Below are positions 1 through 64,000 of a stretch of DNA of 64,000 bases, in pieces. The position numbers were made by a program, and so were the translations under genes. Source of the stretch: Patescibacteria group bacterium. GTDB taxonomy: Bacteria; Patescibacteriota; Patescibacteriia; Magasanikbacterales; JBBTQS01. Positions within the stretch are counted from its first letter, which is position 1, and each line of letters starts with the position of its first letter. The notes under the pieces are model-generated. The model did no database searches and had not been told where the DNA came from. It saw nothing but the letters and a program-made list of their open reading frames with translations. The stretch is taken from positions 741 to 64,740 of the forward strand of contig JBBTQS010000001.1 of the NCBI GenBank assembly GCA_038065555.1. The letters run 5' to 3'.

Positions 1-19
1 TCACAAGTATCACGCCGCA

Positions 20-1195
20 TTGGCAATGTCGGTTCTTGCGGCGCTTACGCGCCCTGAGGGACACATCTTTGTTCTTGTGGCGGCGGTGGCTACAATCGGC
101 TTCGTATTCAGGCATCAGCGATTTGTAGTGGCGATTTGGTCATTGTTGAAGTATGCAATGATCCCGATCGCGGTACTCACGTCGTACCATGCATGGCGAT
201 GGTCCTACTACGGTGATTTGTTGCCGAATACGTACTATATTAAGTCATCTAGTGGTGGGCTGATGAGTATGGGATTCGATGATCTGTTCAAAGTTTTCGA
301 CTTACAGGCTTTCATCTGGTTTCCACTACTTTCGCTTTTTGCTGTGATGCTTGTCACTGTGCAGAGTCCGAGGATCGGGTTGCGACTGGGTGCTCATTGG
401 CTTCTGGGTCTGTTTTTCTTCGCTTACCTTGTCTGGGTTGGAGGGGATGAAATGGCTCATGGGCGGATGCTTTTGCCAGGTTTGGCTATCATGGCTGCGC
501 TTGCAGGTGTAGCAATTTGGCTCGTACTCACTCGAGTGAGTAAAGCGTGGATAGTGCCTATATTCTCTCTGATGTTCGTCGGCGTTGTTTGTGCTAGTTT
601 GTACGAGACTCGTCGCGTTAGTGCTGAGTATCGTACCTGGTACGAAGACATGAAGGCGAGTCAGGGCGCATTGTGTCAGGATTTGGCCATGGCGCTCCCC
701 AAGGGAGCGTTGGTGGCGTATCAGGACATGGGGTTTTGTCCATATATTACGGAAGACCGGCTCCGGTTCATTGACTATATTGGATTAGTGACTCGGCCTG
801 TTGCAATGCTTCGTCACAAACTCCAGATCCCCATGTTCGGTGTCGTTCCTATAGCAGGGCAGGACAGCGGCAGTCGACGGCAGCAGTTTTGGGGTCAGAT
901 GTGTGATCTGATTTTTCAACAAGAGCCGTCTGCTATTGCGCTTCTGCTACGAGTTGACCAGCCACGACGAGAGATCATGATGCAGCGTGACATGCTCTCG
1001 GCAACAGAGTTCAAAGACTGGATAATACGAAACACGGGCAGCTTCGGGTTCTCGCCAGGACTGCAGTGGGATACCCGGTTCCAAGAGTACGAGATACGTG
1101 GTGTTTTCCCGCGTGACCAAGGTGGGGGGCATATATACCTCGTTTCGTTCGTTAGGCGAACGCCAATCATTGCGCAGGTGGGTAACTCACTGTGA
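20..1195 (+). CDS. Integral membrane protein, GT-C-like putative glycosyltransferase (5'-partial; ORF open to window start)
   Basis: No in-frame stop between nt 2 and 20, so the gene likely begins upstream of the window. Several hydrophobic helices are followed by a soluble C-terminal domain. That C-terminal region (DMKASQ..ALV..DMGF..DRLRFIDYIGLVTRP) resembles the C-terminus of the 55070..56668 membrane protein (DMVATAY..ARIAAF..YVLNSDGLVSHD), suggesting paralogs. Confidence 0.55.
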   Translation: MAMSVLAALTRPEGHIFVLVAAVATIGFVFRHQRFVVAIWSLLKYAMIPIAVLTSYHAWRWSYYGDLLPNTYYIKSSSGGLMSMGFDDLFKVFDLQAFIWFPLLSLFAVMLVTVQSPRIGLRLGAHWLLGLFFFAYLVWVGGDEMAHGRMLLPGLAIMAALAGVAIWLVLTRVSKAWIVPIFSLMFVGVVCASLYETRRVSAEYRTWYEDMKASQGALCQDLAMALPKGALVAYQDMGFCPYITEDRLRFIDYIGLVTRPVAMLRHKLQIPMFGVVPIAGQDSGSRRQQFWGQMCDLIFQQEPSAIALLLRVDQPRREIMMQRDMLSATEFKDWIIRNTGSFGFSPGLQWDTRFQEYEIRGVFPRDQGGGHIYLVSFVRRTPIIAQVGNSL

Positions 1196-1249
1196 CGTAA
1201 TGTCTGATCGTTTGCTGCAAAACAGAAAGGCGCACACCTCGAACGGGGA

Positions 1250-4200
1250 TTGCGCTTTTCTTTTTTTGTAGAAAATAGAACCATTTTTCTCTGCCTGACT
1301 GTTAGTTTTTGTGGTATACTAATAGCGCACATTCGTGCACGTTTTTTGCCTGTGAATTCACCTTTGTATTCCGGCATTTCCAGAATTTTTGCCCGATCTC
1401 TGATCGTGTGGCGTAGTTTTCTTATTGTATCGTTGCTCATGTGGACGAGCGCGTTGTCGCTGTGGATTCCAGGTTGGTTGTCGCGGTATGCGTATAGTGC
1501 GGCGATTAGTTGGGATGGGGGTGGAAGTACAACAGACTGGAATACAGCAGCGAATTGGAATCCAGATGGTGTACCAACAAGTGCAGATGATGTGACGATT
1601 AGCACGAGTGCAACGGTGTCCTCGACTGCTGCGGTATCCTTCAATTCACTGACCATCGGGGATGGCGCGGGATCAGTGACGTCAACGGTGCGCATTGCAA
1701 CACTCACGTCAGGTGGAAGTCTCACCGTGCGCCAAGGTGGAGTGTTTGAGCAGGCAAGTAGTAGCTCGACGCTGAGTTTTACTGGAAATATTGAAGTGCA
1801 AAGTGGTGGATATTTGACGCACAAGTTCAACAGCAGTACGCACACCGCGTCACTCAATATTTCGGCAGCAGGACTCGATATCCAGAGTGGTGGAATTCTA
1901 GATGCATCGTCACGTGGGTACGGTCCAACAGGGTATCCGAGTTGTGGGTCTTCTGGGGGCGCTGGTGGCCCAGGTGGTGGAATGGCAAGTAGTACAAATA
2001 GTGACTTGGGAACCTCTGGTGGTGGGTACGGTGGAGAAGGGGGTCATGGTAACACCAGTGGTATTAATTATTTGGCAGGCGGAACTGGGTATGGCTCGGC
2101 AAAAGCACCTGTTGATTTGGGTTCTTCGGGTGCAAATTCGAATGCTGGTGATAGCCGAGCCTGCGGTGGACGTGGTGGTGGCGCAGTCAAATTTACTATT
2201 ACTGGCGGTGGCACTGCCACTATTAATGGATTAGTTCGAGTCAATGGAGAGGTGGGAAGAGATTTTTCCTCATTCTATTCAGCTGGCGCTGGTTCTGCTG
2301 GTTCGGTTTGGATTGATTTTGCAGCAGGTGGAACATTCGCTGGGGCTGGAACAATTCAGGCAATTGGTGGAACAGGTGGTGGTGCAGGATATACACATGC
2401 GGGTGGTGGTGGAGGTGGCGGGCGTATCGCAATCACAGGGCACACCACCAAAACGTTCTCGGGTACCATGTCGTACTACGGAGGTACACGCGGCGATGGT
2501 GGATCAGCGACCGCCTATTACGGTGGACCTGGTACGCGATTTGAGAAGCTTTCGAGTGAAACAAATGGTAGGTTGTATTCGGATGGAAATAGTTTGAATG
2601 CGAGAGCACGAAGAGCAATCATCACGTCTGACAGTGCGTTGACGTTCGATGATATCTATCTCACTGCGAGTACGACGCTTGCGATCACAACCACAACGGC
2701 CGTGACTATTACGTCTACGACGTTGGGGTATTCCACTCCAACGTCGACTCTCGAAGTACTAGGAACGCTTGCGTTGCCGTCTTCGTTCACTGTTCCTGTG
2801 TTCAATACGTTCATTGCATCTTCGACGGGTATTAGTGGTGTGACAGATTTGCGAGTGAACGGTCAAATGGTTCTGAAGAACACGTCTACTTCGACAGCGC
2901 TGTCACTCACATCGCTCTACGTCGCTGGTGAGATGACACACTCGTTTGCGTCATCTACAAATACGTATTCAACACTGACGATCAGTGCTGTGTCGTCTAC
3001 GATCACAGGGCGATTGGGCGCAGACAACGTAGGATACATCGGTGGACGCAATGGAACATCAAATGGTGTGGGGTTAGGCGGTGGTACGTATGGATCGGAT
3101 TGGTATGGTGGCGGTGGTGCGTATGGTGGAACCGGTGGAACTGGAGGGGGTACTGGCGCTACGGGTGGAACCTCAAATGGTTCATCGACAACACCGCACT
3201 ATAGCGCTGGCTCAGGTGGTGCGAGTGGTCTCATTTCTGAGATTACTGGTGGTAATGGTGGTGGTATTGTGTATTTGACGACGAGCGCGACAACGACAAT
3301 TGCAAGCACAGGCTACATTAGCGCAAACGGTGGCGCAGGAACACATGGATGTGGTGGAACTGCGGGTGCAAGTGGTGGTGGATCAGGTGGTGGTGTGTAC
3401 TTGAATGTTGGCGGACTTGCGGGAAGTGGTGTGATCAGCGCTAACGGAGGTGCAGCAGGATCTAACGATGGGTCATGTTATGGAGGTACAGGTGGTGGTG
3501 GTCGTATTATGATCAGCGCTGGGTATTCTGCATTTTCTGGAACGGTAACAACCTCGCCTGGTGTGAACGCGGTTGCGACGCCCAATCGTGGTGGTGTTGG
3601 CTCGATTGTTTGGGCACCATCGGCACCATCGACGTTGTATGTGAATGCGACCAATGCGCAGGGGAGTTCGGTATCGTCATTGGTGTCATCAACGGCACCA
3701 CATTTCTCGGCGATTTTCGTTGATAGCGACACGAGCGATTCTGCAACAAAGGCGCGAATTCAAGTGAGCACTGTCTCAACATTCTTGAGCACATTGTGGG
3801 ATTCTGGGGCAGGTGGAACGACGATTACAACGTGTGCGAAGGATGCGCGATGTCAGGATTTGGTGTATGGATCATTTGGATCTGCGCCAACAGCACTCGC
3901 GCTCAATGATGACGTGGACGAGAATACACAGACCTCGTACTATTGGCGACTTAAATATTATGATGCGGCAGGTGCTGAGGGTGCGTATTCTGCGACAAAT
4001 AGCTTCACACTCCTCGACGCACCTAACGAGCCAACGACGCTCGTGACTTCGTCTGTTGCTACAACAGAGATTGGACTGACATGGGTAGATAATTCGTCGA
4101 TTGAGGACAACTATATTGTCGACTCTTCAACCGATGGTGTGACGTTCACAACATTCGCAACGTCGTCTGCCAACACGACCAGTGCAACGGTGACGGGACT

Positions 4201-7200
4201 CTCCGCGAATGTGCAATATACGTTCCGTGTTCGTGCGTATAATGTGGCGGGATATTCGGCAAATGCTACGTCATCTGCGGTGTACACATCGGCTGCTGTT
4301 CCAACGTCGCTCACTGCATCGGCAAATGGGAGTACGGGTGCTGTGTTGAGTTGGGGTTCCAATGGCAATGGTCCTTCGACTTCGTATCAAATTGAGAATG
4401 TCACAACAGCAGCGACTGTCTCGGGGATTTCAGTAACAAGTTATTCTGTGACTGGACTCTCGCCGGCAACAACATATGCATTCCGAGTGCGCGCGATCAA
4501 CGGTGATAACCAAGCATCTGCGTACACCGCAGAAGTAACGGTGACAACGGCTTCGGCGGGTGGCGCTGCAAATGGCGGGAGTGTGCCACCAACGAATTTG
4601 TCGTCTGCGATTGTTATCAACGATGAAGCTGCAACAACAACCAAGCGTCTGGTCAAAATTCGTGTGATCGATGCAAAGGCGTCTGAGGTTGCGCTGTCAA
4701 ACACAGGGGATTGGTCCAAGTCTGTGTGGATGCCCATTGCACAAGATCGAACAGTCTCATGGGAATTGTCTGCAGAGAGCGGGCTGAAGACTGTCTATGC
4801 GCGCGCGCAGACGCCAACAGGATTTGTCGGAGCAACAGAGACGGCGACGATCTTCCTCAATGAACTCTTGCCGCCAGATTATCGCCTGATCAATATCAAG
4901 GATGGCGATACGATTCCGATGAACTTGTCTGATCCATTCAAGCCGTCGTATCACCGATTGGATGTGACTGGTAAGGGATTATATGCAGGGTTCCCAGCAA
5001 CCCTGACGTTGGCGTATCTGCCGACTACTGGGTTGAATGCGGGGCGTGAGCTCGTGAAGACTCCGAAGGCGATTCCAATTGGGCCTGTCACGTTTGCAAA
5101 TAGTACATGGTCGATGCCTCAGTTGAATATTGGGTTGCCAGGAAATTACTGGTTGAAGATCGAAGCACGTGATGAGAAGACAGGTGAGATTGTACAGACG
5201 GTGAAATACAACTTCACCTTGGTGCCTGGTGGGTATGGGACAAGCGGTGACTACGTGAGTATTAACAACGAAAAGACGTTGTCTAATTCACGAGTGTTGC
5301 CAATCTATGCGTCGGTTCTGAATGCGAAGTCGTTCTGGGTTGCGTATGGATTTGAATTCCAGAACCCGATATACAATCCGGATAATCGCAAGTATGACGC
5401 CATGCCGTGGGATGGATCGATCACGGTTCCGTATGATGGGCAGCATACGATCGGATTCCGCGCGTTCAACCAAGTTGGCGAAGAAATCTACAAGCGCACA
5501 TTCTCCGTGTATGTAGACACGCAGCCACCAGCTCCACCGCAGCTGTCATTGAAGGTACAGAACAAAGACTTGCTAATCTCTGGTCAGGCGGAACCGCTTT
5601 CTACAGTCTTGTTGACCAAGGGATTCACACCTGCAGATTCGACTGCGATTCTTCCTACGACTGCAGCGTGGAGGTATAGCGCAACTGACGCGCCGATCTC
5701 TATTCCTGTTGGCACGAGTGGTCTCTGGTCGTATACATTCAAGGATCAACCGGTCGGATCATACCAATTTGTTGCAAGAGTGATAGACGACGCAGGGAAC
5801 ACAGGGGATCCTGCAGCAGTCTACACGATTCTTCGTGACGAACTTCCTCAGCCAGAGAACCTGGTTGCTGTGTCTATCGCGATTGATGGAGGTGCAATGT
5901 CTACATCCAAGAAGGAAGTGGTGCTCACCGTGAAGGCAACGGGTGCAACGCACATGCAGGTTGTGAACGGATTCTCGTTTGCGCAGAGTGCGTGGGTGCC
6001 GTATGTCACGTCGTATGCATGGAATCTAGCGCCGATTGCAGGGAGTCAGGATCGAACGGTGTGTGTGCGATTTCGCAATGCCGCGGGGCAAGTCACGGAT
6101 CCGATTTGCGACAGTATTTATGCGATGGATGATGGAGCGCCAAGAATTGTCTCGTTCAAGGTTACAAGTGGTGCCACAACAAAGTCTCGTACTGTGAATA
6201 TTCGTGTCGAGGTAGCCAACGCAGATACCTATTATTTGAGCAACACATTGGGCGCAAATCAGGGAATTCTTTATCCTGCGAAGACGAAGGATGTTAGCTG
6301 GTTGCTCACCAGTGGCTATGGAGTGAAGAAGGTAAATCTGTGGGCAGTGGGGAAGGGTGGAATTGGTGCTGCTGCGAAGTCTACGGTTACTGTCTTGTAT
6401 GCTTCGGGAGAGAGCGAGCCTGAACAGCCTGTTGATGAGCCTGCAAAACCAGACAAGCCAGCTGATGACAAACCAACAGATGATCCAAGTAAGCCAGGGG
6501 ACGAACCTGCGCAGCCAGATGATACGCCGGCGCAACCTGGGGATGATGGAGATGGCGAACCTGTTGATGGTCCAGCAGATGGAGATGCTGATAACGATGG
6601 TATTCCTGATAGTCAGGATCCTGATGCGGCGGGTGGGGATGATAGTGCTGGCGGTGATACTGCAGGTTCTGATGATTTCACTGGTCCTAATGGCGAACCA
6701 TTGACTCCCGAAGAGCAGGCAGCTGCAGCAGCGGCAGCAGCTGCGTCTCGTGCAGCAGGTGGTAGTCTCGAGGATCAGTTGGCAGCGGCAGCGCGAGCCG
6801 TTGCGCAATTGCGAGCACAAAAGACGCAGGCTCAAGAGTCAGTACCTGCGCAGATTGCACGCAGAACCAGAGAAGTGGCTCGCACTGCATTTGCAGGTGT
6901 AGCAACTGTCTCGCGCGAAACCGTTGCGATTGTGAGTGAGTTCGTGGACAATCCGACAGTTGAAGTTGCAACCGAACAAGTAGTTGCGCCAACTGCTGCA
7001 GTTGTCGCTGTTGCCAACGCTGCCGTCGCGGTTGCAGCAACCGGGTCGCTGCCTGCGTACTTGTACTTCATCTTCACGCAGCCATTCTTCTTGCTGCGCC
7101 GTCGCCGACGCGAAGGATGGGGTGTGGTGTATAACGCAGGTACCAAGTTGCCTGTTGATTTGGCACTCGTACGTCTGGTTGATGCCAACTCTGGACGCAT

Positions 7201-8029
7201 CGTGCAGACGCGCGTCAGTGATGTGCAAGGACGTTTTGCCTTCTTCGCTGCACCAGGACGATATCGCATTGAGGTGCGCAAGCCCAAGTTCGCATTCCCA
7301 GTTCCAGCGCTTGAAGGACGTCGTGAGGATGGAGCATTTGCAGCACTCTATCACGGTGAAATCATCGAAGTTGCTGGCGTTCCTGTGTATCTCACACCAT
7401 CAATTCCACTTGATCCAGAGGAAGATCGCCGTACTCCAGATATGATTGATCGCGCGCGAGTGAAGGGTGTGCTGCACAATGTTGTTTCGTTGGGTGGTGC
7501 GGTCGTAGCACTCGTGTCGCTTGTGATTTCGCCATCGTGGATTGTTGGCGGTGCGCTCGTGCTTCACGTTGGATCAACGTACCTGTTCCGTCGACTTGCG
7601 AAACGTCGCACAGCAACCGAGTGGGGAGTGGTGCAAAAATCTGGAGAGAAGAAGCATCCGCTGCAAAAGGCGATTGTGCGATTGTTCGATGCGCAGTACA
7701 ACAAGTTGCTCGAGACACAAGTGACAACGTCCGATGGTAAATATGCATTCCTCGTAGGTCCAAGTTCGTTCTATGTGACGTATGAGAAGATGGGATTTGA
7801 GAAGAAGAAAACTGAGATTATTGAGGTGACAAAATCGCAGGATGTTATTGCACGACTTGAAGTACTTGACGCAGCAGGAACCGCAGCTCCGACTGCTCCT
7901 CCTGTTGCGACTGACTCGTCAGCTGAGCCAGTGCAAGCTGCGTCTGCAACTCCTGCATTACACCTCGCAGCAGACACTTCTGCGGCTGCAATGCGTGATC
8001 GTGCGCTCTACGGAGAGAGGGATTCATAG
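1250..8029 (+). CDS. Giant (about 2259 aa) cell-surface protein: PATR-like N-terminal repeat, Gly-rich repeat region, FN3 domains, acidic Pro/Asp linker, internal TM+Arg cluster, two CarboxypepD_reg-like domains
   Basis: One uninterrupted frame. The N-terminus carries a W-x-GGG-x-W-NW-PxxDDV motif, as in autotransporter-associated beta-strand repeats. Long GGxGGxG tracts follow. FN3-like modules are present (LTWVDNS..YTFRVRAYN; LSWGSNG..YAFRVRAIN). An EPEQPVDEPAKPDKPADDKPTDDP acidic linker follows. An Ala-rich segment leads into a hydrophobic helix followed by LLRRRRRE. After that come two Cna-B/CarboxypepD_reg-like modules (VYNAGTKLPVDLALVRLVD..GRFAFFAAPGRYRIEV; VQKSGEKKHPLQKAIVRLFD..GKYAFLVGPSSFYVTYEK) separated by two TM helices. 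The true start is uncertain: 1250 is TTG; in-frame GTG at 1406 or ATG at 1439 are alternatives, and an extended -10-like TGgTATACT lies at 1312-1320. Confidence 0.85.
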   Translation: MRFSFFVENRTIFLCLTVSFCGILIAHIRARFLPVNSPLYSGISRIFARSLIVWRSFLIVSLLMWTSALSLWIPGWLSRYAYSAAISWDGGGSTTDWNTAANWNPDGVPTSADDVTISTSATVSSTAAVSFNSLTIGDGAGSVTSTVRIATLTSGGSLTVRQGGVFEQASSSSTLSFTGNIEVQSGGYLTHKFNSSTHTASLNISAAGLDIQSGGILDASSRGYGPTGYPSCGSSGGAGGPGGGMASSTNSDLGTSGGGYGGEGGHGNTSGINYLAGGTGYGSAKAPVDLGSSGANSNAGDSRACGGRGGGAVKFTITGGGTATINGLVRVNGEVGRDFSSFYSAGAGSAGSVWIDFAAGGTFAGAGTIQAIGGTGGGAGYTHAGGGGGGGRIAITGHTTKTFSGTMSYYGGTRGDGGSATAYYGGPGTRFEKLSSETNGRLYSDGNSLNARARRAIITSDSALTFDDIYLTASTTLAITTTTAVTITSTTLGYSTPTSTLEVLGTLALPSSFTVPVFNTFIASSTGISGVTDLRVNGQMVLKNTSTSTALSLTSLYVAGEMTHSFASSTNTYSTLTISAVSSTITGRLGADNVGYIGGRNGTSNGVGLGGGTYGSDWYGGGGAYGGTGGTGGGTGATGGTSNGSSTTPHYSAGSGGASGLISEITGGNGGGIVYLTTSATTTIASTGYISANGGAGTHGCGGTAGASGGGSGGGVYLNVGGLAGSGVISANGGAAGSNDGSCYGGTGGGGRIMISAGYSAFSGTVTTSPGVNAVATPNRGGVGSIVWAPSAPSTLYVNATNAQGSSVSSLVSSTAPHFSAIFVDSDTSDSATKARIQVSTVSTFLSTLWDSGAGGTTITTCAKDARCQDLVYGSFGSAPTALALNDDVDENTQTSYYWRLKYYDAAGAEGAYSATNSFTLLDAPNEPTTLVTSSVATTEIGLTWVDNSSIEDNYIVDSSTDGVTFTTFATSSANTTSATVTGLSANVQYTFRVRAYNVAGYSANATSSAVYTSAAVPTSLTASANGSTGAVLSWGSNGNGPSTSYQIENVTTAATVSGISVTSYSVTGLSPATTYAFRVRAINGDNQASAYTAEVTVTTASAGGAANGGSVPPTNLSSAIVINDEAATTTKRLVKIRVIDAKASEVALSNTGDWSKSVWMPIAQDRTVSWELSAESGLKTVYARAQTPTGFVGATETATIFLNELLPPDYRLINIKDGDTIPMNLSDPFKPSYHRLDVTGKGLYAGFPATLTLAYLPTTGLNAGRELVKTPKAIPIGPVTFANSTWSMPQLNIGLPGNYWLKIEARDEKTGEIVQTVKYNFTLVPGGYGTSGDYVSINNEKTLSNSRVLPIYASVLNAKSFWVAYGFEFQNPIYNPDNRKYDAMPWDGSITVPYDGQHTIGFRAFNQVGEEIYKRTFSVYVDTQPPAPPQLSLKVQNKDLLISGQAEPLSTVLLTKGFTPADSTAILPTTAAWRYSATDAPISIPVGTSGLWSYTFKDQPVGSYQFVARVIDDAGNTGDPAAVYTILRDELPQPENLVAVSIAIDGGAMSTSKKEVVLTVKATGATHMQVVNGFSFAQSAWVPYVTSYAWNLAPIAGSQDRTVCVRFRNAAGQVTDPICDSIYAMDDGAPRIVSFKVTSGATTKSRTVNIRVEVANADTYYLSNTLGANQGILYPAKTKDVSWLLTSGYGVKKVNLWAVGKGGIGAAAKSTVTVLYASGESEPEQPVDEPAKPDKPADDKPTDDPSKPGDEPAQPDDTPAQPGDDGDGEPVDGPADGDADNDGIPDSQDPDAAGGDDSAGGDTAGSDDFTGPNGEPLTPEEQAAAAAAAAASRAAGGSLEDQLAAAARAVAQLRAQKTQAQESVPAQIARRTREVARTAFAGVATVSRETVAIVSEFVDNPTVEVATEQVVAPTAAVVAVANAAVAVAATGSLPAYLYFIFTQPFFLLRRRRREGWGVVYNAGTKLPVDLALVRLVDANSGRIVQTRVSDVQGRFAFFAAPGRYRIEVRKPKFAFPVPALEGRREDGAFAALYHGEIIEVAGVPVYLTPSIPLDPEEDRRTPDMIDRARVKGVLHNVVSLGGAVVALVSLVISPSWIVGGALVLHVGSTYLFRRLAKRRTATEWGVVQKSGEKKHPLQKAIVRLFDAQYNKLLETQVTTSDGKYAFLVGPSSFYVTYEKMGFEKKKTEIIEVTKSQDVIARLEVLDAAGTAAPTAPPVATDSSAEPVQAASATPALHLAADTSAAAMRDRALYGERDS
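1312..1320 (+). promoter_or_regulatory. Extended -10-like element (TGgTATACT) inside the maximal ORF of the giant gene
   Basis: Sequence gtgGTATACT with a TG dinucleotide one nt upstream of TATACT. If functional, the giant gene would start at GTG 1406 or ATG 1439 rather than TTG 1250. Confidence 0.25.
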
Positions 8030-8099
8030 CGTGTTTGGCGGGTGGACAGAGGAGCTTTCGGATGCTATACTGGCTTGCAGCATTGTAGTCGCCATCATT

Positions 8100-8708
8100 A
8101 TGGATGAACAGAAACCATACACTCCTTACGAGCCTCCGCAGAGCCCCAATGGCGCTGCTGCGAGAATTGTGATTACCGAGCTCATTAAGATTGTCTGTGT
8201 AGTCGCAATTGTCGTGTGGTTGGTACAGTATTTCCTCTTCCGACCTTTCACCGTGAAGGGCGCGAGCATGGAGCCTAATTACGAGACGCGACAGTATTTG
8301 ATTATTGACAAGGTGACGTATCGATTCAACGAGCCACAGCGTGGAGATGTGGTTGTCTTGCGTCATAACGAGGACATTCGTGAGTATTTCCTCAAGCGTG
8401 TTGTCGCACTTCCTGGCGAGCGCATTCGTATTCAGCATGGCAAGGTGACAATCTACGATGGTGCACACCCTGATGGGGTGATTCTTGATGAACATGCATA
8501 CTTGGATCCGGCGATCTCGACCAATGGCGAGCTCATTATGACCATGGGGTCAGATGAATATTTTGTCCTGGGCGACAATCGTCCCGTGAGTCAGGACTCT
8601 CGTATTATTGGTCCGGTCAAACGCGCAGATATTATTGGACGTGTATGGCTTCGCGGATGGCCGCTTGACAAATTCGGTCGAATTGACCACCCTCTCTATA
8701 ACTTTTAA
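8100..8708 (+). CDS. lepB: Signal peptidase I (S26 family)
   Basis: One N-terminal TM segment (IVCVVAIVVWLVQYFLF). Contains the catalytic Ser motif GASMEP and the GDNR box, plus RIIGPV. The annotated ORF 7842.. begins with a TTG-started leader overlapping the end of the giant gene; the first ATG after the giant gene's stop is at 8100. Confidence 0.85.
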   Translation: MDEQKPYTPYEPPQSPNGAAARIVITELIKIVCVVAIVVWLVQYFLFRPFTVKGASMEPNYETRQYLIIDKVTYRFNEPQRGDVVVLRHNEDIREYFLKRVVALPGERIRIQHGKVTIYDGAHPDGVILDEHAYLDPAISTNGELIMTMGSDEYFVLGDNRPVSQDSRIIGPVKRADIIGRVWLRGWPLDKFGRIDHPLYNF

Positions 8709-8717
8709 TTGACTCGC

Positions 8718-10052
8718 ATGATCAAGAAACCAGCAGCAAAGGCAGCTCCAGTAGCGGCGCCAGAGGAGACTACGAAGAAGAAGATCAAAACACCGCAGGT
8801 GATTCGTGGCATGCGCGATATTTTGCCTGAGGACGAACCATATTGGCGACATGCGTATGAGACTGCACAGCGTGTTGCTGATGCGTATGGATTCTCGCGC
8901 ATTGAGACGCCAATTGTAGAGCCAGAAGAACTTTTTGTTCGCTCCGTTGGCAAGGCATCTGACATCGTAGAAAAAGAAATGTACTCGTTCCAGGATTCGG
9001 ACGGGGACAAGATTTGCTTGCGCCCAGAAGTAACAGCATCGTTGTGCCGCGCATACATTGCCAACGGAATGTTCGCAAAACCACAGCCGCAAAAGTTGTG
9101 GGTGTGGGGACCGATGTTCCGCCACGATCGTCCACAGGCCGGTCGATATCGCCAGTTCTATCAAGCAGACTTCGAGATCATTGGTAATGCGTCGCCAATC
9201 GTGGATGCACAGGTGATTCTCTTGACGTGGACGTTCTTCAAGGAACTTGGCATCAACGCAGAAATTCGCATCAACAGTATTGGATCTCCAGAAGACCGCA
9301 CACGATACAAAATGGAGCTCGTACAGTGGTATCGCACGCGCAAAAAGGAATTGTGCGAGAACTGTCTCAAGCGACTCGTGAAGAATCCGCTTCGATTGCT
9401 TGACTGCAAGGAGGCAGGTTGCCGTGCGCTGCGTGCTGACGCGCCACAGATTCTCGATTGGTTGAGCGCGCCATCGAAGGCGCACTTCATGGCAGTACTC
9501 GAGTACCTCGATGAGCTCGAGATCCCATATTTCCTCGATCCATTCATTGTGCGCGGACTCGATTACTACACGCACACTGTCTTTGAGTTCGTGGCAAATG
9601 ATGCAGACGATTCCAAGGCGCAGATTGCACTGTGCGGTGGTGGACGCTATGACTTGCTCGTAGAGCAGTTGGGTGGCAAGCCAACAGCAGCGTGTGGTGT
9701 GGCTCCTGGTATTGACCGTGCGGTGCTTGCGATGAAGGCGCAGAATGTTGTGCCGCCAGCTCAGCCCAAGCCACAGATTTTTGTGGCACAGCTCGGGGAG
9801 CAGGGTCGCCGTCGCGCGATCGCGCTTTATGAGAAGCTCCGCCAGGCTGGATTTGTGCTTACAGAGGCTTTTTCGAAGGAATCGTTGAAAACCCAGCTTG
9901 ACAGCGCCAACGAAAAAGGGGTACCATTTGTACTTCTGGTTGGTCAGCGCGAAGTTATGGATAATACCGTAATCATTCGTGACATGGAGTCGGGCAACCA
10001 AGAAGTCGTAGACTATCACAAAATTGTCTCCGAAATGAAAAAGAAAGTATAA
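8718..10052 (+). CDS. hisS: Histidine--tRNA ligase
   Basis: Class II aaRS motifs typical of HisRS: GMRDILPED, RYRQFYQADFEIIG, GGGRYD. ATG at 8718; the track ORF starts at TTG 8709. Confidence 0.9.
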   Translation: MIKKPAAKAAPVAAPEETTKKKIKTPQVIRGMRDILPEDEPYWRHAYETAQRVADAYGFSRIETPIVEPEELFVRSVGKASDIVEKEMYSFQDSDGDKICLRPEVTASLCRAYIANGMFAKPQPQKLWVWGPMFRHDRPQAGRYRQFYQADFEIIGNASPIVDAQVILLTWTFFKELGINAEIRINSIGSPEDRTRYKMELVQWYRTRKKELCENCLKRLVKNPLRLLDCKEAGCRALRADAPQILDWLSAPSKAHFMAVLEYLDELEIPYFLDPFIVRGLDYYTHTVFEFVANDADDSKAQIALCGGGRYDLLVEQLGGKPTAACGVAPGIDRAVLAMKAQNVVPPAQPKPQIFVAQLGEQGRRRAIALYEKLRQAGFVLTEAFSKESLKTQLDSANEKGVPFVLLVGQREVMDNTVIIRDMESGNQEVVDYHKIVSEMKKKV

Positions 10053-10078
10053 TTTTCTTGGAAAGTGAGGTGAACCCT

Positions 10079-10321
10079 ATGGTAGAAGTAAAACGCAAGA
10101 AAGGTGAAAGTTTTGAAGCGTTCATGCGCCGGTTCCGTACCGTCGTGAAGATGAGCGGTATTTCCCTCCAGGCCAAGAAGATTCAGTTCTTCGGTCGCGA
10201 GAAGAACAAAACAGCACGTAACAAATCAGCAGTCACACGCGTAGAACAGTCACAAAAGCGCGCTTGGCTCATGAAGACCGGTCAATTGAAAGAAGAAGAG
10301 CACAAAGGACGTCGCCGCTAA
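10079..10321 (+). CDS. rpsU: 30S ribosomal protein S21
   Basis: MVEVKRKKGESFEAFMRRFRT..KKIQFFGREKNKTARNKSAVTR is a basic S21-like sequence. ATG 10079 is preceded by GAGGTG 6 nt upstream. Confidence 0.8.
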   Translation: MVEVKRKKGESFEAFMRRFRTVVKMSGISLQAKKIQFFGREKNKTARNKSAVTRVEQSQKRAWLMKTGQLKEEEHKGRRR

Positions 10322-10344
10322 GGTACGTACGAGCTCTGGCTCAC

Positions 10345-10378
10345 GAAAAACAACTTCGCAAGAAGTTGTTTTTCGTTG
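10345..10378 (+). terminator. Rho-independent terminator after rpsU
   Basis: Hairpin GAAAAACAACTTC-gcaa-GAAGTTGTTTTTC followed by a T-rich tract. Confidence 0.5.
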
Positions 10379-10409
10379 TATACTAGTGCCATCATCTTTA
10401 TCCACTGCT

Positions 10410-10853
10410 ATGGCACTCCTCTTGCAGATCGAAACCGATATTGTTGCAGCGATGCGCGCAAAAAGTGAACAGGAACTCTCGACACTTCGCCTGATGAAGA
10501 CCTCACTCAAGAATCGCGAGATTGAATTGCGTGCGGCAGGCAAAGAACTCACCGACGAGGAAGCGATGAAGACACTCAAGACACAGGTGAAGCAATTGAA
10601 GGATGCGCAGAGTGAGTATGCAGCCGCAGGCCGCGCTGATTTGGCAGCACAAGCAACAACGGAGATTGCGCTTGTGCAAAAGTATCTTCCAGAGGAGCTG
10701 TCTGATGAAGCGATTCGTGGTATAATCTCAGAGGTGATCGCTGCAACCGCAACACCATCGATCGCAACATGTATGGGGCCAGTCATGGCTCGTACTGCAG
10801 GGCGAGCTGATGGTGCGCGAGTGCGCACACTCCTTGAGCAACTCCTCGCATGA
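10410..10853 (+). CDS. GatB/YqeY domain-containing protein
   Basis: MALLLQIETDIVAAMRAKSEQELSTLRLMKTSLKNREIEL...LVQKYLPEELSDEAIRGII resembles the YqeY / GatB C-terminal domain family. ATG at 10410. Confidence 0.75.
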   Translation: MALLLQIETDIVAAMRAKSEQELSTLRLMKTSLKNREIELRAAGKELTDEEAMKTLKTQVKQLKDAQSEYAAAGRADLAAQATTEIALVQKYLPEELSDEAIRGIISEVIAATATPSIATCMGPVMARTAGRADGARVRTLLEQLLA

Positions 10854-12727
10854 ATTCTATGCATCGCCTTCGTTCAGTGCTTTCCACGGGCCTCCTTGTT
10901 GTAGGTCTCGTGTTTCTTTTTTTACCAGATCCAACGCTCGCACAAATTGATACACAGCTCACAGGATTTCAAGAGGCAACAGGATTAGGGAATACAGATA
11001 TTCGCGTGACGATCGCGAATATTGTGCGCGTGATTCTCGGGTTCCTAGGTATCATCGCTATTTTGCTTGTGCTCTACGGTGGATTCCTGTGGATGACGGC
11101 GGCAGGGAATGAGGATCAAATCGGCAAAGCAAAGAAAGTACTCATCAATGCAGGTATTGGTTTGCTCATCATCATGTCCGCGTTCGCTATTACGCAATTT
11201 GTGCTCACGAAGTTGCAAGAGGCGACAGGTACTGATCTTCTAGGCGGCGGTGTGGGATCCGCGGGGGCAGGTGGAGGATTCCGGAGCTCTGCAGCATTGG
11301 GAACAACGATCGAATCGCACTATCCAGAACGCAATGAGAAGAATGTCCCACGCAACGCGCCTATTGTTATTACGTTCAAGATCGCAGTAGATCCTGCGTC
11401 GATCATGACGCTTGCGAAGGACAAGACAACGGCACTGGGCACTCCGCAGGATGCTGGTGCAGGATTGCCACCGAAGTATGATGATCTCAAAACAGACGTC
11501 ATTCGCATCTATCCAGTCACAGGCGCACTCAAGGACAAGAAGATCGAGGAGAAGTCTGTTGCAGCATTTGTATCCATGACTCCTGATCAGAAGACGTTCA
11601 TGTTCGAGCCAGTGGTGTTGCTCGGTTCGAGTGCAGAGCAGACCGAGTATCGTGTAGAGCTCTCAGGCGCGATCATGAACAGCAAGGGCAAACCACTTTT
11701 TGGCAATACAAAGAATCCATACGATTGGAACTTCACAGTTTCGACGCTTGTGGATAACACGCCACCAAAGGTGACTGGTGCTTTCCCAGCCATGAGCACC
11801 ACCAAAGACACTCCACGCAACATCGCAGTGATGATCAACTTCAACGAGCCTATTTTCCCAATCGCGGCTTCGGGCAAGGTTGCAGATGGGTTCAACAATC
11901 TCGTTGTTGGTGAAGTACAAGGAGGAAACACGATCAAGCCAACACTTGGAACCTTCCGAATCACGAACAATTACCGCACGATTGAATTCCAAGCAGACGA
12001 CGCGAGCAATTCGTGTGGCAAGAACACGTGTGGCAAAGAGATTTATTGCCTTCCAGGACCTGCACAGATGCAAGTACTTGCGCGCGCTGCAGAGCTGAAG
12101 TCTCCAGGGAGCACGGATCCAGCAGCAAAGATTAATTTGCTCGCATCTCCTGCAACGCTTGGACTCACGGGTGTTGTGGATATGGCGAAGAATTCGCTCG
12201 ATGGCGGTGGACTCAACGCTGCAAATGCAGATGGCAAGGCGCAAGGACCTACTGCGGACAACTTCTACTTCTTGTTCCGCACCTCTGGGGAGAAGGACGT
12301 TATTATTCCACGCATTCTCTCTGCAGATCCAGGCATTCTCAAGGATGGGGTAGCTGTGGATGCACAGCCCAAGATTCAGTTCAGTAAGCCGATGCTCTAC
12401 AGCACATTTAGTGATGTGATGTTGTACGCTGATCCTGTGAGCAATGGTGTTGGATTCTCTAAGAATTTCACCGAATCTGCTATGGGTGAGGACAATCCAG
12501 CGAGCAAGTTCTACGACACGCAAAGTGCGGTGACCCTCTACCACGGAACTGCATTTGCACCAGAGGCCAAATATTCTCCACACCTTCCATCGACCATCAT
12601 GGATGCAGCATACAATTGTATGTATCCAGCGGTGGACACCATGGGGTGTAAGGATACGGACGCAAGCAAGCCGTGGTGCTGCAACGGTAATGCGTCTGCG
12701 AGTGCGTGTATTCCATCAGGATCCTAG
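10850..12727 (+). CDS. Surface protein with N-terminal TrbC/VirB2-like (T4SS pilin-like) domain and Ig-like extracellular region
   Basis: Signal peptide (MNSMHRLRSVLSTGLLVVGLVFLFLPDPTLAQ). Pilin-like module LGFLGIIAILLVLYGGFLWMTAAGNEDQIGKAKKVLINAGIGLLIIMSAFAITQFVL with two TM helices. An extracellular domain of about 480 aa follows, with a Cys-rich C-terminus. The start overlaps the yqeY stop (ATGA). Confidence 0.85.
   Translation: MNSMHRLRSVLSTGLLVVGLVFLFLPDPTLAQIDTQLTGFQEATGLGNTDIRVTIANIVRVILGFLGIIAILLVLYGGFLWMTAAGNEDQIGKAKKVLINAGIGLLIIMSAFAITQFVLTKLQEATGTDLLGGGVGSAGAGGGFRSSAALGTTIESHYPERNEKNVPRNAPIVITFKIAVDPASIMTLAKDKTTALGTPQDAGAGLPPKYDDLKTDVIRIYPVTGALKDKKIEEKSVAAFVSMTPDQKTFMFEPVVLLGSSAEQTEYRVELSGAIMNSKGKPLFGNTKNPYDWNFTVSTLVDNTPPKVTGAFPAMSTTKDTPRNIAVMINFNEPIFPIAASGKVADGFNNLVVGEVQGGNTIKPTLGTFRITNNYRTIEFQADDASNSCGKNTCGKEIYCLPGPAQMQVLARAAELKSPGSTDPAAKINLLASPATLGLTGVVDMAKNSLDGGGLNAANADGKAQGPTADNFYFLFRTSGEKDVIIPRILSADPGILKDGVAVDAQPKIQFSKPMLYSTFSDVMLYADPVSNGVGFSKNFTESAMGEDNPASKFYDTQSAVTLYHGTAFAPEAKYSPHLPSTIMDAAYNCMYPAVDTMGCKDTDASKPWCCNGNASASACIPSGS
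10946..11232 (+). repeat. Paralogous pilin-domain module, copy 1 (about 78% nt identity to 12836..13122)
   Basis: Runs of identical nucleotides, e.g. gtgctctacggYggattcctStggatgacggc, ctcatcaatgcaggtat, attacgcaatttgtgct. Confidence 0.7.
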
Positions 12728-12739
12728 TCTCCGACTTCT

Positions 12740-15700
12740 ATGCTTCGATCATTTTTCCGTCAACTCGCATTCCTCGGTATAGCCGCGACATTGGTCGCGG
12801 CAACTGCCGTTTTCACCGAGCCAACTGCAGTGTATGCGCAGGTGGACACTGAGCTGACCAACTTCCAGGAGTCTACGGGGTTAGGTAACACCGACATTCG
12901 CGTTACAATTGGTAATGTGGTGCGTGTAGTACTCGGATTCCTCGGTATTATTGCAGTGTGTCTCGTGCTCTACGGCGGATTCCTCTGGATGACGGCTGCG
13001 GGAAATGAGGACCAGGTAGCGAGTGCGAAGAAGGTGCTCATCAATGCAGGTATCGGACTGGTTATTATCATGTCCTCATTTGCGATTACGCAATTTGTGC
13101 TTTCGAATTTGCAAGAAGCTACGGGAACTGGGACAGGATCTGGTTCGAGTGATGGTATCGGGGGTTCTGGTGGCTCTGGCGGATCGGGGAGTGGCTCGGG
13201 TGGACTCAAATCGTTTGTCGTTCGTTCTATCAGCCCTCGCGAGACGCTGCCGAACAAGAACGTCACCTTGCATATTGTTTTTTCAGAAAATGTTGCAAAT
13301 ACGAATCTCGAGAAGAGCATCACGGTTCGCAAGAATGGTGAGACGACACTCGTTCCAGTGACGGTGAATGCGCAGGGATCCAGAGTAACCGTGAAGGCAA
13401 CAACGCCGTGTGCTGAAGCACGTGGATCATTCTGCTTTGACGGTGACACGCAGTACACAATTGAAATCGCTGGGGGCAAAGATGGTGTGCAAAGCAGCAG
13501 TGGCAAGGCCCTTCTTTGTGGCGTAGGAAATGAGTGTAACGCGCGTTTCAAAACCGGAAATGCGGTTGATACCCAAGCACCAACGGTTACCATCACCTCA
13601 CCAACAGGCGGCGCACTTGTAGCACAGGCACCTGCAACCAACATTCAGGCGCTGGTGGGCGATGATCTCGGTATTTCGTTAGTAGAATTCATGGTGGATG
13701 GAACGGTTGTCGACAGCAAGGCCGTAGTTGCAATGCAGTCATTGCCAGTAACCGTGAGCAGTAATGCGTGGGACGCAAGTGCACTCGCACTCAACTCCAG
13801 TCACACCATTACAGTGCGTGTCTACGATGTAAATGATCACAACACGCTTTCGTCATCTGTTACCGTTCGCATCGTGCCATCATATTGCTTTGATGGTCAG
13901 CAAACACCGAACACTGATGAAATTGGTCGCGATTGCAGCCCTAAGGGCGGTGCATGTGGACAGTGTGATGGTGGCTGTACTGACAACACGCAGTGCGCAA
14001 GCGGTACGTGTGCAGTTCCTGCTGCAGGTGGCGACAAACAATGTCTCAATCTCCCGACGATCACAGGTGTGAGCCCAGGAAATGGCGGAGAAGGACAGTG
14101 GGTCACAGTACAGGGCAAATTTTTTGGAAATTCTGGAACAGTGAGTTTCTTGAACCCCGATGGTTCGGCAGCAAAAATTGTTGCTCCGCTTGCACAGTGT
14201 ACAGGCGGGAGTTCTGCATGGACTGACCGCGCCATTGTCCTCGAAGTTCCGAAGGGGCTGACTCCAGGAACTGCGTATCCAATTCTCGTAGAGACTTCAG
14301 CATCATCCGATGCGACCAATGATGATCGTGGACCGAAGTTTGACGGCGTGTTCATGGTCAAGGAACAGTCGGGTCCTACGCCAGGAATTTGTTCGATCAC
14401 TCCAGCATCGGGCAAAGCAGGTTCGACCGTGATGATCCATGGCAAGAATTTCCCTGCAGATCAGGCAACAATGAAATTGCGATTCGGTGGAGTAGAAGGA
14501 ACGCTCGCACCACGTCAGCAGCAGACAACATTCGCAAGTGGTCAGGTTCCTAACGTTGCTCCGGGTACGTATGCAACGGATTTCGTTGTTGGTGGTGTAG
14601 CGAGTAACGCGGTTCCATTCACCGTGAGTGGCGATGGAGCAAAGCCTGCACCAAGTATTATTTCGTTGAGTTTGGACAAGGGTGCGGTGAGACAGTACAT
14701 CACCATTAAGGGAAGTAATTTCGGTGAGTTCCAGAATTTGATCAAGTTCATTCGTCTCAATGACCAACTCGTGCCAACAGACGAAGTGACCTACGGTGAT
14801 TTCAGTTTTCCAAAACAGTGTGCGACGGTTGGTACGTGGAGTGACGCGTCTGTTGTCGTGAAGGTGCCACAGGTTGTGGATGGTAAGTATCATATAGTCG
14901 TTGTGCGCTCAGATAGCGACAACGACGTGAGCAACAATGAGAGTAATCGCGTTGTATTCACAGTGAATCGTGATCCACTCACGCCAGGTTTGTGTGCACT
15001 TGTTCCAGATAACGGACCAACAGGTCTTGCGGTTTCGCTCTACGGTGATGGATTTGGTGCTACTCCTGGAGCCGTTCTCTTCCAGAAAGACAGTATCTAT
15101 AATGGCGTTGCATCTCGTTGGTCGCAGAGTACTGTCGGTGCAGCAGTGCCTTCTTCTGCTACAACAGGCGAAGTCGTAGTACGCTCGGATGCTGGTACAA
15201 GGAGCAACCCACAGATTTTCACGGTCCAGAACTGTAACCAAAAGCCAGGGGTGTGTGGTGGGAACGAACAGTGCTGTGGCAATGGTGCATGTATTCCGCG
15301 CACCGACGCATCCACAGGCAAGGCACTCTCGTGTACGTCATACAACGTTCCAGAAGCCAGCTATACATTCTCATTCTACACAGGCAAGGGAGACTTCGAT
15401 CCGAATAATTATCCACCAGCAGTTGTTGAGGAGTGTGTGGGTGGCAAACTCCCATCTCCAACGCCATGGATCAAGCATCCAGGTGGCGATGGTGCGTGCG
15501 TGAATGCGCTTCTTGGTGTGAAGTTCACGATTCCACTTGACCAGGCGACGCTCACGTACGATCGTGGTCGCAACTCGACAGTCTTGTTGTTCGCGTGTAA
15601 GGACGCAGCATGTGCTGAGGTGGAGGATGCGCCAGTTGCTATCGATCCAACGACATTCAATTACAGCGATCTTGCTGACAGCGATGGTTCGAAGAACAGC

Positions 15701-18700
15701 ATTCAGAGTTACTTGAGCTTTGCGCCCAAGTCACCACTCACGCCACGCACAACCTACATGGTAGTGCTGACAGACAAGATCACAGGTCAGATGAACGGAA
15801 TGTCTATGGTGCCAAACCCTGCGAAGTGTGGTGGCACTGCAGCAGCGTCTTTTGGTGCGTACTGCTATACGTTCAAGGTTTCGGATACTGGACTCTCATG
15901 TACACTCGGTGCAGTAGATGTTTCACCAGCGAAGTTCAATGTCGGTGATCCAAACATGATTTCGGAGAGTAGTAAATATGCATTGTCACCTGTACCATTC
16001 TGGGAAGTCGCAGAGGACGGAACCAAGACCAAGAAGTTCGGTCCACTCGAGTGGTCAGCACTGGGTATTGCAAAGAACTCCAAGTGTATTCTTGTGAACG
16101 CGTGTGGTGCAGATTCGAGCTGGACATGGGCGAGCCAACATACTGATGTTGGTGTGCCTTCTGGTGTTCCATCTGGCGCACAGTGCAAGCGGTATATGAA
16201 GGTAACAGGTGAGAGCGCAAAGACAGTTTCGGAGACTGGTGCTGTAAGTGTTGTTCCAACAGAGGTCACGGCAACGGAGAACACAAGCAAGCTCGCAGAC
16301 AAATCACTCTTCACCGTCAACTACGGAGCACCAACAGTGCTCGAGCAGTGTGGCGGAACCATTCAGAGCCCATCTCCATGGGACAAGCGCCAGGGTGGTA
16401 CTAATGTGTGTGTTAACGCGATCGTGAACATCGTGTTCTCACAGCGCATGGACCAGTCGTCATTTGCTGGCAACCCCGTTGAGATCCGCAAGTGTACTGG
16501 TACTGGAGCAAATCCATGTGCAACAACGAGTGAGCCGCTCTCAACAGTAGCAACATTCAAGACCAAGGACGATCAGCACGATGGACTCTCTGTAGCACTT
16601 GTTGGCAATCAGTTTTTCGACAAAGCAACAACATATCGTGTTGGCGTTCGTTCGACGCTCAAGGGTGCAACGGGAGTGCAAATGGAACAGCGCCCAGGAT
16701 GTAATCCAGGCGAGTCCTATTGCTATAGTTTCCGCACACGAGACGACGACAAGGCGTGTGAAGTAGACAAGGTGCAAGTGGCTCCTGATACGCAATCCAC
16801 CTACGCACTTGGATTAGTGCGCGACAAGAAAGGTGTGGCTGTGCCTTACGAGGCAGAAGCTGTTTCGTCTGATTCCTGTGTACTGCTCAACGCAAACGCA
16901 TACCAGTGGAACTGGGCTGCACAAGCGCCATACGCTGCTGTGTACGCAGTTGCAGAACAAAAAACATACACCACGCTCACCAACAGCGGTCCTTCGCAGC
17001 AAATGTGGGCACAGTTGCCAACCACTGGTCGCGCACCAGCAGAAATTCAAGTCGCGCTTGCTGGGAGCACCAAAGTTGCCAACAGCACACTTGCTATCAA
17101 TCTCTTGCCTCCAACAATTTTGAGCAATGAGCCTTCTTGCACAAGCGCATGTTCCAACGTGCAGATCAGCGCGACATTCAGTCAAGAAATGGACACAGCG
17201 TCATTTGGCTTGGGAACAGCGACACCTTCTGTTGCAGTGCTCAAGTGTACAAATGAATCCTGCTTGTTCCCAACTGACGCCGCTGGTGCGCTCACAGCAG
17301 AAGCGTTTGCTGCACAGATTCCACTGCAACTCGAGCCACAATCTGGTGTGTATGATGATCTTACGACGCAGACAGGAACCTCATATTTGATGGCACTCGC
17401 ACATGAGACACTACTTCCAAATACGTATTATCGTGCAGTTGTTCGCGTGGGTGATAAGGGTGTATTTACGAGCGATACCAAATCGACAATCGCTCTCACA
17501 TCACTCAATGAATCGCGCCGCTATCCAGCAGGAATGGCTGCGTATTACTCATGGACATTCAAGACACGTCCAGATGGTAGTGTTTGTACGGTAGCAAACG
17601 CAGAACTTCGTCCGAAGGAAACAGTAGTGCAGGCCTCGGGTCTCATCAGTGAAGTGGCAGTGTTTGCGAAGAGTGCTGCTGATGTGTGCAGCGCTGGCGG
17701 TCAGACACTTCAGGCAAGCGATTACTCGTGGCAGTGGAACATTGCTAATACTTCTGTTGCGCAATTCCTCAACGGCACAGCAGCTGACACTGCAGACGCA
17801 ACCGCAGGCGGCGCATGTACTGCACGCTGTGTTGCGCGCGGAACCGTTGCGGCAGGAACACCAGTATGTGGTAACAGTGTGAAGGAGTCTGGCGAATCAT
17901 GTGATGACAGTAATGCACTCTCCGGTGATGGCTGCAGCAACCGATGTCTTGTAGAACCTTCGGTGCGCATTCAGCAAGGAGGAACGTGTGGTAACAACAA
18001 GGTAGAGTCTGGTGAGTTGTGTGATGGTCAGCCTGGATGTAACCAAGGAACGTGTACATGGATGGGAGCATCTGCGGGGCTTGCGGTGTGTGGCAACGGA
18101 GATATTGGCGCAGGTGAGGAATGTGATGGTGGCTTGTATTGCACCAGCTCCTGTCTCTTGAAGGGGTCTACTCCAGGTGCGGCAGTGTGTGGTGACGGCA
18201 ACCTTCAGCCTGGTGAGGATGCATATTGTGAAGAATTCTGGCACGCAAATGGTCCTGGCGCTACAAGTTCCGCATGTACCAATACGTGTGTGTTGCGCGG
18301 CGGACTCACCGAGGAGAACAAGCAAGGCGGAGCGTTTTGTGGCAATGGCACAGTCGAGCCACAAACAGGCGAAGCGTGTGATGATGGCAATGCGCTCTCC
18401 GGCGATGGATGCTCGCTCAAGTGTTTGCACGAAGGTGCAGCAACCACATATGCGCAACCATCTGTCTGTGGCAACGGCTCGGCAGAAACCGGCGAATCAC
18501 CAAGTTGTGAGATCGTAGGAGCCAATGCAACAGCGGGGGATGGTAAGATTGATGCAACACAGTTCATCCGCGGACTTTCTGGTGGGGCTGTCAGCAAGAA
18601 TAATCGTCGCGAAACTGCAATTACCGCTGCGGTAGCACAGACAAATGCAGTAGCCGAAGGAACCTACGCAATTCAGTGTGGTTACACTGCTGATTCACAG

Positions 18701-21700
18701 TGCCCAGCAGGCGCTGGAGTTGGTGCTGATTCCTGCTGCTACGCACGTCCACGCGTACTCACAGAGACAGCATTACCTGCTTCTGGTTCGGCTGCAGTAT
18801 GTCGCAACGCGCTCATCACGATTGAGTTCAACGAGCAAATTGATCCTGCGACAGTGAACACGTCGACCGTTCGACTCTTTGTGCAGAGTGCGACAGCAGA
18901 CGCGTGTACAAAGAATGGCGGAACGGTTATTGCACAATCACTCATCAATCCAGATGATCCATGGTACCGACGTGCGTGGTTTACCATGGTCAATGAAGTA
19001 CGTGGATGGTTCGATGCAGCGCCTGCGTACGCAGCAGTGAATTGCGGATATTATTTCAACGCTGAGCTCGCAGACTTGCAGAACATTGGCAGTGGCAGCG
19101 TCGGTGTACGCTCCAAGCTCTTCATCACGCCAACTGAGCTGTTGGGTGAGAAGCAAGTGTATACTGTCGAAATCACACAAGCTGTTCGCAACATGATGGG
19201 TGTGCGTATCGCTGAGGCGTACACATGGAAGTTCACTACAGGCAAGACATTGTGCACACTTGCTGCTGTTGACGTAGAACCAGCAACGCACGTGTTCACA
19301 AGCACTGGTCCTTCGAGTAATGCAAATATGATTGCAACTGCATACGCGAAGCAGGGAAATGATTTCACGCCAATTGTTTCGACAAGCAAGTATGCATGGT
19401 CGTGGGCGTGGAAGGTGACTCATGCTGATCGCGCTGTGATCACTTCCCAGAACAACACGAAGGCAGTAGCAGCTCCTGGACCAAAGCGTGGTGAAACCAC
19501 GATTCGCGCAACTGCAACAGTAACAACAGACTTGATTAGTCCTGCGCCAACAACTGGCGGCTCGTTGCAGGGATTTGGTGCCCTGGTGAATGCAAATTGT
19601 GATGTCCCATGGCCAGATGCAACAACGAAGATTGGCAATAATCCAGTTTCGTTCCCATACGCAGATCGAGACATGCACTTCTCGCTGTGGTACTGCCGTG
19701 GCAATTTGCCAACGACAGATACTCCAGCTCCGAAGGTGTTGCCAGCATTCCAGCTCTATCGTCCAACAGAAAAGGTCACAGCAGGAACAGAACTCTTGTC
19801 CTCACTCTTGTTGCGCCATCCAAGTGCAGGGGACGCTATTGGGTTGCGCGTGTACAGCAACGTAGAAGGATTGTCTCCAATGGACTGGTACGCAAAGCAA
19901 GGATTCAGTGGCAAGCCATCAGCAACAACGCTTGCAGGATACGAAGCAATTCAAGATGGTACGACGTATTACATTGCATTCGTGAATGTGAGCAATCCTA
20001 CTGGCAGTTACGTATGGCCTGAGACGATACATCCGCGCAATCGCAATTCGAAGTACGTCAACATCTTGGCGATTTCGCACAATCAGGACGCAACTCCAGA
20101 GACAAAAGCAGTGTTCGCACAGCTCCTCGAGAACCTCAAGTTCTCAACTAATATCGAGGCGAAGTGGAATCAGGGTGTGTGTGCTGTGGTGGGCGCAAAT
20201 GGTGCCGTTGGTCAGACAACATTCGGTACTAATCCTGCACGCGAGATCTCGTGCTCCTCACGCCTCGACTGTGTGAACAACAAGGAAAAGATTGCAGTCC
20301 CTGCAGCAGTAGAATGTCTTGCATTCAACGAGCAGTTGAGCCGAGACGCTGTGCGTTGGTCTGATCTGCGTGAAATTCAAGGTGCCGTCACTGGATTCAA
20401 GGCGCAGTATGGATCCGCACCAACCCTTGGCCAAGGAACGTATGTTCCATCCATGGCGGTGAGTGCGTGGGATTCGTGGAACACGGTGTTTGGAAAGCAA
20501 ATTGGCGATTCTTCGCTTCCTCAGGATCCAATCAACGCGTTCGCTGCTGGGTGTGAAGGTGACGCTGCAACCTGTTGGAATGGCGCGACGTCCAAGTACA
20601 TGTGTACTGCAGGTTCGCATGTGTATTCCTACACAACATCGAAGAATGCAGCAGGGTTCAAGCTCGGTGTCGATTTCGAAACCATCAAGGATTCTTCGCA
20701 GCGTTGGAATAACGTTGTTGCAAGTGCGTACCAGGTGTACGGCAATTGCACGGGTGTTCCAATGGCAGCAGGCGGCATCTGTGGAGATGGAATTCTCAAT
20801 CTCACTGAGCAGTGTGAAGCGGGACAAATGATCGGAGCAGTGGGTGGTATTACAGATCCAAATGCGCAGACGTGTACGGTGTCTGACGCAAAGGGTAATA
20901 CATACCCAGGTGCGTATATCTACAGCTGTCCGAAGTCCTGTCAGTACTATTCTGCAGCAGAACTCAAGAGTAACAAGATTGCGTGTCAGCCACTGGGTAG
21001 CTGTGGTGATGGTGTGATGAACGGCAACGAAATGTGTGACGATGGATCACTCAACGGATCATACAACCACTGCGCGAGTGATTGCCGCTCCAAGATGAGT
21101 GCGGCAGGTCGTTGTGGTGATGGTGTTCTCCAAAAAGAGCAAGGTGAAATGTGTGATGTTACACGCTGTGAATACACGAATGTACAGTGCTCGACGACAG
21201 AAACGAGCAACTCGTGTCCAGTGGTGATGGCACATATGTCGAGTACTATTTATCCAGGGATGGTGTACTTGCGGTACGGCGCCAATGGCAAGGCACAGGG
21301 TGAAACGCTCAAATATTTCTCGAAGTCCACTGCGACAAAAGATTTCCCTGTCGGCACACAGTTGAAATGCCTAGGTGCACAGACAACATATGCACCGACT
21401 CAGGCCAAGTCTTGTAACTGGGACTGTCTCTCCTATGGACCGTACTGTGGAGATGGTGTGAAGAATGGAACGGAGAAGTGTGATGGAACACAAATGTCTG
21501 ATGAAGCGTGTACAACTGCACAAGGATTGCCTGGAACCGTTGCGTACACCTGTACCGCGTCATGCTCTGCGAGGAGCAAGACGTGCGTAGCGAAGCCACT
21601 TGCTGGTGGCGCATCGAGCGCTCCAGTGTGTGGTGATGGCGTGAGACAGGGGGATGAAGGTTGTGATAGTGGTACGAACAATGGTGATGGATGTACGGCG

Positions 21701-21910
21701 CAATACGGAGGTTCGTGTCAGTTCTGCTCCAAGCAGTGCAAGATCCAAACACAATCTGGTGGATCATGTGGTGATGGCAAGCGTCAGATCGCCGAGCAGT
21801 GTGACGGAACAGATTTGGGTAGCAAGACCTGTAAGGATTTTGTGAGCAGTTCGTCGAAGAAGCTCACGTGTAATACCAACTGCACGTACAATCAGAATGC
21901 ATGTAAGTAA
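12740..21910 (+). CDS. Giant (3056 aa) surface protein: T4SS pilin-like N-terminal domain, Gly/Ser linker, IPT/TIG-like domains, multiple Myxococcus-type Cys-rich repeats
   Basis: The N-terminal 120 aa are a near-identical paralog of the 10850 gene product (VLYGGFLWMTAAGNEDQVASAKKVLINAGIGLVIIMSSFAITQFVL). A GSGSSDGIGGSGGSGGSG linker follows. IPT/TIG-like modules are present (ITGVSPGNGGEGQWVTVQGKFFG..). At least 12 repeats of the form CG(N/D)G..E.CD(D/G)(GN)..SGDGCS..C occur at about aa 1715-1900 and 2690-3050. Confidence 0.9.
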   Translation: MLRSFFRQLAFLGIAATLVAATAVFTEPTAVYAQVDTELTNFQESTGLGNTDIRVTIGNVVRVVLGFLGIIAVCLVLYGGFLWMTAAGNEDQVASAKKVLINAGIGLVIIMSSFAITQFVLSNLQEATGTGTGSGSSDGIGGSGGSGGSGSGSGGLKSFVVRSISPRETLPNKNVTLHIVFSENVANTNLEKSITVRKNGETTLVPVTVNAQGSRVTVKATTPCAEARGSFCFDGDTQYTIEIAGGKDGVQSSSGKALLCGVGNECNARFKTGNAVDTQAPTVTITSPTGGALVAQAPATNIQALVGDDLGISLVEFMVDGTVVDSKAVVAMQSLPVTVSSNAWDASALALNSSHTITVRVYDVNDHNTLSSSVTVRIVPSYCFDGQQTPNTDEIGRDCSPKGGACGQCDGGCTDNTQCASGTCAVPAAGGDKQCLNLPTITGVSPGNGGEGQWVTVQGKFFGNSGTVSFLNPDGSAAKIVAPLAQCTGGSSAWTDRAIVLEVPKGLTPGTAYPILVETSASSDATNDDRGPKFDGVFMVKEQSGPTPGICSITPASGKAGSTVMIHGKNFPADQATMKLRFGGVEGTLAPRQQQTTFASGQVPNVAPGTYATDFVVGGVASNAVPFTVSGDGAKPAPSIISLSLDKGAVRQYITIKGSNFGEFQNLIKFIRLNDQLVPTDEVTYGDFSFPKQCATVGTWSDASVVVKVPQVVDGKYHIVVVRSDSDNDVSNNESNRVVFTVNRDPLTPGLCALVPDNGPTGLAVSLYGDGFGATPGAVLFQKDSIYNGVASRWSQSTVGAAVPSSATTGEVVVRSDAGTRSNPQIFTVQNCNQKPGVCGGNEQCCGNGACIPRTDASTGKALSCTSYNVPEASYTFSFYTGKGDFDPNNYPPAVVEECVGGKLPSPTPWIKHPGGDGACVNALLGVKFTIPLDQATLTYDRGRNSTVLLFACKDAACAEVEDAPVAIDPTTFNYSDLADSDGSKNSIQSYLSFAPKSPLTPRTTYMVVLTDKITGQMNGMSMVPNPAKCGGTAAASFGAYCYTFKVSDTGLSCTLGAVDVSPAKFNVGDPNMISESSKYALSPVPFWEVAEDGTKTKKFGPLEWSALGIAKNSKCILVNACGADSSWTWASQHTDVGVPSGVPSGAQCKRYMKVTGESAKTVSETGAVSVVPTEVTATENTSKLADKSLFTVNYGAPTVLEQCGGTIQSPSPWDKRQGGTNVCVNAIVNIVFSQRMDQSSFAGNPVEIRKCTGTGANPCATTSEPLSTVATFKTKDDQHDGLSVALVGNQFFDKATTYRVGVRSTLKGATGVQMEQRPGCNPGESYCYSFRTRDDDKACEVDKVQVAPDTQSTYALGLVRDKKGVAVPYEAEAVSSDSCVLLNANAYQWNWAAQAPYAAVYAVAEQKTYTTLTNSGPSQQMWAQLPTTGRAPAEIQVALAGSTKVANSTLAINLLPPTILSNEPSCTSACSNVQISATFSQEMDTASFGLGTATPSVAVLKCTNESCLFPTDAAGALTAEAFAAQIPLQLEPQSGVYDDLTTQTGTSYLMALAHETLLPNTYYRAVVRVGDKGVFTSDTKSTIALTSLNESRRYPAGMAAYYSWTFKTRPDGSVCTVANAELRPKETVVQASGLISEVAVFAKSAADVCSAGGQTLQASDYSWQWNIANTSVAQFLNGTAADTADATAGGACTARCVARGTVAAGTPVCGNSVKESGESCDDSNALSGDGCSNRCLVEPSVRIQQGGTCGNNKVESGELCDGQPGCNQGTCTWMGASAGLAVCGNGDIGAGEECDGGLYCTSSCLLKGSTPGAAVCGDGNLQPGEDAYCEEFWHANGPGATSSACTNTCVLRGGLTEENKQGGAFCGNGTVEPQTGEACDDGNALSGDGCSLKCLHEGAATTYAQPSVCGNGSAETGESPSCEIVGANATAGDGKIDATQFIRGLSGGAVSKNNRRETAITAAVAQTNAVAEGTYAIQCGYTADSQCPAGAGVGADSCCYARPRVLTETALPASGSAAVCRNALITIEFNEQIDPATVNTSTVRLFVQSATADACTKNGGTVIAQSLINPDDPWYRRAWFTMVNEVRGWFDAAPAYAAVNCGYYFNAELADLQNIGSGSVGVRSKLFITPTELLGEKQVYTVEITQAVRNMMGVRIAEAYTWKFTTGKTLCTLAAVDVEPATHVFTSTGPSSNANMIATAYAKQGNDFTPIVSTSKYAWSWAWKVTHADRAVITSQNNTKAVAAPGPKRGETTIRATATVTTDLISPAPTTGGSLQGFGALVNANCDVPWPDATTKIGNNPVSFPYADRDMHFSLWYCRGNLPTTDTPAPKVLPAFQLYRPTEKVTAGTELLSSLLLRHPSAGDAIGLRVYSNVEGLSPMDWYAKQGFSGKPSATTLAGYEAIQDGTTYYIAFVNVSNPTGSYVWPETIHPRNRNSKYVNILAISHNQDATPETKAVFAQLLENLKFSTNIEAKWNQGVCAVVGANGAVGQTTFGTNPAREISCSSRLDCVNNKEKIAVPAAVECLAFNEQLSRDAVRWSDLREIQGAVTGFKAQYGSAPTLGQGTYVPSMAVSAWDSWNTVFGKQIGDSSLPQDPINAFAAGCEGDAATCWNGATSKYMCTAGSHVYSYTTSKNAAGFKLGVDFETIKDSSQRWNNVVASAYQVYGNCTGVPMAAGGICGDGILNLTEQCEAGQMIGAVGGITDPNAQTCTVSDAKGNTYPGAYIYSCPKSCQYYSAAELKSNKIACQPLGSCGDGVMNGNEMCDDGSLNGSYNHCASDCRSKMSAAGRCGDGVLQKEQGEMCDVTRCEYTNVQCSTTETSNSCPVVMAHMSSTIYPGMVYLRYGANGKAQGETLKYFSKSTATKDFPVGTQLKCLGAQTTYAPTQAKSCNWDCLSYGPYCGDGVKNGTEKCDGTQMSDEACTTAQGLPGTVAYTCTASCSARSKTCVAKPLAGGASSAPVCGDGVRQGDEGCDSGTNNGDGCTAQYGGSCQFCSKQCKIQTQSGGSCGDGKRQIAEQCDGTDLGSKTCKDFVSSSSKKLTCNTNCTYNQNACK
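12836..13122 (+). repeat. Paralogous pilin-domain module, copy 2
   Basis: Direct comparison with 10946..11232; both copies are in the same orientation. Confidence 0.7.
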
Positions 21911-21917
21911 TCAAATG

Positions 21918-21926
21918 TGGTACAAT
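21918..21926 (+). promoter_or_regulatory. Extended -10-like element TGgTACAAT
   Basis: tgTGgTACAATag lies immediately downstream of the giant gene's stop and 26 nt upstream of ATG 21952. Confidence 0.3.
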
Positions 21927-21951
21927 AGTGCCATCACGTTTAACGCGTCGT

Positions 21952-22677
21952 ATGTTCGATACAACACCTAATGCGCAGCAGCCTGGCACTGTGCCACAGC
22001 CTGAGAATGCGCCAGCGACTTTTGAGAGTGCGGAGTTCGGTGCTACTGCGATTCAGGCAGGCAAGCTCAAGCCTATCAGTGAAAAATCTGAAAAGGATAT
22101 GGGTGTACCAGGGGATGATGTTGGGGCATACGAATTTCAGGCGCCGCATGCGCAGAACAAATGGTTCTTGATCACGTTTGCCATTCTCGGAGTTGCAGCA
22201 CTCGGAGGACTTTCGTGGTGGGCATACAATGCGTATACCGCATCGATGGACACCGCAGTTCCAGCTGCAGCAACTGATGTGGTTCCTGCCGAAGAGGCGG
22301 TGGTTGAGGAGGAGGTAAGTCCTTATGATGATGTGATTGCTCCTACTACCACGACAACACCAGTACTCACAAGTCCTGTAGCCACGAGTACTCCTTCGCA
22401 AGAACCAAGTGAGGTAATTGCGGCGACAGATATTGACAATGATGGTCTCTCAGATGTAGACGAAGTACGCGATGGATCAGATCCACGCGACGCGGACTCA
22501 GATGATGACGGACTTACAGATGCACAAGAAGTACTTCAGTACGGTACGAGCCCAACGAATCCAGATTCAGACGGGGATACGTACTCTGACGGTACAGAAG
22601 TGAAGAACGGATACAATCCTAAGGGTAATGGAATGCTCCCTGCTGCTGCAACGAGCACTGCTCCGTTTGCACAATAG
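21952..22677 (+). CDS. Single-pass membrane protein with Asp-rich Ca-binding-like repeats
   Basis: Cytoplasmic N-terminus, one TM helix (WFLITFAILGVAALGGLSWWAY), a Thr/Pro-rich linker, then DIDNDGLSDVDE, DSDDDGLTDAQE and DSDGDTYSDGTE repeats of thrombospondin-type-3-like DxDxDG form. Confidence 0.7.
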   Translation: MFDTTPNAQQPGTVPQPENAPATFESAEFGATAIQAGKLKPISEKSEKDMGVPGDDVGAYEFQAPHAQNKWFLITFAILGVAALGGLSWWAYNAYTASMDTAVPAAATDVVPAEEAVVEEEVSPYDDVIAPTTTTTPVLTSPVATSTPSQEPSEVIAATDIDNDGLSDVDEVRDGSDPRDADSDDDGLTDAQEVLQYGTSPTNPDSDGDTYSDGTEVKNGYNPKGNGMLPAAATSTAPFAQ

Positions 22678-22692
22678 TCACACACGACACGC

Positions 22693-23919
22693 ATGTTTGG
22701 TTCCAAGCAATCACCAACGGGCCCAGCAACCTCATCCGAGATTCCGGATGAGTCGTTGCGCATCCATACCATCCCCAAGGCGTTCTATGGCAAAACCATC
22801 AGCGCTGCTGATGCTGCGCCAACTCCAGATCAGATGAATCCGCAGATGGGTGCAACGCCTCGCGTTGCTACTGCGCCAGTTGCTGCACAGGCGACGACAG
22901 CTGGGTCGGTTTTTGACACTCCAGGTCCTGGAGCTAGCGCGCAGATTGCACACGCACCGACACATGCATCAAAGATGAAAATCGTGTTGTGGAGTGGACT
23001 CGGTGTACTCGTGCTCGCAGTTGCAGGAACTGCAACGTGGATGTACACACGCACACCAGATCCATCACCGGTTATTGATGTGCCGCCAGTTGTGGTGCTG
23101 CAAGATACCGAAGATACAACCCCGCAGGACTCCATTACCACACCAACGAGCACCGTAGACATTGTGACGCCACCACCAGTAGATCCCGACATGTTGTTGG
23201 CAATCGCACCAGTGGGCGACACCATCGACTTCGACGGTGATGGACTCACAGACATCGAAGAAGAACTCTACAAAACAGACCCAGCCATTGCTGACACTGA
23301 TTTGGATACATTTACCGACGGTGTTGAGCTCACGAATTTGTTCGATCCACTTGTAGAAGCGCCTGCGATGCTCATGGAGTCACCCAATATTCAGCAGTAC
23401 ACCAATCCCGTGCACAACTACACCGTTGTTCACCCAAGTGACTGGTTGGCAGCTCCTGTTGATGAACGAACTAGTGATGAGCTCACATTCACATCTCTCA
23501 CCGGCGAGTTCGTGACAATCCAGTCATTCCCGCTGAAGGAGAACGAGCTATTTGTTTCGTGGTTTGCAGCGCACAATCAGTCATACCAGTACAGTGGTCT
23601 CACGTCATGGGCGAATCGTCGCGGGGTTACTGGTTGGTACGAGGCGTCGTTCATGCGATTCTATTTTGTGAATGCAAAAGGGGTGTATGTCATGGAGTAT
23701 CATCCTGGGATTCGTAATGCAGTCAACTTCCGTCGCAGTGTGCGTATGATGGCAGAGAGCTTTGCGTTCACTGAGGAGCTTATGGAAGGACCTGAAGAGG
23801 TCGTAGAGCCGGTGACAACTTCTACCCCAGCAACCACCACGACAACCACCACCACGAGTACTCCGTCTGCACCAGTACAGGAGGCGATCGAGCCGACCGC
23901 AACGTCCACCACACCTTGA
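22693..23919 (+). CDS. Single-pass membrane protein with Asp-rich repeats and C-terminal globular domain (paralog of preceding gene)
   Basis: Same N-terminal architecture as the preceding gene: TM helix KIVLWSGLGVLVLAVAGTATWMY, repeats DFDGDGLTDIEE and DTDLDTFTDGVE, then a soluble domain of about 150 aa and a poly-Thr tail. Confidence 0.7.
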   Translation: MFGSKQSPTGPATSSEIPDESLRIHTIPKAFYGKTISAADAAPTPDQMNPQMGATPRVATAPVAAQATTAGSVFDTPGPGASAQIAHAPTHASKMKIVLWSGLGVLVLAVAGTATWMYTRTPDPSPVIDVPPVVVLQDTEDTTPQDSITTPTSTVDIVTPPPVDPDMLLAIAPVGDTIDFDGDGLTDIEEELYKTDPAIADTDLDTFTDGVELTNLFDPLVEAPAMLMESPNIQQYTNPVHNYTVVHPSDWLAAPVDERTSDELTFTSLTGEFVTIQSFPLKENELFVSWFAAHNQSYQYSGLTSWANRRGVTGWYEASFMRFYFVNAKGVYVMEYHPGIRNAVNFRRSVRMMAESFAFTEELMEGPEEVVEPVTTSTPATTTTTTTTSTPSAPVQEAIEPTATSTTP

Positions 23920-23924
23920 GCCCC

Positions 23925-24380
23925 ATGACTATCGAGACGGTTTCATATGTTCGAACAGGAGGTATTTCGCGTGCACTTGTCACGCGAGTTGTTGGTGCTG
24001 CCGCGCGTGCACTGCGCGTTCCTGAGAATCGAACCATTGCAGTGGTTCTTGCTGGAGATGAGCGCATGAAGACATTGCACGCCAAGTACTCAGGCGAAGC
24101 AACGGTCACAGACGTGCTTTCATTTCCTGCACATGAATCACACGGGGCGAAATGGCCGCGTCGTGGTGAGGACGAAGTTGCGCTAGGCGAGTTGGTCCTG
24201 TGTGTGCCGCAGATAGTGCGGCAAGCGCGTACGCACAAGGTGACAATTCGTGAGGAAGCAACGCGCATGCTCGTACATGGACTGCTGCATCTTCTGGGCC
24301 ACGACCACGGCAAGAAGTCGCAGGCAGACAAAATGTATGCGCTGCAGGAGAAAATAGTGTATACTATCAGCAAATCTTGA
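23925..24380 (+). CDS. ybeY: rRNA maturation endoribonuclease YbeY
   Basis: HGLLHLLGHDH metal-binding motif and typical length. Confidence 0.85.
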   Translation: MTIETVSYVRTGGISRALVTRVVGAAARALRVPENRTIAVVLAGDERMKTLHAKYSGEATVTDVLSFPAHESHGAKWPRRGEDEVALGELVLCVPQIVRQARTHKVTIREEATRMLVHGLLHLLGHDHGKKSQADKMYALQEKIVYTISKS

Positions 24381-24386
24381 AATCCC

Positions 24387-25655
24387 ATGCGTGCAAAGAT
24401 GCGTGAAGAATACATCTGTGGACTTGATGTCGGCTCGACCGCCGTCCGCATTGCTGTTGGGCAGCCAATGGTGCGCGCAGAAGGTGATGAAACCATGCAC
24501 ATTATTGGTGCAGCAGAAGTCCAGTCCGAAGGAGTGCACAAAGGCATTGTCACAAGCATCGAAGACACGGTGTCTTGTATTAGTGCATGTCTCGAGCGCG
24601 CCGAACGCATGATCGGTGGACCAGTAGAACATATGTGGGTTGCCATTTCTGGCAGCCATATTTTGTCACAGGATAGCAAAGGTGTGGTTGCAGTCTCTCG
24701 CAACGATGGTGAGATTGCCGAAGAAGATGTGCAGCGCGCTATCGAAGCAGCTCGCACCGTTGCAACACCGATCAACTACGAAATTCTCCACGTGCTACCT
24801 AAGAGCTTCACGGTCGATGGTCAGTCAGGGATCAAGGATCCTGTGGGCATGACAGGTGTTCGACTCGAGGTAGATGCACAAATAATCCAAGGCGTTTCGT
24901 CGCAGATCAAGAATCTCACTCGCTCGGTGTATCGCACGGGCGTGGATATCGATGATCTAGTACTCGGCATCCTCGCAACAGGCGAAGCCGTGATTACGCG
25001 CAGACAAAAAGAACTCGGCGCAGTGGTTGTGAATCTCGGCGGATCAACGACGAGTGTTGCGATCTACGAAGAAGGAGATGTGATCCACTCAGCTGTGTTA
25101 CCTGTTGGATCTGAGCACATCACCAATGACATTGCACTCGGGCTGCGCACATCCATCGATGTCGCAGAGCGTGTGAAGATCGAATACGGAACCGCCGTAT
25201 CCGAAGGTGTGCACAAGAAGGAAGTAATTAATCTCGCAGATCTCGGGTCGGAGAACGCTGAGGAAGTCTCGCGCAAATATGTTGCGGAGATTATCGAAGC
25301 ACGTGTCCAAGAAATTTTTGAAATGGTTGATGCTGAGCTCAAGAAGGTTGGTCGCAGCAGACTCTTGCCTGCCGGGATCATTCTCACCGGTGGCGGCTCG
25401 AAGTTGCCGGGAATCGTTGAGGCTGCGAAGGAATCACTCTACCTTCCAGCAACACTCGGCTATCCGTTGGAAGTCAGCTCGGTAACTGACAAGGTCAACG
25501 ATCTCGCGTTCTCCACAGCGATCGGACTCGTGCAGTGGGGGATGTCGGTGAAGAGTAGCGGCAGCGGCACCATGGGTAGCGTCATTTCCAAATTCAAGAC
25601 CGTAGACAAAGTAAGTAAACAAGTCAGAAAGTGGTTCAAATCGTTGATTCCGTAG
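24387..25655 (+). CDS. ftsA: Cell division protein FtsA
   Basis: Actin-like ATPase motifs GLDVGSTAVRIAVG and GGGSKLPGIVE. Lies immediately upstream of ftsZ. Confidence 0.9.
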   Translation: MRAKMREEYICGLDVGSTAVRIAVGQPMVRAEGDETMHIIGAAEVQSEGVHKGIVTSIEDTVSCISACLERAERMIGGPVEHMWVAISGSHILSQDSKGVVAVSRNDGEIAEEDVQRAIEAARTVATPINYEILHVLPKSFTVDGQSGIKDPVGMTGVRLEVDAQIIQGVSSQIKNLTRSVYRTGVDIDDLVLGILATGEAVITRRQKELGAVVVNLGGSTTSVAIYEEGDVIHSAVLPVGSEHITNDIALGLRTSIDVAERVKIEYGTAVSEGVHKKEVINLADLGSENAEEVSRKYVAEIIEARVQEIFEMVDAELKKVGRSRLLPAGIILTGGGSKLPGIVEAAKESLYLPATLGYPLEVSSVTDKVNDLAFSTAIGLVQWGMSVKSSGSGTMGSVISKFKTVDKVSKQVRKWFKSLIP

Positions 25656-25724
25656 GGCATATCCTTGTATTCCCAGGCGGTTTTGCGGTACACTTCTCCT
25701 GTACTCAACCATTGAAGTTCCTGT

Positions 25725-27002
25725 ATGCCCGAAGTCAAACCTGCCCTCGAAACATTCGCGAAAATCAAAGTGATCGGTGTTGGTGGATCTGGTAATTCAG
25801 CCGTCAACCGCATGGTCGCCGCGAAGATTAGAGGAGTAGATTTTGTTGCAATCAATACGGATGTGCAGGCATTGCACCATGCGCTTGCACCAACGAAGCT
25901 CCACATCGGCAAGTCCATCACACGAGGACTCGGTGCAGGAATGGACCCCAACATGGGACGCGCCGCAGCCGAGGAATCGCAGCAGGAAGTGCGCGATCTC
26001 ATCAAGGGAACGGACATGGTGTTCATCACCTGCGGACTGGGTGGCGGAACCGGAACAGGTGCTGCACCAGAAGTAGCAAAGATCGCACGCGAACTTGGCA
26101 TCCTCACGGTTGCTGTAGTAACGAAGCCTTTCACATTCGAAGGCGCACAGCGTCGCGCAATTGCAGAGCAAGGCTACGCGGATCTCGAGAAGAATGTAGA
26201 CACGATCATTAGCATTCCTAATGATCGCATTTTGCAAATTATCGACAAGAAGACTTCGCTTCTGGACGCGTTTAAGATTGTAGATGATGTATTGCGTCAG
26301 GGTGTACAAGGTATTTCGGAGATTATTACATTGCCAGGACTCATCAACGTCGACTTTGCTGATGTGAAGGCGATTATGCGTGATGCGGGCAGCGCACTCA
26401 TGGGCATTGGTCGCGCAACAGGCGAGAACCGCGCCGTGGATGCTGCCAAGGCTGCTATTGCCAGCCCGCTTCTGGAAGTATCGATCGAAGGCGCGCGTGG
26501 CGTACTCTTCACTATCACTGGAGGACTTGATCTTGCGATGCAAGAAGTCAATGAGGCAGCTCGTGTGATCACCGAGAATACAGATGAAGACGCAAAGATT
26601 ATTTTTGGTGCCAATGTTGACGAGAACATGAAGGACGAAATCAAGATCACGGTGGTTGCAACAGGATTTGGCGAACGACGTGCACCTCGTGTCGAAGCAC
26701 AGCCAGAACGTCAGGGATATTTCCAGCAGCAGCAACCTCGCTCAAGTTATTTCCAATCACCACCTCAGCCGCAACAGCAAGCTCCGGTATACGCGAGCAC
26801 ACCGCCCGCACGTCCTGTGACGCCAGCGGTAGAGATGCCTGATCGCTCAGCAGATCTCATGGATCGTAATAAGAAGACGGTTCCTGCGCAGCCCAACAAG
26901 CCAGCAGTGCGTCGTGGTATGGAGGAGACTCCAGAGCTCCCAGCAGCGGACGAAGAGCTCGAGATTCCAGCATTCATTCGCCGCAAAATGGGTGGATCCT
27001 AA
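25725..27002 (+). CDS. ftsZ: Cell division protein FtsZ
   Basis: GGGTGTG tubulin signature; [15 protein letters not shown]; NTDVQAL; disordered Q/P-rich C-terminal tail. Confidence 0.95.
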
Positions 27003-27014
27003 GGACGCGCTGGT

Positions 27015-27506
27015 ATGCACTGTCCAGTCTGTCGCAGCAAAGAGACAAAGGTTGTAGATTCACGTGTCTCTCCAGACGGGTTGAGCATTCGTCGACGTCG
27101 TGAGTGTGAGAAGTGTGAGTATCGTTTCTCCACCAGTGAAGAAACCGAAATCCTCGATGTCATTGTTGTGAAGAATAATGGCACGCGCGAGGCATATTCA
27201 CGCGACAAGCTCGCACGAGGGCTCCACAAGTCACTTGAGAAGCGACCATTCACCGCAGATGCATTCAAATCCCTCCTGCATCGTATCGAGCAAGATATCC
27301 AAAAGAAGAAAAAGCGAGAAATCACCAGCCTTGAGTTAGGTGAACTCGTAATGAAACATTTGCAGAAGTTCGACTCGATCGCGTATATCCGGTTCGCAAG
27401 TGTGTACCGACAGTTCCAGGATGTAGACAGCTTCCAACGAGAACTCAACAAGATCGCGCGCAACAAACCCGCAGCGCGACCATCCACCAAACGCAAAAGT
27501 CTATGA
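27015..27506 (+). CDS. nrdR: Transcriptional repressor NrdR
   Basis: MHCPVCRSKETKVVDSRVSPDG zinc ribbon plus ATP-cone. AAGGA Shine-Dalgarno 9 nt upstream. Confidence 0.9.
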   Translation: MHCPVCRSKETKVVDSRVSPDGLSIRRRRECEKCEYRFSTSEETEILDVIVVKNNGTREAYSRDKLARGLHKSLEKRPFTADAFKSLLHRIEQDIQKKKKREITSLELGELVMKHLQKFDSIAYIRFASVYRQFQDVDSFQRELNKIARNKPAARPSTKRKSL

Positions 27507-27820
27507 CCGATGATCAGTTCAACGAGCTCAAGAAATTGCTGCAAAAGAATAACGAGTTGCTCGCAGAGAACACACGTCTCACGCACAACATCCGAAAAAT
27601 GCAGATCATCGGTTCGATCTGGACCTGGATCAAGATTGTGATTCTTGTTGCTACGATTCTCGCAGGTTTTATTTACTTGCCTCCTTTTATCAATGACCGG
27701 CTCAATAGTATCAGCACGTCCATTCGCACCGAAGGACCTGGTGCGATTCTTGAGCGATTTGGTGTTCATTTCGGTCAAGATGAAGTGAATCCCAATGACC
27801 CCACTCCAGCGAATCGCTGA
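27503..27820 (+). CDS. Small membrane protein (hypothetical)
   Basis: 105 aa. One TM helix (IWTWIKIVILVATILAGFIYL). Start overlaps the nrdR stop (ATGA); its 3' end overlaps the MGMT-like gene by 26 nt. Confidence 0.5.
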   Translation: MTDDQFNELKKLLQKNNELLAENTRLTHNIRKMQIIGSIWTWIKIVILVATILAGFIYLPPFINDRLNSISTSIRTEGPGAILERFGVHFGQDEVNPNDPTPANR

Positions 27821-28118
27821 TCTCTCGCCATTTACGCGTAGTGTATTGATCGCCTGTAGCAAGGTGCCGGCAGGCAAGGTGACGACGTATGCGCGATTGG
27901 CTGCAGTAATTGGTCGTCCACGTGCGCTGCGCGCTGTAGGAACAGCGCTTGGTGCTAATCCATGCATCGGCGAAATCCCGTGTCATCGTGTGGTGAAATC
28001 AAATGGGAGTGTCGGAGGATTTGCGCGCGGAACCGAAGACAAGGTCAAGCGGCTCACCCGCGAAGGCATACCCGTCAAGAACGGCCGTGTGGTACAATTA
28101 GACCAGTACCTCTTTTGA
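27795..28118 (+). CDS. ogt: Methylated-DNA--protein-cysteine methyltransferase, DNA-binding/active-site domain protein (Ogt/MGMT family)
   Basis: Active-site motif IPCHRVV. 107 aa, corresponding to the C-terminal MGMT domain only. Confidence 0.8.
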   Translation: MTPLQRIADLSPFTRSVLIACSKVPAGKVTTYARLAAVIGRPRALRAVGTALGANPCIGEIPCHRVVKSNGSVGGFARGTEDKVKRLTREGIPVKNGRVVQLDQYLF

Positions 28119-28125
28119 AATTTCT

Positions 28126-29373
28126 ATGTCTGAACACGAACATCGAGCTCCTGCACTCGCTGCTGGAACTATTGTTGTGTCTGCAATTGTTGGCGCGGTT
28201 GCCGCATCGATTGTGGTGCTTGCATGGCAGCCAATGGATGCATGGCTCGATCGCAATCATCATTCGCGTACATCGCTTGCTGCTCCTGATCCCGCACAGG
28301 TCGCTGATGGGTTGCGTGCGTTGCAAGACGAAGAAGCAGCGACCATCAGTGTGGTGCGCGCAGTGAATGCATCAGTGGTGAGTATTGGTGTATACCAGGA
28401 TGAGACACGCGTCCTTTCGCGTTCCACGGGGTCAATTCCTTTTATTGATGATCTTCTGCGCAGTCGCGCAACGTCTAGTGCCACTACGTCAACGCCACGC
28501 AAGGTGCAGATCGGCGGTGGTACAGGCTTCATCATTAGTGCTGATGGGCTGATCCTCACCAACAGACATGTGGTGGATACGGAGAATGTGGAATATCGCG
28601 TGTTGCTGGCAACAGGCAAGAGCTACACTGCGCGTGTGGTGGGACGTGATGCAATCAATGACGTAGCGATCATTCAGATCGACGCGCCAGATCTCCAGCC
28701 TGCGACCATCGGGGACTCTGATTCGATTCAGATTGGTCAGACTGTGCTTGCGGTGGGCAATGCTTTTTCGGAATTTGATAACAGTGTGACGCGCGGCATT
28801 ATCTCTGGCGTGAATCGTCGTGTCGTTGCTGGAGACGCATCAGGATCCAGCGAAATTATCGAAGAAGCAATTCAGACTGATGCGGCTATTAATCCTGGCA
28901 ACTCCGGTGGACCGCTGATTAACTTGCGAGGCGAAGTGATCGGCATGAATACTGCGGTCAGTCAGCAAGGACAGTCCGTAGGATTTGCGATTCCAATTAA
29001 CGTTGCGAAGCGTTCTATGGAATCCGTGCGCAAGCACGGCCGCATCGTACGCACATGGCTAGGTGTTCGCTATCTCACCATCACACAAGAGCTCCAGGAA
29101 ATGAATAGTCTCCCTGTAGCCGAAGGCGCGCTCATCAACACAGGTACGCGCAGCAGCGACGCTGCAGTGATCCCTGGTTCGCCTGCAGCAAGAGCTGGAC
29201 TGCGCAGTGGCGATATCATCACGCGTATCAACGATGATGTGCTCACCACACGCAATTCACTCCCACGTGTCCTCTCCAAGTATTGGCCCGGTGACACCAT
29301 CTCCATCACGTTCTTGCGCGAAGGCAAGACGCTGGAGGTGAAGGTTGTTGTAGAAGAGTTCAAAGAACAATAA
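28126..29373 (+). CDS. htrA: HtrA/DegP-family serine protease with PDZ domain
   Basis: N-terminal TM helix. Trypsin-like motifs TNRHVV, DVAIIQI and GNSGGPLIN. C-terminal PDZ (ITRINDDVLTT). Confidence 0.9.
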   Translation: MSEHEHRAPALAAGTIVVSAIVGAVAASIVVLAWQPMDAWLDRNHHSRTSLAAPDPAQVADGLRALQDEEAATISVVRAVNASVVSIGVYQDETRVLSRSTGSIPFIDDLLRSRATSSATTSTPRKVQIGGGTGFIISADGLILTNRHVVDTENVEYRVLLATGKSYTARVVGRDAINDVAIIQIDAPDLQPATIGDSDSIQIGQTVLAVGNAFSEFDNSVTRGIISGVNRRVVAGDASGSSEIIEEAIQTDAAINPGNSGGPLINLRGEVIGMNTAVSQQGQSVGFAIPINVAKRSMESVRKHGRIVRTWLGVRYLTITQELQEMNSLPVAEGALINTGTRSSDAAVIPGSPAARAGLRSGDIITRINDDVLTTRNSLPRVLSKYWPGDTISITFLREGKTLEVKVVVEEFKEQ

Positions 29374-29375
29374 GT

Positions 29376-30497
29376 ATGTTCCAAAGGCAAAATCGATTTG
29401 AACAGCAGCGTCGTGCAGAGATCCCAATGGGACCACGTCCTGTAGAACGCAGGGCTACACCTGAAGTCGCAAAACCCACCTTTCCAGAAAAATGTGAATT
29501 GTTGATTTCTCGTTACGAGAAGCAACGGCCAACTATTGAGGAGATCGCACATCATGCGCCAAGAGGGCTCTACACCCCTGCGGAAATTGAACAGCACCTC
29601 GCATATACGCAAAGATTGGAGAGTAAATTTCGTGGAGTGCCACAGACACCAGAGGATGTATCTATTTTGAAGCGATCACAGTTTGCTGAAGCATTTTTGG
29701 CAACGCGTATTGAGGATGAAGGTTGGTTTGGGGAAGAGTGTGTGGTTTTTGTAACTACGAGACATGATGATGTGGGTAACGGTGTTGATTTTGTTCTGGA
29801 GTGGCAGTCGGGAGATGAGGAGGATGTACAGCACTACCAGTTGGCGGTGGATGTTACCACCGCGACTTCCAGATCTATACTCGACGGGAAATCTAGCGCC
29901 ATAGCAGATTCTATTCGCGGCAAAGCAGGTGGACCTCGAGGGCCTAAGTATCTCTCAGAGGTCGCATATTATCGTTCACCACACACGGATGAGGTGCAAC
30001 GTCTCACCTTCTTACCCAAAGTGACAGTAGCATTATCACCAGACCAAGTGGATCGTGCGATTCACTTGGTTGGTGCGAAGCAGTCTATGTCACAGGCAGA
30101 GCAAAAGGAAATGGTGTTGCCCTTGATTGCTGAGACGCTAGCGCAATTACAAGAACAAGTAGTGATGGCAATACGAGAGGTCTGTAATAAGTACACAGCG
30201 TTTTTGCCTCTCGTTGGAGAAAAAGTAGCTACACCATTCTTACAAGAGTTAGCTGTGATAGGAGAGCAATTGCGTCACGCGGCAGCGACAGGAAAGGCTG
30301 AGGATCTTTTCGCAGTGTATGATGCATTTACGGAATTGACAGATGGTCCGTTGCGCGAGATACCAGTTCCAGAGGCGTACAAGGATTCTATTTTTGTGGT
30401 TCATGCACTTGTGCCTGTAACTGCTCGCGTGCATCAGGCATTCTTGGAACAGAAAAAGCGCTTCGCTCAACCAAGGTCGTTAACCAAGGGTAAGTAA
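29376..30497 (+). CDS. Hypothetical protein (373 aa), co-directional with htrA
   Basis: Long ORF starting 3 nt after the htrA stop. No recognisable motif; acidic and predicted soluble. Confidence 0.65.
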   Translation: MFQRQNRFEQQRRAEIPMGPRPVERRATPEVAKPTFPEKCELLISRYEKQRPTIEEIAHHAPRGLYTPAEIEQHLAYTQRLESKFRGVPQTPEDVSILKRSQFAEAFLATRIEDEGWFGEECVVFVTTRHDDVGNGVDFVLEWQSGDEEDVQHYQLAVDVTTATSRSILDGKSSAIADSIRGKAGGPRGPKYLSEVAYYRSPHTDEVQRLTFLPKVTVALSPDQVDRAIHLVGAKQSMSQAEQKEMVLPLIAETLAQLQEQVVMAIREVCNKYTAFLPLVGEKVATPFLQELAVIGEQLRHAAATGKAEDLFAVYDAFTELTDGPLREIPVPEAYKDSIFVVHALVPVTARVHQAFLEQKKRFAQPRSLTKGK

Positions 30498-30518
30498 AGC
30501 GCTTTTGTCTCGGTGTTG

Positions 30519-30532
30519 CTCACCTAGGTGAG
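30519..30532. promoter_or_regulatory. Perfect 14-bp palindrome CTCACCTAGGTGAG
   Basis: Seen directly. Lies in the 200-nt gap between the hypothetical gene and pyk. No T-tract follows, so it is more likely a dimeric-protein site than a terminator. Confidence 0.2.
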
Positions 30533-30699
30533 TCCGAGAGCCTTGAGGTTGAGATCTCGCAGGCGTGAGCTGATGCTGCGCCGCCGGCTCGAACGGGGAA
30601 ATCGCGAAGTACGACGTGAACGATGCATGAGAACCTCCTCAGATCGTTGGGAGCACACCATAGCACATATTCAGCGTCTTGTCAATCACCTCATTTTCT

Positions 30700-32082
30700 A
30701 TGAAACGCACCAAAATTGTTTGCACGATCGGCCCCTCTAGTAGCACCACTGCCACGCTTGTGAAGATGATAAAGGCGGGGATGAATGTGTGCCGCCTTAA
30801 TTTCTCGCACGGGACGTATGCGCAGCATCTCAAGCTCATGCGTGCGGTGCGCGCAGCAGCAAAGAAAACAGGCGAACCTGTGGCGCTCCTGCAGGACCTG
30901 TCAGGCCCCAAGATTCGTGTGGGCGAGCTCGGTGACGGCGTGACACTCACGCGTGGTGCAACTGCCGTGTTCTCGTGTGACACCAAGCCACGCAAGAACA
31001 CTATCCCTGTACAACTCCTCTCACTGTACAAAGACGTGAAGAAGGGTGATCGCATGTTGCTCGATGACGGACTGCTCGAAGTAGAAGTCACGCATGTCAA
31101 AGGCAAAGAGATCACAGCTATCGTACGAGTGGGCGGACTTCTCAAGAGTCACAAAGGGCTCAATGTTCCTAGTGCGCGTCTCTCGATCGACACCATTACA
31201 CCAAAGGACAAGAAGGATTTGCAATTTGGTCTCAAGAACGGTGTAGATATTGTTTCACTTTCCTTTGTGCGCAGTGCAGCAGATGTGCATCAGTTGCGAG
31301 CGCTGGTGAAACGCGGTCTTCCCAAGGGCGCACGCATGCCGCTGCTTGTTGCGAAGATCGAAATGCACGAAGCAGTCGAAGATCTCGATGCGATTATCGA
31401 GTCTGTGGATGCAGTAATGGTTGCGCGAGGAGATCTCGCACTCGAGATCGACAGCGCTCAAGTACCAATCATCCAGAAGACGATCATCAAGAAAGCAATC
31501 GAACAAAACCGTGCAGTTATCGTCGCAACAGAGATGCTCGGCAGCATGGTAACCAATCCTCGTCCCACACGCGCAGAGATCAGCGACGTAGCCAACGCTG
31601 TGATTGATCACACAGACGCCACAATGCTCTCTGGTGAGTCTGCAAGCGGCAAGTACCCCGTAGAAGCCGTCTCGATCATGGGACGCATTATTGCAGCAAC
31701 AGAGGACTCCGTATTTGATGACTACGTATTTGATGCAACACACCCACTGCCACATCACGAAGAGTTGGGCGCAGTGTCGTCGCTCCTGGCGCGCGTCACC
31801 ACCATCAGTGCCATCATGGTAGACAAGAGCGCTGCGCATCTTGCACCGATGATCCGCAGATTCCGCCCCGAACTTCCTATTATTGTGTCTGTCACCGATG
31901 CGGCACAGGCTCGACAGCTCAATCTCTATTGGGGTGTAGTACCGCGCGTGTTCCCAGGCAAGAATGAGTCACAGGCTATGCAACGATTTCTGCGCACACA
32001 CAAATTGGTCAAGAAAGGTGCGTCAGTTATTCTCTTCTCTCTCGTGCAAGGCGCACCAGAAGTGCGTGAAATCAAGCTCTAA
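30700..32082 (+). CDS. pyk: Pyruvate kinase
   Basis: MKRTKIVCTIGPSS start and NFSHG motif, with other conserved PK regions. The track ORF starts at TTG 30679. Confidence 0.9.
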   Translation: MKRTKIVCTIGPSSSTTATLVKMIKAGMNVCRLNFSHGTYAQHLKLMRAVRAAAKKTGEPVALLQDLSGPKIRVGELGDGVTLTRGATAVFSCDTKPRKNTIPVQLLSLYKDVKKGDRMLLDDGLLEVEVTHVKGKEITAIVRVGGLLKSHKGLNVPSARLSIDTITPKDKKDLQFGLKNGVDIVSLSFVRSAADVHQLRALVKRGLPKGARMPLLVAKIEMHEAVEDLDAIIESVDAVMVARGDLALEIDSAQVPIIQKTIIKKAIEQNRAVIVATEMLGSMVTNPRPTRAEISDVANAVIDHTDATMLSGESASGKYPVEAVSIMGRIIAATEDSVFDDYVFDATHPLPHHEELGAVSSLLARVTTISAIMVDKSAAHLAPMIRRFRPELPIIVSVTDAAQARQLNLYWGVVPRVFPGKNESQAMQRFLRTHKLVKKGASVILFSLVQGAPEVREIKL

Positions 32083-32134
32083 ATTGGTTATCCACAGTGC
32101 GTGAACTAGTCTTTCGGTTTTGTTTCGGGTATAC

Positions 32135-32156
32135 TACGGATATAATCAAATCCGTA
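32135..32156 (+). promoter_or_regulatory. Candidate LexA operator/promoter: inverted repeat TACGGA-N10-TCCGTA enclosing a perfect TATAAT
   Basis: tACGGAtataatcaaaTCCGTatg. The 3' arm abuts the lexA ATG. A TATAAT hexamer sits at 32141-32146. Confidence 0.35.
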
Positions 32157-32764
32157 TGCTTACCCCAAAGCAAAAAGCCATACTCGAGTACATCGTGAAC
32201 GCGAGTTTGCAGACTGGTTACGCGCCATCGCTGCCGGAGATTGCGAAGGAATTCGGACTCAAGTCTGTCGCAACGGTCCATGAGCATCTGACGACACTTG
32301 AGGCCAAGGGGTATATTCGTCGCAACCCGAATCAGCCGCGCGGTATTGAGCTCACGCGCCAATCTGCACGCACTGGCCGGACTATTTTGTTGCCGCTCTC
32401 GGGGTTCATTACGGCAGGACAACCTATTGAGGCACTCGAGACGCATGAGACATTCGCTGTCCCTGCGCAATTTGTTGTCGACAGCTTCAACTCATATGTA
32501 TTGCGCGTGCGTGGAGAGTCTATGATCGAGGAAGGGATCTTCGATGGAGATTATGTTGTAGTAGAGCGTAATCCATCGCCGAGTAATGGGGATGTTGTTG
32601 TTGCACTGCTCGACAATGCGTACGCAACACTCAAGAAGTTCTATCGCGAGAAGACGCGCATCAGATTGCAGCCAGCCAATCGCACAATGAAGCCGATTTA
32701 TGCGCGGCATGTGAACATTCAGGGGATTGTTCGCGCAGTAATTCGACGATTCGGCACTGCATGA
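32156..32764 (+). CDS. lexA: LexA repressor
   Basis: N-terminal winged-HTH (LTPKQKAILEYI..). S24 peptidase core with the Ser/Lys dyad (VRGESM..ATLKKF). Confidence 0.9.
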   Translation: MLTPKQKAILEYIVNASLQTGYAPSLPEIAKEFGLKSVATVHEHLTTLEAKGYIRRNPNQPRGIELTRQSARTGRTILLPLSGFITAGQPIEALETHETFAVPAQFVVDSFNSYVLRVRGESMIEEGIFDGDYVVVERNPSPSNGDVVVALLDNAYATLKKFYREKTRIRLQPANRTMKPIYARHVNIQGIVRAVIRRFGTA

Positions 32765-32900
32765 AATTCTTTTGAACGAAAAATACCGTGCGATACATGG
32801 CCGCCCCGGTATTTTTCTGTCCCAAGTGAATTGTGACATTCGAAAGTATATAAGAGAGCGCGCGGTCCATCAAGAAAAATTTGTGGATAACTCACATCGT

Positions 32901-34097
32901 ATGATCATGCACATCGACATGAATTCTTTTTTTGCGTCTGTTGAACAACAATTGGATCCGTCGTTGCGCGGCAAACCAGTGGTTGTACTTGCGTATGTTG
33001 CACCACGTGGTTGCGTACTCGCATCTTCAATCGAAGCAAAGCGTCTCTATGGTATCAAGACAGGCATGACCTATGCCGAAGCACTCGAGCGCTGTCCGCA
33101 CGTCATCGCGCGTGCAAGTAATGCTGCGAAGTATCGTGAGTACTCCCAGAAGTTCATTGCGCTTTGTCGCACGTACTCGCCAGCGATTGAACAGTACAGT
33201 ATTGATGAGGCGTTCCTCGATATTGATTGGGCTGCACGAAATCTCCAGGACGCAGTTGGACTTGCGAAGGAGTTCAAGCAACGATTGCATGACGAGGTGG
33301 GTGAGTGGATTCGTTGCAGTATTGGTATTGCGCCCACGCGATTCCTCAGCAAGCTCGCAGGAGACTCCATGAAGCCTGATGGACTCACCGTACTCACGAA
33401 GGATGATTTGCCTGCGTGGTATGTAGGACGGGAAGTGCAAAGTGCATGGGGGATCGGTGGAGCGAGCGCGCGCAAGTTGCGCGAATCGGGGATCAACACA
33501 CTGGATCAGTTGTATGCCGCAGATCCAGTGCAACTCGTGCGCCTCTTTGGACGCACCGGATATGGATGGTGGGCGAAGTTGCGCGGTGTGGAGTTCGAAG
33601 AGCTCGACACAGATCGCGTCGCAGATCAGAAATCTATCAGCGCGCAATACTCATTACCATTTCGCACCCGTGACGCGCGCGCACTGCGTCCTGTGCTCAT
33701 GAAGATGTGCGAGCGCGTAGGACGACGGTTGCGTCAGCAGAACAAGATTGCAGGACGAGTCTTCGTCTTTTGGCGCAACTGGGATGGGAGCGGGGATGCG
33801 GCACATGCAGATAGTGTTCCGGCGGTAGAGGATTCATTCGCGCTTTTTACTCTGGCCTCCAGGATGCTCGGCGCTACCAGGCCGTTGTCTCCATTTCGTC
33901 TCATTGGTATTGGGGTTTCACGTCTTGCACCACGGGGGACACAAGAGAGCTTGTTCGAGCCAGTGCGGGTGGAGTCTATTATTCCTGCGTTAGATAGGCT
34001 CAATGACCGTTATGGGGAGTACACCGTGTACCGCGGAGCCATGGCTGGCGTGCGGGAATTGGTCCCGGAGACTGCCGGATTTCGCAAAACCGCCTAA
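32901..34097 (+). CDS. dinB: DNA polymerase IV (Y-family)
   Basis: MIMHIDMNSFFASVEQ, YSIDEAFLDI and IGIAPTRFLSKLA. Sits downstream of lexA. Confidence 0.9.
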   Translation: MIMHIDMNSFFASVEQQLDPSLRGKPVVVLAYVAPRGCVLASSIEAKRLYGIKTGMTYAEALERCPHVIARASNAAKYREYSQKFIALCRTYSPAIEQYSIDEAFLDIDWAARNLQDAVGLAKEFKQRLHDEVGEWIRCSIGIAPTRFLSKLAGDSMKPDGLTVLTKDDLPAWYVGREVQSAWGIGGASARKLRESGINTLDQLYAADPVQLVRLFGRTGYGWWAKLRGVEFEELDTDRVADQKSISAQYSLPFRTRDARALRPVLMKMCERVGRRLRQQNKIAGRVFVFWRNWDGSGDAAHADSVPAVEDSFALFTLASRMLGATRPLSPFRLIGIGVSRLAPRGTQESLFEPVRVESIIPALDRLNDRYGEYTVYRGAMAGVRELVPETAGFRKTA

Positions 34098-34128
34098 AAA
34101 AGCCTTATTTTGTGCCTTCTCACAGCTC

Positions 34129-34157
34129 TTGACAGGATTTGAGATATCTGATATGGT
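34129..34157 (+). promoter_or_regulatory. Sigma70-like promoter candidate (TTGACA-N17-TATGGT)
   Basis: Seen directly. Lies upstream of the GC-rich lipoprotein gene and leaves a 5' UTR of about 250 nt. Confidence 0.3.
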
Positions 34158-34405
34158 GCTCACTCGACGTCACGACATTGTCGCGACGCCGTGTTGAACA
34201 TTGCAAATTCTGCTCAACATCATTTGATAGGCACGCGACACATGTGTTCCACCACATGCATATGTGGCGCGCGCCTATCGATTTGGGGATTTCCTCATCG
34301 AACCGGCAATGGCGCGCGTCTGGTCCCGCAGTGGGGCCAGTGCACGACTGGAATGTGGATTACCGCGAACGCAATGAGGTGTTCGCGCTTGAGGAGAGTA
34401 TCCCG

Positions 34406-35353
34406 ATGAAGAGCAAGATGATGAAGAACGGCGCCATGTTGGCGTTCCTGTGCCTGTTCGCCGTCGCCTGCGGCAGCGATCCCTCGGCCACCGGCGCGAT
34501 CGGCTCCCCGCCGACCGCGACCAACGACGAGTGCCCCTCCGGGGAGTGCAACAGCGGCACCAACCTGGCCACCAACGAGATCGCGCTGCAAGGCGTCGAT
34601 TGCGCGGGTGAGACGCCGGAAGAGGCCGACGCGATGTGCGCCGAGGCTCTGGACGCGGCCATGCTGAGTGGTCAAGTCCAAGGCATCTGCGTGGACGAAG
34701 GTTCAGCGCGCTGCGGCGAGGGGTCCTGTTGGATCACCGTCGAGCTCGGCTGCTTCGTCGAAGAGTGCAAGGTGCCCGAGGAGTGCGACGACGGCAACCC
34801 CTGCACGGCGGACTTCTGTCTGTCGAGCAACACGTGCTACAACCCGGCGGCGGTCAATGACGGCATGTCATGCGACGACGGCGACGCGTGTACGGAAGGC
34901 GACGCGTGTGAGGCTGGCTCCTGTTCGTGGAGCACGCCGAAGAACTGTGCGGACGGCAACGTCTGCGACGGTATGGAGACCTGTTCGTCGCCCAGCGGAG
35001 CGTGCATCGAAGGCACTCCGCCGGTCGTCGACGACGGCAACACCTGCACGACGGACTCGTGCGATCCGGTGACGGGCGTCACGAACACGCCGCTCGCGGA
35101 CGGGACCGGCTGCATGACCGACGAGCACGGCTGCACGACGCAGCAGTGCTGGGACGGTGCGTGCAAGGTGACGTCCAAGGACGACGCCGCCTGCGCCGAC
35201 GACAACACCTGCACGCTCGACTACTGCCACTCGGTCGACGGGTGCAAGTGGACGAGCCTCGCCGGTTCGGTCTGCGGGGAGAACATGACGTGCATGGAGG
35301 CGGCCGAAGAGGGAGCCGCTCCCATTTGCACCGAAGACCTCCCCCCGGCCTGA
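34406..35353 (+). CDS. Cys-rich lipoprotein, compositionally foreign (about 68% GC)
   Basis: GAGGAG Shine-Dalgarno 8 nt upstream. Lipoprotein signal MKSKMMKNGAMLAFLCLFAVAC|GSD. Repeats of the form CDDGNPCT.D.C, CDDGDACTEGDAC, DDGNTCTTDSCD and ADDNTCTLDYC. GC3-biased codons, unlike flanking genes. Confidence 0.8.
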   Translation: MKSKMMKNGAMLAFLCLFAVACGSDPSATGAIGSPPTATNDECPSGECNSGTNLATNEIALQGVDCAGETPEEADAMCAEALDAAMLSGQVQGICVDEGSARCGEGSCWITVELGCFVEECKVPEECDDGNPCTADFCLSSNTCYNPAAVNDGMSCDDGDACTEGDACEAGSCSWSTPKNCADGNVCDGMETCSSPSGACIEGTPPVVDDGNTCTTDSCDPVTGVTNTPLADGTGCMTDEHGCTTQQCWDGACKVTSKDDAACADDNTCTLDYCHSVDGCKWTSLAGSVCGENMTCMEAAEEGAAPICTEDLPPA

Positions 35354-35424
35354 AGCCCTGCAACGAGTGAGTGATCCGGCGTGACAACGCCGGGCACTCA
35401 CCCGAAGTAGCGGTGGTCGATTAA

Positions 35425-35483
35425 CCCCCGAAGTGTATATCGTGTCAAAACTGACACGAAGACACTTTGGGGGTTCTTTTTTT
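35425..35483 (+). terminator. Rho-independent terminator (long hairpin + T7)
   Basis: CCCCCGAAGTGT..(inner CGTGTCA/TGACACG)..ACACTTTGGGGG followed by TTCTTTTTTT. Confidence 0.65.
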
Positions 35484-35657
35484 ATCCACATTTTGCAACT
35501 ATAAATAAAAGGTTTTTGCTCTGGACAGGGAAGGGGCTTTGCGTTATAGTAGGCCTCGTTAGCGATGTGTGACGCAGTGGGACCTGTCTGGCTTCGCCAG
35601 ACCGATCCTTCTCGCTCAGGAATGCTTGGCCTTCGGCCTGCATTCTACTCGCTCGTC

Positions 35658-35731
35658 GGACCGGTAGTTCAGCTGGTTAGAATGCCGCCCTGTCACGGCG
35701 GAGGTCGCGGGTTCGAGTCCCGTCCGGTCCG
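35658..35731 (+). tRNA. tRNA-Asp (anticodon GTC)
   Basis: Manual cloverleaf: acceptor GGACCGG/CCGGTCC; D-arm GTTC-AGCTGGTTA-GAAT; anticodon stem CCGCC/GGCGG with loop CTGTCAC; T-arm GCGGG-TTCGAGT-CCCGT; discriminator G. No encoded CCA. Confidence 0.9.
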
Positions 35732-35738
35732 CACATGT

Positions 35739-35762
35739 GTCCACCCGAGAGGGTGGACTTTT
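35739..35762 (+). terminator. Rho-independent terminator after tRNA-Asp
   Basis: GTCCACCC-gaga-GGGTGGAC followed by TTTT. Confidence 0.6.
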
Positions 35763-35766
35763 GCTT

Positions 35767-36261
35767 TGTTGATTGCTCGGACGAGACTACGATCGAAGGC
35801 AACGTGGAAATGGATGAGGCTTTTATTGGCGGACGTTCAGATAGAGCACACAAGGTTACATCCAAAACCATTGTAATTGCCGCTCTAGAACGTGAGGGGG
35901 ATTTGCGAGCGCAGACGAGCCAGATACCACTGCTTCATCTATCGGTTAATTTTTGCGGGACGATATAGAAAAGGAAGAAACTCGTTTGTTCACGGACAAG
36001 AGTAATAGTTATGGACGCACAGGTAAGGAGTACGATCGCTTCTCCGTCAATCACTCACGAGGCGAGTACGTTCGTGGTGATGTGTATGTAAACAATGTGG
36101 AGAGCTTTTGGTCTCATTTCAAGCGTAGCCTTACAGGAACGCACAAGACTATTTCGAAGAAGTATTTGCAGACGTATTTGGACGGGTTTGTTTTCCATTA
36201 TAACAACCGACACAGCGACAGACTGCGCTTTGAGACTTTGCTCGGTGCTTTGGTGAGATAA
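35767..36261 (+). pseudogene. Transposase pseudogene (IS1595 family), frameshift near 35953-35968
   Basis: Same evidence as the mobile-element entry. The two ORF pieces 35735..35968 and 35953..36261 are in different frames. Confidence 0.7.
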
Positions 36262-36296
36262 CGCGACGGAGGGTGGAAAGAAATGAGGTTTTAGTA

Positions 36297-36328
36297 TTGT
36301 TGTTGGCCATATAGAGGCATGGTATAGT
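36297..36328 (+). promoter_or_regulatory. Promoter candidate with extended -10 (TTGTTG..TGgTATAGT) for the small-gene operon
   Basis: Seen directly. An AAGGA Shine-Dalgarno follows, 7 nt before ATG 36352. Confidence 0.4.
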
Positions 36329-36351
36329 AACGATGAAGTAAGGACAATTTT

Positions 36352-36579
36352 ATGGCCATAGAACTAACGTTTCCTAAAGATGATGAGATGGACGCCCACA
36401 TTGACAATGGGCATCTTGTTGCATTAAGAAAAATAGCGACTGATTACAACCTCAAAAGTGAAAAAGAAGCACTGAGTTTCTTGCTTGCTATTATATCACA
36501 AGCAAATGGCTTACCTATCGAAATAAATGGTAGCAAATATTTGCCTTCTGATTCGCTTAAAAAGGAACAGCCAAAATAG
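36352..36579 (+). CDS. Hypothetical small protein (75 aa), AT-rich island gene 1
   Basis: Good SD/ATG context. Acidic and soluble. Its stop is 1 nt before the next ATG. Confidence 0.5.
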   Translation: MAIELTFPKDDEMDAHIDNGHLVALRKIATDYNLKSEKEALSFLLAIISQANGLPIEINGSKYLPSDSLKKEQPK

Positions 36580-36580
36580 T

Positions 36581-36829
36581 ATGGCGAAAGGAGATTTTGA
36601 TGCGCCCGGTGAGCTAAAAAGAATCGAGGACGCAAATGAAGGTGTTAATTTTGATAAGAAGGTTGGAGAATCGGTACGGAGATCTACAGACGTACAAACG
36701 CAAATTAAGGCCGTTGTTTGGTGTTTGCTAAAAGAAAAGATAATCTGGATTGTTCTTGGTGCATCAGCTTTTGCTGTGCTAGAAATTTTGAAAGAATTGG
36801 GTACAGCTTTAATAAAAAAAATACCGTAA
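36581..36829 (+). CDS. Hypothetical small tail-anchored membrane protein (82 aa), AT-rich island gene 2
   Basis: Translationally coupled to gene 1. C-terminal TM helix IIWIVLGASAFAVLEIL. Confidence 0.5.
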   Translation: MAKGDFDAPGELKRIEDANEGVNFDKKVGESVRRSTDVQTQIKAVVWCLLKEKIIWIVLGASAFAVLEILKELGTALIKKIP

Positions 36830-36854
36830 AATTTTTATTCTCAATTGTGTCCCT

Positions 36855-37055
36855 ATGTACTGGAAAGTTTTGGCAACCACCGCACTCCTTTTTGCAGTCC
36901 TTTCTGCCTGCTTTTCTGCATACATTGCGGTAAAAAAATACGATTTAAGCGTACTCGATGCTGCGACAATAAGATGCTCTCAAGCATTCAACGGTGCGAA
37001 TTTAGAGTTCTGTGTAAAAGTCATGGTGGAACAACGTATCTTGATGAATCGGTAG
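36855..37055 (+). CDS. Hypothetical small membrane/lipoprotein-like protein (66 aa), AT-rich island gene 3
   Basis: N-terminal hydrophobic segment ending LSAC. No clear SD. Confidence 0.35.
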   Translation: MYWKVLATTALLFAVLSACFSAYIAVKKYDLSVLDAATIRCSQAFNGANLEFCVKVMVEQRILMNR

Positions 37056-37096
37056 CAAAGGTGACTCACACTTGTGTTTGGGTGTTGACAAACATC

Positions 37097-37126
37097 TTGC
37101 AACCCAGAGTCGACATGGTGTACAAT
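37097..37126 (+). promoter_or_regulatory. Sigma70-like promoter candidate TTGCAA-N18-TACAAT
   Basis: Seen directly. The predicted TSS is near 37134. Confidence 0.35.
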
Positions 37127-37133
37127 CAATACA

Positions 37134-37316
37134 GATCAGTGTGAATTCAATTCTCTGTTTCTAGCCAGAGAGAGCGTCATTCAATCCAATGCACACGGAT
37201 TGACCATCAAGAGTGCTACCTTGCCGAAACGAAAGTTTCGTCAGGTGCTAGAACCACTGCTGACGGACTGTGAAAGCAGACGTAGGCAGGGTAGACGCTC
37301 TTGGTGGTTTTTATTA
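37134..37316 (+). ncRNA. Candidate structured non-coding RNA (identity unknown)
   Basis: No credible ORF. A promoter-like element lies upstream. Internal hairpins include CGAAAC-GAAA-GTTTCG (GNRA tetraloop), TTCTCTG..CAGAGAG and CGTCAG..CTGACG. A long-range closing stem AGAGCGTC(37172-79)/GACGCTCT(37291-98) is followed by UGGUGGUUUUUAUUAU. The segment GUGAAAGCAGACGUAGGCAG loosely resembles the SRP-RNA helix-8 3' strand GGAAGCAGCCAAGGCAG. Confidence 0.3.
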
Positions 37317-37381
37317 TCTGCTTAGCAAATCAGTTCTCTGCACCAGCTGGTCAATGCTAAGTACCAGATAACGAGACACGT

Positions 37382-37546
37382 ATGACAAAGATTTGTCGTC
37401 CGTGGATCACCTTGCGCAACGGGAAGCGGCTTTACGCATCCCAGCGAGGCAAGCGTGTGTTCTGCTTCTTTGTTGAGGACAAAATCCTCGATAAAAAAGA
37501 AGAACCAGTGGTTACCGCCACTGATCCCGCCATTTAGCGATGGTAC
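37382..37546 (+). CDS. Possible small ORF (54 aa; MTKICRPWITLRNGKRLYASQRGKRVFCFFVEDKILDKKEEPVVTATDPAI)
   Basis: ATG-started, basic N-terminus, ends immediately before an intrinsic terminator. Below the 60-aa track cutoff, so found by manual translation. No SD. Confidence 0.25.
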
Positions 37547-37548
37547 TG

Positions 37549-37578
37549 GAACCCCGAGCAATCGGGGTTTTCAGTTTT
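37549..37578 (+). terminator. Rho-independent terminator
   Basis: CCCCGA-gcaa-TCGGGG followed by TTTTCAGTTTTTA. Confidence 0.6.
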
Positions 37579-37764
37579 TATCACCTCTAGGGCGATATGT
37601 CAATATCATACCATACTCACTTGTGGATAGATTGTTATGTCTTGAGGGGATATGTCCTTTCTGACTGGCAGGTTGTTGAAAAAAACACCACCCCGACCAC
37701 CATCTCCCGCGTGAAGCAGAAGTTGGTGATCGGGGTGAGTTGTTTTTCGTTTGGCTTTCTCGAG

Positions 37765-38283
37765 CTACTCCTCGAGCGCACGCGGGACGTCGATGCCCCA
37801 CTGCATCCCGTACCGCCCCAGATCGCCGGTGAGCTGGGTCCACAATTCGTACTCGCCCGCGGGGAACTCGACGCCGCAGTGCTTGAACAGCTCGCGCCAG
37901 GGGGCGAAGTGTCTCTCGTTTCGCTCGTTGGAGAGCTTGATGAGGGACTTCCTCTCACGCACCTCCAACTCGGCCCGTGACAGGGTCTCGAGATTGATCT
38001 CGGGCGGGGTCGTGAACACGTGGTCCTCGCCCACGAGCTGGATCCACCACTGGTCGTGGGAACCGAGCTGAGCCTTCGTCCGGGTGGTCACGACGTAGAC
38101 CGTGTATCCCTCCTGGAGGGCGTACTCCAGCGCCCCGCGGGAGTACATGTTGCTCTCCTTCACGCCGCGGCTCGCCTGCTCCTCCGTCGGCCGGAATACG
38201 GACGCGGGCTCGGAGGGGTGTTGTGGGGTGAGATCGCTCTGAATGTCGCTCGTGGAAAGAACAACGACAGTCTGCTTTGACAT
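37765..38283 (-). CDS. Hypothetical protein (172 aa), GC-rich (about 62%) orphan gene
   Basis: ATG at 38283 with GGAGCGAAGG upstream. Compositionally unlike its neighbours. No recognisable motif. Confidence 0.6.
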   Translation of the reverse strand: MSKQTVVVLSTSDIQSDLTPQHPSEPASVFRPTEEQASRGVKESNMYSRGALEYALQEGYTVYVVTTRTKAQLGSHDQWWIQLVGEDHVFTTPPEINLETLSRAELEVRERKSLIKLSNERNERHFAPWRELFKHCGVEFPAGEYELWTQLTGDLGRYGMQWGIDVPRALEE

Positions 38284-38406
38284 GTACCTTCGCTCCTGTG
38301 GGACTTTGCCCACGGTGATCTTTTCCGCAGGGATTGCAGAAAACAATAAATAATAACACAAAAATGGTCTTTTGTCAAGTTGTTGGGGGTGGTGTACCAT
38401 TGCCCC

Positions 38407-39447
38407 ATGCGTATAGCAGTAGTTGGCGGCGGAATATTTGGTGTAACCGCTGCATACAAATTAGCTGAGGCTGGACACCAGGTTGAACTCTTCGAGAAAG
38501 AGCGCGATATTCTTCAGGCTGCGTCGGGCATCAATCAGATGCGATTGCATCGCGGGTATCATTATCCGCGCAGTAGCGAGACAGTGTTGTCTTGTTTGCG
38601 TGCAGAGCAATCATTTCGTGCGACGTATGCGCCGGCGGTTATCGATGGCGCTGCACATTACTACTGCATCGCGGCACAGGGGAGTCTGGTGAGCGCATCT
38701 CAATTCTTGGATTTTTGTGATACACACGGGCTGGAGTACGCCGAAGAGTATCCGACGTTCGTTGCGCGTGAGAGCGTGGAGCTCTCTGTGCGTGTGAAGG
38801 AAGGGTGTCTGGATCCTGTCGTGCTGCGCGCGCTGTGCATGGAGCGACTCGCGGCACACGGAGTACAAGTGCACTTGGGTGTCGAGGTAACTGCTGCACA
38901 ATTGGAGTCGTACGAAAAAGTAGTCGTCGCAACGTATGCGTCGATCAATGGTCTGGTTCCAGATGGTGTAGGGCGACAGTATCAATTCGAAGTGTGTGAG
39001 AAGCCAGTGGTGCGATTGCCTGAGTCCTTGCGGTCATCGTCTGTAGTTATCATGGACGGACCATTCATGTGTGTGGATCGATATGGGCGTAGTGATCTGG
39101 CACTCATGGGCAATGTTGTGCACGCAATTCATCACACGAATACCGGACTAAGCGCAGTGGTGCCCTCGGCGTTGCAGCCACTCTTGAATCAAGGAATTAT
39201 CACTGATCCACCCGTGACTAACTACGCGGCATTTCGTGAATCTGCTGTGCAGTTCATTCCTGAGATTGCTGAGGCGCAGCACGTCGGGTCGATGTTCACT
39301 GTTCGTACTGTGTTGCCACATCTCGAGGCAACAGATGCACGACCTACGATGGTCGAGTCATTGGACGAACGGACGATTGTTATATTTTCGGGCAAGATTG
39401 GCAATTGCGTGGACGCGGCTGACCAAGTCGTGCGACTTATCGCGTGA
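38407..39447 (+). CDS. FAD-dependent oxidoreductase (DAO-like)
   Basis: MRIAVVGGGIFGVTAAYKLAEAGHQVELFEK is a Rossmann GxGxxG FAD-binding start. Confidence 0.75.
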   Translation: MRIAVVGGGIFGVTAAYKLAEAGHQVELFEKERDILQAASGINQMRLHRGYHYPRSSETVLSCLRAEQSFRATYAPAVIDGAAHYYCIAAQGSLVSASQFLDFCDTHGLEYAEEYPTFVARESVELSVRVKEGCLDPVVLRALCMERLAAHGVQVHLGVEVTAAQLESYEKVVVATYASINGLVPDGVGRQYQFEVCEKPVVRLPESLRSSSVVIMDGPFMCVDRYGRSDLALMGNVVHAIHHTNTGLSAVVPSALQPLLNQGIITDPPVTNYAAFRESAVQFIPEIAEAQHVGSMFTVRTVLPHLEATDARPTMVESLDERTIVIFSGKIGNCVDAADQVVRLIA

Positions 39448-40351
39448 GGCGTTCGATGGTTGCGACAACAGCAGCGCCAAATGTTGCATCTGTGAGCGGT
39501 TGTTTGCGGGTCTGAACACAGCGCAAGAATGTGCGGACCTCTGTCTCGAGTGCCGTAGTCTTTGCAGTGAAGAGTGTTGTAGTGGATTGTGTTGCTTCGT
39601 TCCACGTGTAGAGACTCTCATCGTCCCAAATCAGGAGTTTGCCACTCTTGGTTCGGATGGTGAGGATTTTTTGTTTTGCTCCTCCGGCGGTCTCGCGTGG
39701 GAGGGTGATGCGGTTGGTACTGATGATTGCTTCGCGACCTCCGGGGAATGTGAGGCGTGCGACAATACTATCTTCCTTGGTGAGTGCGCCAAGCGAGCTC
39801 AGGAGTGTCGCGGTGCGTGGCGTGCCCATGAGCAGCTGTGCGAGCGCCACGTCATGGCATGTGAGATTCCAATAGATAGATTCGTTGAATGTGCCCCACT
39901 TGTTCCAGGTGAATTGCGCGTGGGTGACTGGGTCGTTCTTCACGAATGACTGGAGCTTCGTGAATGCTTCGTGATAGCAAAAGACATGTCCGACGTTGAC
40001 GATGCGCTGCGATCTTGTTGCGAGTGCGGCGAGTGTTCTTGCTTCGCGTGCTGTGTTGGTGAGTGGCTTCTCTACGAACACGTCTTTGCCTGCCAGGAGT
40101 GCGGACTTGGTGAGTTCGAAGTGAGTTGCAATGGGGGTAGCAATGACCACGACTTGGATCGAGTTGTCATGCAAAATATCCTGGATGTTCGTTGTTGTGC
40201 GTAGCGCAGGGAATTCGTGTTGCAGCCATTCTTGCGTTGCAGGTGATCCTTGGTGACACGCGGCTACAACGTTGCCATGTTCTGCAAATGTTGCGAGCAA
40301 CTTCTTGCCCCAGCGGCCAACGCCTACAATAGCTATGTTCGGTTTGCGCAT
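39437..40351 (-). CDS. Gfo/Idh/MocA-family NAD(P)-dependent oxidoreductase
   Basis: MRKPNIAIVGVGRWG N-terminal Rossmann fold. Has the EKP motif (VFVEKPL). Confidence 0.75.
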   Translation of the reverse strand: MRKPNIAIVGVGRWGKKLLATFAEHGNVVAACHQGSPATQEWLQHEFPALRTTTNIQDILHDNSIQVVVIATPIATHFELTKSALLAGKDVFVEKPLTNTAREARTLAALATRSQRIVNVGHVFCYHEAFTKLQSFVKNDPVTHAQFTWNKWGTFNESIYWNLTCHDVALAQLLMGTPRTATLLSSLGALTKEDSIVARLTFPGGREAIISTNRITLPRETAGGAKQKILTIRTKSGKLLIWDDESLYTWNEATQSTTTLFTAKTTALETEVRTFLRCVQTRKQPLTDATFGAAVVATIERLTR

Positions 40352-41472
40352 AGAGATGTGATGAGCGCGATGTGCGCGTCGGTGACGGATTCCCAGGGGA
40401 TATCGAGTGGGAGCTGATTCACCATTGCAACGGCAGCTGCGTACGATTCTGGCTCGAAGAATTGCGCAAATGCGCGCTGCATATCAGCAGGGTCCATGGT
40501 GTCGAACAAGTACTGATCAGGGATTTGCACCGAGAGCCCGTGATTCTTCGTGAGTGTGACAGGCTTGCCCAGAGACAGTGACTCGAGGATGAAATTGGGA
40601 TTGAATTCAGTGAGCGCAGGGCCGATGCTCACCGAGGACGAGCGAATACGGTCGAAGAGCGCGGCCTGTGGGAGCGATGGGAGAATTGAGACTGTATCAC
40701 TTGTGTGCGTCTGCGCGATGCGCTCGCGAAGTCGTGATTCGTCTGGTCCTGCACCGATGAGTGTGAGTGTGCCACGGCCGAATTGTTCTCGTAGTGTTGC
40801 AAATACAGAGATCACTTGTTCGAGATTCTTGTAGCGCACGAATCGTCCGGCGAAGAGAATGTGCGGGCCATCAGCAGCAAGTGTTGTGTCGGCAGTCTCG
40901 CGGCGCGACACTGGATTCTTGATGATGGTAATAGAGTCACTAGCAACGCTGAAGTAGCGCTCGTAGATTGCAGCGAGCATGGGTGTGTACGTGATGACAC
41001 GCTGCGCACCACGCAACACGAATCGGATGAGCTTGAATGTGAACGGTTTGTCCTGGAGATGGAGATTCTGTTGGTAGTAGTCGGTGATAGAGATGAACCG
41101 CTTGCCCTTTTCTACCGTGCGTTCCCAGATAGGATCTCCGCCGATGCGGATGATGAACTTCTTGGAGAGTAATGCGGCTGCGATGCGTGCTGGGAGTCCC
41201 GCGGCAGAGGGGTCAAATGCGTAGATCAAATCAGAGCTCCAAGCCGTGCGAATGAGTACGCAAAAATACGCCAACCAGTGCAGTGGCTTGGGCCATCGGC
41301 GTGAGGCGCGGCGCACCTCGAATGGAAATGTGTCAGGTTCAGTGGTGTCACCGTAGGCAACAACCGTGACCGACCAGCCATTGGCCACAGCAGCCTCTGC
41401 GATTTTGCGCACATGAATTGCTGGACCGCCGACATCCGGATAGAAGATCCCTGCTGCGAGTGTAATATGCAT
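40333..41472 (-). CDS. Glycosyltransferase family 4
   Basis: GT-B fold. Contains E..G.P..EA-type C-terminal motif region (NFILESLSLGKPVTLT). The track ORF extends to a non-ATG start at 41520. Confidence 0.75.
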   Translation of the reverse strand: MHITLAAGIFYPDVGGPAIHVRKIAEAAVANGWSVTVVAYGDTTEPDTFPFEVRRASRRWPKPLHWLAYFCVLIRTAWSSDLIYAFDPSAAGLPARIAAALLSKKFIIRIGGDPIWERTVEKGKRFISITDYYQQNLHLQDKPFTFKLIRFVLRGAQRVITYTPMLAAIYERYFSVASDSITIIKNPVSRRETADTTLAADGPHILFAGRFVRYKNLEQVISVFATLREQFGRGTLTLIGAGPDESRLRERIAQTHTSDTVSILPSLPQAALFDRIRSSSVSIGPALTEFNPNFILESLSLGKPVTLTKNHGLSVQIPDQYLFDTMDPADMQRAFAQFFEPESYAAAVAMVNQLPLDIPWESVTDAHIALITSLCANRT

Positions 41473-41537
41473 AGCATTGACGATGGGGGTATCATACCGT
41501 ATCGTGAGACCAGTAATCAACTCGTGAAATTGGATCT

Positions 41538-42665
41538 ATGCGCGTGTTGAGCATTAGTACTGACGCAGAGATTTTGCGTCCGGAGTCGCCCGCAGCGAAG
41601 CGTATGGCAGCATATGCGCAGCAGGTAGAGGCGCTCCACGTCATTGTGTACACCAAATCACGCGACAATGGACCTGCGTGCGTCGAGCACTCGCCGCGCC
41701 TTTTTGTGTACCCGACGCGAACGCCACAGCGATTCGCTTTTTTTCGTGCTGCGTACACCCGCGGTATGCAGGTGTTGCGTGAGGGCGCAGGCGCGTCGTG
41801 GATTCTTACTACGCAGGATCCATTTGAGACAGGATTAGTGGGTGCGATGATTCGACGCTCTGTTCGTATTCCATGGCAAATACAAGTACATACTGATTTT
41901 TTGAATCCTGCGTTTCGAACTTCGGCATTGCAGCGAATGCGTGCGTGGATGGGGCGCGTGCTCATTGCGCGTGCAGACACGATTCGTGTTGTCTCGGATC
42001 GGATCAAGCAGTCGCTGATTGCGGTAGCGCCACATCTGGAATCTCGTATCACAGTATTGCCGATTTTTGTGGATACAGAGGCGATTGCGAAGCATCCCGG
42101 CGTGGTAGATGTGCATGCAGACTATCCAGATCGATTTCCTATTATTCTCATGGCGTCGCGTATTACGAGTGAGAAGCAAATTCCTTTGGCAATCGCTGCT
42201 GTGGCGCGATTTGCTACAGAGTATCCGCGCGCGTTGCTCCTGATTGTTGGAGAAGGAGCTGAGAAGGAGCGATTGCAGTCATTTGTGCGCAACACGGGAG
42301 CACCGGCGGTTTTTGCGCCATGGGTTGACGGCGTATTCACACACTACAAATCCGCAGATATCTTCTTGAACGCTTCGGCGTTCGAGGGGTATGGACGGAC
42401 GCTTGTAGAGGCGCATGCTGCCGGCATGACCATTGTAAGTACGGATGTTGGTGTGGCGCGAGATGTTGTTGCGGCGGATGCTGATGGTGTCGTCGTTGAA
42501 CAGTCGACGGTTGCGTCGCTTGCGGAAGGGTTGCGTCGTGTTACCACACGATTACAAAAAGGCGTGCGGCCCAAGGCCATGGCACGCCATCAAACATTCG
42601 CTCCCTACGTCGAGAAATTCGTTGCGTGCTGGCAAGCAACGTTAGACGCAGCGAACCACAAGTAA
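41538..42665 (+). CDS. Glycosyltransferase family 4
   Basis: GT4 C-terminal motif FLNASAFEGYGRTLVEAHAAGMTIVSTDVG. Confidence 0.8.
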   Translation: MRVLSISTDAEILRPESPAAKRMAAYAQQVEALHVIVYTKSRDNGPACVEHSPRLFVYPTRTPQRFAFFRAAYTRGMQVLREGAGASWILTTQDPFETGLVGAMIRRSVRIPWQIQVHTDFLNPAFRTSALQRMRAWMGRVLIARADTIRVVSDRIKQSLIAVAPHLESRITVLPIFVDTEAIAKHPGVVDVHADYPDRFPIILMASRITSEKQIPLAIAAVARFATEYPRALLLIVGEGAEKERLQSFVRNTGAPAVFAPWVDGVFTHYKSADIFLNASAFEGYGRTLVEAHAAGMTIVSTDVGVARDVVAADADGVVVEQSTVASLAEGLRRVTTRLQKGVRPKAMARHQTFAPYVEKFVACWQATLDAANHK

Positions 42666-43712
42666 TTATTTTTTCTTTGGCGACATAGCGTCGAGCAATT
42701 TGCGCAGGAGGCAATCGAGACTTTCGGTTGCCTCTATTGTTGCGCGTGTTTGTGTTGTGTGACGCTTGCGTGCTTCGGTGGAGAGGGAGAGGATTTGTTC
42801 GAGCTTGTTTGCCATGTCTTGCGCATCACCCTTCTTGAAGAGTGAGACTGGGGGGAGAATGTCGCGCATTGCCGTGTTGGCAACCAGTACCATGCAGCCA
42901 CTGGCGATTCCTTCGATGATTGTTTTGTCGTAGAGCCCGTCTGGACTCATATTCGCAACAATCGCATGGCTCTGGAAGAGTGGCGGTGTGAGGCGATTAG
43001 CAACTGATCCATTGAATTTCACGTATCCGGCGTTCTCCAATGGCTTGGCTTGCTCGCGCAGATGGCGGTAGTACGCAATGTCTTGCACCTGGGCGCTGCC
43101 GTAGATGTCGAGCGTGCATTTGATATCGCGATCTTTGAGTATCGAAATAGCTTCGACGAGAATCTCGAGTTGTTTGATCGGCGCGATGCGGCCGATGCAA
43201 AGAATGGAACTCGGATCAACTGCCGTTGTTGGGTCTGGGTGGAAGAGATGTGTATCCACGCCAACAGGCATGCGTACCGCACGCGTGAATCGTGCGCTAT
43301 ATGCGTGAGGTGAAGTGTGGAAGACGTGGTGCGTGAACCATGACGCAATACGCAGCCGCTTGCCGCCCATGGCGTGGTTGTACCAGAGGAAGACGCGCTT
43401 GCCTGTGAGGCGCCACAGCCATCCTGCGAGCAAAATATATTCTACATTCATGTGCACGAGCACTGTGTCGTAGGTTCCGCGAGCACGCCACAGCGCGCCG
43501 AAGAATCGTCGCAAGTATTGGACGCGCGATCGACGCTCTTCCTTGCCCAGCGAGTAAACTGTCACGTTTGCAGGTACGTCTACCGATCCTTTGTAGAGAC
43601 AAATCACGGTCACATGCTCCACCTGTGATGCAAGTGTCGTGACCCAGCCGTGCATGAATCCGAGAATATCGTCGTCTTGGTCGAGTTTTTGGGTGATGAG
43701 GAGGAGTCGCAT
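42666..43712 (-). CDS. Glycosyltransferase family 4
   Basis: IIEGIASGCMVLVANT resembles the GT4 EX7E region. ATG at 43712. Confidence 0.75.
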   Translation of the reverse strand: MRLLLITQKLDQDDDILGFMHGWVTTLASQVEHVTVICLYKGSVDVPANVTVYSLGKEERRSRVQYLRRFFGALWRARGTYDTVLVHMNVEYILLAGWLWRLTGKRVFLWYNHAMGGKRLRIASWFTHHVFHTSPHAYSARFTRAVRMPVGVDTHLFHPDPTTAVDPSSILCIGRIAPIKQLEILVEAISILKDRDIKCTLDIYGSAQVQDIAYYRHLREQAKPLENAGYVKFNGSVANRLTPPLFQSHAIVANMSPDGLYDKTIIEGIASGCMVLVANTAMRDILPPVSLFKKGDAQDMANKLEQILSLSTEARKRHTTQTRATIEATESLDCLLRKLLDAMSPKKK

Positions 43713-43714
43713 AT

Positions 43715-44869
43715 TCAGGCGAGAAGGGAATGGTAGAGTGCGAAGATGGTGTCTGCTGCATTGTCCCACGAGTAGTCCTTCGCACGCGCAGCGCCACGTT
43801 GGACGCGAGACGCGCGTGGAGCATCATCGTGAAGAGAGGAGAGTATGCCATCAATAATGCTCTGTGTCGATGTTGGGTCAACGAAGAGCGCTGCATCATC
43901 CGCCACTTCATGGAATGCGGGAATTGCTGATGCTACCACTGGTGTGTGACAGGCAAATGCCTCCAAGATCGGCAACCCAAATCCTTCGTGCAGAGATGGG
44001 AAGACCAGCAATTCCGCGCACCCATACACAAGTGGCATATGCTCATCCTTGATAAATGGTGCACGAATGACGTGTGAAGTGAGGTGGAGTTGCTCGATGC
44101 ATTTCGTTACTTGTTGACTATACTCAGGGAGATGGTCTCCACCGACAAGAACAAGGGGGAGTTGTACATTGTGCTGTGTGCGCAAGGTTGCGTATGCCTC
44201 GAGCAGTCGGAGTATATTCTTGTGTGGATCGAGTCGGCTGACACACAACAGATACGCTGATGGCAAAGCGTATTCGTGTTGGAGTGTTGCGATGGCTGCC
44301 GCGCGATCGGTGAGCGGACGATACTGCGGATCCACGCCGTTTGGGATCACGTGGATGCGTGATTCTGGGATGTGATAGGTGCTTGCGATTTCTCGCTTGC
44401 CATACGCTGAGACTGCAAGGAGTGCGTCCATGCGACCGTGCATCCATCGATTAGTAATCTGAAACGCTCTCTCACCTGCGCCAATGGCGTGCAAGCTCTT
44501 CATGATGCCTGCTTCGTGTGGCGTTACGACAATCTTGCGACTGTTGGTGAGGAGATAGGAGGGCCACACACGAGGTTGGAGATAATGCACAATGTCGAAT
44601 CGATTGCCTCGCATCCACTCATGGATCCAGAAGAGGCTCTCATTGATCATGGTTCTCCCTACAGGCCATTTGGTCTGAGGAAATCGCATTTCAGGCCACT
44701 GTGTGTACAGAGGATCAGACGTCTTTTCGTGGTGGATGAGTGTGAAATCAAAAGCACTCGAGCCGCGGTCGAGCCGCTCTAGGAATCGTCGTGCTACGAG
44801 TGCTGTTCCACGTGCAGGACGGTTGTCGATGCAACTGGTGACAAGTCCTACACGTATGCGGTGGTTCAT
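43715..44869 (-). CDS. Glycosyltransferase family 4
   Basis: LVFPSLHEGFGLPILEAFACHTPVVAS is a canonical GT4 motif. Confidence 0.85.
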   Translation of the reverse strand: MNHRIRVGLVTSCIDNRPARGTALVARRFLERLDRGSSAFDFTLIHHEKTSDPLYTQWPEMRFPQTKWPVGRTMINESLFWIHEWMRGNRFDIVHYLQPRVWPSYLLTNSRKIVVTPHEAGIMKSLHAIGAGERAFQITNRWMHGRMDALLAVSAYGKREIASTYHIPESRIHVIPNGVDPQYRPLTDRAAAIATLQHEYALPSAYLLCVSRLDPHKNILRLLEAYATLRTQHNVQLPLVLVGGDHLPEYSQQVTKCIEQLHLTSHVIRAPFIKDEHMPLVYGCAELLVFPSLHEGFGLPILEAFACHTPVVASAIPAFHEVADDAALFVDPTSTQSIIDGILSSLHDDAPRASRVQRGAARAKDYSWDNAADTIFALYHSLLA

Positions 44870-46089
44870 GCGGTATGAGATTTCATGAATTCTGCGATCG
44901 TATCCATCAAGTAGGTGAGATGTGCGTCGGTCATACCGTGGTGGCAGCCGATGAGCATCGCCTGTGTGAGGATCGTGTCGGCATTATCAAGTGTTCCGTG
45001 CACGCGGTGCGGAATATTCTGATACGCAGGATGTCGCAAGATGTTACCGGAGAACAGTACTCGAGTCTGAATCTTGCGTGATTCTAGGAAGCGCATGAAT
45101 GTGGATCGGTCGATCGACGATTCCTTGCGAATGAGAACAGGGAAGGCGAGCCAGCGTACATCTGCACCTGGTAATTCACGCGCAGGCATGAAGTGCTCTG
45201 GATACTGGTTCAGGAATGTCTGCAACGTGGTGTAGTTGTGCTTGCGTGTGACGTAGAACTCCTCGAGTCGTTCGAGCTGCACCAGTCCAAATGCTGCCTG
45301 TAAGTCGATTGGCTTGAGGTTGAATCCGAGTTTGGTGAACATGAATTTGCCGTCGTGTGGCTTCTCGTTGAGTGTGTAGGCAAATCGCTTGTCTGGATCT
45401 TCGTCGAAGTGCTCTGGAAGCGCGCGGCCCCAGTCACGCAACACTTTGCCTTCTTCTGCTAACTTCTTGTCCTTGAACATAACCATGCCACCGCCACCTG
45501 CTGCCGTGATGATGTGTGATGCGTAGAAGCTCGTGGTGCTAGCATCTGCGTACATTCCTGTTGGCTCACCATTGATCGTGCCACCAATGGTGTCGCACGA
45601 ATCTTCGATGAGACGCAAGTTGTGACGATCTGCGATTGCGCGCAGTCGGCGCATGTCGTTGAGGTTACCAACAAGATGTGGAATGAAGAGTGCAACCGTC
45701 TTGTCCGTAATTGCTGCTTCGACTGCATCGATATCTACGTTGAATGTGTCGAGTTCAACATCGACAAAAACAGGAACAAGTCCGAGCTGCAACAGGGGGT
45801 TCACTGTAGTCGAAAATGTACATGCGGGCGTGATCACTTCGCCCCCTGGTGGGAAGTTGAACACGTGTGCAGCGATCAAGTTAGCCGATGATCCCGAGTT
45901 CACGAAAAGTCCTGTTTCTTGTCCAAATTTAGCAGCAACTGCAGCCTCGAATTTGCGGCTGTATTCTCCAGGAACGAGCCAGTCTGATCGCAGTGATTCG
46001 TTGACAGCGGCGATTTCGCGCTCGCCGTACACAGCGCGTGAGTACCAGACCCAGTCTGTGCCAGGGGTGAAAGGTGTTTGTTCTGCCAT
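44866..46089 (-). CDS. DegT/DnrJ/EryC1/StrS-family PLP-dependent enzyme, RfbH-like (NDP-hexulose 3-dehydratase/aminotransferase class)
   Basis: 407 aa. Has the DegT-family N-terminus (SDWLVPGEYSRKFEAAVAAKFG) and the LIEDSCDTIGG motif. Length and context resemble RfbH/DdhC. Confidence 0.75.
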   Translation of the reverse strand: MAEQTPFTPGTDWVWYSRAVYGEREIAAVNESLRSDWLVPGEYSRKFEAAVAAKFGQETGLFVNSGSSANLIAAHVFNFPPGGEVITPACTFSTTVNPLLQLGLVPVFVDVELDTFNVDIDAVEAAITDKTVALFIPHLVGNLNDMRRLRAIADRHNLRLIEDSCDTIGGTINGEPTGMYADASTTSFYASHIITAAGGGGMVMFKDKKLAEEGKVLRDWGRALPEHFDEDPDKRFAYTLNEKPHDGKFMFTKLGFNLKPIDLQAAFGLVQLERLEEFYVTRKHNYTTLQTFLNQYPEHFMPARELPGADVRWLAFPVLIRKESSIDRSTFMRFLESRKIQTRVLFSGNILRHPAYQNIPHRVHGTLDNADTILTQAMLIGCHHGMTDAHLTYLMDTIAEFMKSHTA

Positions 46090-46093
46090 ACAG

Positions 46094-47266
46094 TTAGTTG
46101 AGAGAAAGTAATGCGGTGTAGAGACCTTCGGTCTGTTCCATCATGCGGTCGAGCGAATAACGCTCAGTTGCGCGGATGCGAGCTGCGGCGCTCATGCGCG
46201 TCGCGTCTTGGGAGGATTCTACCATTCGGGAGATTTGTGCAGCAAGGTCAGCAGGGTCGTTCTCGTTTGCGAGTAATCCTGTCTTCTCGTGCTCGATGAG
46301 TGACTCAATAAGGGGCACACGAGTCGCCACAATAGGAACGCCTGCAGCTGCGGCTTCGATCACGCTCGTGTTGGGACCGATCCATTGGTTGCCCTTCGCA
46401 TCTCGTGAGAATGTCTGTACGTAGACGTCGCTTGCAGCGAGCAATTCGTACACGTCGGTGCGTGCGCCGAGGAAGTGAATGCGATCTGCGATTCCGAGTG
46501 TCTTGGCTTGTTCGCGCAACTGTGATTCGAGCGGCCCCCAGCCAGCGAGCATGAGATGCGCGCGCGGAACCTGCGCCATCGCTGCAATGAGTTCATCATG
46601 CCCCTTCCACGAAATAAGTCGCGCGGTCATGAGGACTAGTGGTACATCTGTCGGAATGCCGAGCTCTTCGCGCTTCTTCGTGCGGTTAGTGTCTGCATGA
46701 ACCGCTGCGATCTTCGCAACGTCAACGCCTGCAACAATGGTGAAATGTCGGCGGCCTTTGTCCCATTCTTCGCGAGTAAATGGTGCTGACGATCCGCCGT
46801 AATGTTGTTCGATTCCTTCGGTTGCACCAGTCCATGCCTGTGCCAGCGGCAGCGTGAGACGATCGAGCCAGTACACACGCTTGGTGTATGCAACGGGCAA
46901 GTTGCACTGCGTGCTGATGGTGTGTCGAATTCCAGCGATGCGCGCGGCAACGCGACCTACCGTTCCAGCGTAGGGGAGATATGTGTGTACGATTGCTGGT
47001 TTTTCGCGACGCAAGAATGCAACGAGTCTCTTGAACTCATTGCGCGTGAATCGCTGTTCGCCGCCGATGGATGTCACTCGAGCGCCAGTCTGGAGAATTT
47101 CATCCAGAACGGTTTTGGTTTCAGGTGGGAAGATGCGCTCAGATTTGAGGAATACAACGTGGAGCGAGAATTTGGACTTGTCCAGACGCGCCGCAATGTC
47201 GAGAATGATGCGCTGTGCTCCGCCGCGCAGGAGTTCGTTCACGATGATGACAACGGATTTGGGCAT
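46094..47266 (-). CDS. Glycosyltransferase family 4
   Basis: FSRDAKGNQWIGPNTSVIEAAAAGVPIVATR is a GT4 motif region. Confidence 0.8.
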   Translation of the reverse strand: MPKSVVIIVNELLRGGAQRIILDIAARLDKSKFSLHVVFLKSERIFPPETKTVLDEILQTGARVTSIGGEQRFTRNEFKRLVAFLRREKPAIVHTYLPYAGTVGRVAARIAGIRHTISTQCNLPVAYTKRVYWLDRLTLPLAQAWTGATEGIEQHYGGSSAPFTREEWDKGRRHFTIVAGVDVAKIAAVHADTNRTKKREELGIPTDVPLVLMTARLISWKGHDELIAAMAQVPRAHLMLAGWGPLESQLREQAKTLGIADRIHFLGARTDVYELLAASDVYVQTFSRDAKGNQWIGPNTSVIEAAAAGVPIVATRVPLIESLIEHEKTGLLANENDPADLAAQISRMVESSQDATRMSAAARIRATERYSLDRMMEQTEGLYTALLSLN

Positions 47267-47275
47267 AGATTGAAA

Positions 47276-48193
47276 TTAGCGCAACGACTTCACTGCGTCG
47301 GCAATGCCTGTAGCAGTGAGACGATATCGCTCGAGGAAATGGTCTTGCATTCCGACACCTTTCGGGAATTCGTCGGTGATTGCGATGCGTGTGAATGCTG
47401 CGGGAGACACGCCAGCGTCAGCAAGTGCTTCAAGTACCGCGCTACCAAATCCACCGTGCGTAAGATGCTCTTCCACTGTCACGATGCCGCCAGTTTCGCG
47501 AGCGGCACTGATGACTGCGTCTGTGTCGAGCGGCTTCCAGGTGTGCATGCTCACAACGCGGCAGTGAATACCTTCGGCAGCAAGCGAATCTGCAGCCGCA
47601 ATAGCATTGGGCAATTGGCGACCTGTTACCAGAATCGTCGCGTCTTTGCCATCGCGAACTGGGAGTGCGCGGCCCAGTGTCACAGGAACATCAGCTGCGT
47701 GCACCACAGGTTCACCGCGCTTTGCAATGCGCATGTATGCTGGCTTGCCTCTGGTGTACATGGCGCGGGTGAGCGCAGCTACTTCGTGTGGATCGCCAGG
47801 CGAGAGCACTGCCATATTGGGCAAAATGCGCATGATTCCTAGGTCTTCCAGAGGGAAGTGTGTACAGCCAAATGTGCTGTAGCTGAACGTGCTTCCAGAT
47901 CCAATAATGAAGACTGGCAAATCTTGGTACGCAATATCGTTGCGGATTTGTTCGTAGCAGCGCATGGTCGCAAATGTCGCGATCGAGTAGGCAAAAACCT
48001 TCTTGCCAGCGAGCGCAAGTCCCGCTGCAACGCCCATGAGATTCTGCTCGGCGACACCAACATTGAGATACTGGCGTGGAAATTGCTTCATGAAATCCTC
48101 GAACACAGAGTAGCCCAAGTCGCCAGTCAACAAAAAGACGTTGGGATCTTCGGCAGCAAGTTGTGTGAGCGTGCGGACAAATGTTGGGCGCAT
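47276..48193 (-). CDS. Transketolase, C-terminal (pyrimidine-binding) subunit
   Basis: EQNLMGVAAGLALAGKKVF, THFPLEDLGIMRILPNMAV and TVEEHLTHGGFGS. It is the split-TK C-terminal half. Alternative TTG start at 48202. Confidence 0.85.
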   Translation of the reverse strand: MRPTFVRTLTQLAAEDPNVFLLTGDLGYSVFEDFMKQFPRQYLNVGVAEQNLMGVAAGLALAGKKVFAYSIATFATMRCYEQIRNDIAYQDLPVFIIGSGSTFSYSTFGCTHFPLEDLGIMRILPNMAVLSPGDPHEVAALTRAMYTRGKPAYMRIAKRGEPVVHAADVPVTLGRALPVRDGKDATILVTGRQLPNAIAAADSLAAEGIHCRVVSMHTWKPLDTDAVISAARETGGIVTVEEHLTHGGFGSAVLEALADAGVSPAAFTRIAITDEFPKGVGMQDHFLERYRLTATGIADAVKSLR

Positions 48194-48194
48194 A

Positions 48195-49022
48195 TTAACC
48201 AAGTTCAGCTACAGCCGCGGCAAGATCCTCGGGCTTGAGATTTTTGTAATGCCAGTCTACGGTGTTCTCCATGTAGGAGACGCCTTTGCCCTTCACCGTG
48301 TGTGCGATGAGGACGAGCGGCTTGTCAGTGAGTCTGGGAGACTCGAGTGCTGTCACGATTTCGGTGAAGTCGTGGCCATTCACTTCGCGGACTTCCCAAC
48401 CCATCGATTCCCACTTGGTTGTGAAGGGTTCGAGATCAATGACGTCCTTGGTCATGCCAAATCCCTGACTCTTGTTGTAATCCACGAGTGCGATGAGATT
48501 GTTTGCACGCAAATGTCCTGCAAGCATTGCTGCTTCCCAGGTTGATCCTTCGTCGCATTCGCCGTCGCTCAAGACGACGAACGTTCGCCATGGCGCGCTG
48601 TCGTGTCGTGCAGCGAGTGCAAGTCCGAGTCCCATCGGCAGTCCGTGTCCAAGTGCTCCAGAAGTTGCTTCAATTCCTGGCGCAGAACCGTGCACAGGAT
48701 GCACCGCAAGTACGGTGTTGTCCTTTCCGTACACGTCGAGATGTGACGCAGGGAAGAATCCGCGTGTCTCAAGTGTTGCATAGAGTCCAAGTGCGCCGTG
48801 TCCTTTGCTCAGAATACAGCGATCGCGTTGTGGATTCTGAGGTTGCGTCGGATCAATGCGCATGACGCGGAAGTACAGTGCAACGAGAAGGTCAACTGGA
48901 GAGAGCGACGATCCAATGTGGCAGCAACCGCTCTGACTTGCAACCGTCAGGATGCGCGCGCGAATCGTGCGAGCAGTCTCTTGCAACTGCATGATTTCGT
49001 TAGAGGAAAGTGGGGTGTTCAT
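48195..49022 (-). CDS. Transketolase, N-terminal (ThDP-binding) subunit
   Basis: GHIGSSLS, VLSDGECDEGSTWEA and LIALVDYN are ThDP-binding fold motifs. The start could alternatively be the internal ATG at 48992. Confidence 0.85.
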   Translation of the reverse strand: MNTPLSSNEIMQLQETARTIRARILTVASQSGCCHIGSSLSPVDLLVALYFRVMRIDPTQPQNPQRDRCILSKGHGALGLYATLETRGFFPASHLDVYGKDNTVLAVHPVHGSAPGIEATSGALGHGLPMGLGLALAARHDSAPWRTFVVLSDGECDEGSTWEAAMLAGHLRANNLIALVDYNKSQGFGMTKDVIDLEPFTTKWESMGWEVREVNGHDFTEIVTALESPRLTDKPLVLIAHTVKGKGVSYMENTVDWHYKNLKPEDLAAAVAELG

Positions 49023-49935
49023 AAAACCAGGAAAGTGTTCGTGTAATACCAGCTTCGAGTGTGATCTTGGGCGACCACCCGAGGACTTCGCGCGTGTGTG
49101 TCATGTCTGCTTGCCAGAATGGAACATCGGCATTGCGTGCTGCAATTGCACCCACAGCTGTCTTGATCTCTTTGCCACTTACGCGCGCAATGGTGTCCAC
49201 CATTTCGCTAATAGGAATTTGTACTCCAGAGCCGAGATTGAAAATCGCTCCGGCGTGTACGTGTGTGCTCGCGAAGAGCATTGCATCAATAACATCGTCC
49301 ACATGAATGAAATCGCGTGGAGTAGTCGGGTCTGAAATCGGCAACTCTGTGCCTTGCATCGCTGCACGCACTGCTGCAGGAACAAGACGTGTTGGCGCTT
49401 CGTACGCGCCGTAAACAGAGAAGGGTCGCACCGTCACAATCGGCATCTGTGCTTCGCGAGCAAGTCGCTGGCCGTGCAGTGTGGCCCACGCCTTTGCAAC
49501 GCCGTATGCGGTGTGTGGCTCGAGCACCATGTCCTCGCGCATTGGCGCGGATTTGACTCCGTATTCTGATGAGCTGCCAGTGTGGATGATCGCGCGAATA
49601 CTCTCGACCCCACGGCACGCTTCGTAGAGCGCAGCAGTTCCATCAATAATCACGTGACGGATCTGCGTCTCGTCGTTTTGTCCGCGATTGCCGCCGTAGT
49701 GGGCGAGATGGAAGACGCGCTCGGGTGCAACAGACGTAATGATCTCGCGCAAGCGCGCAGCATCCGTGATATCGCATGTGTGGAATGTCACGCGGCCGTC
49801 GAGTTCTGTGTTGCGCGCTGCATTTGCTGAGTCTGGTCGCACGATCGCGTGGACTGTGTCGCCCACAGCCAATAACGCGCGCACAAGATTGGCGCCAATG
49901 AATCCGTGTGCACCGGTAACAATCGACGCTGACAT
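49000..49935 (-). CDS. NAD-dependent sugar epimerase/dehydratase (SDR family)
   Basis: VTGAHGFIGANLVRAL Rossmann start and YGVAKAW catalytic YxxxK. Confidence 0.8.
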   Translation of the reverse strand: MSASIVTGAHGFIGANLVRALLAVGDTVHAIVRPDSANAARNTELDGRVTFHTCDITDAARLREIITSVAPERVFHLAHYGGNRGQNDETQIRHVIIDGTAALYEACRGVESIRAIIHTGSSSEYGVKSAPMREDMVLEPHTAYGVAKAWATLHGQRLAREAQMPIVTVRPFSVYGAYEAPTRLVPAAVRAAMQGTELPISDPTTPRDFIHVDDVIDAMLFASTHVHAGAIFNLGSGVQIPISEMVDTIARVSGKEIKTAVGAIAARNADVPFWQADMTHTREVLGWSPKITLEAGITRTLSWFYEHPTFL

Positions 49936-49951
49936 ACGCGCGCGAGTGAAA

Positions 49952-51037
49952 TTAATGAAGCTCGACTTTGCCCTCAGCTGTCATGATCGGTACATGACGC
50001 ATCCAGACTTTGCGCTCCCACCATGGGCGATTTTGTACATACCACGCGATGGTGCGCTCGAGATTTTCTTCGAATGAGTGCTCTGGCTGCCAGCCGAGGC
50101 GTTCGGTGATCTTTGCAGCATTACCGATGTGCTTGAATACTTGTCCTGGGCGATCGCCGATGTTGATCGTGTGTGATGTGAACTGGAGTTCGCTCGCATT
50201 CTTGCGCAACATCGATGTGATGAGATTCGCGATTTCGAGCACAGAAATTGCTCGACCACTTGCGACGTTGAACACTTCGCCGTTGACCTTGTCATCAGGT
50301 GCAAGAATGATGAGCTCAAGTGCGCGTGCGAGATCCGTTGCATACGTGAAGTCGCGCATGGATTCACCGCGACCATGCACCGTCATTGGTTCTTCCAGAA
50401 GTGCGCTTGTTGCAAAACGTGGAATCAACTTCTCGAGATGTTGGTTCGGACCGAACACGTTGAATGGACGTACAATCACTGCTGGGATTTGGTACGTTGC
50501 AATATAGGAGTAGACGAGACGGTCAGCTCCTGCCTTCGCTGCAGCGTATGGCGATTGTGGCTCGAGAGGATGGACTTCATCCATCGGTTCGTAGCGCGCT
50601 GTTCCGTATACTTCGGAAGTTGAGATGTGGATGAAGCGGCGAATCGTCTTGCGATGGCGCAATACCGCATTGGCGATAGCGCGCGTACCCATGACATCTG
50701 TCTCGAAGAATTCCGCGTCACCGTAGATGGAGCGTGCAACGTGTGTTTCTGCGGCGAAGTGAATGATTACTTCGGACTGCGCAACCAATGTATCGACGAG
50801 GCGCTCGTTGCGCACATCGCCGTACCAAAATGTAAATCGAGAAGACTGGTGGAACTCGTCATCAATATTCTTGATGTCTCCTGCATAGGTGAGGAGATCG
50901 AGCACGTGAAAATGCGCTTCTGGGAATCGATTCCACAGATAGCGCAACGTGTTGCTGCCAATGAATCCCGCACCGCCAGTAATGAGAATCGATCGCGGTG
51001 CTGTTCCAGGGGTAAATCGCTCGTTTTGCTCTGACAT
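49952..51037 (-). CDS. NDP-sugar 4,6-dehydratase (RfbB-like)
   Basis: ITGGAGFIGSN..DLLTYAGD..YAAAKAG matches the dTDP-glucose 4,6-dehydratase pattern (DKLTYAGN-like). Confidence 0.8.
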   Translation of the reverse strand: MSEQNERFTPGTAPRSILITGGAGFIGSNTLRYLWNRFPEAHFHVLDLLTYAGDIKNIDDEFHQSSRFTFWYGDVRNERLVDTLVAQSEVIIHFAAETHVARSIYGDAEFFETDVMGTRAIANAVLRHRKTIRRFIHISTSEVYGTARYEPMDEVHPLEPQSPYAAAKAGADRLVYSYIATYQIPAVIVRPFNVFGPNQHLEKLIPRFATSALLEEPMTVHGRGESMRDFTYATDLARALELIILAPDDKVNGEVFNVASGRAISVLEIANLITSMLRKNASELQFTSHTINIGDRPGQVFKHIGNAAKITERLGWQPEHSFEENLERTIAWYVQNRPWWERKVWMRHVPIMTAEGKVELH

Positions 51038-51112
51038 GCTGTACTTTTATTGATCTGATGGGTATGATAGCCACGGATGTAAAAAAACGCAAGGGTTACA
51101 GACGAATCGACT

Positions 51113-51745
51113 ATGCCAAGTATTTTTCGAACCAAAACACATGACGCGTTGCGTGGCCTCCCGCTGACAGGTCGAGTGGTTGATTTGGGCGGTGAACGCG
51201 GTGATCCGTATCACGCGCTTTTTGCAGGAACATTCACCGTAGAAACAGTGAATCTCAACACCAAGACTGCTCCAGACGTACTCGCTGATCTTGAGGCTCC
51301 ACTTCCATTCAAGGACGAGGAGTATGACGGCGCAATACTCATGAATGTACTCGAGCATGTGCTCGAAGCGCAGCAACTCGTGCGCGAGACGCATCGCGTG
51401 CTCAAGACGGGGAGTGTGGCGTACGCTGTCGTGCCATTTTTGTTTCCCATTCACCCAAGTCCAAAAGATTTTCATCGATTTACTTCTGATGCGCTCGTGC
51501 ATCTCTTTGCGCGCGGCGGATTCAAGAGTGTGAAGGTGCAGGTTATTGGCGGAGGCGTGTTCACGGTGCGCCATCTCCTGATTTCGAGATTGTATCCACG
51601 TCCGTTGGCCGCGGTCATAGAACCGATTGGTGCATGGTGTGCTCAAATGTGTGATCGGATCTTCGCTGCGCTTGCGCGAAGCTCTGGCAAAGGATATCGA
51701 CCAGAGCATTACCCGCTCGGGTATCTTGTCGAAGCAAAGAAATAA
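51113..51745 (+). CDS. Class I SAM-dependent methyltransferase
   Basis: VVDLGGERG and MNVLEHV are methyltransferase motifs I and post-I. Confidence 0.7.
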   Translation: MPSIFRTKTHDALRGLPLTGRVVDLGGERGDPYHALFAGTFTVETVNLNTKTAPDVLADLEAPLPFKDEEYDGAILMNVLEHVLEAQQLVRETHRVLKTGSVAYAVVPFLFPIHPSPKDFHRFTSDALVHLFARGGFKSVKVQVIGGGVFTVRHLLISRLYPRPLAAVIEPIGAWCAQMCDRIFAALARSSGKGYRPEHYPLGYLVEAKK

Positions 51746-51747
51746 CT

Positions 51748-52716
51748 ATGCAGTGTGGCGTTTGTTTGCGTGAGACTGCGTGTACACAACGAGAGACATA
51801 TCGTGAATTTTCGTTGTGGGAATGTGCACAGTGTTCTGGTCAATTCTGGAATCCGATGACCAATCCTGGAGCCGCGTGGTATGAGAAGGACGAACGCTAC
51901 AGTGATCGCAACGCTGCGCCACTGCGCAGACCTGTGCATACGCATCGCGCATTTCTGGACGAGAATCCAGCGCCAGGTGGTCGTGTGCTTGATGTGGGCA
52001 TGGGAACGGGTAATTTTCTCTCAGCAGCAAAGCAAAAGGGATATGAAGTTTGGGGGATTGATTTCGATCGCGACGCTATTGCGGTTGCACGAGAGCAATT
52101 CGGGCTCGAGCATGTGCATGTGGCGTCCCTCGAGCAGTTGCGTGAGCAATTTCCTGACAAACAATTCAACGCGATTACATTGTTTGAAGTGCTCGAGCAT
52201 GTAGAATCTCCGTCGGCGCTCATGCAGTCGATCCACAGCGCGCTTGCTGATGGCGGATATGTGGCAATTAGCGTGCCATATCGTCGTGGTTCGCGTCTTT
52301 TGATGCCAGCAGATTTGCCTCCGCGCCATCTCACGCGTTGGAATCGAGCGGCAATGCGTAATCTATTAGAACAACATGGATTTGAAGTGGTGCGGTTTCG
52401 TTGTTTTGCAGCGTCACTCACGTATGTGGTGACGAAATTTCATTTTTGGACGCGCGGATATCTGAGCTTTGGGTTAGTGAACAAGTTGAAGCGGCGTACG
52501 ATGGCGTCGTCCACTACCGGAGCAGCTGCACCGCAGTCTGCTGGTGCGACATCTGTGCGTCCTGCGCGCAGTGTCAGCGCGCTCTTCATCCTTGCGAAGA
52601 CAAAGGATTACGTATTGTTCACAATCCCTGCGCTTGTGCTCATGGCGTATTTGGCGATGCGCGGTGAATTGCGTATCAGTCTCTACGCACTTGCACGCAA
52701 GAAATCAACCGTATGA
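51748..52716 (+). CDS. Class I SAM-dependent methyltransferase with N-terminal Cys4 zinc ribbon
   Basis: CGVC..CAQC ribbon; VLDVGMGTGNF motif I; FEVLEHV. Confidence 0.75.
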   Translation: MQCGVCLRETACTQRETYREFSLWECAQCSGQFWNPMTNPGAAWYEKDERYSDRNAAPLRRPVHTHRAFLDENPAPGGRVLDVGMGTGNFLSAAKQKGYEVWGIDFDRDAIAVAREQFGLEHVHVASLEQLREQFPDKQFNAITLFEVLEHVESPSALMQSIHSALADGGYVAISVPYRRGSRLLMPADLPPRHLTRWNRAAMRNLLEQHGFEVVRFRCFAASLTYVVTKFHFWTRGYLSFGLVNKLKRRTMASSTTGAAAPQSAGATSVRPARSVSALFILAKTKDYVLFTIPALVLMAYLAMRGELRISLYALARKKSTV

Positions 52717-53981
52717 TGCAAGGTCTTCGACAATGGGCGTACCGGTTGCTGCGACGCACGGAGATCTATTTCAAAACAGATATGGTCTCGCTCACGAAGA
52801 GTGGGTTTTGGCTCGCCGCAGCGCAAGGCGTTGCTGCAGTTACGTCATTTCTGTTGTCGATTGCATTTGCGTATTTCCTTCCACAAGAAGTGTACGGTCA
52901 CTACAAATTCTTTCTCTCGATTGCGGCAATTATCAGCGCCGTATCTCTCACAGGTCTGAGCATCCCAGTGACACAACTAGTTGCACAGGGCAAAGAGCGC
53001 GCGTTGCGCATTGCATTTCGACAGAACATTCGCTGGAGTATTCCACTTATGCTCGTGGCTGCTGCTGGCGTGGTGTATTACCTGCTGCAAGACAATATAT
53101 TGTTGGCGTATGGCGTCGGCGTGATTGGATTGTGCGCGCCATTTATCAATGGTGGCGGACTCTACAGTGCGTACTGGTCGGGCAAATCTGACTTCCGTAC
53201 GTATGCGCTCTATTGGGTGGCGGTCAATAGCACGACAGCACTTGCGATTCTCATGTGCATGTTCCTCACGCACTCTGAGTATGCGCTGGTTACCACGTAC
53301 TTTGTAGTGAGTGCAGTGACAAATATGATTGCGTATCTCATGGCATCGCGCAGCATCAGCGCGCACAAAGCCACAGCTGACGAAGACAAAATTGTTTCGT
53401 ACAGTCTGCATTTGAGCGCGATCAATCTCTTGCAGACAATCACGAGTCAAATCGATCGCATTCTCGTATTCCATTATGTGGGAGCAGCTGGAATGGCAGT
53501 GTACGCATTTGCTATCGCGATTCCAGATCAAGTGCGTGCGGTACTCAAGGGTGCGGCTCGCATCGCATTGCCCAAGTTCGCGACCCGCAGTCTCGATTCG
53601 ATTCAGCAAACGCTCACCGCAAAACTGTTGCGATTCGGTGTTGTAATACTTGTGCTCACGGCACTCTATGTCGTTGCTGCACCGTATATCTTCACGTGGT
53701 TGTTCCCGAAGTATATGGAGTCTGTGCCGTATTCGCAGTTGCTCGCGGCAACGATTATCACAGTGCTTGGATCAATGCCACTGGCTGCGCTACAGGCGCA
53801 TAGCGCAACGCGCGAGCTATACCAGCACGCGATTTTCATGAATATTATCCAGATCGTGCTCACGGTGACGCTCATTGCCAACTACGGACTCATGGGCGCG
53901 GTATGGGCAACGATTGCAACACGATTTATTTCTCTGGTTGTTCCGAGTGTGCTCCTAGCGATTCGAAAAGAGCGCTCATAA
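52713..53981 (+). CDS. wzx: Oligosaccharide flippase (Wzx/MOP superfamily)
   Basis: About 12 predicted TM helices. Family-typical length and composition. Confidence 0.7.
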   Translation: MMQGLRQWAYRLLRRTEIYFKTDMVSLTKSGFWLAAAQGVAAVTSFLLSIAFAYFLPQEVYGHYKFFLSIAAIISAVSLTGLSIPVTQLVAQGKERALRIAFRQNIRWSIPLMLVAAAGVVYYLLQDNILLAYGVGVIGLCAPFINGGGLYSAYWSGKSDFRTYALYWVAVNSTTALAILMCMFLTHSEYALVTTYFVVSAVTNMIAYLMASRSISAHKATADEDKIVSYSLHLSAINLLQTITSQIDRILVFHYVGAAGMAVYAFAIAIPDQVRAVLKGAARIALPKFATRSLDSIQQTLTAKLLRFGVVILVLTALYVVAAPYIFTWLFPKYMESVPYSQLLAATIITVLGSMPLAALQAHSATRELYQHAIFMNIIQIVLTVTLIANYGLMGAVWATIATRFISLVVPSVLLAIRKERS

Positions 53982-54996
53982 ATCGATCGTAGCGCAGCTG
54001 CGTGCGGAAGAGCTCGCGAGCGCGTTCTTGTCGTGCACGCCACGATTCGGGTGTGTGACTTGCGTAGTAATTGGCAACGCGGTCGGGGAGTGTGTGCAGC
54101 TCTGTATAGGGCACGCGCAAGATGACTGATTCGTAGTCGATCACGTCTTCGCGTGGCAATACACAGTCCGTATCAATGAGAATCGGCACGCGCCCGAGCG
54201 CCAATGCTTCGTAGAATCGAACTGAGAAATTGCCGTCACCCTTGGGTGCGAGCACGAAGTCGCTGTTGATCATAGAATCAACATATTCTTTGCGCGCTAC
54301 AACAGGATCCATTGAAATCGTTTTCTTACTCGCTGAGAACGTCTGGCGAATGATGAAATTCGTACGAACATGTGGTGAATTTGCAAGTGCACGCATTGCT
54401 GCACAACGGAAATAGATTCCTTTGCGGTGTACTTCCAAATGCGCATCGCGTGTTATCAATTTTCGCAGCGAAAGAAGGAGGTTCTTTATCTGATATTTCA
54501 CGTAAGCACTGTGTGAAGCAAATCCCGCCCATCCGCAAAAGCTAACGACAGGTGTATCGGATTTCTCACGCAGGTGTACGCCGAATTGCTCGCCGAGGTC
54601 TTCGACCAGAGGCGGCACGATGATTTCATTTGGTTGGCGCAAGTATCCGTACTGTGATCCTTTGCACAGTACGACGTCTGGTACAAAAACATCGTGTGAG
54701 AGGTCGCCACGCGTAAATACCACCACAGGCTTGCCAGCAGCGCGCGCTGCAGCAACCTGTACATCCAGATACGCGCGGATTGCAGGCGTCACGCGTCTGA
54801 TAGGTTGTGGTACGAGCACAATGTCAGCGTCCTCGTAATTCTCTACAAGCGTGAACCCTGTATAGCTGTAATCACTAGGAAGCGCCTGAGTGAAGAGTGT
54901 ATTCTCATGTGCCTGCGCCGCATTGCCGCGTGCTGATTGCACCAAGAATAATTCTGGTGATTCGTCGAACTTGGGCGCAAGCCACACGTGTTTCAT
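53926..54996 (-). CDS. Exostosin-like glycosyltransferase (GT47-like)
   Basis: FVLAPKGDGNFSVRFYEALALGRVPILIDTD matches the exostosin C-terminal motif (PRGDG..R..EAL..G.IPVI). ATG at 54996; the track ORF starts at GTG 55002. Confidence 0.7.
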   Translation of the reverse strand: MKHVWLAPKFDESPELFLVQSARGNAAQAHENTLFTQALPSDYSYTGFTLVENYEDADIVLVPQPIRRVTPAIRAYLDVQVAAARAAGKPVVVFTRGDLSHDVFVPDVVLCKGSQYGYLRQPNEIIVPPLVEDLGEQFGVHLREKSDTPVVSFCGWAGFASHSAYVKYQIKNLLLSLRKLITRDAHLEVHRKGIYFRCAAMRALANSPHVRTNFIIRQTFSASKKTISMDPVVARKEYVDSMINSDFVLAPKGDGNFSVRFYEALALGRVPILIDTDCVLPREDVIDYESVILRVPYTELHTLPDRVANYYASHTPESWRARQERARELFRTQLRYDRFMSALFESLGAHSEQPEK

Positions 54997-55069
54997 ATGC
55001 ACCTATCCTACCGTGGACCGACCCGTTCTTGCAAAAAGCATCTTTTTCGCGGCATACTACCCAAAACCT

Positions 55070-56668
55070 ATGTACCACCATCTGAAATCGCTTTTTGGGT
55101 CCACTCGTTTGGATCGCATTGCACTTGCGCTCATTGGCATCGCGTTTGCCATTCGTCTGATCATCGCTTGTTTGCCTGTTACAGCGCTTGCGGTGTGGTT
55201 TGTTCCTGACGATTCGTTCTATTATTTCAAAATCAGTCAGCATGTTGCGACTGGCGTTGGGTCGACATTTGATGGCGAACATCTGACCAACGGATACCAT
55301 CCGCTCTGGATGCTTATCGTCGCGGGCAGTATGGCAATCTTTGGCGGGCTTGGTGAAATGGCGCCAGTACATGCAGCACTCATTCTCAGCGCGATTCTCG
55401 ATACAGCTACGCTTGTGTTGGTGTATGCCATTGCGCGCAAGGTATTTGCGCATCCCGCGCCGCGAATTGCTGTGCTCGCTCTCGTAGCGCTGAGTCCGGT
55501 GCAAATTGGTTGGGCGGTGAATGGACTCGAGACGAGTCTTGCGGGATTGCTCGCTGTCACTCTTGCAGCATTCCCGATTTTTTATGGTGCTGGTCGCTGG
55601 CCGCTTCGCCGACTCATTATCTGGGGCGTACTTGGTGGCCTCATGATTCTTGCGCGTACTGATTACGGTCTCTATCCGTTTTTGCTCTCGACATGGTATC
55701 TGTGGCGCAACCGAACGGAATTCATGCGTACCGCGCTCGCACTCGCGCTTCCAGCAATTGCAGTTGTCCTTCCGTGGGTACTCTGGAGCTGGTCAGCTGT
55801 TGGAACACCTGTGCAGGAGAGTGGTCTTGCGCTGACACACACCAATCGCGAACTCTTCTTCTACAAGCCGCGTGACGTGGGGACACTCATTCTCTGGTCC
55901 ACATATCAGTTCTTGTTGGCGCTCAAGATGGCGATCGAACAGACAGGTGTCGCAGCCCTTACTATCGCCACAGCGCTCGTTGTTGCGGTGCGTGTGACTC
56001 TGCGTCGTGCGTATCTCTCACAGCTGCGTGCAGCAATTGCAACAGATACAGCGCAAGTTGCGTGGGTGATCGCTGGAGCATCGCTCTTACTCATCTTTGT
56101 GCACGGTGCACTACGTTGGACACCACGTGATTGGTACTTCATCGCGCCTGCGATACTCATGACATTTCTCATGGTTGCAGGATTGCGAAGTCTCTTGGAA
56201 TCAGCACCACGTCGCACACTTGCAATGCTCGGAGTGATTGCCGTTGCATTGTTCATACTCACCGCTGTCGAGATCTATCCCAAGCATCCCGCTGCCAGAG
56301 ACATGGTCGCAACTGCGTACTGGTTGCGTGAGCATACGCCAGCCGACGCACGCATCGCTGCATTTAACAGTGGCATCTACGGCTATCTTTCGCAGCGCTA
56401 TGTACTCAACAGCGATGGGCTCGTGAGTCACGACACATTCCGCGCGATTCGCAATCGTGAGTTACTCGCATTCTGGCAGCGCACAGGGATCACGCATTTC
56501 CTCGACTTCGATATTGCGCGCACCTATCGCTACCGCACATTCTTCGGTGTGCCAGAAATCGAGCGCTACCTCAATGAAGTGACAACGCGATCAGCACCTG
56601 ACAGCGGATATCATGGTTCACAATTGCGTCTTTACACTGTGGACTACGCGCCACCGATGATCCGTTGA
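55070..56668 (+). CDS. Large polytopic membrane protein, GT-C-like putative glycosyltransferase
   Basis: More than 10 TM helices. DDSFYYF loop motif near the N-terminus. The C-terminal soluble domain resembles the product of the window's first ORF. Confidence 0.7.
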   Translation: MYHHLKSLFGSTRLDRIALALIGIAFAIRLIIACLPVTALAVWFVPDDSFYYFKISQHVATGVGSTFDGEHLTNGYHPLWMLIVAGSMAIFGGLGEMAPVHAALILSAILDTATLVLVYAIARKVFAHPAPRIAVLALVALSPVQIGWAVNGLETSLAGLLAVTLAAFPIFYGAGRWPLRRLIIWGVLGGLMILARTDYGLYPFLLSTWYLWRNRTEFMRTALALALPAIAVVLPWVLWSWSAVGTPVQESGLALTHTNRELFFYKPRDVGTLILWSTYQFLLALKMAIEQTGVAALTIATALVVAVRVTLRRAYLSQLRAAIATDTAQVAWVIAGASLLLIFVHGALRWTPRDWYFIAPAILMTFLMVAGLRSLLESAPRRTLAMLGVIAVALFILTAVEIYPKHPAARDMVATAYWLREHTPADARIAAFNSGIYGYLSQRYVLNSDGLVSHDTFRAIRNRELLAFWQRTGITHFLDFDIARTYRYRTFFGVPEIERYLNEVTTRSAPDSGYHGSQLRLYTVDYAPPMIR

Positions 56669-56709
56669 CCCGTCCCAGACCTTCTGGTACGATTCGGGCA
56701 CACAAATAT

Positions 56710-57426
56710 ATGGAGAAGCTGGCTGTTTCGGTAATTGTTCCGGTAATGAATGAAACGATCTCGTTGCGCAAGACCGTCCGCATTCTTGTTGCCGAAAACG
56801 CTCCGTCTATTCACGAGATTCTCATTGCAGTCTCGCCCAAGTTCACCACACCAGAGAGTCGCGCCGTGATCAGTGATCTCCAGAAGGAGTATAAGCACAT
56901 CCGCGTTGTGGAGCAGCAAAAACCATATCTGGGCGGTGCACTCCAAGACACGTTCGAAGTGGCCACAGGAACGCATTTCCTCCTCATGGCATCAGACCTC
57001 GAAACCAATCCGTCGCACGTGAAGCATCTCATCGCACGCATGCGCACGGGGAACGTCGATATTGTCGCAACAACGCGTTGGTCCAAGCGCGGCGGGTTCC
57101 GTGGGTACAATCCTGTGAAGTGGCTGCTCAACTGGGTGTTCCAGAAGATGGTTGCTGTACTTTACGGCGCACGCCTGACTGATCTCACGTTTGGGTTCCG
57201 TCTCTATCGCCGTGAAGCCCTCCAGGGATTTCATTGGACTGAGTTGCGCCACCCATTCCTTCTCGAATGTATTCTCAAGCCGCTGCGCGCAGGATTCACG
57301 GTGACGGAGATTCCTAGTGACTGGACTGCGCGTACCGAAGGTGTTTCGCAGAACACGTTCCTTGCGAATTTTGCGTATGTGAAGACCGCGTGGCGCATCC
57401 GTTTCGCGCCGCGCAAATCAATATAA
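56710..57426 (+). CDS. Glycosyltransferase family 2 (polyprenol-phosphate sugar synthase-like)
   Basis: VSVIVPVMNE start and DLET (DxD-like) motif. DPM1-like length. Confidence 0.8.
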   Translation: MEKLAVSVIVPVMNETISLRKTVRILVAENAPSIHEILIAVSPKFTTPESRAVISDLQKEYKHIRVVEQQKPYLGGALQDTFEVATGTHFLLMASDLETNPSHVKHLIARMRTGNVDIVATTRWSKRGGFRGYNPVKWLLNWVFQKMVAVLYGARLTDLTFGFRLYRREALQGFHWTELRHPFLLECILKPLRAGFTVTEIPSDWTARTEGVSQNTFLANFAYVKTAWRIRFAPRKSI

Positions 57427-57429
57427 TGT

Positions 57430-58482
57430 ATGGACAAGAAGCCAGCACTCGTTACCGGTGGATGCGGATTTGTAGGACGACACCTCGTTCGCGCGCTTTT
57501 GGAGCGTGGCGATTCGATTTATATTATTGATAACCTCTCCACGGGCAAGCATCCAGATCAGTGGCTCGGTGGTGACAAGTTGTCTGATGCCGATGGACGA
57601 CTTGAGTATCGCGTAGGGGAACAGACAGTGACGTTCATTCGCGCTGATCTCTTGTCTTACTTGCATGCGCGTGTTGACGGCGGTGTTGTGGATGAGCTGC
57701 CAGCATTTGGCGATGTGTTCCATCTCGCATCTATTGTTGGTGGTCGCGCGCTGATCGATGGTGATCCGATGCGTGTGGCAACAGATCTCGGTATCGACGC
57801 GATCTTCTTCCTCTGGGCAACGCGTCGCAAGGACAAGATTGACCGATTGCTTTACGCGAGCTCGAGCGCTGCATATCCAACACAGCTCCAAGCCGAAGGA
57901 AATGTCATCAGACTCCAGGAGCCGATGATTACATTTGATGGTACGACGCTCGGTCAGCCAGATATGACATACGGTTGGAGCAAACTCACCGGCGAATACC
58001 TCGCCACCATCGCCGCGCGCCAGTACGGCATGTCTGTTGCATGTGTGCGACCATTTTCCGGCTACGGCGAAGATCAGGACCCGAGCTACCCAGTTCCAGC
58101 TATTGCGCTGCGTGTTGCGCGCCGCGAGAATCCAATGACCGTGTGGGGGACAGGCGAGCAAGGCCGCGACTTCATCCACATTGATGACTGCGTTGCTTTC
58201 ATGCTCTACATTCTCGATCACGTGCATGATGGTCGTGGAGTGAATATCGGCACTGGTGTGCTCACGAGCTTCAATCAGCTCATCGCGCTCCTCTCGCGCA
58301 TCGAGGGTTACTCTGCAGAGATCCAGCAACTGCTCGACAAGCCAGTCGGCGTGCACAATCGTGTGTGCGATCCAGTAGTCATGCAGTGGCTCGGCTGGAA
58401 ACCAAAAATTACTATCGAAGAAGGAATGCGTCGCGTGCTTGCACATGCGCATGTTCGAATTACTGACATCAACGCACTATGA
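57430..58482 (+). CDS. NAD-dependent epimerase/dehydratase (UDP-sugar decarboxylase/dehydratase-like)
   Basis: LVTGGCGFVGRHLVRAL; YGWSKLTGE (YxxxK). Confidence 0.8.
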   Translation: MDKKPALVTGGCGFVGRHLVRALLERGDSIYIIDNLSTGKHPDQWLGGDKLSDADGRLEYRVGEQTVTFIRADLLSYLHARVDGGVVDELPAFGDVFHLASIVGGRALIDGDPMRVATDLGIDAIFFLWATRRKDKIDRLLYASSSAAYPTQLQAEGNVIRLQEPMITFDGTTLGQPDMTYGWSKLTGEYLATIAARQYGMSVACVRPFSGYGEDQDPSYPVPAIALRVARRENPMTVWGTGEQGRDFIHIDDCVAFMLYILDHVHDGRGVNIGTGVLTSFNQLIALLSRIEGYSAEIQQLLDKPVGVHNRVCDPVVMQWLGWKPKITIEEGMRRVLAHAHVRITDINAL

Positions 58483-59585
58483 TCACCCGCAAGATCGCAC
58501 TCATTACTACGACCATTAATGTTCCGAAGTTGCTCAGCGAGTATTGCGCCCAAGCACGTGCTGTTGGACTTACGGATTTCACGGTCATTGTCATTGGCGA
58601 CCGCAAGACACCACCGGAGGCTGCGACATTTTGTGCTGAGCTCGCGACACTGACGAGTTACACCGTTGAGTACTTTGATTGCGATCGCCAGATGGAGTAC
58701 CTCGCTGCAGTTCCACGACTTCGCGATCATCTCACGTGGAACTCGATCCAGCGCCGCAATATCGGCATCTTGCGCGCGTATGAACTCGGCGCCGAGATCG
58801 TGATTACGATCGACGACGACAACTTCATTGCCGAGGATAATTACTTCTCTCACTACGCACAACTCGGAGAACAGATCGAACTTGAGCAGGTGAGCAGTGA
58901 GTCTGGTTGGTTCAATGTGTGCAGCACGCTTGCTGCCCGTCAGAACTCGTACTTCTATCACCGCGGCTATTCTCCAGCTCACCGCACGACCGCAGATATT
59001 CCAACGACGTGGTCAAAGGCTACAACAACACCAGTTGTAATTGCTGGATTCTGGCTCGATGATCCAGATATCGATGCAGTGCAGCGACTCACAAGTCCGA
59101 TCGAGGTCACGGCGTACAATCGTGCAGAGAATTTCGCGCTTGCGTCTGGGACATGGTCGCCATTCAACTCCCAGAACACCGCGCTCCATCGCAGTATCAT
59201 CCCTGCGTATTTCCTCAGTCCGTACATGGGCCGCTACGATGATATCTGGGCAAGCTATTTGATTCGCGCGATCACGGATCATCTCGGCCACTCGATTTCC
59301 TTCGGCCACCCAATGGTCCGCCAGGTTCGCAACCCGCACAACTACTTCAAAGATTTCGAAGCAGAACGTCTCGGCATGCAAATGACCGATCGCGTCTGCG
59401 ATCGCCTGCGCAAGATCGCATTCACGGGCACAGACTACACCACGTGCATGCGCGAGGTCATCACTGCAATGGACGCCTGGATCGCCGAGGAAGGTGTCTG
59501 GACCGAAGTCGAGCTCGAGTGCCTCAAGAAATGGCGCGAAGGCTGCGACATCTGGGCCGAATCCATCGCACACTTCACACGCTAG
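58479..59585 (+). CDS. Reversibly-glycosylated-polypeptide (GT75) / UDP-arabinopyranose-mutase-like protein
   Basis: VITIDDDNFIAED...HRGYSPAHR...IAGFWLDDPDIDAVQRL aligns by eye with the plant RGP/UAM core (FTIDDDCFVAKD..VRGYPFSLR..HGLWLNIPDYDA). Confidence 0.55.
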   Translation: MITRKIALITTTINVPKLLSEYCAQARAVGLTDFTVIVIGDRKTPPEAATFCAELATLTSYTVEYFDCDRQMEYLAAVPRLRDHLTWNSIQRRNIGILRAYELGAEIVITIDDDNFIAEDNYFSHYAQLGEQIELEQVSSESGWFNVCSTLAARQNSYFYHRGYSPAHRTTADIPTTWSKATTTPVVIAGFWLDDPDIDAVQRLTSPIEVTAYNRAENFALASGTWSPFNSQNTALHRSIIPAYFLSPYMGRYDDIWASYLIRAITDHLGHSISFGHPMVRQVRNPHNYFKDFEAERLGMQMTDRVCDRLRKIAFTGTDYTTCMREVITAMDAWIAEEGVWTEVELECLKKWREGCDIWAESIAHFTR

Positions 59586-59599
59586 TACTATCTATAAAA

Positions 59600-59652
59600 A
59601 CACAATGCCCCGGTCGCAGCTCCTCGTTCTGAGAAGTCTGCGCCGGGGCGTT
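59600..59652. terminator. Bidirectional intrinsic terminator between convergent genes
   Basis: GCCCCGGTCGCAG..CTGCGCCGGGGC hairpin with T/GT-rich tracts on both strands. Confidence 0.55.
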
Positions 59653-59677
59653 GTTGTTGGGGAGCCGAAGCTCGTGA

Positions 59678-60559
59678 TCAGCGAGGTCTTTGGTACCTTG
59701 TGATCATCGGAGCTCGGTCTCGCCAGAGTTCGTCAGAGCACGCTTGGTCCTTTTCCAGTGACTGGATCGCCAGGACCTTCCACTCGGACCATGAGTGTGG
59801 CTCTGTGGGGTCTGGCGCATCTGACTCCTCTGCATCGTGGACCATGTCTGCGACGTTGCGCAATGCTTCTGATCCGAGGTTGTACCGGCATGCGATGAGT
59901 GCGGCACGTGCGTACTGCCGGTTTTCGACGAGGATCTGGTAGAAGGTGAGCGCGAAGAGACGGTTGTGGACGGTGGATAGTCCTGAGCGGTGCTCAATCC
60001 ACGCGAGCTGTTCTGCCTGTATGTACAGGACCGAACCAGGTGTAGTCTCGGGAGCGAGTTTGCTCAAGTCCTCCCTGAACCACGCGTTCGATCTCACGTA
60101 CTCGATGAGCTTTTCGCCAGCTTTCACTCGAGCTCGAGCATTCTTTGTGTCGAAGTGTTCGGTGTGCTCGAGTGTGTAGAGGAGCGCAAAGAGCGCGCCG
60201 ATGTGCAGTCGAATCATGGTGACAGTGTCGTCTGCACCAGATCGCACATCCTCGACAGATGGTTCGTCAGCTCGCTTGTTGTGCGGGTTGTGTACCCACG
60301 TGGGCATCTTCAGGCGACGTTGGCTACAGCGCACGATGTAGCGGCAGGTGTACGCGAACTTCTGCTCCCAGTACGCCGCAGCATCCTCCTTGCCGAGCTT
60401 CTCGCCCAGCGACCAGTGCAGCGCGATCGATTCGAGGTCACCCTCGAGTAACCGTTCGAACTCCCGATCGTGTGGGTGCAGGATCGTGGTCTGGGCGCTC
60501 GCGGTGTTACTGAGCAACACTGCGAGGACACTCACGACCATCAACATCTTTTTTCGCAT
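59678..60559 (-). CDS. Secreted hypothetical protein (signal peptide MRKKMLMVVSVLAVLLSNTASA|QT)
   Basis: Strong promoter and SD upstream. Predicted all-alpha. No known motif. Confidence 0.7.
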   Translation of the reverse strand: MRKKMLMVVSVLAVLLSNTASAQTTILHPHDREFERLLEGDLESIALHWSLGEKLGKEDAAAYWEQKFAYTCRYIVRCSQRRLKMPTWVHNPHNKRADEPSVEDVRSGADDTVTMIRLHIGALFALLYTLEHTEHFDTKNARARVKAGEKLIEYVRSNAWFREDLSKLAPETTPGSVLYIQAEQLAWIEHRSGLSTVHNRLFALTFYQILVENRQYARAALIACRYNLGSEALRNVADMVHDAEESDAPDPTEPHSWSEWKVLAIQSLEKDQACSDELWRDRAPMITRYQRPR

Positions 60560-60632
60560 TTGTGATCTCCATTGTGATGAACGAAATCGCGCAACATGCG
60601 CGACGGTAGAACCCCATACCAGGGGACGGACT

Positions 60633-60661
60633 AGCATATACCGATCCGCCAGAAATGTCAA
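60633..60661 (-). promoter_or_regulatory. Sigma70 promoter TTGACA-N17-TATGCT (minus strand)
   Basis: Reverse complement of 60633-60661. A GGAGAT SD lies 8 nt before ATG 60559. Confidence 0.45.
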
Positions 60662-60672
60662 GGTAACAAACA

Positions 60673-60707
60673 ACGACACACCTTGAGTTATTCAGTGTGT
60701 GTCGTTG
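60673..60707 (-). terminator. Hairpin terminator candidate downstream of the 60730..61332 gene
   Basis: ACGACACAC..GTGTGTGTCGT inverted repeat followed (minus strand) by a T-rich tract. Confidence 0.35.
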
Positions 60708-60729
60708 AGAGTTTTCATCGTGCGTATTG

Positions 60730-61332
60730 CTACGCGCCTCCTTTCCAGACGTTGGGCATTTGATTCGCAGGATCTGCGAAATAGCGCGAGACCCATCCAG
60801 GCGGTGGCATCTCGTCGTTGAGTCGTGCTGCGAGATGCTCGTACGCATCTGCGCCACTGCCGAATGTTGGACTGTCGAGTTCGCGTAGATACGCCGCCGC
60901 TTGCTCGTGTGTGATGAGATTGTTCTTGAGCGCGATCCAGACTGCGTGGAGTACGTCGTACTCTTCCCACCAGCCAGAGACTGCGAGTCCGTGCAACAGC
61001 TCCTTGAGCCTGATTGCGCCGGCAAAGCGTCCTCGATCTGGGTCGCGACTTTGTGCACTGCTGTTGTGATCGAGGCGTACCATGCGCTCGAGTTTCTCGA
61101 TGCTGTACTGCTCACACTTGGGTGCCATTTCGAACGGCATGTTCACGATGGTGAGCCCGCCGTGCACTTTTGGATACCCAGGTCCTGGAGCAAACAGTGC
61201 GAGTCGGACTACGCACCCGGTTTGGATGCGATTGGGATTGAGTTCGTTCAGGTACTTGATGAGTTTGGGGACGGAGCTTTTGATCGTTGAGGCCAGAGTC
61301 CACAATTCATCTGCGGTTTTGATGAGGAACAT
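60730..61332 (-). CDS. Hypothetical cytoplasmic protein (201 aa)
   Basis: ATG at 61332 with GGAGG 7-8 nt upstream. No recognisable motif. Confidence 0.65.
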   Translation of the reverse strand: MFLIKTADELWTLASTIKSSVPKLIKYLNELNPNRIQTGCVVRLALFAPGPGYPKVHGGLTIVNMPFEMAPKCEQYSIEKLERMVRLDHNSSAQSRDPDRGRFAGAIRLKELLHGLAVSGWWEEYDVLHAVWIALKNNLITHEQAAAYLRELDSPTFGSGADAYEHLAARLNDEMPPPGWVSRYFADPANQMPNVWKGGA

Positions 61333-61393
61333 CTCGCTACCTCCTTGGCGAATCGCCATGTGAGACTACAGGCATCCTAGCAGTCTCGAGCCC

Positions 61394-61422
61394 ATTGTCA
61401 ACAAGGTTCTGATCTGCTATTC
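61394..61422 (+). promoter_or_regulatory. Promoter candidate TTGTCA-N17-TATTCT
   Basis: Seen directly upstream of the ABC-F gene. Confidence 0.3.
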
Positions 61423-61446
61423 TTGTGTCACTTTGTTCACAACACT

Positions 61447-62943
61447 ATGGCTACAGAAAACCACGGCAACGTCATCATCCGGTTCGACAACGTGAACTTC
61501 GCGTATACAGAAGATCGCCCCATTCTCGAAGAGGCGAATGCTTCGGTGCGCGAAAATGCAAAAGTCACCGTTATCGGTCAGAACGGCGCCGGCAAATCGA
61601 CGATTTTCAAAATGCTCATGCACGCGGCGCATCCTGAGACATACACCGAGTATGTACCGCAGCAAGGTGCGGTGAACGTCCGTCAGGGAGCAAGTCTCGC
61701 CATGGCTGAACAGGTGATGCGTCCAGAGTTCCTCGATCTCACGATTCTCGAATACTTTGCAACGGCGTTCAAGGAACAGAAGTACAACCTGCCCAAGCTC
61801 GCGCAAGAGGTGATGGATGTAGTGCATCTCGATCTTCCACAAGATCGCGTGATTCGTGCGCTCTCTGGTGGCCAGCAAGCGCGCGTGCTCCTGGCGTATG
61901 CACTCATCCAGAAGCCAGACATTCTCCTCCTGGACGAGCCTACCAACAACCTCGACGCTGAGGGCATCGGCAACCTCACCATGTTCCTCATCTTGTACGA
62001 CAAGACGGTACTCGTTATTTCGCACGACTCCGAATTCCTCAACTCGTTCACAGACGGCGTGTTGCAGCTCGACGTGCGCACACAGAAGCTCGAGCAGTAT
62101 GTTGGTAACTACAACGATGTAACCGAGCAGATCGCTGCACAGATCGAACGCGAAGAACATAAGAACGCACAGCTGCGCAAGAATATCCAAGACCGCAAAG
62201 ACAAGGTCAACTTCTTTGCCAACAAAGGAGGTAAGATGCGCAAGCTCGCCAGCAAACTCCGCGAAGAAATCGAAGAAGACGAAGAGAATGTGATTGATGT
62301 GAAGCGTGATGACCGCACGATGCGTGAGTTCACGATTCCATCACAGTCTTGGTCTGCGCCTATTGCGACCATCACGAGCCTCGGCATCATGGTCAACGGT
62401 GCACCACAACAGCGACCAGTAGATATCAAGCTCTGGCGTCGCGATCGTCTCCAGATTGTCGGACCAAATGGTATCGGCAAATCCACACTCCTCACCACAC
62501 TCGCATCTGGCCACGCCGAAGGATGTCAGATTGATCCAGAAGTGCGCGTAGGATTCTATCGTCAAGATTTTTCTGGACTGGATTACAATCAGACAGTGTA
62601 TGAGTCACTTGTGAAAGTACTGGGTAACGTAGGGGAGCCTGATCCGAAATTGATTTACGGCACCGCAGCGCAGTTCCTCCTCCCATCGTGGCTTCTCCAG
62701 AATCGCGTGGGCACACTTTCCGAAGGACAGAAGGGTTTGCTCTGCTACGCACGATTCGTACTCCAAGAACCAGGCTTGCTCATTCTCGACGAGCCTACCA
62801 ACCACATCAACTTCCGTCATTTGCCTGTCATTGCAAAAGCGATCGAAGAATTCCAGGGTGCAATTATTCTCGTGTCGCACATGCCTGAATTTGTATCGCA
62901 GATCAAGTTCACGCAGACACTCGATCTCGAACGGTTGATCTAA
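61447..62943 (+). CDS. ABC-F family ATPase (two tandem ABC domains, no TM domain)
   Basis: Walker A GQNGAGKST and GPNGIGKST; signatures LSGGQQARV and LSEGQKGLL; inter-domain linker with a charged coiled coil. Confidence 0.85.
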   Translation: MATENHGNVIIRFDNVNFAYTEDRPILEEANASVRENAKVTVIGQNGAGKSTIFKMLMHAAHPETYTEYVPQQGAVNVRQGASLAMAEQVMRPEFLDLTILEYFATAFKEQKYNLPKLAQEVMDVVHLDLPQDRVIRALSGGQQARVLLAYALIQKPDILLLDEPTNNLDAEGIGNLTMFLILYDKTVLVISHDSEFLNSFTDGVLQLDVRTQKLEQYVGNYNDVTEQIAAQIEREEHKNAQLRKNIQDRKDKVNFFANKGGKMRKLASKLREEIEEDEENVIDVKRDDRTMREFTIPSQSWSAPIATITSLGIMVNGAPQQRPVDIKLWRRDRLQIVGPNGIGKSTLLTTLASGHAEGCQIDPEVRVGFYRQDFSGLDYNQTVYESLVKVLGNVGEPDPKLIYGTAAQFLLPSWLLQNRVGTLSEGQKGLLCYARFVLQEPGLLILDEPTNHINFRHLPVIAKAIEEFQGAIILVSHMPEFVSQIKFTQTLDLERLI

Positions 62944-62975
62944 GGGCGCGTCTCAATAATGAAATAAAAAAGCGA

Positions 62976-63027
62976 AGAGGGCGGTCGACGGTGCACACGT
63001 GATGTGTGTTCCGTCGCCGCCCTCTCG
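62976..63027 (-). terminator. Intrinsic terminator for the minus-strand lipoprotein gene (stem shared by convergent genes)
   Basis: GAAGAGGGCGGTCGACGG..CCGTCGCCGCCCTCTC hairpin. An A-run on the plus strand gives a T-run on the minus strand. Confidence 0.5.
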
Positions 63028-63032
63028 TTGGT

Positions 63033-64000
63033 TCAGTCCGCGTTCTCCGGCGCGAACTTCATCTCCTTGTCGCTGGTCCCGTCGCTGGCTTCGCCACCGT
63101 CGGTACCTTCCTCTGCCGGTTCCCCCAGATCACAGCCGAGCAGCGCGATCTGCTCGGTGTCTAGCTCGGTGGAGAGGTCGTCGCACAGATGCTCCGCGAA
63201 CGCCGTCTTGCTCAAGTCGGTCTCATCGTCCATGGCGACCTCCCATGACTCCATGAGCTCCTTGACGCCGGATTTGATCTTTTGCTCTAGGGCATCCTTT
63301 GTGAGCCCAGAAGCGATCTCTTCCAGCGCGATGTGCTCGATGTCGCTCAGGTAGAGGATCTCCGATGCCAAGGACGCGCGACTTTGCAACCCACAGATGG
63401 AATGCGATCGACTGCACGCCGGTTGGAACACCACGAGGTCCTCCGGTCCGTGGACGACGTACGAGTGAGCCACCTTGAGGTAGTGCCTCGCCACGTCCAT
63501 CCGCTTGGCCCACGTCTTCTCCAGGCCGTACGCCGTTCCTTTGGGGAAACGGTTCGCGACCTCGGCAGCGTTGTTCGTTGCTGCGAAATCTCGATACGCA
63601 GAGATCGGAGCAAGACACATCCGCCATGCAGTCTCTGCCTGGTGGAGCGCAGCGATGACCTCATCTTCGGTGGTCAGGTCGCCGGGGAGGGGGACGATTT
63701 CGTGCTTCATGCACTCATCGATTTCGCTGTCCCGGTAGTCGACGAAGTTGGGCGATGGCTCCTCGCACTTCCAGTCCTCGAGCTTCTTCTCGGCACTGAG
63801 CGCGCGAGCCTTCCAGTCGATGATCGGGTCTTGCGTGTCCACGACCGGCCCGACGTACTTGATCTCCGTAGGCGGCAGCTCGATCGGGTTCTGCTTGATC
63901 TGCACCTCTGGCACGCGCCGTGGCGCAGGATCGAGCACCTGCTCCTCTCTGCCGCAGCCGACCAGGCTGCTCCAGAGGATTGCCACGAGCAGCACCCACA
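63033..64000 (-). CDS. GC-rich lipoprotein (5'-partial; start at or beyond window end)
   Basis: N-terminus ..LLVAILWSSLVGC|GREE (lipobox LVGC). Acidic C-terminus. About 60% GC. The ORF is still open at nt 64000. Confidence 0.65.
   Translation of the reverse strand, partial: WVLLVAILWSSLVGCGREEQVLDPAPRRVPEVQIKQNPIELPPTEIKYVGPVVDTQDPIIDWKARALSAEKKLEDWKCEEPSPNFVDYRDSEIDECMKHEIVPLPGDLTTEDEVIAALHQAETAWRMCLAPISAYRDFAATNNAAEVANRFPKGTAYGLEKTWAKRMDVARHYLKVAHSYVVHGPEDLVVFQPACSRSHSICGLQSRASLASEILYLSDIEHIALEEIASGLTKDALEQKIKSGVKELMESWEVAMDDETDLSKTAFAEHLCDDLSTELDTEQIALLGCDLGEPAEEGTDGGEASDGTSDKEMKFAPENAD

Follow-up and report, generated by a model that had tools for sequence, protein, structure and literature searches.

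The 64-kb window analysed here, the whole stretch of DNA under study, comes from an uncultured ultra-small CPR/Patescibacteria bacterium and raises the question of why two adjacent genes, A and B, should begin with almost the same secretion-system pilin and continue into very large, different surface regions. Does the pilin part still enter a pilus, or has it become a membrane anchor? CPR/Patescibacteria depend on other cells, and we know of no cultured member of class ABY1, across which the pair proved to be conserved; A and B are concrete, testable candidates for contact-making parts in this class. In the only CPR species amenable to genetics, both the type IV secretion system (T4SS) and its array of pilins are essential, and a 2025 survey reported no adhesin associated with CPR T4SSs (PMC12102498). 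We regard the A-B pair as a good candidate for the attachment factor of this essential CPR secretion pilus.

Both open reading frames (625 and 3056 aa) lie exactly where an earlier note on this DNA had placed them (Table 1), with the start of gene A overlapping the yqeY stop by 4 nt. Proteins of this type are currently annotated only as "Ig-like/IPT-TIG domain-containing". A tblastn search of the window found no third copy of the pilin module.

Table 1. Features of the A-B locus, in positions of the 64-kb window
Feature	Position	Strand	Description and basis
Signal peptidase I (S26) gene	8100..8705	+	Four genes 5' of A; GASMEP and GDNR..S.DSR motifs in translation
Gene A	10850..12727	+	625-aa candidate modular pilin: pilin head, linker, three Ig-like beta-sandwich domains, Cys-rich tail
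Gene A signal peptide	10850..10942	+	aa 1-31; predicted SPase I site TLA↓Q, from hydropathy and alignment
Gene A mature VirB2-like pilin module	10943..11233	+	aa 32-128; PF18895, alignment, AF2 hairpin
Gene A Gly-rich flexible linker	11234..11290	+	aa ~129-147; pLDDT below 50 for residues 126-146
Gene A ectodomain	11291..12724	+	Three Big_5-type beta-sandwich domains (AF2) and C-terminal Cys-rich tail
Gene B	12740..21910	+	3056-aa candidate modular pilin, 12 nt 3' of gene A
Gene B signal peptide	12740..12838	+	aa 1-33; predicted site VYA↓Q
Gene B mature VirB2-like pilin module	12839..13129	+	aa 34-130; PF18895
Gene B Gly/Ser linker	13130..13210	+	TGTGSGSSDGIGGSGGSGGSGSGSGG; read from sequence
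Gene B proximal ectodomain	13211..17863	+	Big_5, Big_7, Cys knot, at least 3 IPT/TIG domains, further Big_5-like modules
Gene B first cluster of six Cys-rich acidic repeats	17864..18514	+	CGxG..E.CD; TIGR02232 / DUF4215
Gene B distal Big_5 modules and region of ~360 aa	18515..20779	+	aa ~2290-2650 without family match
Gene B C-terminal cluster of six Cys-rich repeats	20780..21907	+	Sequence repeats
Single-pass membrane protein with bacterial TSP3 (Ca2+-binding) repeats	21928..22677	+	PF18884, 44 bits
Second membrane protein	22693..23919	+	Weak TSP3 repeat and C-terminal domain without family

The two modules share 80 identities over 100 residues with no gaps (BLASTP, E 2e-48; A 26-125 vs. B 28-127), which confirms the near-identical N-termini described in the earlier note. 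Outside the module, just a weak Big_5-level similarity was detected (BLASTP, E 0.008). At the DNA level the modules are ~78% identical, with pS 0.73, dN 0.136 and dN/dS 0.05. Because synonymous sites are saturated and dN/dS is this low, the A and B heads are old paralogues under strong purifying selection. The same saturation ruled out a recent duplication or conversion of the heads.

The note had called the module a TrbC/VirB2-type pilin, of which the T4SS-type pilin part stood and the TrbC part found no support. The CPR VirB2-like family PF18895 (T4SS_pilin; gathering cutoff 26.6 bits) matched both whole proteins above its cutoff (A, 34.8 bits at aa 50-118; B, 31.1 bits) and the isolated modules at 37.8 and 36.8 bits, with the matches running over positions 4-71 of a 71-position profile. 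TrbC itself (PF04956) gave no match in either protein at E <= 1 in the Pfam scan. Judged by these profile scores, the module belongs to the CPR-specific sister family PF18895. Some close stand-alone relatives carry PF04956 matches too (P0025 and P0091, and faintly L008). The NCBIfam model NF045849 (Mbov_0395 family, Mycoplasma ICE pilin-like conjugal transfer protein) scored 36.1 and 36.4 bits (E ~4e-9), below its curated cutoff of 40 bits, which on these scores makes the modules its relatives and not equivalogs. Among 177,635 PDB sequences, the module profile matched only Agrobacterium tumefaciens VirB2, weakly (E 0.36 and 0.76). The alignment is in register over the mature pilin and sets K93, a candidate for binding the phospholipid headgroup, opposite the essential luminal Arg91; in the same basic loop A94 is invariant and K95 nearly so. 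Neither protein has the class III prepilin-peptidase leader (G↓[FM]xxxE) in its first 60 residues.

Every part of a stand-alone pilin is present in the module, from the signal peptide and mature N-terminus through TM1, the basic loop and TM2 to an "ATG" end. In gene A, the order is an outer N-terminal segment with a TD motif, TM1, LYGGFLWMTAAG, the basic loop GKAKK, TM2, and an ATGT end. Hydropathy gave exactly three hydrophobic segments per protein (the signal peptide, TM1 at ~58-82 and TM2 at ~98-120) and none elsewhere, and the AF2 model contains a confident helical hairpin (H51-83 and H88-126, pLDDT above 90); both agree with the signal peptide and two transmembrane helices proposed earlier. 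A fold search with the hairpin alone did not discriminate. The predicted leader site of gene A aligned with ASA↓Q and ANA↓Q sites of stand-alone pilins, and A31 is invariant across 32 A-family sequences. In a column-by-column alignment that took in 24 stand-alone pilins, the residues invariant in those pilins and kept in A and B were D50, G78, F79, W81, M82, T83, G86, A94 and G104. The outer N-terminal segment, which a plain anchor would not need, is also kept in both. An alternative anchor was looked for in A and B as a further transmembrane segment, a C-terminal LPXTG or a lipobox, and none was found. LPXTG-like motifs are missing from A; in B they occur only internally, as LPTTG (1426) and LPASG (2012), and the C-terminus lacks a hydrophobic segment.

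Stand-alone pilins stop 2-8 residues past the "ATG" motif, where the linkers of A and B start. Such a junction could be an artefact, in which gene calling or assembly fused a short pilin gene to a downstream surface-protein gene; stand-alone pilins and tandem pilin arrays occur widely, and separate genes can become joined in a metagenome assembly. However, the conservation data refute this reading, and we give it practically no credence. The open reading frames are uninterrupted in 78 independent loci from many studies with the linker in frame everywhere, recur in three independent assemblies of the window sequence, and stay intact at 100%, 98%, 83%, 79%, 57% and 32% identity levels.

The same junction would also suit a pilin head that serves as an export or targeting handle, with the ectodomain cleaved near the ATG motif or linker and then released or passed to the wall, leaving a short pilin. 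Stand-alone pilins have their natural C-terminus exactly at the fusion point, the Gly/Ser linker that comes next is disordered, and the RP4 TrbC pilin undergoes C-terminal processing. A signal-peptidase-family gene is also conserved 5' of the pair (64 of 68 loci), with Peptidase_S26 at the equivalent position in orthologous loci. Still, this enzyme is most simply a housekeeping LepB, and it is likely the one that removes the pilin leaders of A and B. Moreover, neither a protease nor a conserved cleavage motif was identified for the linker, whose sequence differs between A and B, and there was no sign of a wall-attachment signal. We consider the export-handle reading very improbable.

Beyond the linkers, a domain scan bore out the ectodomain content claimed earlier, namely Ig-like domains with a Cys-rich tail in A, and IPT/TIG domains with about 12 Cys-rich repeats in B. 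Gene A matched Big_5 at 69 bits in four stretches (Pfam), which we take to be an S-layer (SbsA)-type Ig domain, and its AF2 model runs from the hairpin through a disordered linker to three Ig-like domains. For this ectodomain Foldseek returned only Ig/cadherin/CopC-like matches. It has invariant residues across the 32 A-family sequences and conserved cysteines at C389, C394, C400, C590, C610 and C620, with 5 Cys in the last 36 residues. Gene B has Big_5 in five stretches, Big_7, at least three TIG domains and 125 Cys, and its 12 "CGxG...E.CD" repeats fall in two clusters (TIGR02232 at 90 bits; DUF4215).

Across class ABY1, gene A was followed by gene B in 78 of 82 non-redundant loci, 80 of which came from species-representative genomes of Uhr-, Falkow- and Magasanikbacteria. 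The operon reads SPase I-HisRS-S21-YqeY before the pair and leads on to YbeY-FtsA-FtsZ, near cell-division genes, and the housekeeping neighbours were conserved in 57-67 of 68 loci. The TSP3 membrane protein is a conserved third gene, found at the same position in five related loci (L001-L004 and L009), and a TSP3-motif open reading frame lay 3' of gene B in 10 of the 16 loci with enough downstream sequence. The second membrane protein was conserved in close relatives and L009. Gene B itself is colinear with 41 distant orthologues at 20-39% identity, its distal part is conserved across orthologues (20-36%), and the pilin module is its slowest-evolving part (53% identity vs. 20-39% elsewhere).

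This stability bears on the polymorphic-adhesin logic suggested in the earlier note. Under such a model, recombination would join an unchanging anchor to diverse, rapidly evolving ectodomains and so alter attachment specificity. The window does hold two different ectodomains behind one head, gene B carries a lineage-specific insertion at residues ~950-1300, and other PF18895-headed giants have other domain sets (Laminin_G_3, LVIVD, Big_9, Flg_new_2). However, each locus has just two copies, each a stable orthologue family at one syntenic site, and over class-level distances the ectodomains stay colinear and keep invariant residues. The window contained no cassettes, repeats or silent copies, and the saturated synonymous sites between the heads rule out ongoing recombination. 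On these comparisons of sequence, the ectodomains are two fixed, ancient orthologue families and the pair is not polymorphic; we therefore think the adhesin-switching interpretation very improbable.

The heads change together. Mature modules of A and B were 58% identical within the same genome and 48% between different genomes (A-A, 49%; B-B, 52%), and the best-matching B for a genome's A was its own B in 24 of 78 genomes. The A module of the window is 87% identical to the B and 85% to the A of one related locus (L001). In the five-gene arrays, one pilin (P0002/P0005) shares 58-69% identity with the A and B modules over the mature region, vs. 28-50% for its array neighbours, and the closest stand-alone pilins to the gene A module (61-65%) are located in five-gene arrays. 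Within a genome, the two modules vary in step, and both are similar to one particular stand-alone pilin. Old gene conversion plus constraint, instead of co-assembly, could also account for the within-genome similarity. A short pilin lies between A and B in 5 of 80 loci, and the pilin forms the N-terminal head of a larger protein in ~10 of the best 150 representatives. Natural chains of 2-16 concatenated pilin modules also exist, indicating that C-terminal extension of a PF18895 pilin is tolerated.

No T4SS Pfam family was found in any scanned ORF of the window, in agreement with the note on VirB4, VirB6 and VirD4, and none within 10 kb of the pair in five related loci with gene-by-gene Pfam annotation; the 80 contig loci were screened for the pilin module and the window's neighbouring genes only. 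T4SS machinery is found in ABY1 genomes (PMC12102498), and Tables S1/S3 of that study place VirB4 elsewhere in 2 of 3 cross-matched carrier genomes (L026, with VirB4, TrsD and T4CPs; L064, with VirB4). The third carrier, L036, an 863-kb MAG, was scored VirB4-negative in the same data.

With its place among housekeeping genes and no T4SS genes close by, the pair would fit a constitutive part of the envelope, and a strong rival explanation builds on this. Here the pilin hairpin would have been co-opted as a two-helix membrane anchor that never polymerises, and A, B and the TSP3 proteins would form a constitutive, T4SS-independent structure such as fibrils, an S-layer-like coat or wall-spanning spacers. 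In its favour are the synteny beside cell-division genes, the conserved and colinear rather than fast-evolving ectodomains, the S-layer-type Big_5 domains, the Ca2+-binding TSP3 partners typical of surface structures, the lack of nearby T4SS genes, and the VirB4-negative carrier. The reading also fits the fact that VirB2 pilins normally sit in the membrane before assembly. Yet a plain anchor needs hydrophobicity alone, and here the entire pilin is held under a dN/dS of 0.05, with the outer segment, the WMTAxG motif and the basic loop all kept and the module the best-conserved part of B. In addition, within lineages the two modules vary along with each other and with one stand-alone pilin, and short pilins are sometimes embedded in the operon. 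Together, the non-polymerising anchor and its envelope structure seem to us quite possible, if somewhat doubtful.

We tentatively favour, at a little short of an even chance, that A and B are modular VirB2-type pilins displaying giant ectodomains, and that they probably enter the CPR T4SS pilus as minor or tip subunits. Each is built as a complete PF18895 pilin, a flexible Gly/Ser linker, and a large disulfide-rich Ig-like ectodomain. Signal peptidase I would remove the Sec leader at A-x-A↓Q, TM1 would run from outside to inside with the GKAKK loop in the cytoplasm, and TM2 would act as a signal-anchor exporting the whole C-terminal region; with this topology, both pilin ends and the ectodomain would lie outside the cell. 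In assembled VirB2 pili (T-pilus), both termini face outwards and the lumen is lined by the basic loop, and a C-terminal fusion is therefore compatible with incorporation. The T4SS might then extract A and B from the membrane along with stand-alone pilins as rare or tip (first-incorporated) subunits, whose Ig-like stalks (~480 aa in A, ~2900 aa in B) and Cys-rich ends may contact a partner cell or surface, with the downstream TSP3 Ca2+-binding proteins as possible accessory factors. Against this modular-pilin reading, we know of no VirB2-type pilus with a subunit bearing a large fused domain, and of no precedent for membrane extraction of a subunit with a 2900-aa ectodomain. The absence of nearby T4SS genes, VirB4-negative L036, and the weak VirB2 match (E 0.36) were also counted against it.

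In its fullest form, which we think rather unlikely, these would be the first modular VirB2-type pilins: the ABY1 T4SS pilus would be primed or tipped by A and B, the heads co-evolving with the major pilin and the 480-aa and 2900-aa Ig/Cys-rich arms contacting the host or partner as the missing adhesin of the essential CPR T4SS. The searched literature on CPR T4SS, CPR pilins and giant proteins contained no description of a pilin-giant ectodomain fusion, nor any mention of the T4SS-pilin fold as an N-terminal anchor of very large CPR proteins, which the earlier note had given as reported. If this fullest form is true, it would be a new way of building a conjugative-type pilus; if the proteins are only anchored, a pilin fold has been reused as a membrane anchor for core envelope proteins.

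The nearest known relatives are the CPR PF18895 pilins, including the essential Southlakia epibionticum array, which share the HMM family, leader, hairpin, WMTAxG motif, basic loop and phylum, and with A and B the arrangement as tandem paralogous genes. However, the known pilins have ~120-200 aa, within the ~100-200 aa usual for a small stand-alone protein of the family, whereas in A (625 aa) and B (3056 aa) the pilin is just the first ~130 aa. Array paralogues average 25% identity, compared with 80% between the A and B heads, and are usually discussed near virB4, unlike the housekeeping location of the pair.

The conjugative pilins VirB2, TrbC and TraA of diderm T4SSs (PF04956; T-pilus structures 8cue, 8fai, 8exh) likewise have a long leader cut before Gln and a hydrophobic two-helix hairpin; Arg91 of VirB2 aligns with the basic loop residue of the module, and the filament termini face outwards. 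By contrast, A and B lack a significant PF04956 match, reach VirB2 in the PDB only at E 0.36, and belong to a monoderm. Head-to-tail cyclisation is reported for TrbC and VirB2; the C-terminal ectodomains would make it impossible for A and B. We know of no VirB5-type tip protein in CPR. Among monoderm VirB2-like pilins (PrgF of pCF10; Mbov_0395, NF045849), the likeness lies in the sub-threshold but clear 36-bit match and in the kinship of the CPR T4SS with the monoderm MPF_FATA class. However, PrgF/Mbov_0395-type pilins are small proteins encoded on plasmids or ICEs, and they function in DNA transfer.

Earlier work on CPR has remarked on giant membrane proteins. PrgB-type conjugation adhesins and the giants of the CPR predator Vampirococcus resemble A and B as large, Ig-like, repeat-rich surface proteins proposed to act in cell-cell contact, but no pilin head has been described for them, and the LPXTG anchor of PrgB has no counterpart in A and B, which lack a sorting signal at the C-terminus. 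A parallel in design is found in modular type IV pilins (e.g. Streptococcus sanguinis PilB/PilC; large minor pilins of T4P and T2SS), in which a minor subunit joins a polymerisation module to a functional, adhesive one. The same logic is proposed for A and B, albeit in an unrelated superfamily, with a different machine, no class III leader or G↓F...E5 motif, and ectodomains 5-30 times larger. If A and B do sit in the filament, the modular pilin principle would extend from type IV to conjugative-type pili.

Genes A and B were found in the window as two co-directional open reading frames of the lengths that the earlier note had claimed, and their N-terminal modules proved as nearly identical as it had described. 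By BLASTP, the two proteins share one strong segment, in which residues 26-125 of A and 28-127 of B align ungapped with 80/100 identities (E 2e-48); elsewhere, any resemblance is no better than noise or is of the generic Big_5 kind. The DNA of the shared part is ~78% identical. Over the 100 aligned codons (Nei-Gojobori), pS is saturated at 0.73, dN is 0.136, and dN/dS is ~0.05, indicating at the codon level that the head similarity is kept by purifying selection on old paralogues and carries no trace of recent duplication or conversion. Recent gene conversion was ruled out as its source because synonymous sites are saturated; older, episodic homogenisation is possible. No third copy of the module was detected in the window by tblastn in all six frames. 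The window sequence was also matched in ENA assembly ERZ27247837 (contig k141_2348930). Co-transcription is suggested only by the spacing, a 4-nt overlap and gaps of 12-17 nt between genes. Promoter and terminator signals scanned over 7.8-27.2 kb were about as frequent as in shuffled controls, so that they are uninformative on operon structure.

Profile comparisons place the shared head in Pfam PF18895 ('T4SS_pilin'), the family of CPR VirB2-like pilins. The whole proteins scored 34.8 (A) and 31.1 bits (B) against a gathering threshold of 26.6, and the isolated 130-aa modules scored 37.8 and 36.8 bits over profile positions 4-71 of 71. TrbC (PF04956) gave no match at E <= 1 in A or B, so the earlier reading of a TrbC/VirB2-like pilin is supported through PF18895 and finds no support in PF04956 itself. 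The NCBIfam model 'Mbov_0395 pilin-like conjugal transfer protein' from a Mycoplasma ICE reached 36 bits (E ~4e-9), below its cutoff of 40. The head appears related to PF04956 and to this monoderm ICE pilin-like family, in neither of which its membership can be demonstrated. Alignment A2, which joins A and B with 24 stand-alone pilin relatives, gave a profile that matched only 2 of 177,635 distinct PDB sequences, both Agrobacterium VirB2 (8cue/8fai and 8exh); their E values (0.36 and 0.76) are not significant alone, but the matches keep their register along the entire mature pilin. The TD motif, the GKA/GRA loop, and helix 1 at its G.sWM end align with VirB2, placing K93 of A opposite the essential luminal Arg91 of VirB2.

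Hydropathy (Kyte-Doolittle) identified exactly three hydrophobic segments per protein (leader, TM1, and TM2) and none in the remaining 500 (A) or 2900 (B) residues. The AF2 model of the module is a helical hairpin (H51-83 and H88-126, pLDDT >90), which agrees with the two-TM topology put forward earlier. In alignment A2, stand-alone pilins stop 2-8 residues past an 'ATG(T)' motif, and the disordered Gly/Ser linker of A and B begins where they end (residues 126-146 of A, pLDDT <50; 'TGTGSGSSDGIGGSGGSGGSGSGSGG' in B). By this alignment, the module is an entire pilin rather than a fragment. We consider it very probable that in both A and B a genuine pilin head displays an extracellular arm.

The arms contain the Ig-like, TIG, and Cys-rich elements that had been recognized from the sequence. 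Gene A has four Big_5 stretches (Pfam), and its AF2 model (pLDDT 81, pTM 0.71) shows a Cys-rich tail behind three beta-sandwich domains. When full-length A was compared with the PDB (Foldseek), only generic Ig, cadherin, and CopC-like folds were retrieved, with no enzymatic or specific ligand-binding homologue. Gene B has five Big_5 stretches, Big_7, at least three IPT/TIG domains, and 125 cysteines. Its twelve 'CGxG..E.CD' repeats (~12 had been claimed) form two clusters at aa ~1709-1925 and 2681-3056 and match TIGR02232 (90 bits) and DUF4215, and aa 2290-2650 (~360 aa) are without a family match. Neither protein has a catalytic domain, a C-terminal LPXTG, or a lipobox.

Full-length A belongs to a family of ~530-990 aa proteins with PF18895 and Big_5, found in Uhr-, Komeili-, Buchanan-, and Magasanikbacteria and unnamed Patescibacteria; one JGI record is already titled 'type IV secretion system pilin/Big-like domain-containing protein'. 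Loci at 83%, 52%, and 32% identity have the common order signal peptidase I-HisRS-S21-YqeY-A-B-TSP3-repeat protein(s), with a B of 2824-3271 aa that carries PF18895, Big_5, Big_7, and TIG. A species-level scan (one genome per GTDB species) yielded at least 590 related stretches, the best 80 of which are loci L011-L090; A and B were called with the module HMM and six-frame ORFs. In 78 of 82 non-redundant loci, including these best 80 of at least 590, A (530-760 aa) is directly followed by B and both are pilin-headed, while the downstream B is missing in 2 of the 82. An ORF-fusion artefact is excluded. Across the A-B loci, the length of B ranges from 1544 to >3557 aa. Among loci with enough flank, signal peptidase I (SPase I) lies upstream of A in 64/68, HisRS in 67/68, S21 in 66/68, and YqeY in 57/68. 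Of the 16 loci that extend far enough beyond B, 10 have a TSP3-motif ORF of 220-300 aa downstream of it. Over 41 distant orthologues, B is colinear (20-39% identity, 80-95% occupancy), with the pilin head as its best-conserved part (53% identity) and residues ~950-1300 as a lineage-specific insertion. Across 32 sequences of the A family, 37 positions are invariant; these include five cysteines and A31, which lies at the leader cleavage site.

Judged by these comparisons, A-B is an ancient, stable two-gene module of the CPR class named ABY1 in GTDB, which holds Uhr-, Falkow-, and Magasanikbacteria (assignments from Table S1 of PMC12102498), and the module probably spans three to four genes. The earlier note had instead proposed polymorphic adhesins, with a constant anchor and variable ectodomains. 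That reading is contradicted by the conserved A-B order, the colinearity of B, and the invariant residues of A, and we regard it as very unlikely.

Several loci showed further variation. In 5 of the 80 (L020, L025, L065, L085, and L086), an extra short pilin (123-165 aa) sits between A and B, and it is nearer to its own genome's B head (51-53%) than to the A head (37-43%). In L036, L059, L064, and L071, a short B (1544-2470 aa) is directly followed by another ORF of 890-1110 aa; the gene may be split in some lineages or broken by assembly errors or frameshifts. Many records, among them L011, L015, L016, L018-L020, and L022, are titled 'uncultured Gammaproteobacteria bacterium' (binchicken/SPIRE-style deposits) and one 'Candidatus Kapaibacterium sp.', titles that look wrong on a typically patescibacterial locus.

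To relate the head to ordinary pilins, we searched 1.84 billion representatives exhaustively with HMMER, and 65,426 proteins matched the module at E <= 1e-3. The length distribution comes from this search; a word-indexed module search gave short proteins only and missed a 98%-identical A orthologue. Three architectures make up the best 150 of the 65,426: pilins that stand alone (116-200 aa), chains that concatenate 2-16 pilin modules, and about ten proteins that start with a pilin and are of the type of A (613-627 aa) or of B (2573-3689 aa). Poly-pilins, in which one polypeptide joins 2 to 16 PF18895 hairpins, are common among the best-scoring proteins (P0218, 820 aa; P0244, 1775 aa; P0246, 1147 aa; P0223, 245 aa). 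By eye, eight TM1-loop-TM2 units clearly follow one another along the P0218 chain, and we know of no earlier description of a covalently concatenated VirB2-type pilin. When the B ectodomain alone was the query, PF18895 was present in 11 of 13 matches covering at least 38% of it, all with generic source names.

The stand-alone pilins closest to the window module (61-65% identity) lie in five-gene tandem arrays, where the third gene (P0002/P0005) is the only one similar to the heads of A and B (58-69%; array neighbours 28-50%). No virB4 was found within 10 kb of these arrays. Across 78 genomes, mean identity of the mature modules is 58% for A vs. B of the same genome, compared to 48% for A vs. 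B, 49% for A vs. A, and 52% for B vs. B of different genomes. The own-genome B is the best-matching B for A in 24 of the 78, where about one is expected by chance. The window's A head is 87% identical to the B head of its relative L001, 86% to the window B head, and 85% to the L001 A head, making the heads virtually interchangeable in this lineage. Taken with the saturated dS, this within-genome co-variation suggests either that the heads co-evolve under a common constraint specific to the lineage, or that they were homogenised in old episodes and have since been strongly constrained.

As the earlier note had stated for VirB4, VirB6, and VirD4, no T4SS family was found in any ORF of the 64-kb window, and relaxed Pfam scans of unannotated neighbours (g7, g11, g13, and others) detected no VirB6- or VirB8-like domains. 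A 2025 survey of 3,035 Patescibacteria genomes reported MPF_FATA-like T4SS in most classes, with ABY1 'well represented' and loci near comF, recG, and radA (PMC12102498). It lists PF18895 VirB2-like pilins in 1,948 assemblies, in arrays of 2-11 genes, detected 'no adhesins' with CPR T4SS, and makes no mention of fused pilins. Its tables cover three A-B carriers: Uhrbacteria GW2011_GWC2_41_11 (L026) has VirB4, TrsD, and two T4CP matches, Magasanikbacteria RIFOXYD1_FULL_40_23 (L064) has VirB4, and Uhrbacteria RIFCSPHIGHO2_01_FULL_63_20 (L036, 863 kb) does not. Table S3 has no 'VirB2' entry for GCA_000996355.1 (L026; A 625 aa, B 3418 aa); the survey may have overlooked pilin-headed giants or filtered them away.

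The lack of nearby T4SS genes fits the main rival explanation, in which the hairpin is a mere membrane anchor for constitutive envelope fibrils, as do the housekeeping synteny of the locus, ectodomains that are conserved rather than fast-evolving, and the TSP3 Ca2+-binding partner proteins. However, selection on the complete pilin is very strong and extends to parts that an anchor can do without, and we see the anchor as a serious possibility, though at less than an even chance. The same selection, along with the co-variation of the head with its partner head and one stand-alone pilin, favours incorporation into a pilus.

In the proposed mechanism, SPase I would cut the leaders, which end in A-x-A/Q (TLA/Q in A, VYA/Q in B; slash, predicted cut) as in stand-alone pilins and VirB2. 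TM1 would cross from outside to inside, the loop GNEDQIGKAKK would remain inside in line with the positive-inside rule, and TM2, after KAKK, would act as a signal-anchor exporting the remainder of the protein. The pilin termini and ectodomain would thus be extracellular, which fits the many cysteines of B. In the T-pilus structure, VirB2 has its termini on the outward face, with the basic loop lining the lumen, so a C-terminal extension would project from the filament; natural poly-pilin chains show that C-terminal continuation is tolerated by this pilin. The favoured reading makes A and B rare or tip subunits in a pilus of short pilins, with Ig/Cys-rich arms that would contact a partner cell or surface. 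We hold this whole chain tentatively, at slightly under an even chance. A pilin head that serves as a cleavable 'handle' is conceivable but unsupported, and we think it improbable.

Coordinates of the genes and regions discussed (window positions, except for the pilin arrays, which lie in loci L005, L007, and L008)
Feature	Position	Orientation or setting	Description
Giant ORF	1250-8029		2259 aa
Signal peptidase I gene	8100-8705	four genes upstream of A	
Gene A	10850..12727	co-directional with B	625 aa ORF
Gene B	12740..21910	co-directional with A	3056 aa ORF
First TSP3 protein	21928-22677	downstream of B	single-pass membrane protein
Second TSP3 protein	22693-23919	downstream of B	single-pass membrane protein
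LexA and polymerase pair	32120-34097		
Possible integrated element	34000-38000		
Cys-rich repeat protein	34139-35353		404 aa
tRNA-Asp gene	35658-35732		only tRNA gene
Glycosyltransferase cluster	38380-59585		~20 kb
Five-gene PF18895 pilin array, L005	8786-11395	downstream of NTP_transferase and SBP_bac_1 genes	
Five-gene PF18895 pilin arrays, L007 and L008	8749-11393	downstream of NTP_transferase and SBP_bac_1 genes	

The conserved SPase I gene probably encodes the housekeeping LepB. RP4 matures its pilin with a LepB-like peptidase, TraF, and by this analogy the linkage to A-B may not be accidental. Both TSP3 proteins carry bacterial thrombospondin-type-3 (Ca2+-binding) repeats, and the second has a C-terminal domain of ~150 aa without a family match. 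Besides Gly-rich repeats and two fn3 domains, the giant ORF includes an acidic low-complexity stretch, and its C-terminal region combines TM segments with DUF1416/CarboxypepD_reg-like domains; it is without a pilin head, and only the closest relatives (L001 and L002) were found to share it. The window otherwise contains housekeeping and cell-division genes, HtrA, pyruvate kinase, LexA, and DinB. LexA is directly followed by the Y-family (IMS/DinB) polymerase, and in this reduced genome the two make a compact pair of SOS type. Around tRNA-Asp, GC drops from 0.596 (34-36 kb) to 0.457 (36-38 kb), with a protein bearing Dicty_CTDC Cys-rich repeats on one side and several short ORFs without a family match past the tRNA; the region may be an integrated element. 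The ~20-kb cluster, a locus for surface glycans or protein glycosylation, combines glycosyltransferase (GT4, GT2, PMT_2-like) and sugar-nucleotide genes with those for a DegT aminotransferase, a methyltransferase, a flippase, epimerases/dehydratases, and a split transketolase; its products could modify the Thr/Ser-rich giant proteins.

The literature that could be searched covers CPR pilin arrays, highly expressed T4SS pilins, and giant CPR surface proteins, and in it we found no description of a pilin-headed giant CPR protein or of a conserved A-B pair. The domain combination occurs in automatic annotations, so the genes are already known to databases; the architecture, conservation, and implications of the pair appear undescribed so far. 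PF18895 pilins are habitually small, stand-alone, and linked to virB4, whereas A and B are giant fusions at a locus without that linkage. The nearest functional analogy is with the modular type IV pilins, an unrelated superfamily from which A and B also differ in having no class III prepilin leader.

Follow-up and report, generated by a model that had tools for sequence, protein, structure and literature searches.

Between dinB and a tRNA-Asp gene in the genome of a Patescibacteria group bacterium lies a gene for a cysteine-rich lipoprotein with a base composition foreign to its surroundings. Atypical GC content and codon usage beside a tRNA gene are routinely taken as recent transfer, with amelioration used as a clock, and the first-pass annotation had explained this locus as a recent acquisition from a high-GC donor or, alternatively, as an assembly chimera. 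The question is whether the gene is a newcomer, an artifact, or a resident with an unusual composition. It was analyzed within a window, namely the whole 64,000-nt stretch of DNA, in which the following features were recognized.

32120–32764: LexA, directly before DinB
32772–34097, + strand: DinB (Y-family polymerase; IMS/IMS_C), the conserved left flank, outside the island
34129–34157, + strand: putative sigma-70-like promoter TTGACA-N17-TATGGT with an extended -10 TG (10/12 matches)
34158–34405, + strand: 5' leader/intergenic region, GC 0.53, host-typical
34391–34396, + strand: SD GAGGAG, within the 5' leader
34406–35353, + strand: CDS of the Cys-rich lipoprotein, 315 aa, 36 Cys, GC 0.67, GC3 0.88
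34406–34471, + strand: signal peptide and lipobox MKSKMMKNGAMLAFLCLFAVA-C22, by inspection of the sequence, context FAVAC
34472–34783, + strand: linker (residues 23–54, pLDDT <50) and clade-specific Cys-containing N-domain (residues ~55–126), AF2 model
34784–35305, + strand: 5–6 Dicty_CTDC-type modules (residues ~127–300), predicted stacked beta-hairpins
35101–35480, + strand: allele-variable 3' cassette (codons 233–315 and the terminator region), two discrete classes, coding part ~68% identical
35355–35487, + strand: two stem-loops past the stop codon (35355–35414 and 35423–35475), the second followed by a U-run, an intrinsic terminator
35658–35732, + strand: tRNA-Asp(GTC), the conserved right flank; variable DNA starts only 3' of it
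35953–36261: IS1595 transposase fragment, on the 3' side of tRNA-Asp

The promoter-like site, the SD, the lipobox, the strong terminator, dinB, and tRNA-Asp were each found as the first-pass annotation had described them. The start of the gene needed correction by one base; the ATG is at 34406.

The lipoprotein gene is a true compositional outlier, as had been claimed. Its GC content was 0.669 (0.56, 0.57, and 0.88 at the first, second, and third codon positions, respectively), and its GC3 had a z value of 6.1 relative to the 38 other genes of the window (mean 0.547, sd 0.055, maximum 0.671). In sliding 300-nt windows, the GC content rose from 0.53 to 0.64–0.68 across 34350–35400 and then returned to 0.52–0.55. 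The GC-rich block coincided exactly with the CDS, the intergenic GC being 0.53 in the 308 nt upstream and 0.52 in the 304 nt downstream. When the amino acid sequence of the lipoprotein was re-coded with the background codon usage in 5000 simulations, GC3 was 0.490 ± 0.026 (maximum 0.584) and GC was 0.537. Thus, the same protein written in host codons stays far below the observed GC3, and the excess is synonymous rather than protein-level. The codons GCC (0.42 vs. 0.09 in the background), GTC (0.75 vs. 0.17), and CTG (0.54 vs. 0.13) were strongly preferred, and GCA, CCA, and ACA, with background values of 0.34–0.47, were never used. The gene is also atypical beyond the window: a GC3 of about 0.8 was reached by only 3 of approximately 53 genes sampled from the species, with the lipoprotein gene the highest among them. 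An abundance of similarly GC-rich genes, which the first-pass annotation had named as grounds for discarding its claim, was thus not seen in this sample.

A compositional jump alone could be produced by a GC-rich fragment of another organism stitched into a CPR contig. However, the gene was reproduced from different samples and by different assemblers in three same-species copies, L001 (ENA ERZ27247837, a 280-kb contig), L002 (Logan SRR22388172), and L003 (Logan SRR25259646). L002 spans positions 32797–35686 of the window at 97% identity and crosses both junctions, as does L001, and L003 covers most of the lipoprotein gene. The order DinB–lipoprotein gene–(tRNA-Asp) was kept in L001 and L002, with flanks 93–97% identical. 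Moreover, the same architecture was present in GTDB genomes of three other species, one of them a 931-kb chromosome, and the limits of the block fall at a start codon and at a terminator rather than at arbitrary breakpoints. With three independent assemblies carrying the gene and two of them spanning both junctions, an assembly chimera is excluded with near certainty.

The three further Patescibacteria species (L004, L005, and L006) also bear on the age of the gene. Relative to the window, their DinB proteins were 62–64% and their LexA proteins 71–75% identical, and the flanks were synonymously saturated (pS 0.72–0.83). The order PK–LexA–DinB–Cys-rich lipoprotein was found in all three, with tRNA-Asp downstream in L005 and L006; the contig of L004 ends before the position of the tRNA gene. 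The syntenic gene had a GC3 of 0.73, 0.91, and 0.92 in these species, compared with 0.34, 0.40, and 0.44 in the flanks. In every lineage, the intergenic GC was 0.42–0.54, the GC-rich block stopped at the CDS limits, the first 100 codons were as GC3-rich as the rest, and the gene had a host-type promoter and SD. The genes of the clade aligned over their full length from residue 1, but the similarity between lineages was low (32–37%); their orthology is therefore argued from synteny, architecture, and a chain of N-domain similarities that links the lineages transitively. In shuffling tests, this chain connected the window with L006 (z = 4.2), L006 with L005 (z = 5.7), and L005 with L004 (z = 4.1), whereas the N-domains of the window and L004, and of the window and L005, showed no significant similarity when taken pairwise.

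These data contradict the view that the strain acquired the gene recently from a high-GC donor by integration next to tRNA-Asp. The extreme GC3, the donor-like codons, and the tRNA gene and IS1595 remnant close by would agree with such an event, but the gene occupies the same site, and is GC3-rich, in another strain of the species and in three further species with saturated flanks. Nor was its presence variable among close relatives, as would be expected of an island: it was found in L001 and L002 as well as in L004, L005, and L006. The intergenic regions to either side have the GC content of the host, and no close donor was found (≤41% identity among the best 120 matches). The neighborhood of the tRNA gene and the IS element, which had been cited in favor of transfer, gave it no support. 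The lipoprotein gene lies 5' of tRNA-Asp, whereas the IS1595 remnant, a strain-specific AT-rich insert, and the integrases of the relatives L005 and L006 all lie 3' of it. Collinearity with L001 was lost only at ~35800, and the true variable islet comprises 35.8–37.66 kb, on the other side of tRNA-Asp from the lipoprotein gene. On the side of the gene itself, no integrase, flanking repeats, or mobile-element genes were detected. Recent acquisition is thus very improbable.

The regulatory surroundings of the gene were considered in addition to its position. Two promoter-like sites were found, against 0.6 expected in shuffled sequences, and TTGACA-type sites were seen by eye in the equivalent intergenic region of L004 and L006. 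The site at 34129–34157 would imply a leader of ~250 nt, within which the stretch 34200–34299 was 100% identical to L001 and L002. No Rfam family was assigned to this leader when the window was searched at the gathering threshold and 33900–35800 at E ≤ 1, the only hit being the tRNA, and the 5' intergenic regions of the lineages showed no alignment beyond the promoter and SD and no further common motif. Past the stop codon, the region 35355–35487 had a minimum free energy of -73.6 kcal/mol compared with -37.8 ± 4.0 for shuffled sequences (z = -8.9; 0 of 200 shuffles as stable).

From its sequence and structural model, the product is predicted to be a membrane-anchored, disulfide-rich surface protein that consists of a lipoprotein signal, a flexible linker, an N-domain, and a stalk of CTDC repeats. 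By inspection, a lipobox closes the signal peptide. The residue at -3 is Ala, where Leu, Val, or Ile is canonical; in the alignment, the Cys22 column is invariant in the orthologs of the four lineages, whose lipoboxes read ATGC, ITGC, and LVGC. Neither lgt nor lspA was detected in a family scan of the 64 kb and a further ~30 kb of the genome. The repeats matched the Pfam family Dicty_CTDC (PF00526) in two stretches at 43 bits (cut-off 27, E = 3.8e-11). Their modules of ~24–27 residues follow the pattern C-D-D-G-N-x-C-T-x-D-x-C and related ones, with invariant C, D, G, N, and T columns, and the DNA repeat families D1–D5 had 65–84% identity and a spacing of 66–243 nt. The AF2 model of the repeat region consisted of beta-hairpins with a pLDDT of 76–96. 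The top PDB match in Foldseek was the Cys-rich heavy chain of the Entamoeba Gal/GalNAc lectin (E = 1.8e-4, with a TM of only 0.13), and the nearest solved folds, all weak matches, were Cys-rich extracellular adhesin or disintegrin modules. In NCBIfam, no family was matched at E ≤ 0.01, including the models for Myxococcal Cys-rich repeats and MYXO-CTERM. External homologs covered the repeats only, and the N-terminal 125 residues had no homolog outside the clade; GC3 of the linker and N-domain segment was as high as that of the repeats. Literature searches on PF00526/Dicty_CTDC in bacteria and on cysteine-rich lipoproteins of Patescibacteria gave nothing relevant.

Within the species, the gene evolves much faster than its surroundings. 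Between the window and L001, dS was 0.10–0.18 and dN ≤0.015 in the flanks, compared with dN 0.136, dS 0.30, and dN/dS 0.45 in the lipoprotein gene, and dN was more than 20-fold above that of the neighbors. All Cys residues were nevertheless invariant among the same-species alleles. The 3' cassette fell into two classes, with an identity of 0.97 between the window and L002, 0.94 between L001 and L003, and 0.66–0.69 between classes; its dS was 0.66–0.76 and its dN 0.39–0.44. In this region, 95 informative sites were counted within 320 nt, all of which separated the window and L002 from L001 and L003, and 26 informative sites were counted in the preceding 800 nt. The boundaries of the 3' alleles were sharp and were accompanied by short clusters of incompatible sites. 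Neither a silent cassette nor a duplicate of any segment of the gene was found at the protein or DNA level in the 64-kb window, and programmed hypervariation of the cassette or DGR type was therefore rejected. Local error-prone synthesis through the adjacent lexA–dinB, considered on account of the conserved adjacency, was rejected as well: no evidence for it was found, and the discrete allele classes, as opposed to a mutational continuum, favor recombination. Another GC3-rich gene, orf172, was not hypervariable; thus, high GC3 and hypervariability are not strictly coupled.

The overall pattern suggests that the protein is exposed and subject to diversifying selection, as an adhesin or a contact protein would be. 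Patescibacteria are thought to depend on cell–cell contact with hosts, so the lipoprotein is a reasonable candidate for a determinant of host or phage interaction. Most likely, it would serve to attach to host cells or phages or to be recognized by them.

The named homologs belonged mostly to Myxococcota, “Deltaproteobacteria,” Planctomycetota, and Binatia, and nearly all carried PF00526. The first-pass annotation had expected the best hits in Myxococcota/Deltaproteobacteria in the case of horizontal transfer. Outside the species, no homolog exceeded 41% identity among the best 120 matches from 5.8 billion proteins. No plasmid or phage match was found for the gene, and an origin from such elements was rejected. 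A metagenome scan with the ortholog alignment retrieved 80 CTDC loci with no new syntenic orthologs among them, and a profile search with alignment A2, in which long multi-repeat proteins dominated, identified no further orthologs of the clade. Used as a control set, the 80 loci had a family-wide mean GC3 excess of only +0.09, a value that includes crude ORF calling in the flanks of high-GC loci. The CTDC lipoproteins of L109 and L167, in loci of ~50% GC, had background GC3 with no excess; therefore, high GC3 is not intrinsic to the family. Tandem CTDC lipoproteins were also observed in Magasanikbacteria, and these genes, together with that of L004, look partly ameliorated.

At 4-fold sites, the lipoprotein gene had A 0.03, T 0.06, G 0.43, and C 0.48, and the high-GC organism L087, which carries the same repeat family, had A 0.00–0.02, T 0.05, G 0.37–0.41, and C 0.52–0.58. 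The two codon profiles are indistinguishable. The IF3, L35, and L20 genes of the host, in turn, had G 0.14 and A+T 0.41 at these sites. The codon profile thus resembles those of high-GC organisms and not those of the ribosomal-protein genes of the host, so an ultimately foreign, ancient origin is plausible. An effect restricted to C-ending codons (tRNA wobble), at which the raw A3/T3/G3/C3 values had hinted, disappeared when codon families were considered separately, with G-ending codons enriched too, and was rejected.

Translational selection, by which extreme expression of a major surface protein would enrich GC-ending codons as the host optimum, could explain why the effect is limited to the CDS, and the strong promoter-like site, the SD, and the terminator would fit it. 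IF3, L35, and L20 do favor C-ending codons (4-fold C 0.45 vs. 0.24; NNY-C 0.70 vs. 0.51), and the RSCU of the gene correlated with theirs at r = 0.60 and with the background at r = 0.40. However, in this small reference sample of 199 4-fold codons, G fell (0.14 vs. 0.25), whereas it rose to 0.43 in the lipoprotein gene, and A/T-ending codons made up 41% compared with 9% here. Translational selection would therefore require a bias far above that of ribosomal-protein genes, with a different set of codons, and is improbable.

The dinB/tRNA-Asp slot might, on the other hand, have been refilled repeatedly, wholly or in segments, by high-GC donors, for instance a host or a co-resident Myxococcota-like organism, so that each copy is young and not yet ameliorated. 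In searches by single-HSP BLASTP, which together with N-domain shuffling replaced a phmmer ranking made uninformative by summed repeat scores, the repeat regions matched external high-GC proteins as well as or better than one another; for example, L005 was 52% identical to the external protein P0015 over 198 aa. Such xenologous replacement would also account for the codon profile of a genuine high-GC organism, for the mosaic structure of alleles within the species, in which the 3' cassette is swapped, for a family centered in high-GC lineages, and for the partial amelioration in L004 and Magasanikbacteria, as if the copies were of differing ages. However, the clade-only N-terminal 125 residues are homologous along the chain window–L006–L005–L004 and are equally GC3-rich. 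In addition, the GC-rich block ends at the CDS limits, with a host-type promoter and SD in every lineage, mobile-element genes, integrases, and repeats are missing from the gene's side of the tRNA, and the matches listed from 5.8e9 proteins include no donor above 41% identity. Repeated replacement is accordingly regarded as unlikely.

The reading that we prefer, with a probability of roughly 0.55, is that of a resident, anciently acquired, vertically inherited, and hypervariable surface lipoprotein gene. The CTDC-repeat module probably entered an ancestor of this clade of CPR bacteria from a high-GC lineage. Since then, as synteny shows, the gene has kept its place between dinB and tRNA-Asp, along with a promoter, SD, and terminator of its own, all of host type. 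Its alleles are exchanged by recombination, as is most visible in the swapped C-terminal cassette.

A GC3 of ~0.9 that has survived while the flanks became saturated, that does not extend beyond the CDS, and that includes the clade-specific N-domain calls for a gene-specific force. We tentatively suggest that a locus-specific force may hold the third positions at ~90% GC, where other genes have 34–55%, beyond synonymous saturation in at least four CPR species; it may perhaps extend to other CPR classes, e.g., to the tandem CTDC lipoproteins of Magasanikbacteria. Such a force could be strong GC-biased repair of heteroduplexes or unrecognized selection on the coding sequence. Of these, we favor GC-biased heteroduplex repair at a recombining, polymorphic locus, similar to GC-biased gene conversion (gBGC), although with low confidence. 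As hints in this direction, polarized third-position singletons implied an equilibrium GC3 of 0.76 in the gene and 0.58 in dinB (P ≈ 0.06), and S>W changes were under-represented relative to S>S changes (P ≈ 0.08), values obtained by parsimony polarization of four sequences and not significant. Against gBGC, its effect would be expected to run past both ends of the CDS, but the intergenic DNA to either side has an ordinary GC content. We know of no bacterial case of a GC3 gap of 0.3–0.5; the reported effects of gBGC in bacteria are differences between gene classes.

Comparison with known systems shows both shared and distinct features. The lipoprotein resembles the Dicty_CTDC (PF00526) proteins of Myxococcota, “Deltaproteobacteria,” Planctomycetota, and Dictyostelium in its repeat, in the spacing of C, D, G, N, and T, and in its secreted or surface context, and many bacterial members, e.g., those of L109, L167, and L084, also start with a lipoprotein-type signal. 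However, typical members have 450–1500 aa, whereas the window protein has 315 aa with 5–6 modules. Unlike the others, it has a clade-specific N-domain, carries no MYXO-CTERM or other sorting tag, and is encoded with a codon usage alien to its own genome (~0.9 Mb, 53% GC).

Hypervariable surface antigens and adhesins, such as mosaic outer-surface lipoproteins and pilin alleles, are kept by recombination and diversifying selection. The lipoprotein gene shares with them a dN raised more than 20-fold over its neighbors, a preserved Cys scaffold, sharp allele cassettes, and a lipoprotein anchor. Unlike these systems, it has no silent cassettes or second copies in the 64-kb window, and no reverse transcriptase or template repeat. 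To our knowledge, such systems have not been described in combination with an extreme and persistent GC3 excess. Recombining bacterial genes have been reported to have higher GC3, mainly through non-optimal GC-ending codons (Lassalle et al., 2015; PMC4450053). The present gene is similar in that it recombines and has a raised GC3 with largely non-preferred host codons; however, its excess of +0.3 to +0.5 GC3 occurs at a single locus and stops at the CDS limits, in contrast to differences between gene classes, and the evidence from substitution directions at this locus is only suggestive.

Like tRNA-associated islands of horizontal transfer, the locus has atypical GC and codons, adjoins a tRNA gene, and has an IS remnant nearby. 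Unlike them, the gene is located on the 5' side of the tRNA, is without integrase or flanking repeats, is conserved across species, and is atypical in its CDS alone. The same signature persists here at a conserved locus in several species with saturated neighbors, where the usual inference would widely mis-date the transfer. If the copies were repeatedly replaced with no special force, the locus would be a neat but ordinary recombination hot slot. If the maintaining force is real, no single gene of bacteria known to us would be a more extreme case of this kind, and the locus would be a compact test system for GC-biased conversion or selection, with a ~1-kb gene, several lineages, and public read sets; the foreign-looking composition would then be something that a resident gene actively keeps and not a clock of recent transfer.

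In 300-nt sliding windows, the GC content rises from about 0.53 to 0.64–0.68 across 34350–35400 and then drops again. The GC-rich block coincides exactly with the coding sequence of a Cys-rich lipoprotein; the intergenic regions on its two sides (308 and 304 nt) have GC contents of only 0.53 and 0.52. The coding sequence has a GC content of 0.669 (GC1/GC2/GC3 = 0.56/0.57/0.88), whereas the mean GC3 of the thirty-eight other genes in the window is 0.547 (sd 0.055, maximum 0.671; z=6.1). When its amino acid sequence was recoded in 5000 draws from the background codon usage of the window, GC3 was 0.490±0.026 and GC 0.537; thus, the excess lies in synonymous codon choice and does not follow from the protein being rich in Cys, Gly, and Ala. 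The GC-rich, GC3-biased island described in the first-pass annotation is real, and the promoter-like site, Shine-Dalgarno sequence (GAGGAG), lipobox, terminator, dinB, tRNA-Asp, and IS remnant it listed were all found, the last as an IS1595 transposase fragment. The protein matched the Pfam family Dicty_CTDC (CTDC) with 43 bits (threshold 27). The main features of the locus are as follows:

Upstream of the lipoprotein gene: DinB
34129–34157: promoter-like site, TTGACA-N17-TATGGT
34406–35353 (+): lipoprotein gene, ATG at 34406, nine bases past GAGGAG
Residue 22 of the lipoprotein: lipobox Cys, with signal peptide
Past the stop codon: two very stable hairpins, U-run after the second (z=-8.9)
35658–35732: tRNA-Asp(GTC)

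Within the 5' leader of the gene, 100 nt (34200–34299) were 100% identical across the window and two contigs of the same species, L001 and L002, and the adjoining 100-nt bins differed by 2–10%. This stretch had no Rfam match and may represent a regulatory element, or chance. Just upstream of lexA, the inverted repeat TACGGAT-N8-ATCCGTA (32135–32156) overlaps a TATAAT-like hexamer and is a candidate LexA operator of the lineage; reading the lipoprotein leader by eye, we noticed no such repeat.

The closest database proteins to the lipoprotein (96%, 81%, and 79% identity) were all encoded on independent assemblies. The Logan contig L002 (SRR22388172) aligned with positions 32797–35686 (97% identity), an interval that includes both junctions. 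The 280-kb ENA contig L001 carried the order YbeY-FtsA-FtsZ-NrdR-HtrA-PK-LexA-DinB-lipoprotein-tRNA-Asp with flanks 93–97% identical to those of the window, and a short Logan contig (L003) contained most of the lipoprotein gene. The suggestion that the island reflects an assembly chimera is thus refuted by two contigs carrying the gene and its junctions independently, and such an artifact is extremely improbable. A 373-aa ORF (29376–30497, +) with no Pfam match and a low GC3 of 0.42 is an insertion relative to L001, where the sequence separating the HtrA-like protease from pyruvate kinase runs straight from window position 29378 to 30699.

The genuine strain-variable islet is located 3' of tRNA-Asp, at 35733–37660. 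A remnant of an IS1595 transposase gene, with a frameshift, occupies 35735–36261, and an AT-rich segment (36300–37100, GC 0.39) carries small ORFs lacking annotation. The window and L001 are collinear up to about 35800 and again from 37659; the 35.8–37.66 kb segment is absent from L001, which has other DNA with an RNA_pol_A_CTD-like gene at this position, plus 3.9 kb absent from the window. In L005 and L006, which represent two other species, integrase genes immediately follow tRNA-Asp. Since the lipoprotein gene lies 5' of the tRNA, and the IS1595 remnant, the strain-specific segment, and the integrases all lie 3', the adjacency to a tRNA and an IS, previously cited in support of horizontal gene transfer (HGT), loses its force.

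When GTDB was scanned with DinB as the anchor, taking a single genome for each species, three relatives, L004, L005 (a 931-kb chromosome), and L006, had DinB 62–64% identical over a full-length alignment; the next-best matches (DinB about 40%) had neither a Cys-rich lipoprotein gene nor tRNA-Asp in the retrieved flank. In all three, LexA and DinB precede a Cys-rich CTDC lipoprotein of 391–472 aa, and tRNA-Asp(GTC) lies downstream in L005 and L006, while the L004 contig stops before that point. The synonymous sites of LexA and DinB are saturated among the four lineages (pS 0.72–0.83). The GC3 of the lipoprotein gene in L004, L005, and L006 is 0.73, 0.91, and 0.92, compared with 0.34, 0.40, and 0.44 in the flanks; in each lineage, GC3 is as high in the first 100 codons as in the remainder, and the intergenic DNA on either side has a GC content of 0.42–0.54.

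BLASTP alignments began at residue 1 for the pairs window–L006, L006–L005, and L005–L004, and the lipobox Cys and about 30 other Cys/Asp/Gly/Asn/Thr columns are invariant across the four lineages. The mature N-domains alone, with signal peptide and repeats excluded, formed a similarity chain with z=4.2, 5.7, and 4.1, and 0–2 of 500 shuffles were equally good for each link. On this evidence, the four syntenic genes appear to be related over their whole length. Outside the clade, alignments were confined to the repeat region, no homologue among the 120 best matches drawn from 5.8 billion proteins exceeded 41% identity, and no plasmid or phage match was found. A recent transfer into the window strain, as proposed in the first-pass annotation, is contradicted by a locus shared among relatives with saturated flanks and lacking any close outside homologue; we regard it as hardly credible. 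The closest species-level relatives (GTDB records L004–L006 and L008–L010) were deposited as “uncultured Gammaproteobacteria bacterium,” a label that looks wrong; the window's own proteins are labelled Patescibacteria at NCBI, and the 931-kb chromosome is complete.

The codon profile was compared with those of other CTDC genes and of the host IF3, L35, and L20 genes, taken from L169, which lies on the L001 contig.

Codon-family fractions (fourfold A/T/G/C; NNY-C; NNR-G)
Window lipoprotein gene: 0.03/0.06/0.43/0.48; 0.88; 0.73
L005 lipoprotein gene: 0.01/0.05/0.42/0.52; 0.86; 0.96
L006 lipoprotein gene: 0.01/0.09/0.34/0.56; 0.91; 0.97
CTDC gene of a high-GC organism (L087): 0.00/0.05/0.37/0.58; 0.85; 0.93
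L087 neighbouring gene: 0.02/0.05/0.41/0.52; 0.85; 0.96
Host IF3/L35/L20 (same species): 0.18/0.23/0.14/0.45; 0.70; 0.67
Window background: 0.28/0.23/0.25/0.24; 0.51; 0.59

The bias in L005 and L006 exceeds that of the window gene, and the L087 values are practically equal to theirs. In the host genes, C-ending codons are increased, G-ending codons are decreased, and 41% of the fourfold codons still end in A/T. Translational selection could thus explain part of the C-ending preference, but it leaves the overall pattern unaccounted for and is an improbable source of the high GC3. The CTDC family does not need high GC3 as such, because members in two other contexts of about 50% GC (L109 and L167) have background GC3. 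An excess of this kind is also present elsewhere in the Patescibacteria (CPR), in another lineage and with other surroundings: two tandem CTDC lipoproteins of Candidatus Magasanikbacteria (L084:3572–6392) have GC3 values of 0.75 and 0.67, and the surrounding housekeeping genes 0.33–0.40. The named homologues are mostly from Myxococcota, “Deltaproteobacteria,” Planctomycetota, and Binatia. These data fit an ultimate foreign origin from a high-GC, CTDC-rich lineage; the interpretation in the first-pass annotation is partly supported, in that the foreign-type composition stands, as does a probable foreign origin, but as an ancient event.

In the comparison of the window with L001, dS is 0.10–0.18, dN 0–0.015, and dN/dS ≤0.09 for nine flanking genes, whereas the lipoprotein gene has dN 0.136, dS 0.30, and dN/dS 0.45. 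In its last 70 codons, dS is 0.66–0.76 and dN 0.39–0.44; the first 70 contain seven non-synonymous changes and one synonymous change, and all cysteines are invariant. At the 3' end, the four available sequences split into two discrete classes of allele: the window with L002, and L001 with L003. The coding part is 94–97% identical within and 66–69% identical between classes. The block has boundaries near 35100 and 35480, and 95 of its 95 informative sites back one split. Farther upstream, incompatible sites are grouped in short clusters at 34505–34511 and 34999–35014. A conserved putative disulfide scaffold, fast-changing residues at the presumed surface, and swapped allele segments are as expected for an exposed protein under diversifying selection. 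A cassette or DGR mechanism is unsupported, because no portion of the gene is duplicated elsewhere in the 64-kb window. We favour, with a probability of roughly 0.55, a resident, anciently acquired, hypervariable lipoprotein.

In a rough, unfitted two-state decay calculation with a between-lineage flank dS of 2.3 or more, no more than about one fifth of the starting GC3 excess would survive, and the predicted GC3 is about 0.55–0.6 versus the observed 0.73–0.92. It is therefore unlikely that the bias has been passively retained from one ancient transfer. One of the two remaining options is that a gene-specific force maintains GC3, which is favoured by an anomaly as strong in the clade-specific N-terminal part as in the repeats and by the demonstrable recombination of the gene. 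Polarised third-position singletons gave an equilibrium GC3 of 0.76 for the lipoprotein versus 0.58 for dinB (P≈0.06), and S>W changes were rarer than expected relative to S>S (P≈0.08); this signal, suggestive only, points the same way. Recombining bacterial genes have higher GC3, mainly via non-optimal GC-ending codons (Lassalle et al., 2015; PMC4450053). The precise end of the effect at the CDS boundaries counts against GC-biased gene conversion (gBGC) specifically, as does its magnitude, for which we know of no bacterial case. The other option, recurrent replacement from high-GC donors, would match the donor-identical codon profile and the repeat regions, which are no less similar to external proteins than to one another; however, given the N-domain similarity chain through the clade, the host-type flanks, and the lack of any close donor, it is rather doubtful.

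A GC3 survey of about 53 same-species genes (the window and the part of L169 past its right end) revealed just three outliers, the others ranging from 0.40 to 0.73; the sampled genome does not, therefore, hold many genes of similar GC.

34406–35353 (+): lipoprotein gene, GC3 0.88
37765–38283 (-): orf172, GC3 0.88
63033–63995 (-): ORFan lipoprotein, GC3 0.80

The product of orf172 has neither a Pfam match nor a signal peptide, and with 95% identity in L001 the gene is not hypervariable. Its L004 homologue, located between PK and LexA, has a GC3 of 0.59 versus 0.31–0.39 in that genome; persistent GC3 elevation is thus not confined to one gene of the clade, one more reason to suspect that it is being maintained and does not date a transfer. 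The lipoprotein-like ORF at 63033–63995 contains LLVAILWSSLVGC and has no Pfam match. A search of 5.8 billion proteins yielded just three homologues (identities of 96%, 80%, and, over 16% of the length, 72%), which all seem to belong to this species group; in the strain with the 80% allele, the flanks are about 90–91% identical at the DNA level. Very large surface proteins (2259, 625, and 3056 aa) and, beside them, a TSP3-repeat protein form a cluster at 1250–8029, 10850–12727, 12740–21910, and 21928–22677. T4SS-pilin-like N-termini and Big_5 domains occur in the 625- and 3056-aa proteins, the latter also having TIG, and the 2259-aa protein has fn3. The ordinary GC3 of these large proteins (0.40–0.53) indicates that GC3 richness is not general to the surface proteins of the genome. 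What merits follow-up with population data is the persistent, CDS-limited compositional anomaly of the hypervariable lipoprotein gene.

In an AlphaFold2 model (36 sequences, mean pLDDT 71), the N-terminal 54 residues (signal peptide plus linker) have low confidence and are followed by a small strand-helix N-domain; residues ~127–290 form a run of beta-hairpin modules (pLDDT 76–96). We propose a stalk that would be anchored by lipid and stabilised by disulfides, with contacts made by the C-terminal part, which is distal and the most variable. A Foldseek search against the PDB gave a weak match to the Entamoeba Gal/GalNAc lectin (Cys-rich heavy chain; best E 1.8e-4, with a TM of only 0.13, a low value that an elongated flexible repeat would be expected to give), followed by non-significant matches to ADAM17 and disintegrins. 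The lipoprotein is a further representative of an established repeat family, found in an unusual host.

Follow-up and report, generated by a model that had tools for sequence, protein, structure and literature searches.

A conserved folded RNA forms the leader of about 250 bases of a tiny mobile-element gene

As listed in Table 1, a small module lies in the window, that is, the whole stretch of 64,000 nucleotides of a Patescibacteria contig that was analyzed. It consists of a promoter, a leader of about 250 nt, an ORF of 51 amino acids, and a terminator. A sequence-only reading had flagged part of it as a structured non-coding RNA that is preceded by a promoter and ends in a stem and a U tract, and this was supported: positions 37097-37381 hold a promoter of the sigma-70 type together with a non-coding RNA that is highly structured. 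The flagged stretch is a conserved folded RNA, the leader of a tiny mobile-element gene. The TTGCAA-N18-TACAAT promoter is present as described there and was also picked up by a promoter scan (9 of 12 matches). Transcription would start near 37133. In seven of the 11 full-form loci, the -10 box of the promoter ends 251-270 nt before the ATG, and in a reduced-form locus (L086) it ends 242 nt before it. Two sizes had to be corrected. The RNA had been taken as about 180 nt long, but the element runs on to the AUG at 37382, and the downstream ORF encodes 51 amino acids, not 54.

Table 1. Features of the leader, the small ORF, and the 3′ end of the module, in window coordinates
Feature	Position	Strand	Description
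Sigma-70-type promoter	37097-37126	+	TTGCAA (37097-37102), 18-nt spacer, TACAAT (37121-37126)
Hairpin P1	37151-37172	+	7-bp stem, loop UUUCUAGC
Segment J1/2, AGAGCGUC	37171-37178	+	5′ strand of the alternative helix; partner 37294-37301
Hairpin P2	37181-37203	+	UCAAUCC/GGAUUGA
P3 domain	37204-37307	+	22-bp stem (37204-37225 with 37285-37307, A37295 bulged) closing a four-way junction (MFE fold and covariation)
P3a	37226-37239	+	Junction hairpin, loop GAAA
P3b	37240-37264	+	Junction hairpin
P3c	37268-37279	+	Junction hairpin, loop GAAA
P1-loop/P3b-loop kissing helix	37159-37165 with 37247-37253	+	UUCUAGC with GCUAGAA
U-rich tract, UUUUUAUUAUCU	37308-37319	+	Directly after P3
P4 domain	37314-37371	+	Second structured domain, between the U tract and the AUG
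P4, Z1:Z2	37314-37320 with 37365-37371	+	UUAUCUG with CAGAUAA
P4, Y1:Y2	37321-37326 with 37356-37361	+	CUUAGC with GCUAAG
P4, X1:X2	37329-37333 with 37347-37351	+	AUCAG with CUGGU
P4, X2:X3	37347-37351 with 37363-37367	+	Alternative pairing of X2 with ACCAG
51-aa ORF	37382-37537	+	MTKICRPWITLRNGKRLYASQRGKRVFCFFVEDKILDKKEEPVVTATDPAI
A run and hairpin H2	37493-37523	.	Inside the 3′ end of the ORF; A run 37493-37498, H2 stem CAGUGG (37506-37511) with CCACUG (37518-37523)
Intrinsic terminator of the module	37548-37581	+	GGAACCCCGAGCAAUCGGGGUUUU then CAGUUUUUAU (terminator scan)
Candidate convergent promoter	37575-37603	-	TTGACA (TGTCAA on the + strand, 37598-37603), 17-nt spacer, TAAAAA (37575-37580)

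By eye, the core of the small protein (ICRPWITLRNGKRLYA..GKRAFCF) is kept while the DNA diverges, mainly at third codon positions, and the ORF is shown to be coding at the level of sequence comparison. A profile search found a family of 718 clusters at 50% identity. The protein had no match in Pfam, NCBIfam, PHROG, or PDB, and a literature search on its motif gave nothing specific. It is basic and soluble-looking, and its predicted fold is beta-rich, with no hydrophobic helix or transmembrane segment. Foldseek gave no significant match to this fold (best E > 5); a weak lead in that search was the N-terminal domain of lambda integrase at a probability of 0.09. No member has a clear Shine-Dalgarno sequence before the AUG. 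On the 3′ side of the ORF, inspection showed a GC-rich hairpin with a U-rich run after it in 16 of 16 related loci.

Mobile elements with an integrase, as well as phages, carry the module, and some of these at least occur in Patescibacteria. The homologous loci come from Patescibacteria and from phage-like contigs; a tyrosine integrase adjoins the module in five of the about 20 loci whose flanks were inspected, and at least two members of the leader RNA belong to Patescibacteria. In the window, the element sits in a low-GC islet, and neither a second copy nor an att-like repeat bounding the islet was found by self-BLAST and a repeat search of the window. When the proteins were looked up by exact match, every contig returned was identical to the window over 36000-38000. 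A distant-mode blastn search of phage and plasmid collections gave no match, and two RNA-pattern scans of viral contigs gave the known locus and chance hits only. The leader RNA was never found without the ORF.

Is the leader a missed coding gene or a known RNA? The earlier view that it holds no plausible ORF agrees with the homologues, as no reading frame is conserved or open in all members, and three members of the family have stops in all six frames. The window copy does hold ORFs of 30-41 aa, which is what could be said for a missed gene, but none of these frames is open across the homologues. The + strand of 37134-37316 folds with a minimum free energy of -69.4 kcal/mol, versus -48.1 ± 3.8 for dinucleotide shuffles (z = -5.6), and none of 200 shuffles was as stable; for the - strand, z is -3.8. 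As for known RNAs, one segment had been likened to helix 8 of the SRP RNA, and 6S RNA, tmRNA, and RNase P RNA had been named as well. In a cmscan search with all 4227 Rfam families, no hit to this RNA was obtained at the gathering score in the whole window, and no relevant hit at E <= 10 in 36800-37700 or in the isolated 261 nt of 37125-37385. The same held for one homologue (L019, E <= 10) and for 16 homologous loci (gathering score). In particular, the covariance models of SRP RNA (RF00169, RF01854, and their clan), 6S RNA (RF00013), tmRNA, and RNase P gave no hit, and ARAGORN reported only a tRNA-Asp in the window and no tmRNA. Since no Rfam family matches, the RNA is not an SRP, 6S, tmRNA, or RNase P RNA. 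I rate the RNA family, which is absent from Rfam 15, as new, and the regulatory kind as one already known. A literature search on structured RNAs in Patescibacteria gave nothing specific.

Ten further non-identical homologues were found, each directly upstream of a conserved ORF of about 50 aa. A covariance model of the RNA recovers 11 non-identical sequences (77-168 bits), all of them 60-75 nt upstream of the same ORF. This arrangement in 11 of 11 homologues fits the possibility, raised in the sequence-only reading among others, that the RNA is a leader of the downstream small ORF. In these 11 sequences, which represent about eight types and include close relatives (L019 with L031, L010 with L087), 83.7% of the cells of the whole modelled structure are paired and compensatory changes occur in 32 of 59 pairs, in an alignment fitted to the very structure tested. 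None of 500 shuffles reached the observed covariation values, and pairing falls to 35-48% when the partner is shifted by one to three columns. Because of this strong covariation, a chance fold is ruled out. Phage-like contigs and a low-GC islet, moreover, are not the core-genome context of a housekeeping RNA. Thus, a housekeeping RNA, a chance fold, and a missed coding gene can all be regarded as effectively refuted.

The fold contains the perfect CGAAAC-GAAA-GTTTCG hairpin that had been pointed out, at 37225-37240, and further hairpins had rightly been expected (P1, P2, P3b, and P3c). The P1 stem has five of its seven pairs changed on both sides, in an alignment that is out of register at P1 in three or four rows. 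P2 is present in 10 of the 11 members (absent in L093), with 60% of its cells paired in the model alignment. It is variable and weakly supported, and probably serves as a spacer. The P3 stem has nine of its 22 pairs changed on both sides and 85% of its cells paired; its base, CCAUC/GGUGG, is nearly invariant. In P3a, P3b, and P3c, 69-94% of the cells are paired. The GNRA tetraloops, which had been taken as a defining feature, are not kept, since the P3a loop reads GAAA, GCAA, UUCG, CUCG, CUAG, and others, and the P3c loop also varies between members. Given this lack of conservation in the loops, the idea of a tetraloop-receptor contact was dropped. In the junction strands, both sequence and length differ between members (GGA, GA, AAA, or UA on one side; ACGUA, GGGA, or AAAC on the other), and nearly all invariant bases of the RNA fall in helices or in the kissing loops.

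The loops of P1 and P3b are complementary to each other. Their kissing helix of 6-8 bp is paired in 66 of 66 cells, 14 of which are changed on both sides, and none of 500 shuffles reached the paired cells, the double-change cells, or the covariation score; 12-17 of 500 reached the two pair-count measures. Eight types of loop pair occur among the 11 sequences, one co-inserted A-U pair included.

A second long-range pairing connects J1/2 with the 3′ strand of P3. The sequence-only reading had proposed that AGAGCGTC (37171-37178) pairs with GACGCTCT (37294-37301) and closes a 127-nt domain just before GGTGGTTTTTATTAT, which was found at 37303-37317. The two segments are indeed complementary, and the pairing is real and covaries. 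It is not the ground-state closing helix, however; the dominant closing helix of the domain is the 22-bp P3 stem, not this helix of 8 bp. Six to eight contiguous Watson-Crick pairs can form in 10 of the 11 homologues, and L087 has four, or eight when G-U pairs are counted. The J1/2 sequences differ between homologues (AAAGGCGA, GGCGCAG, GAAGGCAA, AGAGCGAC, GCGGCA); for most combinations of different types, cross-pairing gives 3-5 pairs, and between closely related types it reaches 6-9.

The same bases of the P3 3′ strand serve the alternative helix and the lower P3, so that the two are mutually exclusive. In the competing lower-middle part of P3, three to eight of the 11 sequences are unpaired at six of the seven pairs, and one of 11 at the seventh. 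At the stem base and in the upper P3 apart from its top pair, at most one of the 11 sequences is unpaired. With the alternative helix forced, the fold is 6-14 kcal/mol less stable than the terminator fold. Attenuators are usually built in this way, their antiterminator being a kinetic or stabilized state. The J1/2:P3 helix is a candidate antiterminator.

P3 and what follows it have the look of a terminator. The 9-10 bases after the stem are about two-thirds or more U in 11 of 11 members, as read from the aligned rows, and the reduced variants (L029, L086, and L027) keep a simple hairpin and, after it, a run rich in U. P3 and the U tract together form an intrinsic-terminator signature, and transcription would terminate there. 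The tract is interrupted (UUUUUAUUAUC), and its 3′ part doubles as strand Z1 of P4. As part of the tract pairs in the Z1:Z2 helix, its conservation may have a second cause. P4 itself was found also in members without P1-P3. Its extended fold is 74% paired in 15 sequences, with 0-6 of 500 shuffles matching each measure, and the X2:X3 helix is 92% paired, with no match in 500 shuffles.

What does this leader do? I moderately favor a cis-acting terminator/antiterminator attenuator that gates the small ORF. The RNA lies between the promoter and the ORF on the same strand (37097-37126 and 37382 in the window), an arrangement shared by 11 of 11 loci, seven of them with a promoter match at the conserved offset; in all members, the 22-bp P3 followed by a U-rich tract, which is a signature in sequence only, stands upstream of the ORF; and a covarying alternative helix excludes the terminator stem. 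RNA polymerase, having started at the proposed site, would make P1, the single-stranded J1/2, P2, and the three junction hairpins. The emerging 3′ strand of P3 would then meet two possible partners. If it zips with its own 5′ strand, the 22-bp stem and the U tract would cause termination, and an RNA of about 175 nt ending near 37315 would be released. If J1/2 captures 37294-37301 instead, the lower P3 would stay unformed and transcription would read through into P4 and the ORF. The kissing contact ties the arm bearing J1/2 to the junction, and it is therefore the element that likely biases this choice.

A metabolite or ion riboswitch would account for the same architecture: the four-way junction and the kiss would be the aptamer, and the competition of P3 with the alternative helix the expression platform. 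The layout is indeed the classical one, in which the fold is complex, a long-range tertiary contact is made, and two helices that exclude each other end in a terminator. But the junction strands show no conserved bases and no visible ligand pocket, the regulated gene encodes a tiny mobile-element protein without a metabolic link, and the reduced variants have a plain hairpin in place of the whole junction. I consider a riboswitch very unlikely. For the attenuator, given that the junction bases vary, an effector other than a metabolite is to be expected, namely an RNA, a protein, or a cue of a kinetic or physical nature.

The released RNA might instead be the functional product. It could be a discrete trans-acting sRNA of about 175 nt whose loops act on sibling or incoming copies for immunity or copy control, in the manner of the phage P4 CI or P1/P7 c4 RNA, the ORF being expressed by leak-through. 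Its own promoter, terminator-like end, and very stable compact fold, and its presence in integrase-bearing and viral contigs, would suit such a molecule. The loops are also of the kind expected of a specificity determinant, with eight complementary types in 11 sequences between conserved flanks, and covariation is blind to whether the kiss is intramolecular or intermolecular. On the other hand, the module has no third complementary site like seqC of P4 or a2/b2 of P1. The loop cores occur once per module, a second copy of the P3b-loop core being found only in L030, and no copy lies near the ribosome-binding site or in the ORF. The C4 covariance model (RF01695) hit neither the window RNA, L019, nor the 16 homologous loci, and no other family matched. 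The downstream gene is monocistronic and has a terminator of its own, which leaves no lytic operon for the RNA to repress; the kissing helix and the upper P3 differ in that the former shows no faster variation; and an RNA unaccompanied by the ORF was not encountered, the RNA-only scan of viral contigs having led back to the known locus. This reading is unlikely.

A further reading is about equally unlikely: the P1-P3 RNA may be a self-recognizing switch native to mobile elements or phages of Patescibacteria, whose terminated leader of about 175 nt would act in trans, via its type-specific loops, on nascent leaders of the same element type. If this is true, the switch that sets termination before the small-protein gene would be an RNA-only immunity or copy-sensing circuit, with a loop pair of 7 bp as its specificity code, and it would work alongside a 3′ antisense RNA for that gene. 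It would be an undescribed class of regulatory RNA in a lineage with almost no characterized regulatory RNAs.

The antisense RNA is suggested by the 3′ end of the module. H2, inside the ORF, is paired in 98% of cells, with 15 cells changed on both sides and no match in 500 shuffles, and its compensatory changes are non-synonymous (V..T to A..A). On the minus strand, the hairpin is followed by GUUCUUCUUUUUU, and a terminator scan flagged this as an intrinsic-terminator signature. With the candidate convergent promoter of Table 1, these features suggest an antisense RNA of about 75 nt that would start at about 37568 and stop at the H2 terminator, at about 37493. A comparable minus-strand promoter within 170 nt after the stop codon was found in 12 of 15 loci, compared with 2.3 loci expected from shuffles and three on the control strand. 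Within the leader of the window and of L019, neither an antisense promoter nor an antisense terminator was seen by eye. The attenuator model alone leaves the antisense features unexplained. A -1 frameshift at A_AAA_AAA followed by H2 was considered as well. Most members have the heptamer in frame, but, as read from the sequences, a stop is reached after 5-9 codons of the -1 frame in most of them, so that the product would barely be changed; the A run, moreover, is shorter in the window and in L030 and absent in L004. A minus-strand terminator is judged the likelier explanation.

Does the module then resemble a type I toxin-antitoxin system? In such a sense/antisense module, the folded 5′ UTR would silence the small-protein mRNA, and a convergent antisense RNA of about 75-110 nt over the 3′ end of the ORF would set mRNA stability. 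As published, the layouts of txpA/RatA and bsrG/SR4 look similar to that of this module. The covarying hairpin and A run, a canonical intrinsic terminator on the minus strand, the excess of minus-strand promoters, and the mobile-element setting all point this way. The protein does not, being basic, soluble-looking, and beta-rich in prediction, with no hydrophobic helix, and the promoter matches were obtained with a weak criterion in DNA that is AT-rich. The alternative helix and the kissing loops would not be explained by this reading alone. Nor are type I toxin mRNAs known to have a leader of the terminator type, which also counts against it. I regard a toxin-antitoxin-like module as doubtful, and rather improbable.

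Beyond the choice of mechanism, the leader represents a well-supported complex RNA family, with a four-way junction, a kissing loop, and competing helices, that Rfam 15 lacks. Regulatory RNAs are essentially unexplored in the uncultivated Patescibacteria. The leader also offers an experimental handle on the function of a widespread, unannotated small protein. In addition, the 0.5-kb module appears to hide an antisense terminator in its coding sequence, with overlapping constraints on RNA and protein.

How does the leader compare with known systems? It shares a similar size range and a long imperfect helix with the SRP and 6S RNAs, but the helix-8 motif is not conserved across homologues, and the leader lies in mobile DNA, always tied to one small ORF. 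Like txpA/RatA and bsrG/SR4, which lie in prophages or mobile elements, the module has a small ORF behind a 5′ UTR that is long and structured, with a candidate convergent promoter past the gene and an antisense-terminator signature in the 3′ end of the ORF. Unlike them, it encodes no hydrophobic membrane peptide, its antisense RNA is a predicted one, and its leader is built around a terminator-like stem. The P4 CI and P1/P7 c4 RNAs are likewise structured RNAs encoded by mobile elements in the leader before a small ORF, with loop-leader complementarity that differs between related elements. The present RNA differs in having only two partners, both of them hairpin loops and neither overlapping the ribosome-binding site or a downstream target, as well as in its lack of a Rfam C4 hit and its monocistronic downstream gene.

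In pT181, pIP501, R1 CopA/CopT, and ColIb-P9 Inc RNA, loop-loop kissing chooses between leader folds, one of which is a terminator, and specificity is carried by the loops, as may be the case here. In contrast to these plasmid countertranscript systems, the module has no rep gene, and both kissing partners belong to one strand of a single transcript. The closest likeness is to the terminator/antiterminator leaders (riboswitch platforms and the T-box, PyrR-type, and TRAP-type attenuators). They are also promoter-proximal and structured, and one strand is common to two helices that cannot form together, the more stable being a stem with a U tract just before the ORF. Unlike them, the present leader matches no catalogued family and has no conserved junction bases, and no ligand, tRNA, or protein effector is identifiable. 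For an attenuator, it is unusual in its architecture: the four-way junction is closed by the terminator stem itself, and a hairpin upstream of the antiterminator strand, on the antiterminator arm, makes an intramolecular kiss with a hairpin inside the terminator domain.

The RNA flagged at 37085-37316 of the window is confirmed: it is real and structured, and it forms the leader of a small ORF. All sequence features listed in the sequence-only reading are present, and a promoter scan returned the same TTGCAA-N18-TACAAT element (37097-37126). The plus strand of 37134-37316 folds to -69.4 kcal/mol, compared with -48.1 +/- 3.8 kcal/mol for dinucleotide shuffles (z = -5.6), and the opposite strand folds more weakly (z = -3.8). 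The minimum-energy fold, however, differs from the one first drawn. Its backbone is a 22-bp stem, P3, with one bulged A, which closes a four-way junction with three short hairpins; the P1 and P2 hairpins lie 5′ of the stem and UUUUUAUUAUC lies 3′ of it. The GNRA loops seen in the window are not conserved, as the P3a loop of the members is GAAA, GCAA, UUCG, CUCG, CUAG, or longer. None of the reading frames stays open across all RNA members. Rfam gave no match for the RNA of the window or for its homologues, even when the isolated sequence was searched at E <= 10, and the suggested likeness to SRP RNA or 6S RNA was thus rejected.

Features of the leader RNA, the small ORF and the surrounding islet (window coordinates)
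Feature	Position	Strand	Remark
tRNA-Asp(GTC)	35658-35732		islet starts immediately 3′ of this gene
IS1595-family transposase remnant	35735-36261		frameshifted and truncated; in islet
Three small ORFs	36352-36579, 36581-36829, 36855-37055		no family match; in islet
P1	37151-37172	+	hairpin
P2	37181-37203	+	hairpin; variable, missing in locus L093
P3	37204-37225 with 37285-37307	+	22-bp stem
P3a	37226-37239	+	
P3b	37240-37264	+	
P3c	37268-37279	+	
P4 domain	37314-37371	+	between U tract and AUG; second conserved domain
51-aa ORF	37382-37537	+	
A run and H2	37493-37523 (H2 37506-37523)		inside ORF 3′ end
Candidate promoter TTGACA-N17-TAAAAA	37603-37575	-	predicts ~75-nt antisense RNA
Inverted repeat	37678-37748		33-nt arms, A run and T run at flanks (GAAAAAAACACCACCCCGACC...GGTGATCGGGGTGAGTTGTTTTTC)

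DNA searches of phage and plasmid collections found no match. Homologues were reached via the 51-aa ORF just downstream: scanning viral, genome, and metagenome collections and looking up related proteins yielded about 90 loci. With a profile of the upstream region, followed by a covariance model (R1), the full RNA was detected in the window and in loci L004, L010, L019, L030, L031, L034, L085, L087, L092, and L093, giving 11 non-identical sequences (77-168 bits). It always ends 60-75 nt before the ATG, as the proposed role of a leader of the downstream ORF would have it. In 8 loci, a promoter was matched with the end of its -10 box 242-270 nt ahead of the ATG. The leader is rare, the collections searched having yielded 11 non-identical examples, but the RNA family is very well supported. 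Loci L029, L086, L027/L028, and L088 retain only the 3′ domain; in L088 the promoter directly precedes it, while in the others a plain hairpin and a U-rich run replace the four-way junction. A more distant member of the small-ORF family (L005 / L011 3700-4000; JGI 3300013121, AT-rich) has a different upstream leader that R1 does not detect. Inspected by eye, this leader shows a GCAA-loop hairpin, a stem with a U tract behind it, and an AGGAGG Shine-Dalgarno sequence, and an integrase lies right downstream. It may be analogous, having arisen independently or diverged strongly.

The window genome, a member of the Patescibacteria (CPR), comes from Hainich groundwater, and 36000-38000 of the window is identical in three Hainich contigs (two from ENA assemblies, one from a Logan assembly). 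The leader lies in an islet (35658-37600) of about 40% GC in surroundings of about 54%. The last of its three small ORFs (36855-37055) has a hydrophobic N-terminus. The islet looks like a decayed integrated element, since neither an integrase nor an att-like direct repeat was found in it. Its right border is marked by the inverted repeat, which lies at the end of a 211-aa minus-strand gene (37765-38400) and looks like a bidirectional terminator. Elsewhere, in L005, L010, L019, L085, and L087, tyrosine integrase genes lie at most a few hundred bases from the module, and L010 and L011 are IMG/VR viral contigs. As separate observations, the metagenomic contig of L031 carries a LOOT RNA (Rfam RF03000, 82.7 bits; 397-522) upstream of the module, at a distance of about 2.3 kb, and the product of a gene of about 67% GC just upstream of tRNA-Asp (34139-35353) is a cysteine-rich protein of 404 aa that looks secreted and has Dictyostelium-type CTDC repeats (PF00526, E = 1.6e-10).

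In the model-based alignment of the 11 sequences, 83.7% of cells are paired in the proposed structure, and 32 of 59 pairs are changed on both sides. None of 500 column shuffles reached any of five measures, and shifting the 3′ partner by 1-3 columns lowered pairing to 35-48%. Furthermore, the P1 loop is complementary to the P3b loop in all members, in eight types: UUCUAGC/GCUAGAA, UUACUAGC/GCUAGUAA, UUUGAGC/GCUCAAA, UUCAUAG/CUAUGAA, UUCCAGC/GCUGGAA, UUCGUAG/CUACGAA, UUUCGAGC/GCUCGAAA, and CUAGUA/UACUAG. Each type forms 6-8 contiguous Watson-Crick pairs with its own partner versus 2-5 across different types. In fixed alignment columns, 66/66 cells are paired and 14 are changed on both sides; none of 500 shuffles equalled the alignment in paired cells, in cells with double changes, or in covariation score, although 12-17 reached the two pair-count measures. 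Judged from these alignments, the two loops form a kissing-loop, or pseudoknot, interaction. Since covariation does not separate intramolecular from intermolecular kissing, a trans-acting immunity RNA of the P4-CI or c4-like kind is also possible, but a third target site was not found in the module and no operon lies downstream.

The long-range helix of the sequence-only reading, AGAGCGTC/GACGCTCT, does covary. Its 5′ strand is AAAGGCGA, GGCGCAG, GAAGGCAA, AGAGCGAC, or GCGGCA elsewhere, each matching its own P3 3′ strand. However, it shares these 3′ bases with the lower-middle part of P3, and thus the two cannot coexist. When the alternative helix is forced, the best fold is 6-14 kcal/mol less stable than the full-P3 fold (5.9 kcal/mol in the window). 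P3 is imperfect exactly where the alternative helix competes: 3 to 8 of the 11 sequences are unpaired at six of the seven pairs and one at the seventh, while at most one is unpaired in the stem base and upper P3 (top pair excepted). The best-supported reading, toward which I lean modestly, is a cis-acting attenuator. P3 with the U tract would be the terminator, and J1/2 (37171-37178) paired with the P3 3′ strand would be the antiterminator. The kissing loop would tie the P1/J1/2 arm to the junction and bias the outcome. In this scheme the promoter, the U tract, and the helices with their mutual exclusivity are shown by the sequences, whereas termination, the direction of the kiss, and an effector are inferred. 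Termination would leave an RNA of ~175 nt, and read-through would yield the small-protein mRNA. A metabolite riboswitch is not favoured, because the junction strands are not conserved and the reduced variants do without the junction entirely.

P4 is an extended hairpin of Z1:Z2 (UUAUCUG/CAGAUAA), Y1:Y2, and X1:X2, with X2:X3 pairing as an alternative; support for both X arrangements comes from 15 sequences. None of the members shows a clear Shine-Dalgarno sequence. The 51-aa ORF is a real gene, since the protein core ICRPWITLRNGKRLYA..GKRAFCF (RPWITLRNGKRLYA..GKRAFCF) is kept while the DNA diverges, by eye mostly at third codon positions. By inspection, a GC-rich hairpin and a U-rich run follow the ORF in 16 of 16 related loci. 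The protein family comprises 718 clusters at 50% identity, nearly all stand-alone proteins of 40-75 aa. The 51-aa protein has no sequence match in Pfam, NCBIfam, PHROG, or PDB. In the AlphaFold model, residues 1-31 are confidently predicted as a beta-rich fold of four short strands and one helical turn, and the C-terminal tail is disordered; Foldseek found no significant structural neighbour. By eye, the protein is reminiscent of lambda integrase in its arm-binding N-terminal domain, a likeness that is statistically unsupported (Foldseek probability 0.09). In other subfamilies, the small ORF lies downstream of HTH and ImmA/IrrE (Peptidase_M78) gene pairs, with Pfam support only for L006/L007; L012 and L024 were read by eye.

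The ORF is under RNA-level constraint in its 3′ third, in the window and loci L004, L010, L019, L027-L031, L034, L085-L088, L092, and L093. Here an A run, which most members have as AAAAAAAGAAC, precedes hairpin H2, with 97.8% of H2 cells paired and 15 changed on both sides; some compensatory changes are non-synonymous (V..T to A..A). A second small hairpin, H1 (37476-37492, GAGGA-CAAAA-UCCUC), immediately precedes the A run and seems to covary (GGAC/GUCC, GGAU/AUCC, CGC/GCG, UCGAA/UUCGA; alignment A9, columns 1-17), the MAFFT register being too inconsistent for a formal count. On the minus strand, H2 reads as a GC-rich hairpin with GUUCUUUUUUU after it, which is a textbook intrinsic-terminator signature and was also flagged by a scan. 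In 12 of 15 loci (2.3 expected from shuffles; 3 on the control strand), a minus-strand promoter with at least 5/6 matches to TTGACA lies at most 170 nt past the stop codon, and its -10 box ends 36-48 nt past the stop in six loci. The H2 terminator and the convergent sigma-70-like promoter suggest a putative cis-antisense RNA of ~75-110 nt. Because of these antisense features, a type I toxin-antitoxin-like module deserves to be taken seriously as a companion hypothesis for the locus as a whole, even though the 51-aa protein is not a membrane peptide. The leader itself represents a new RNA family, whose regulatory kind is known but whose architecture is unusual.
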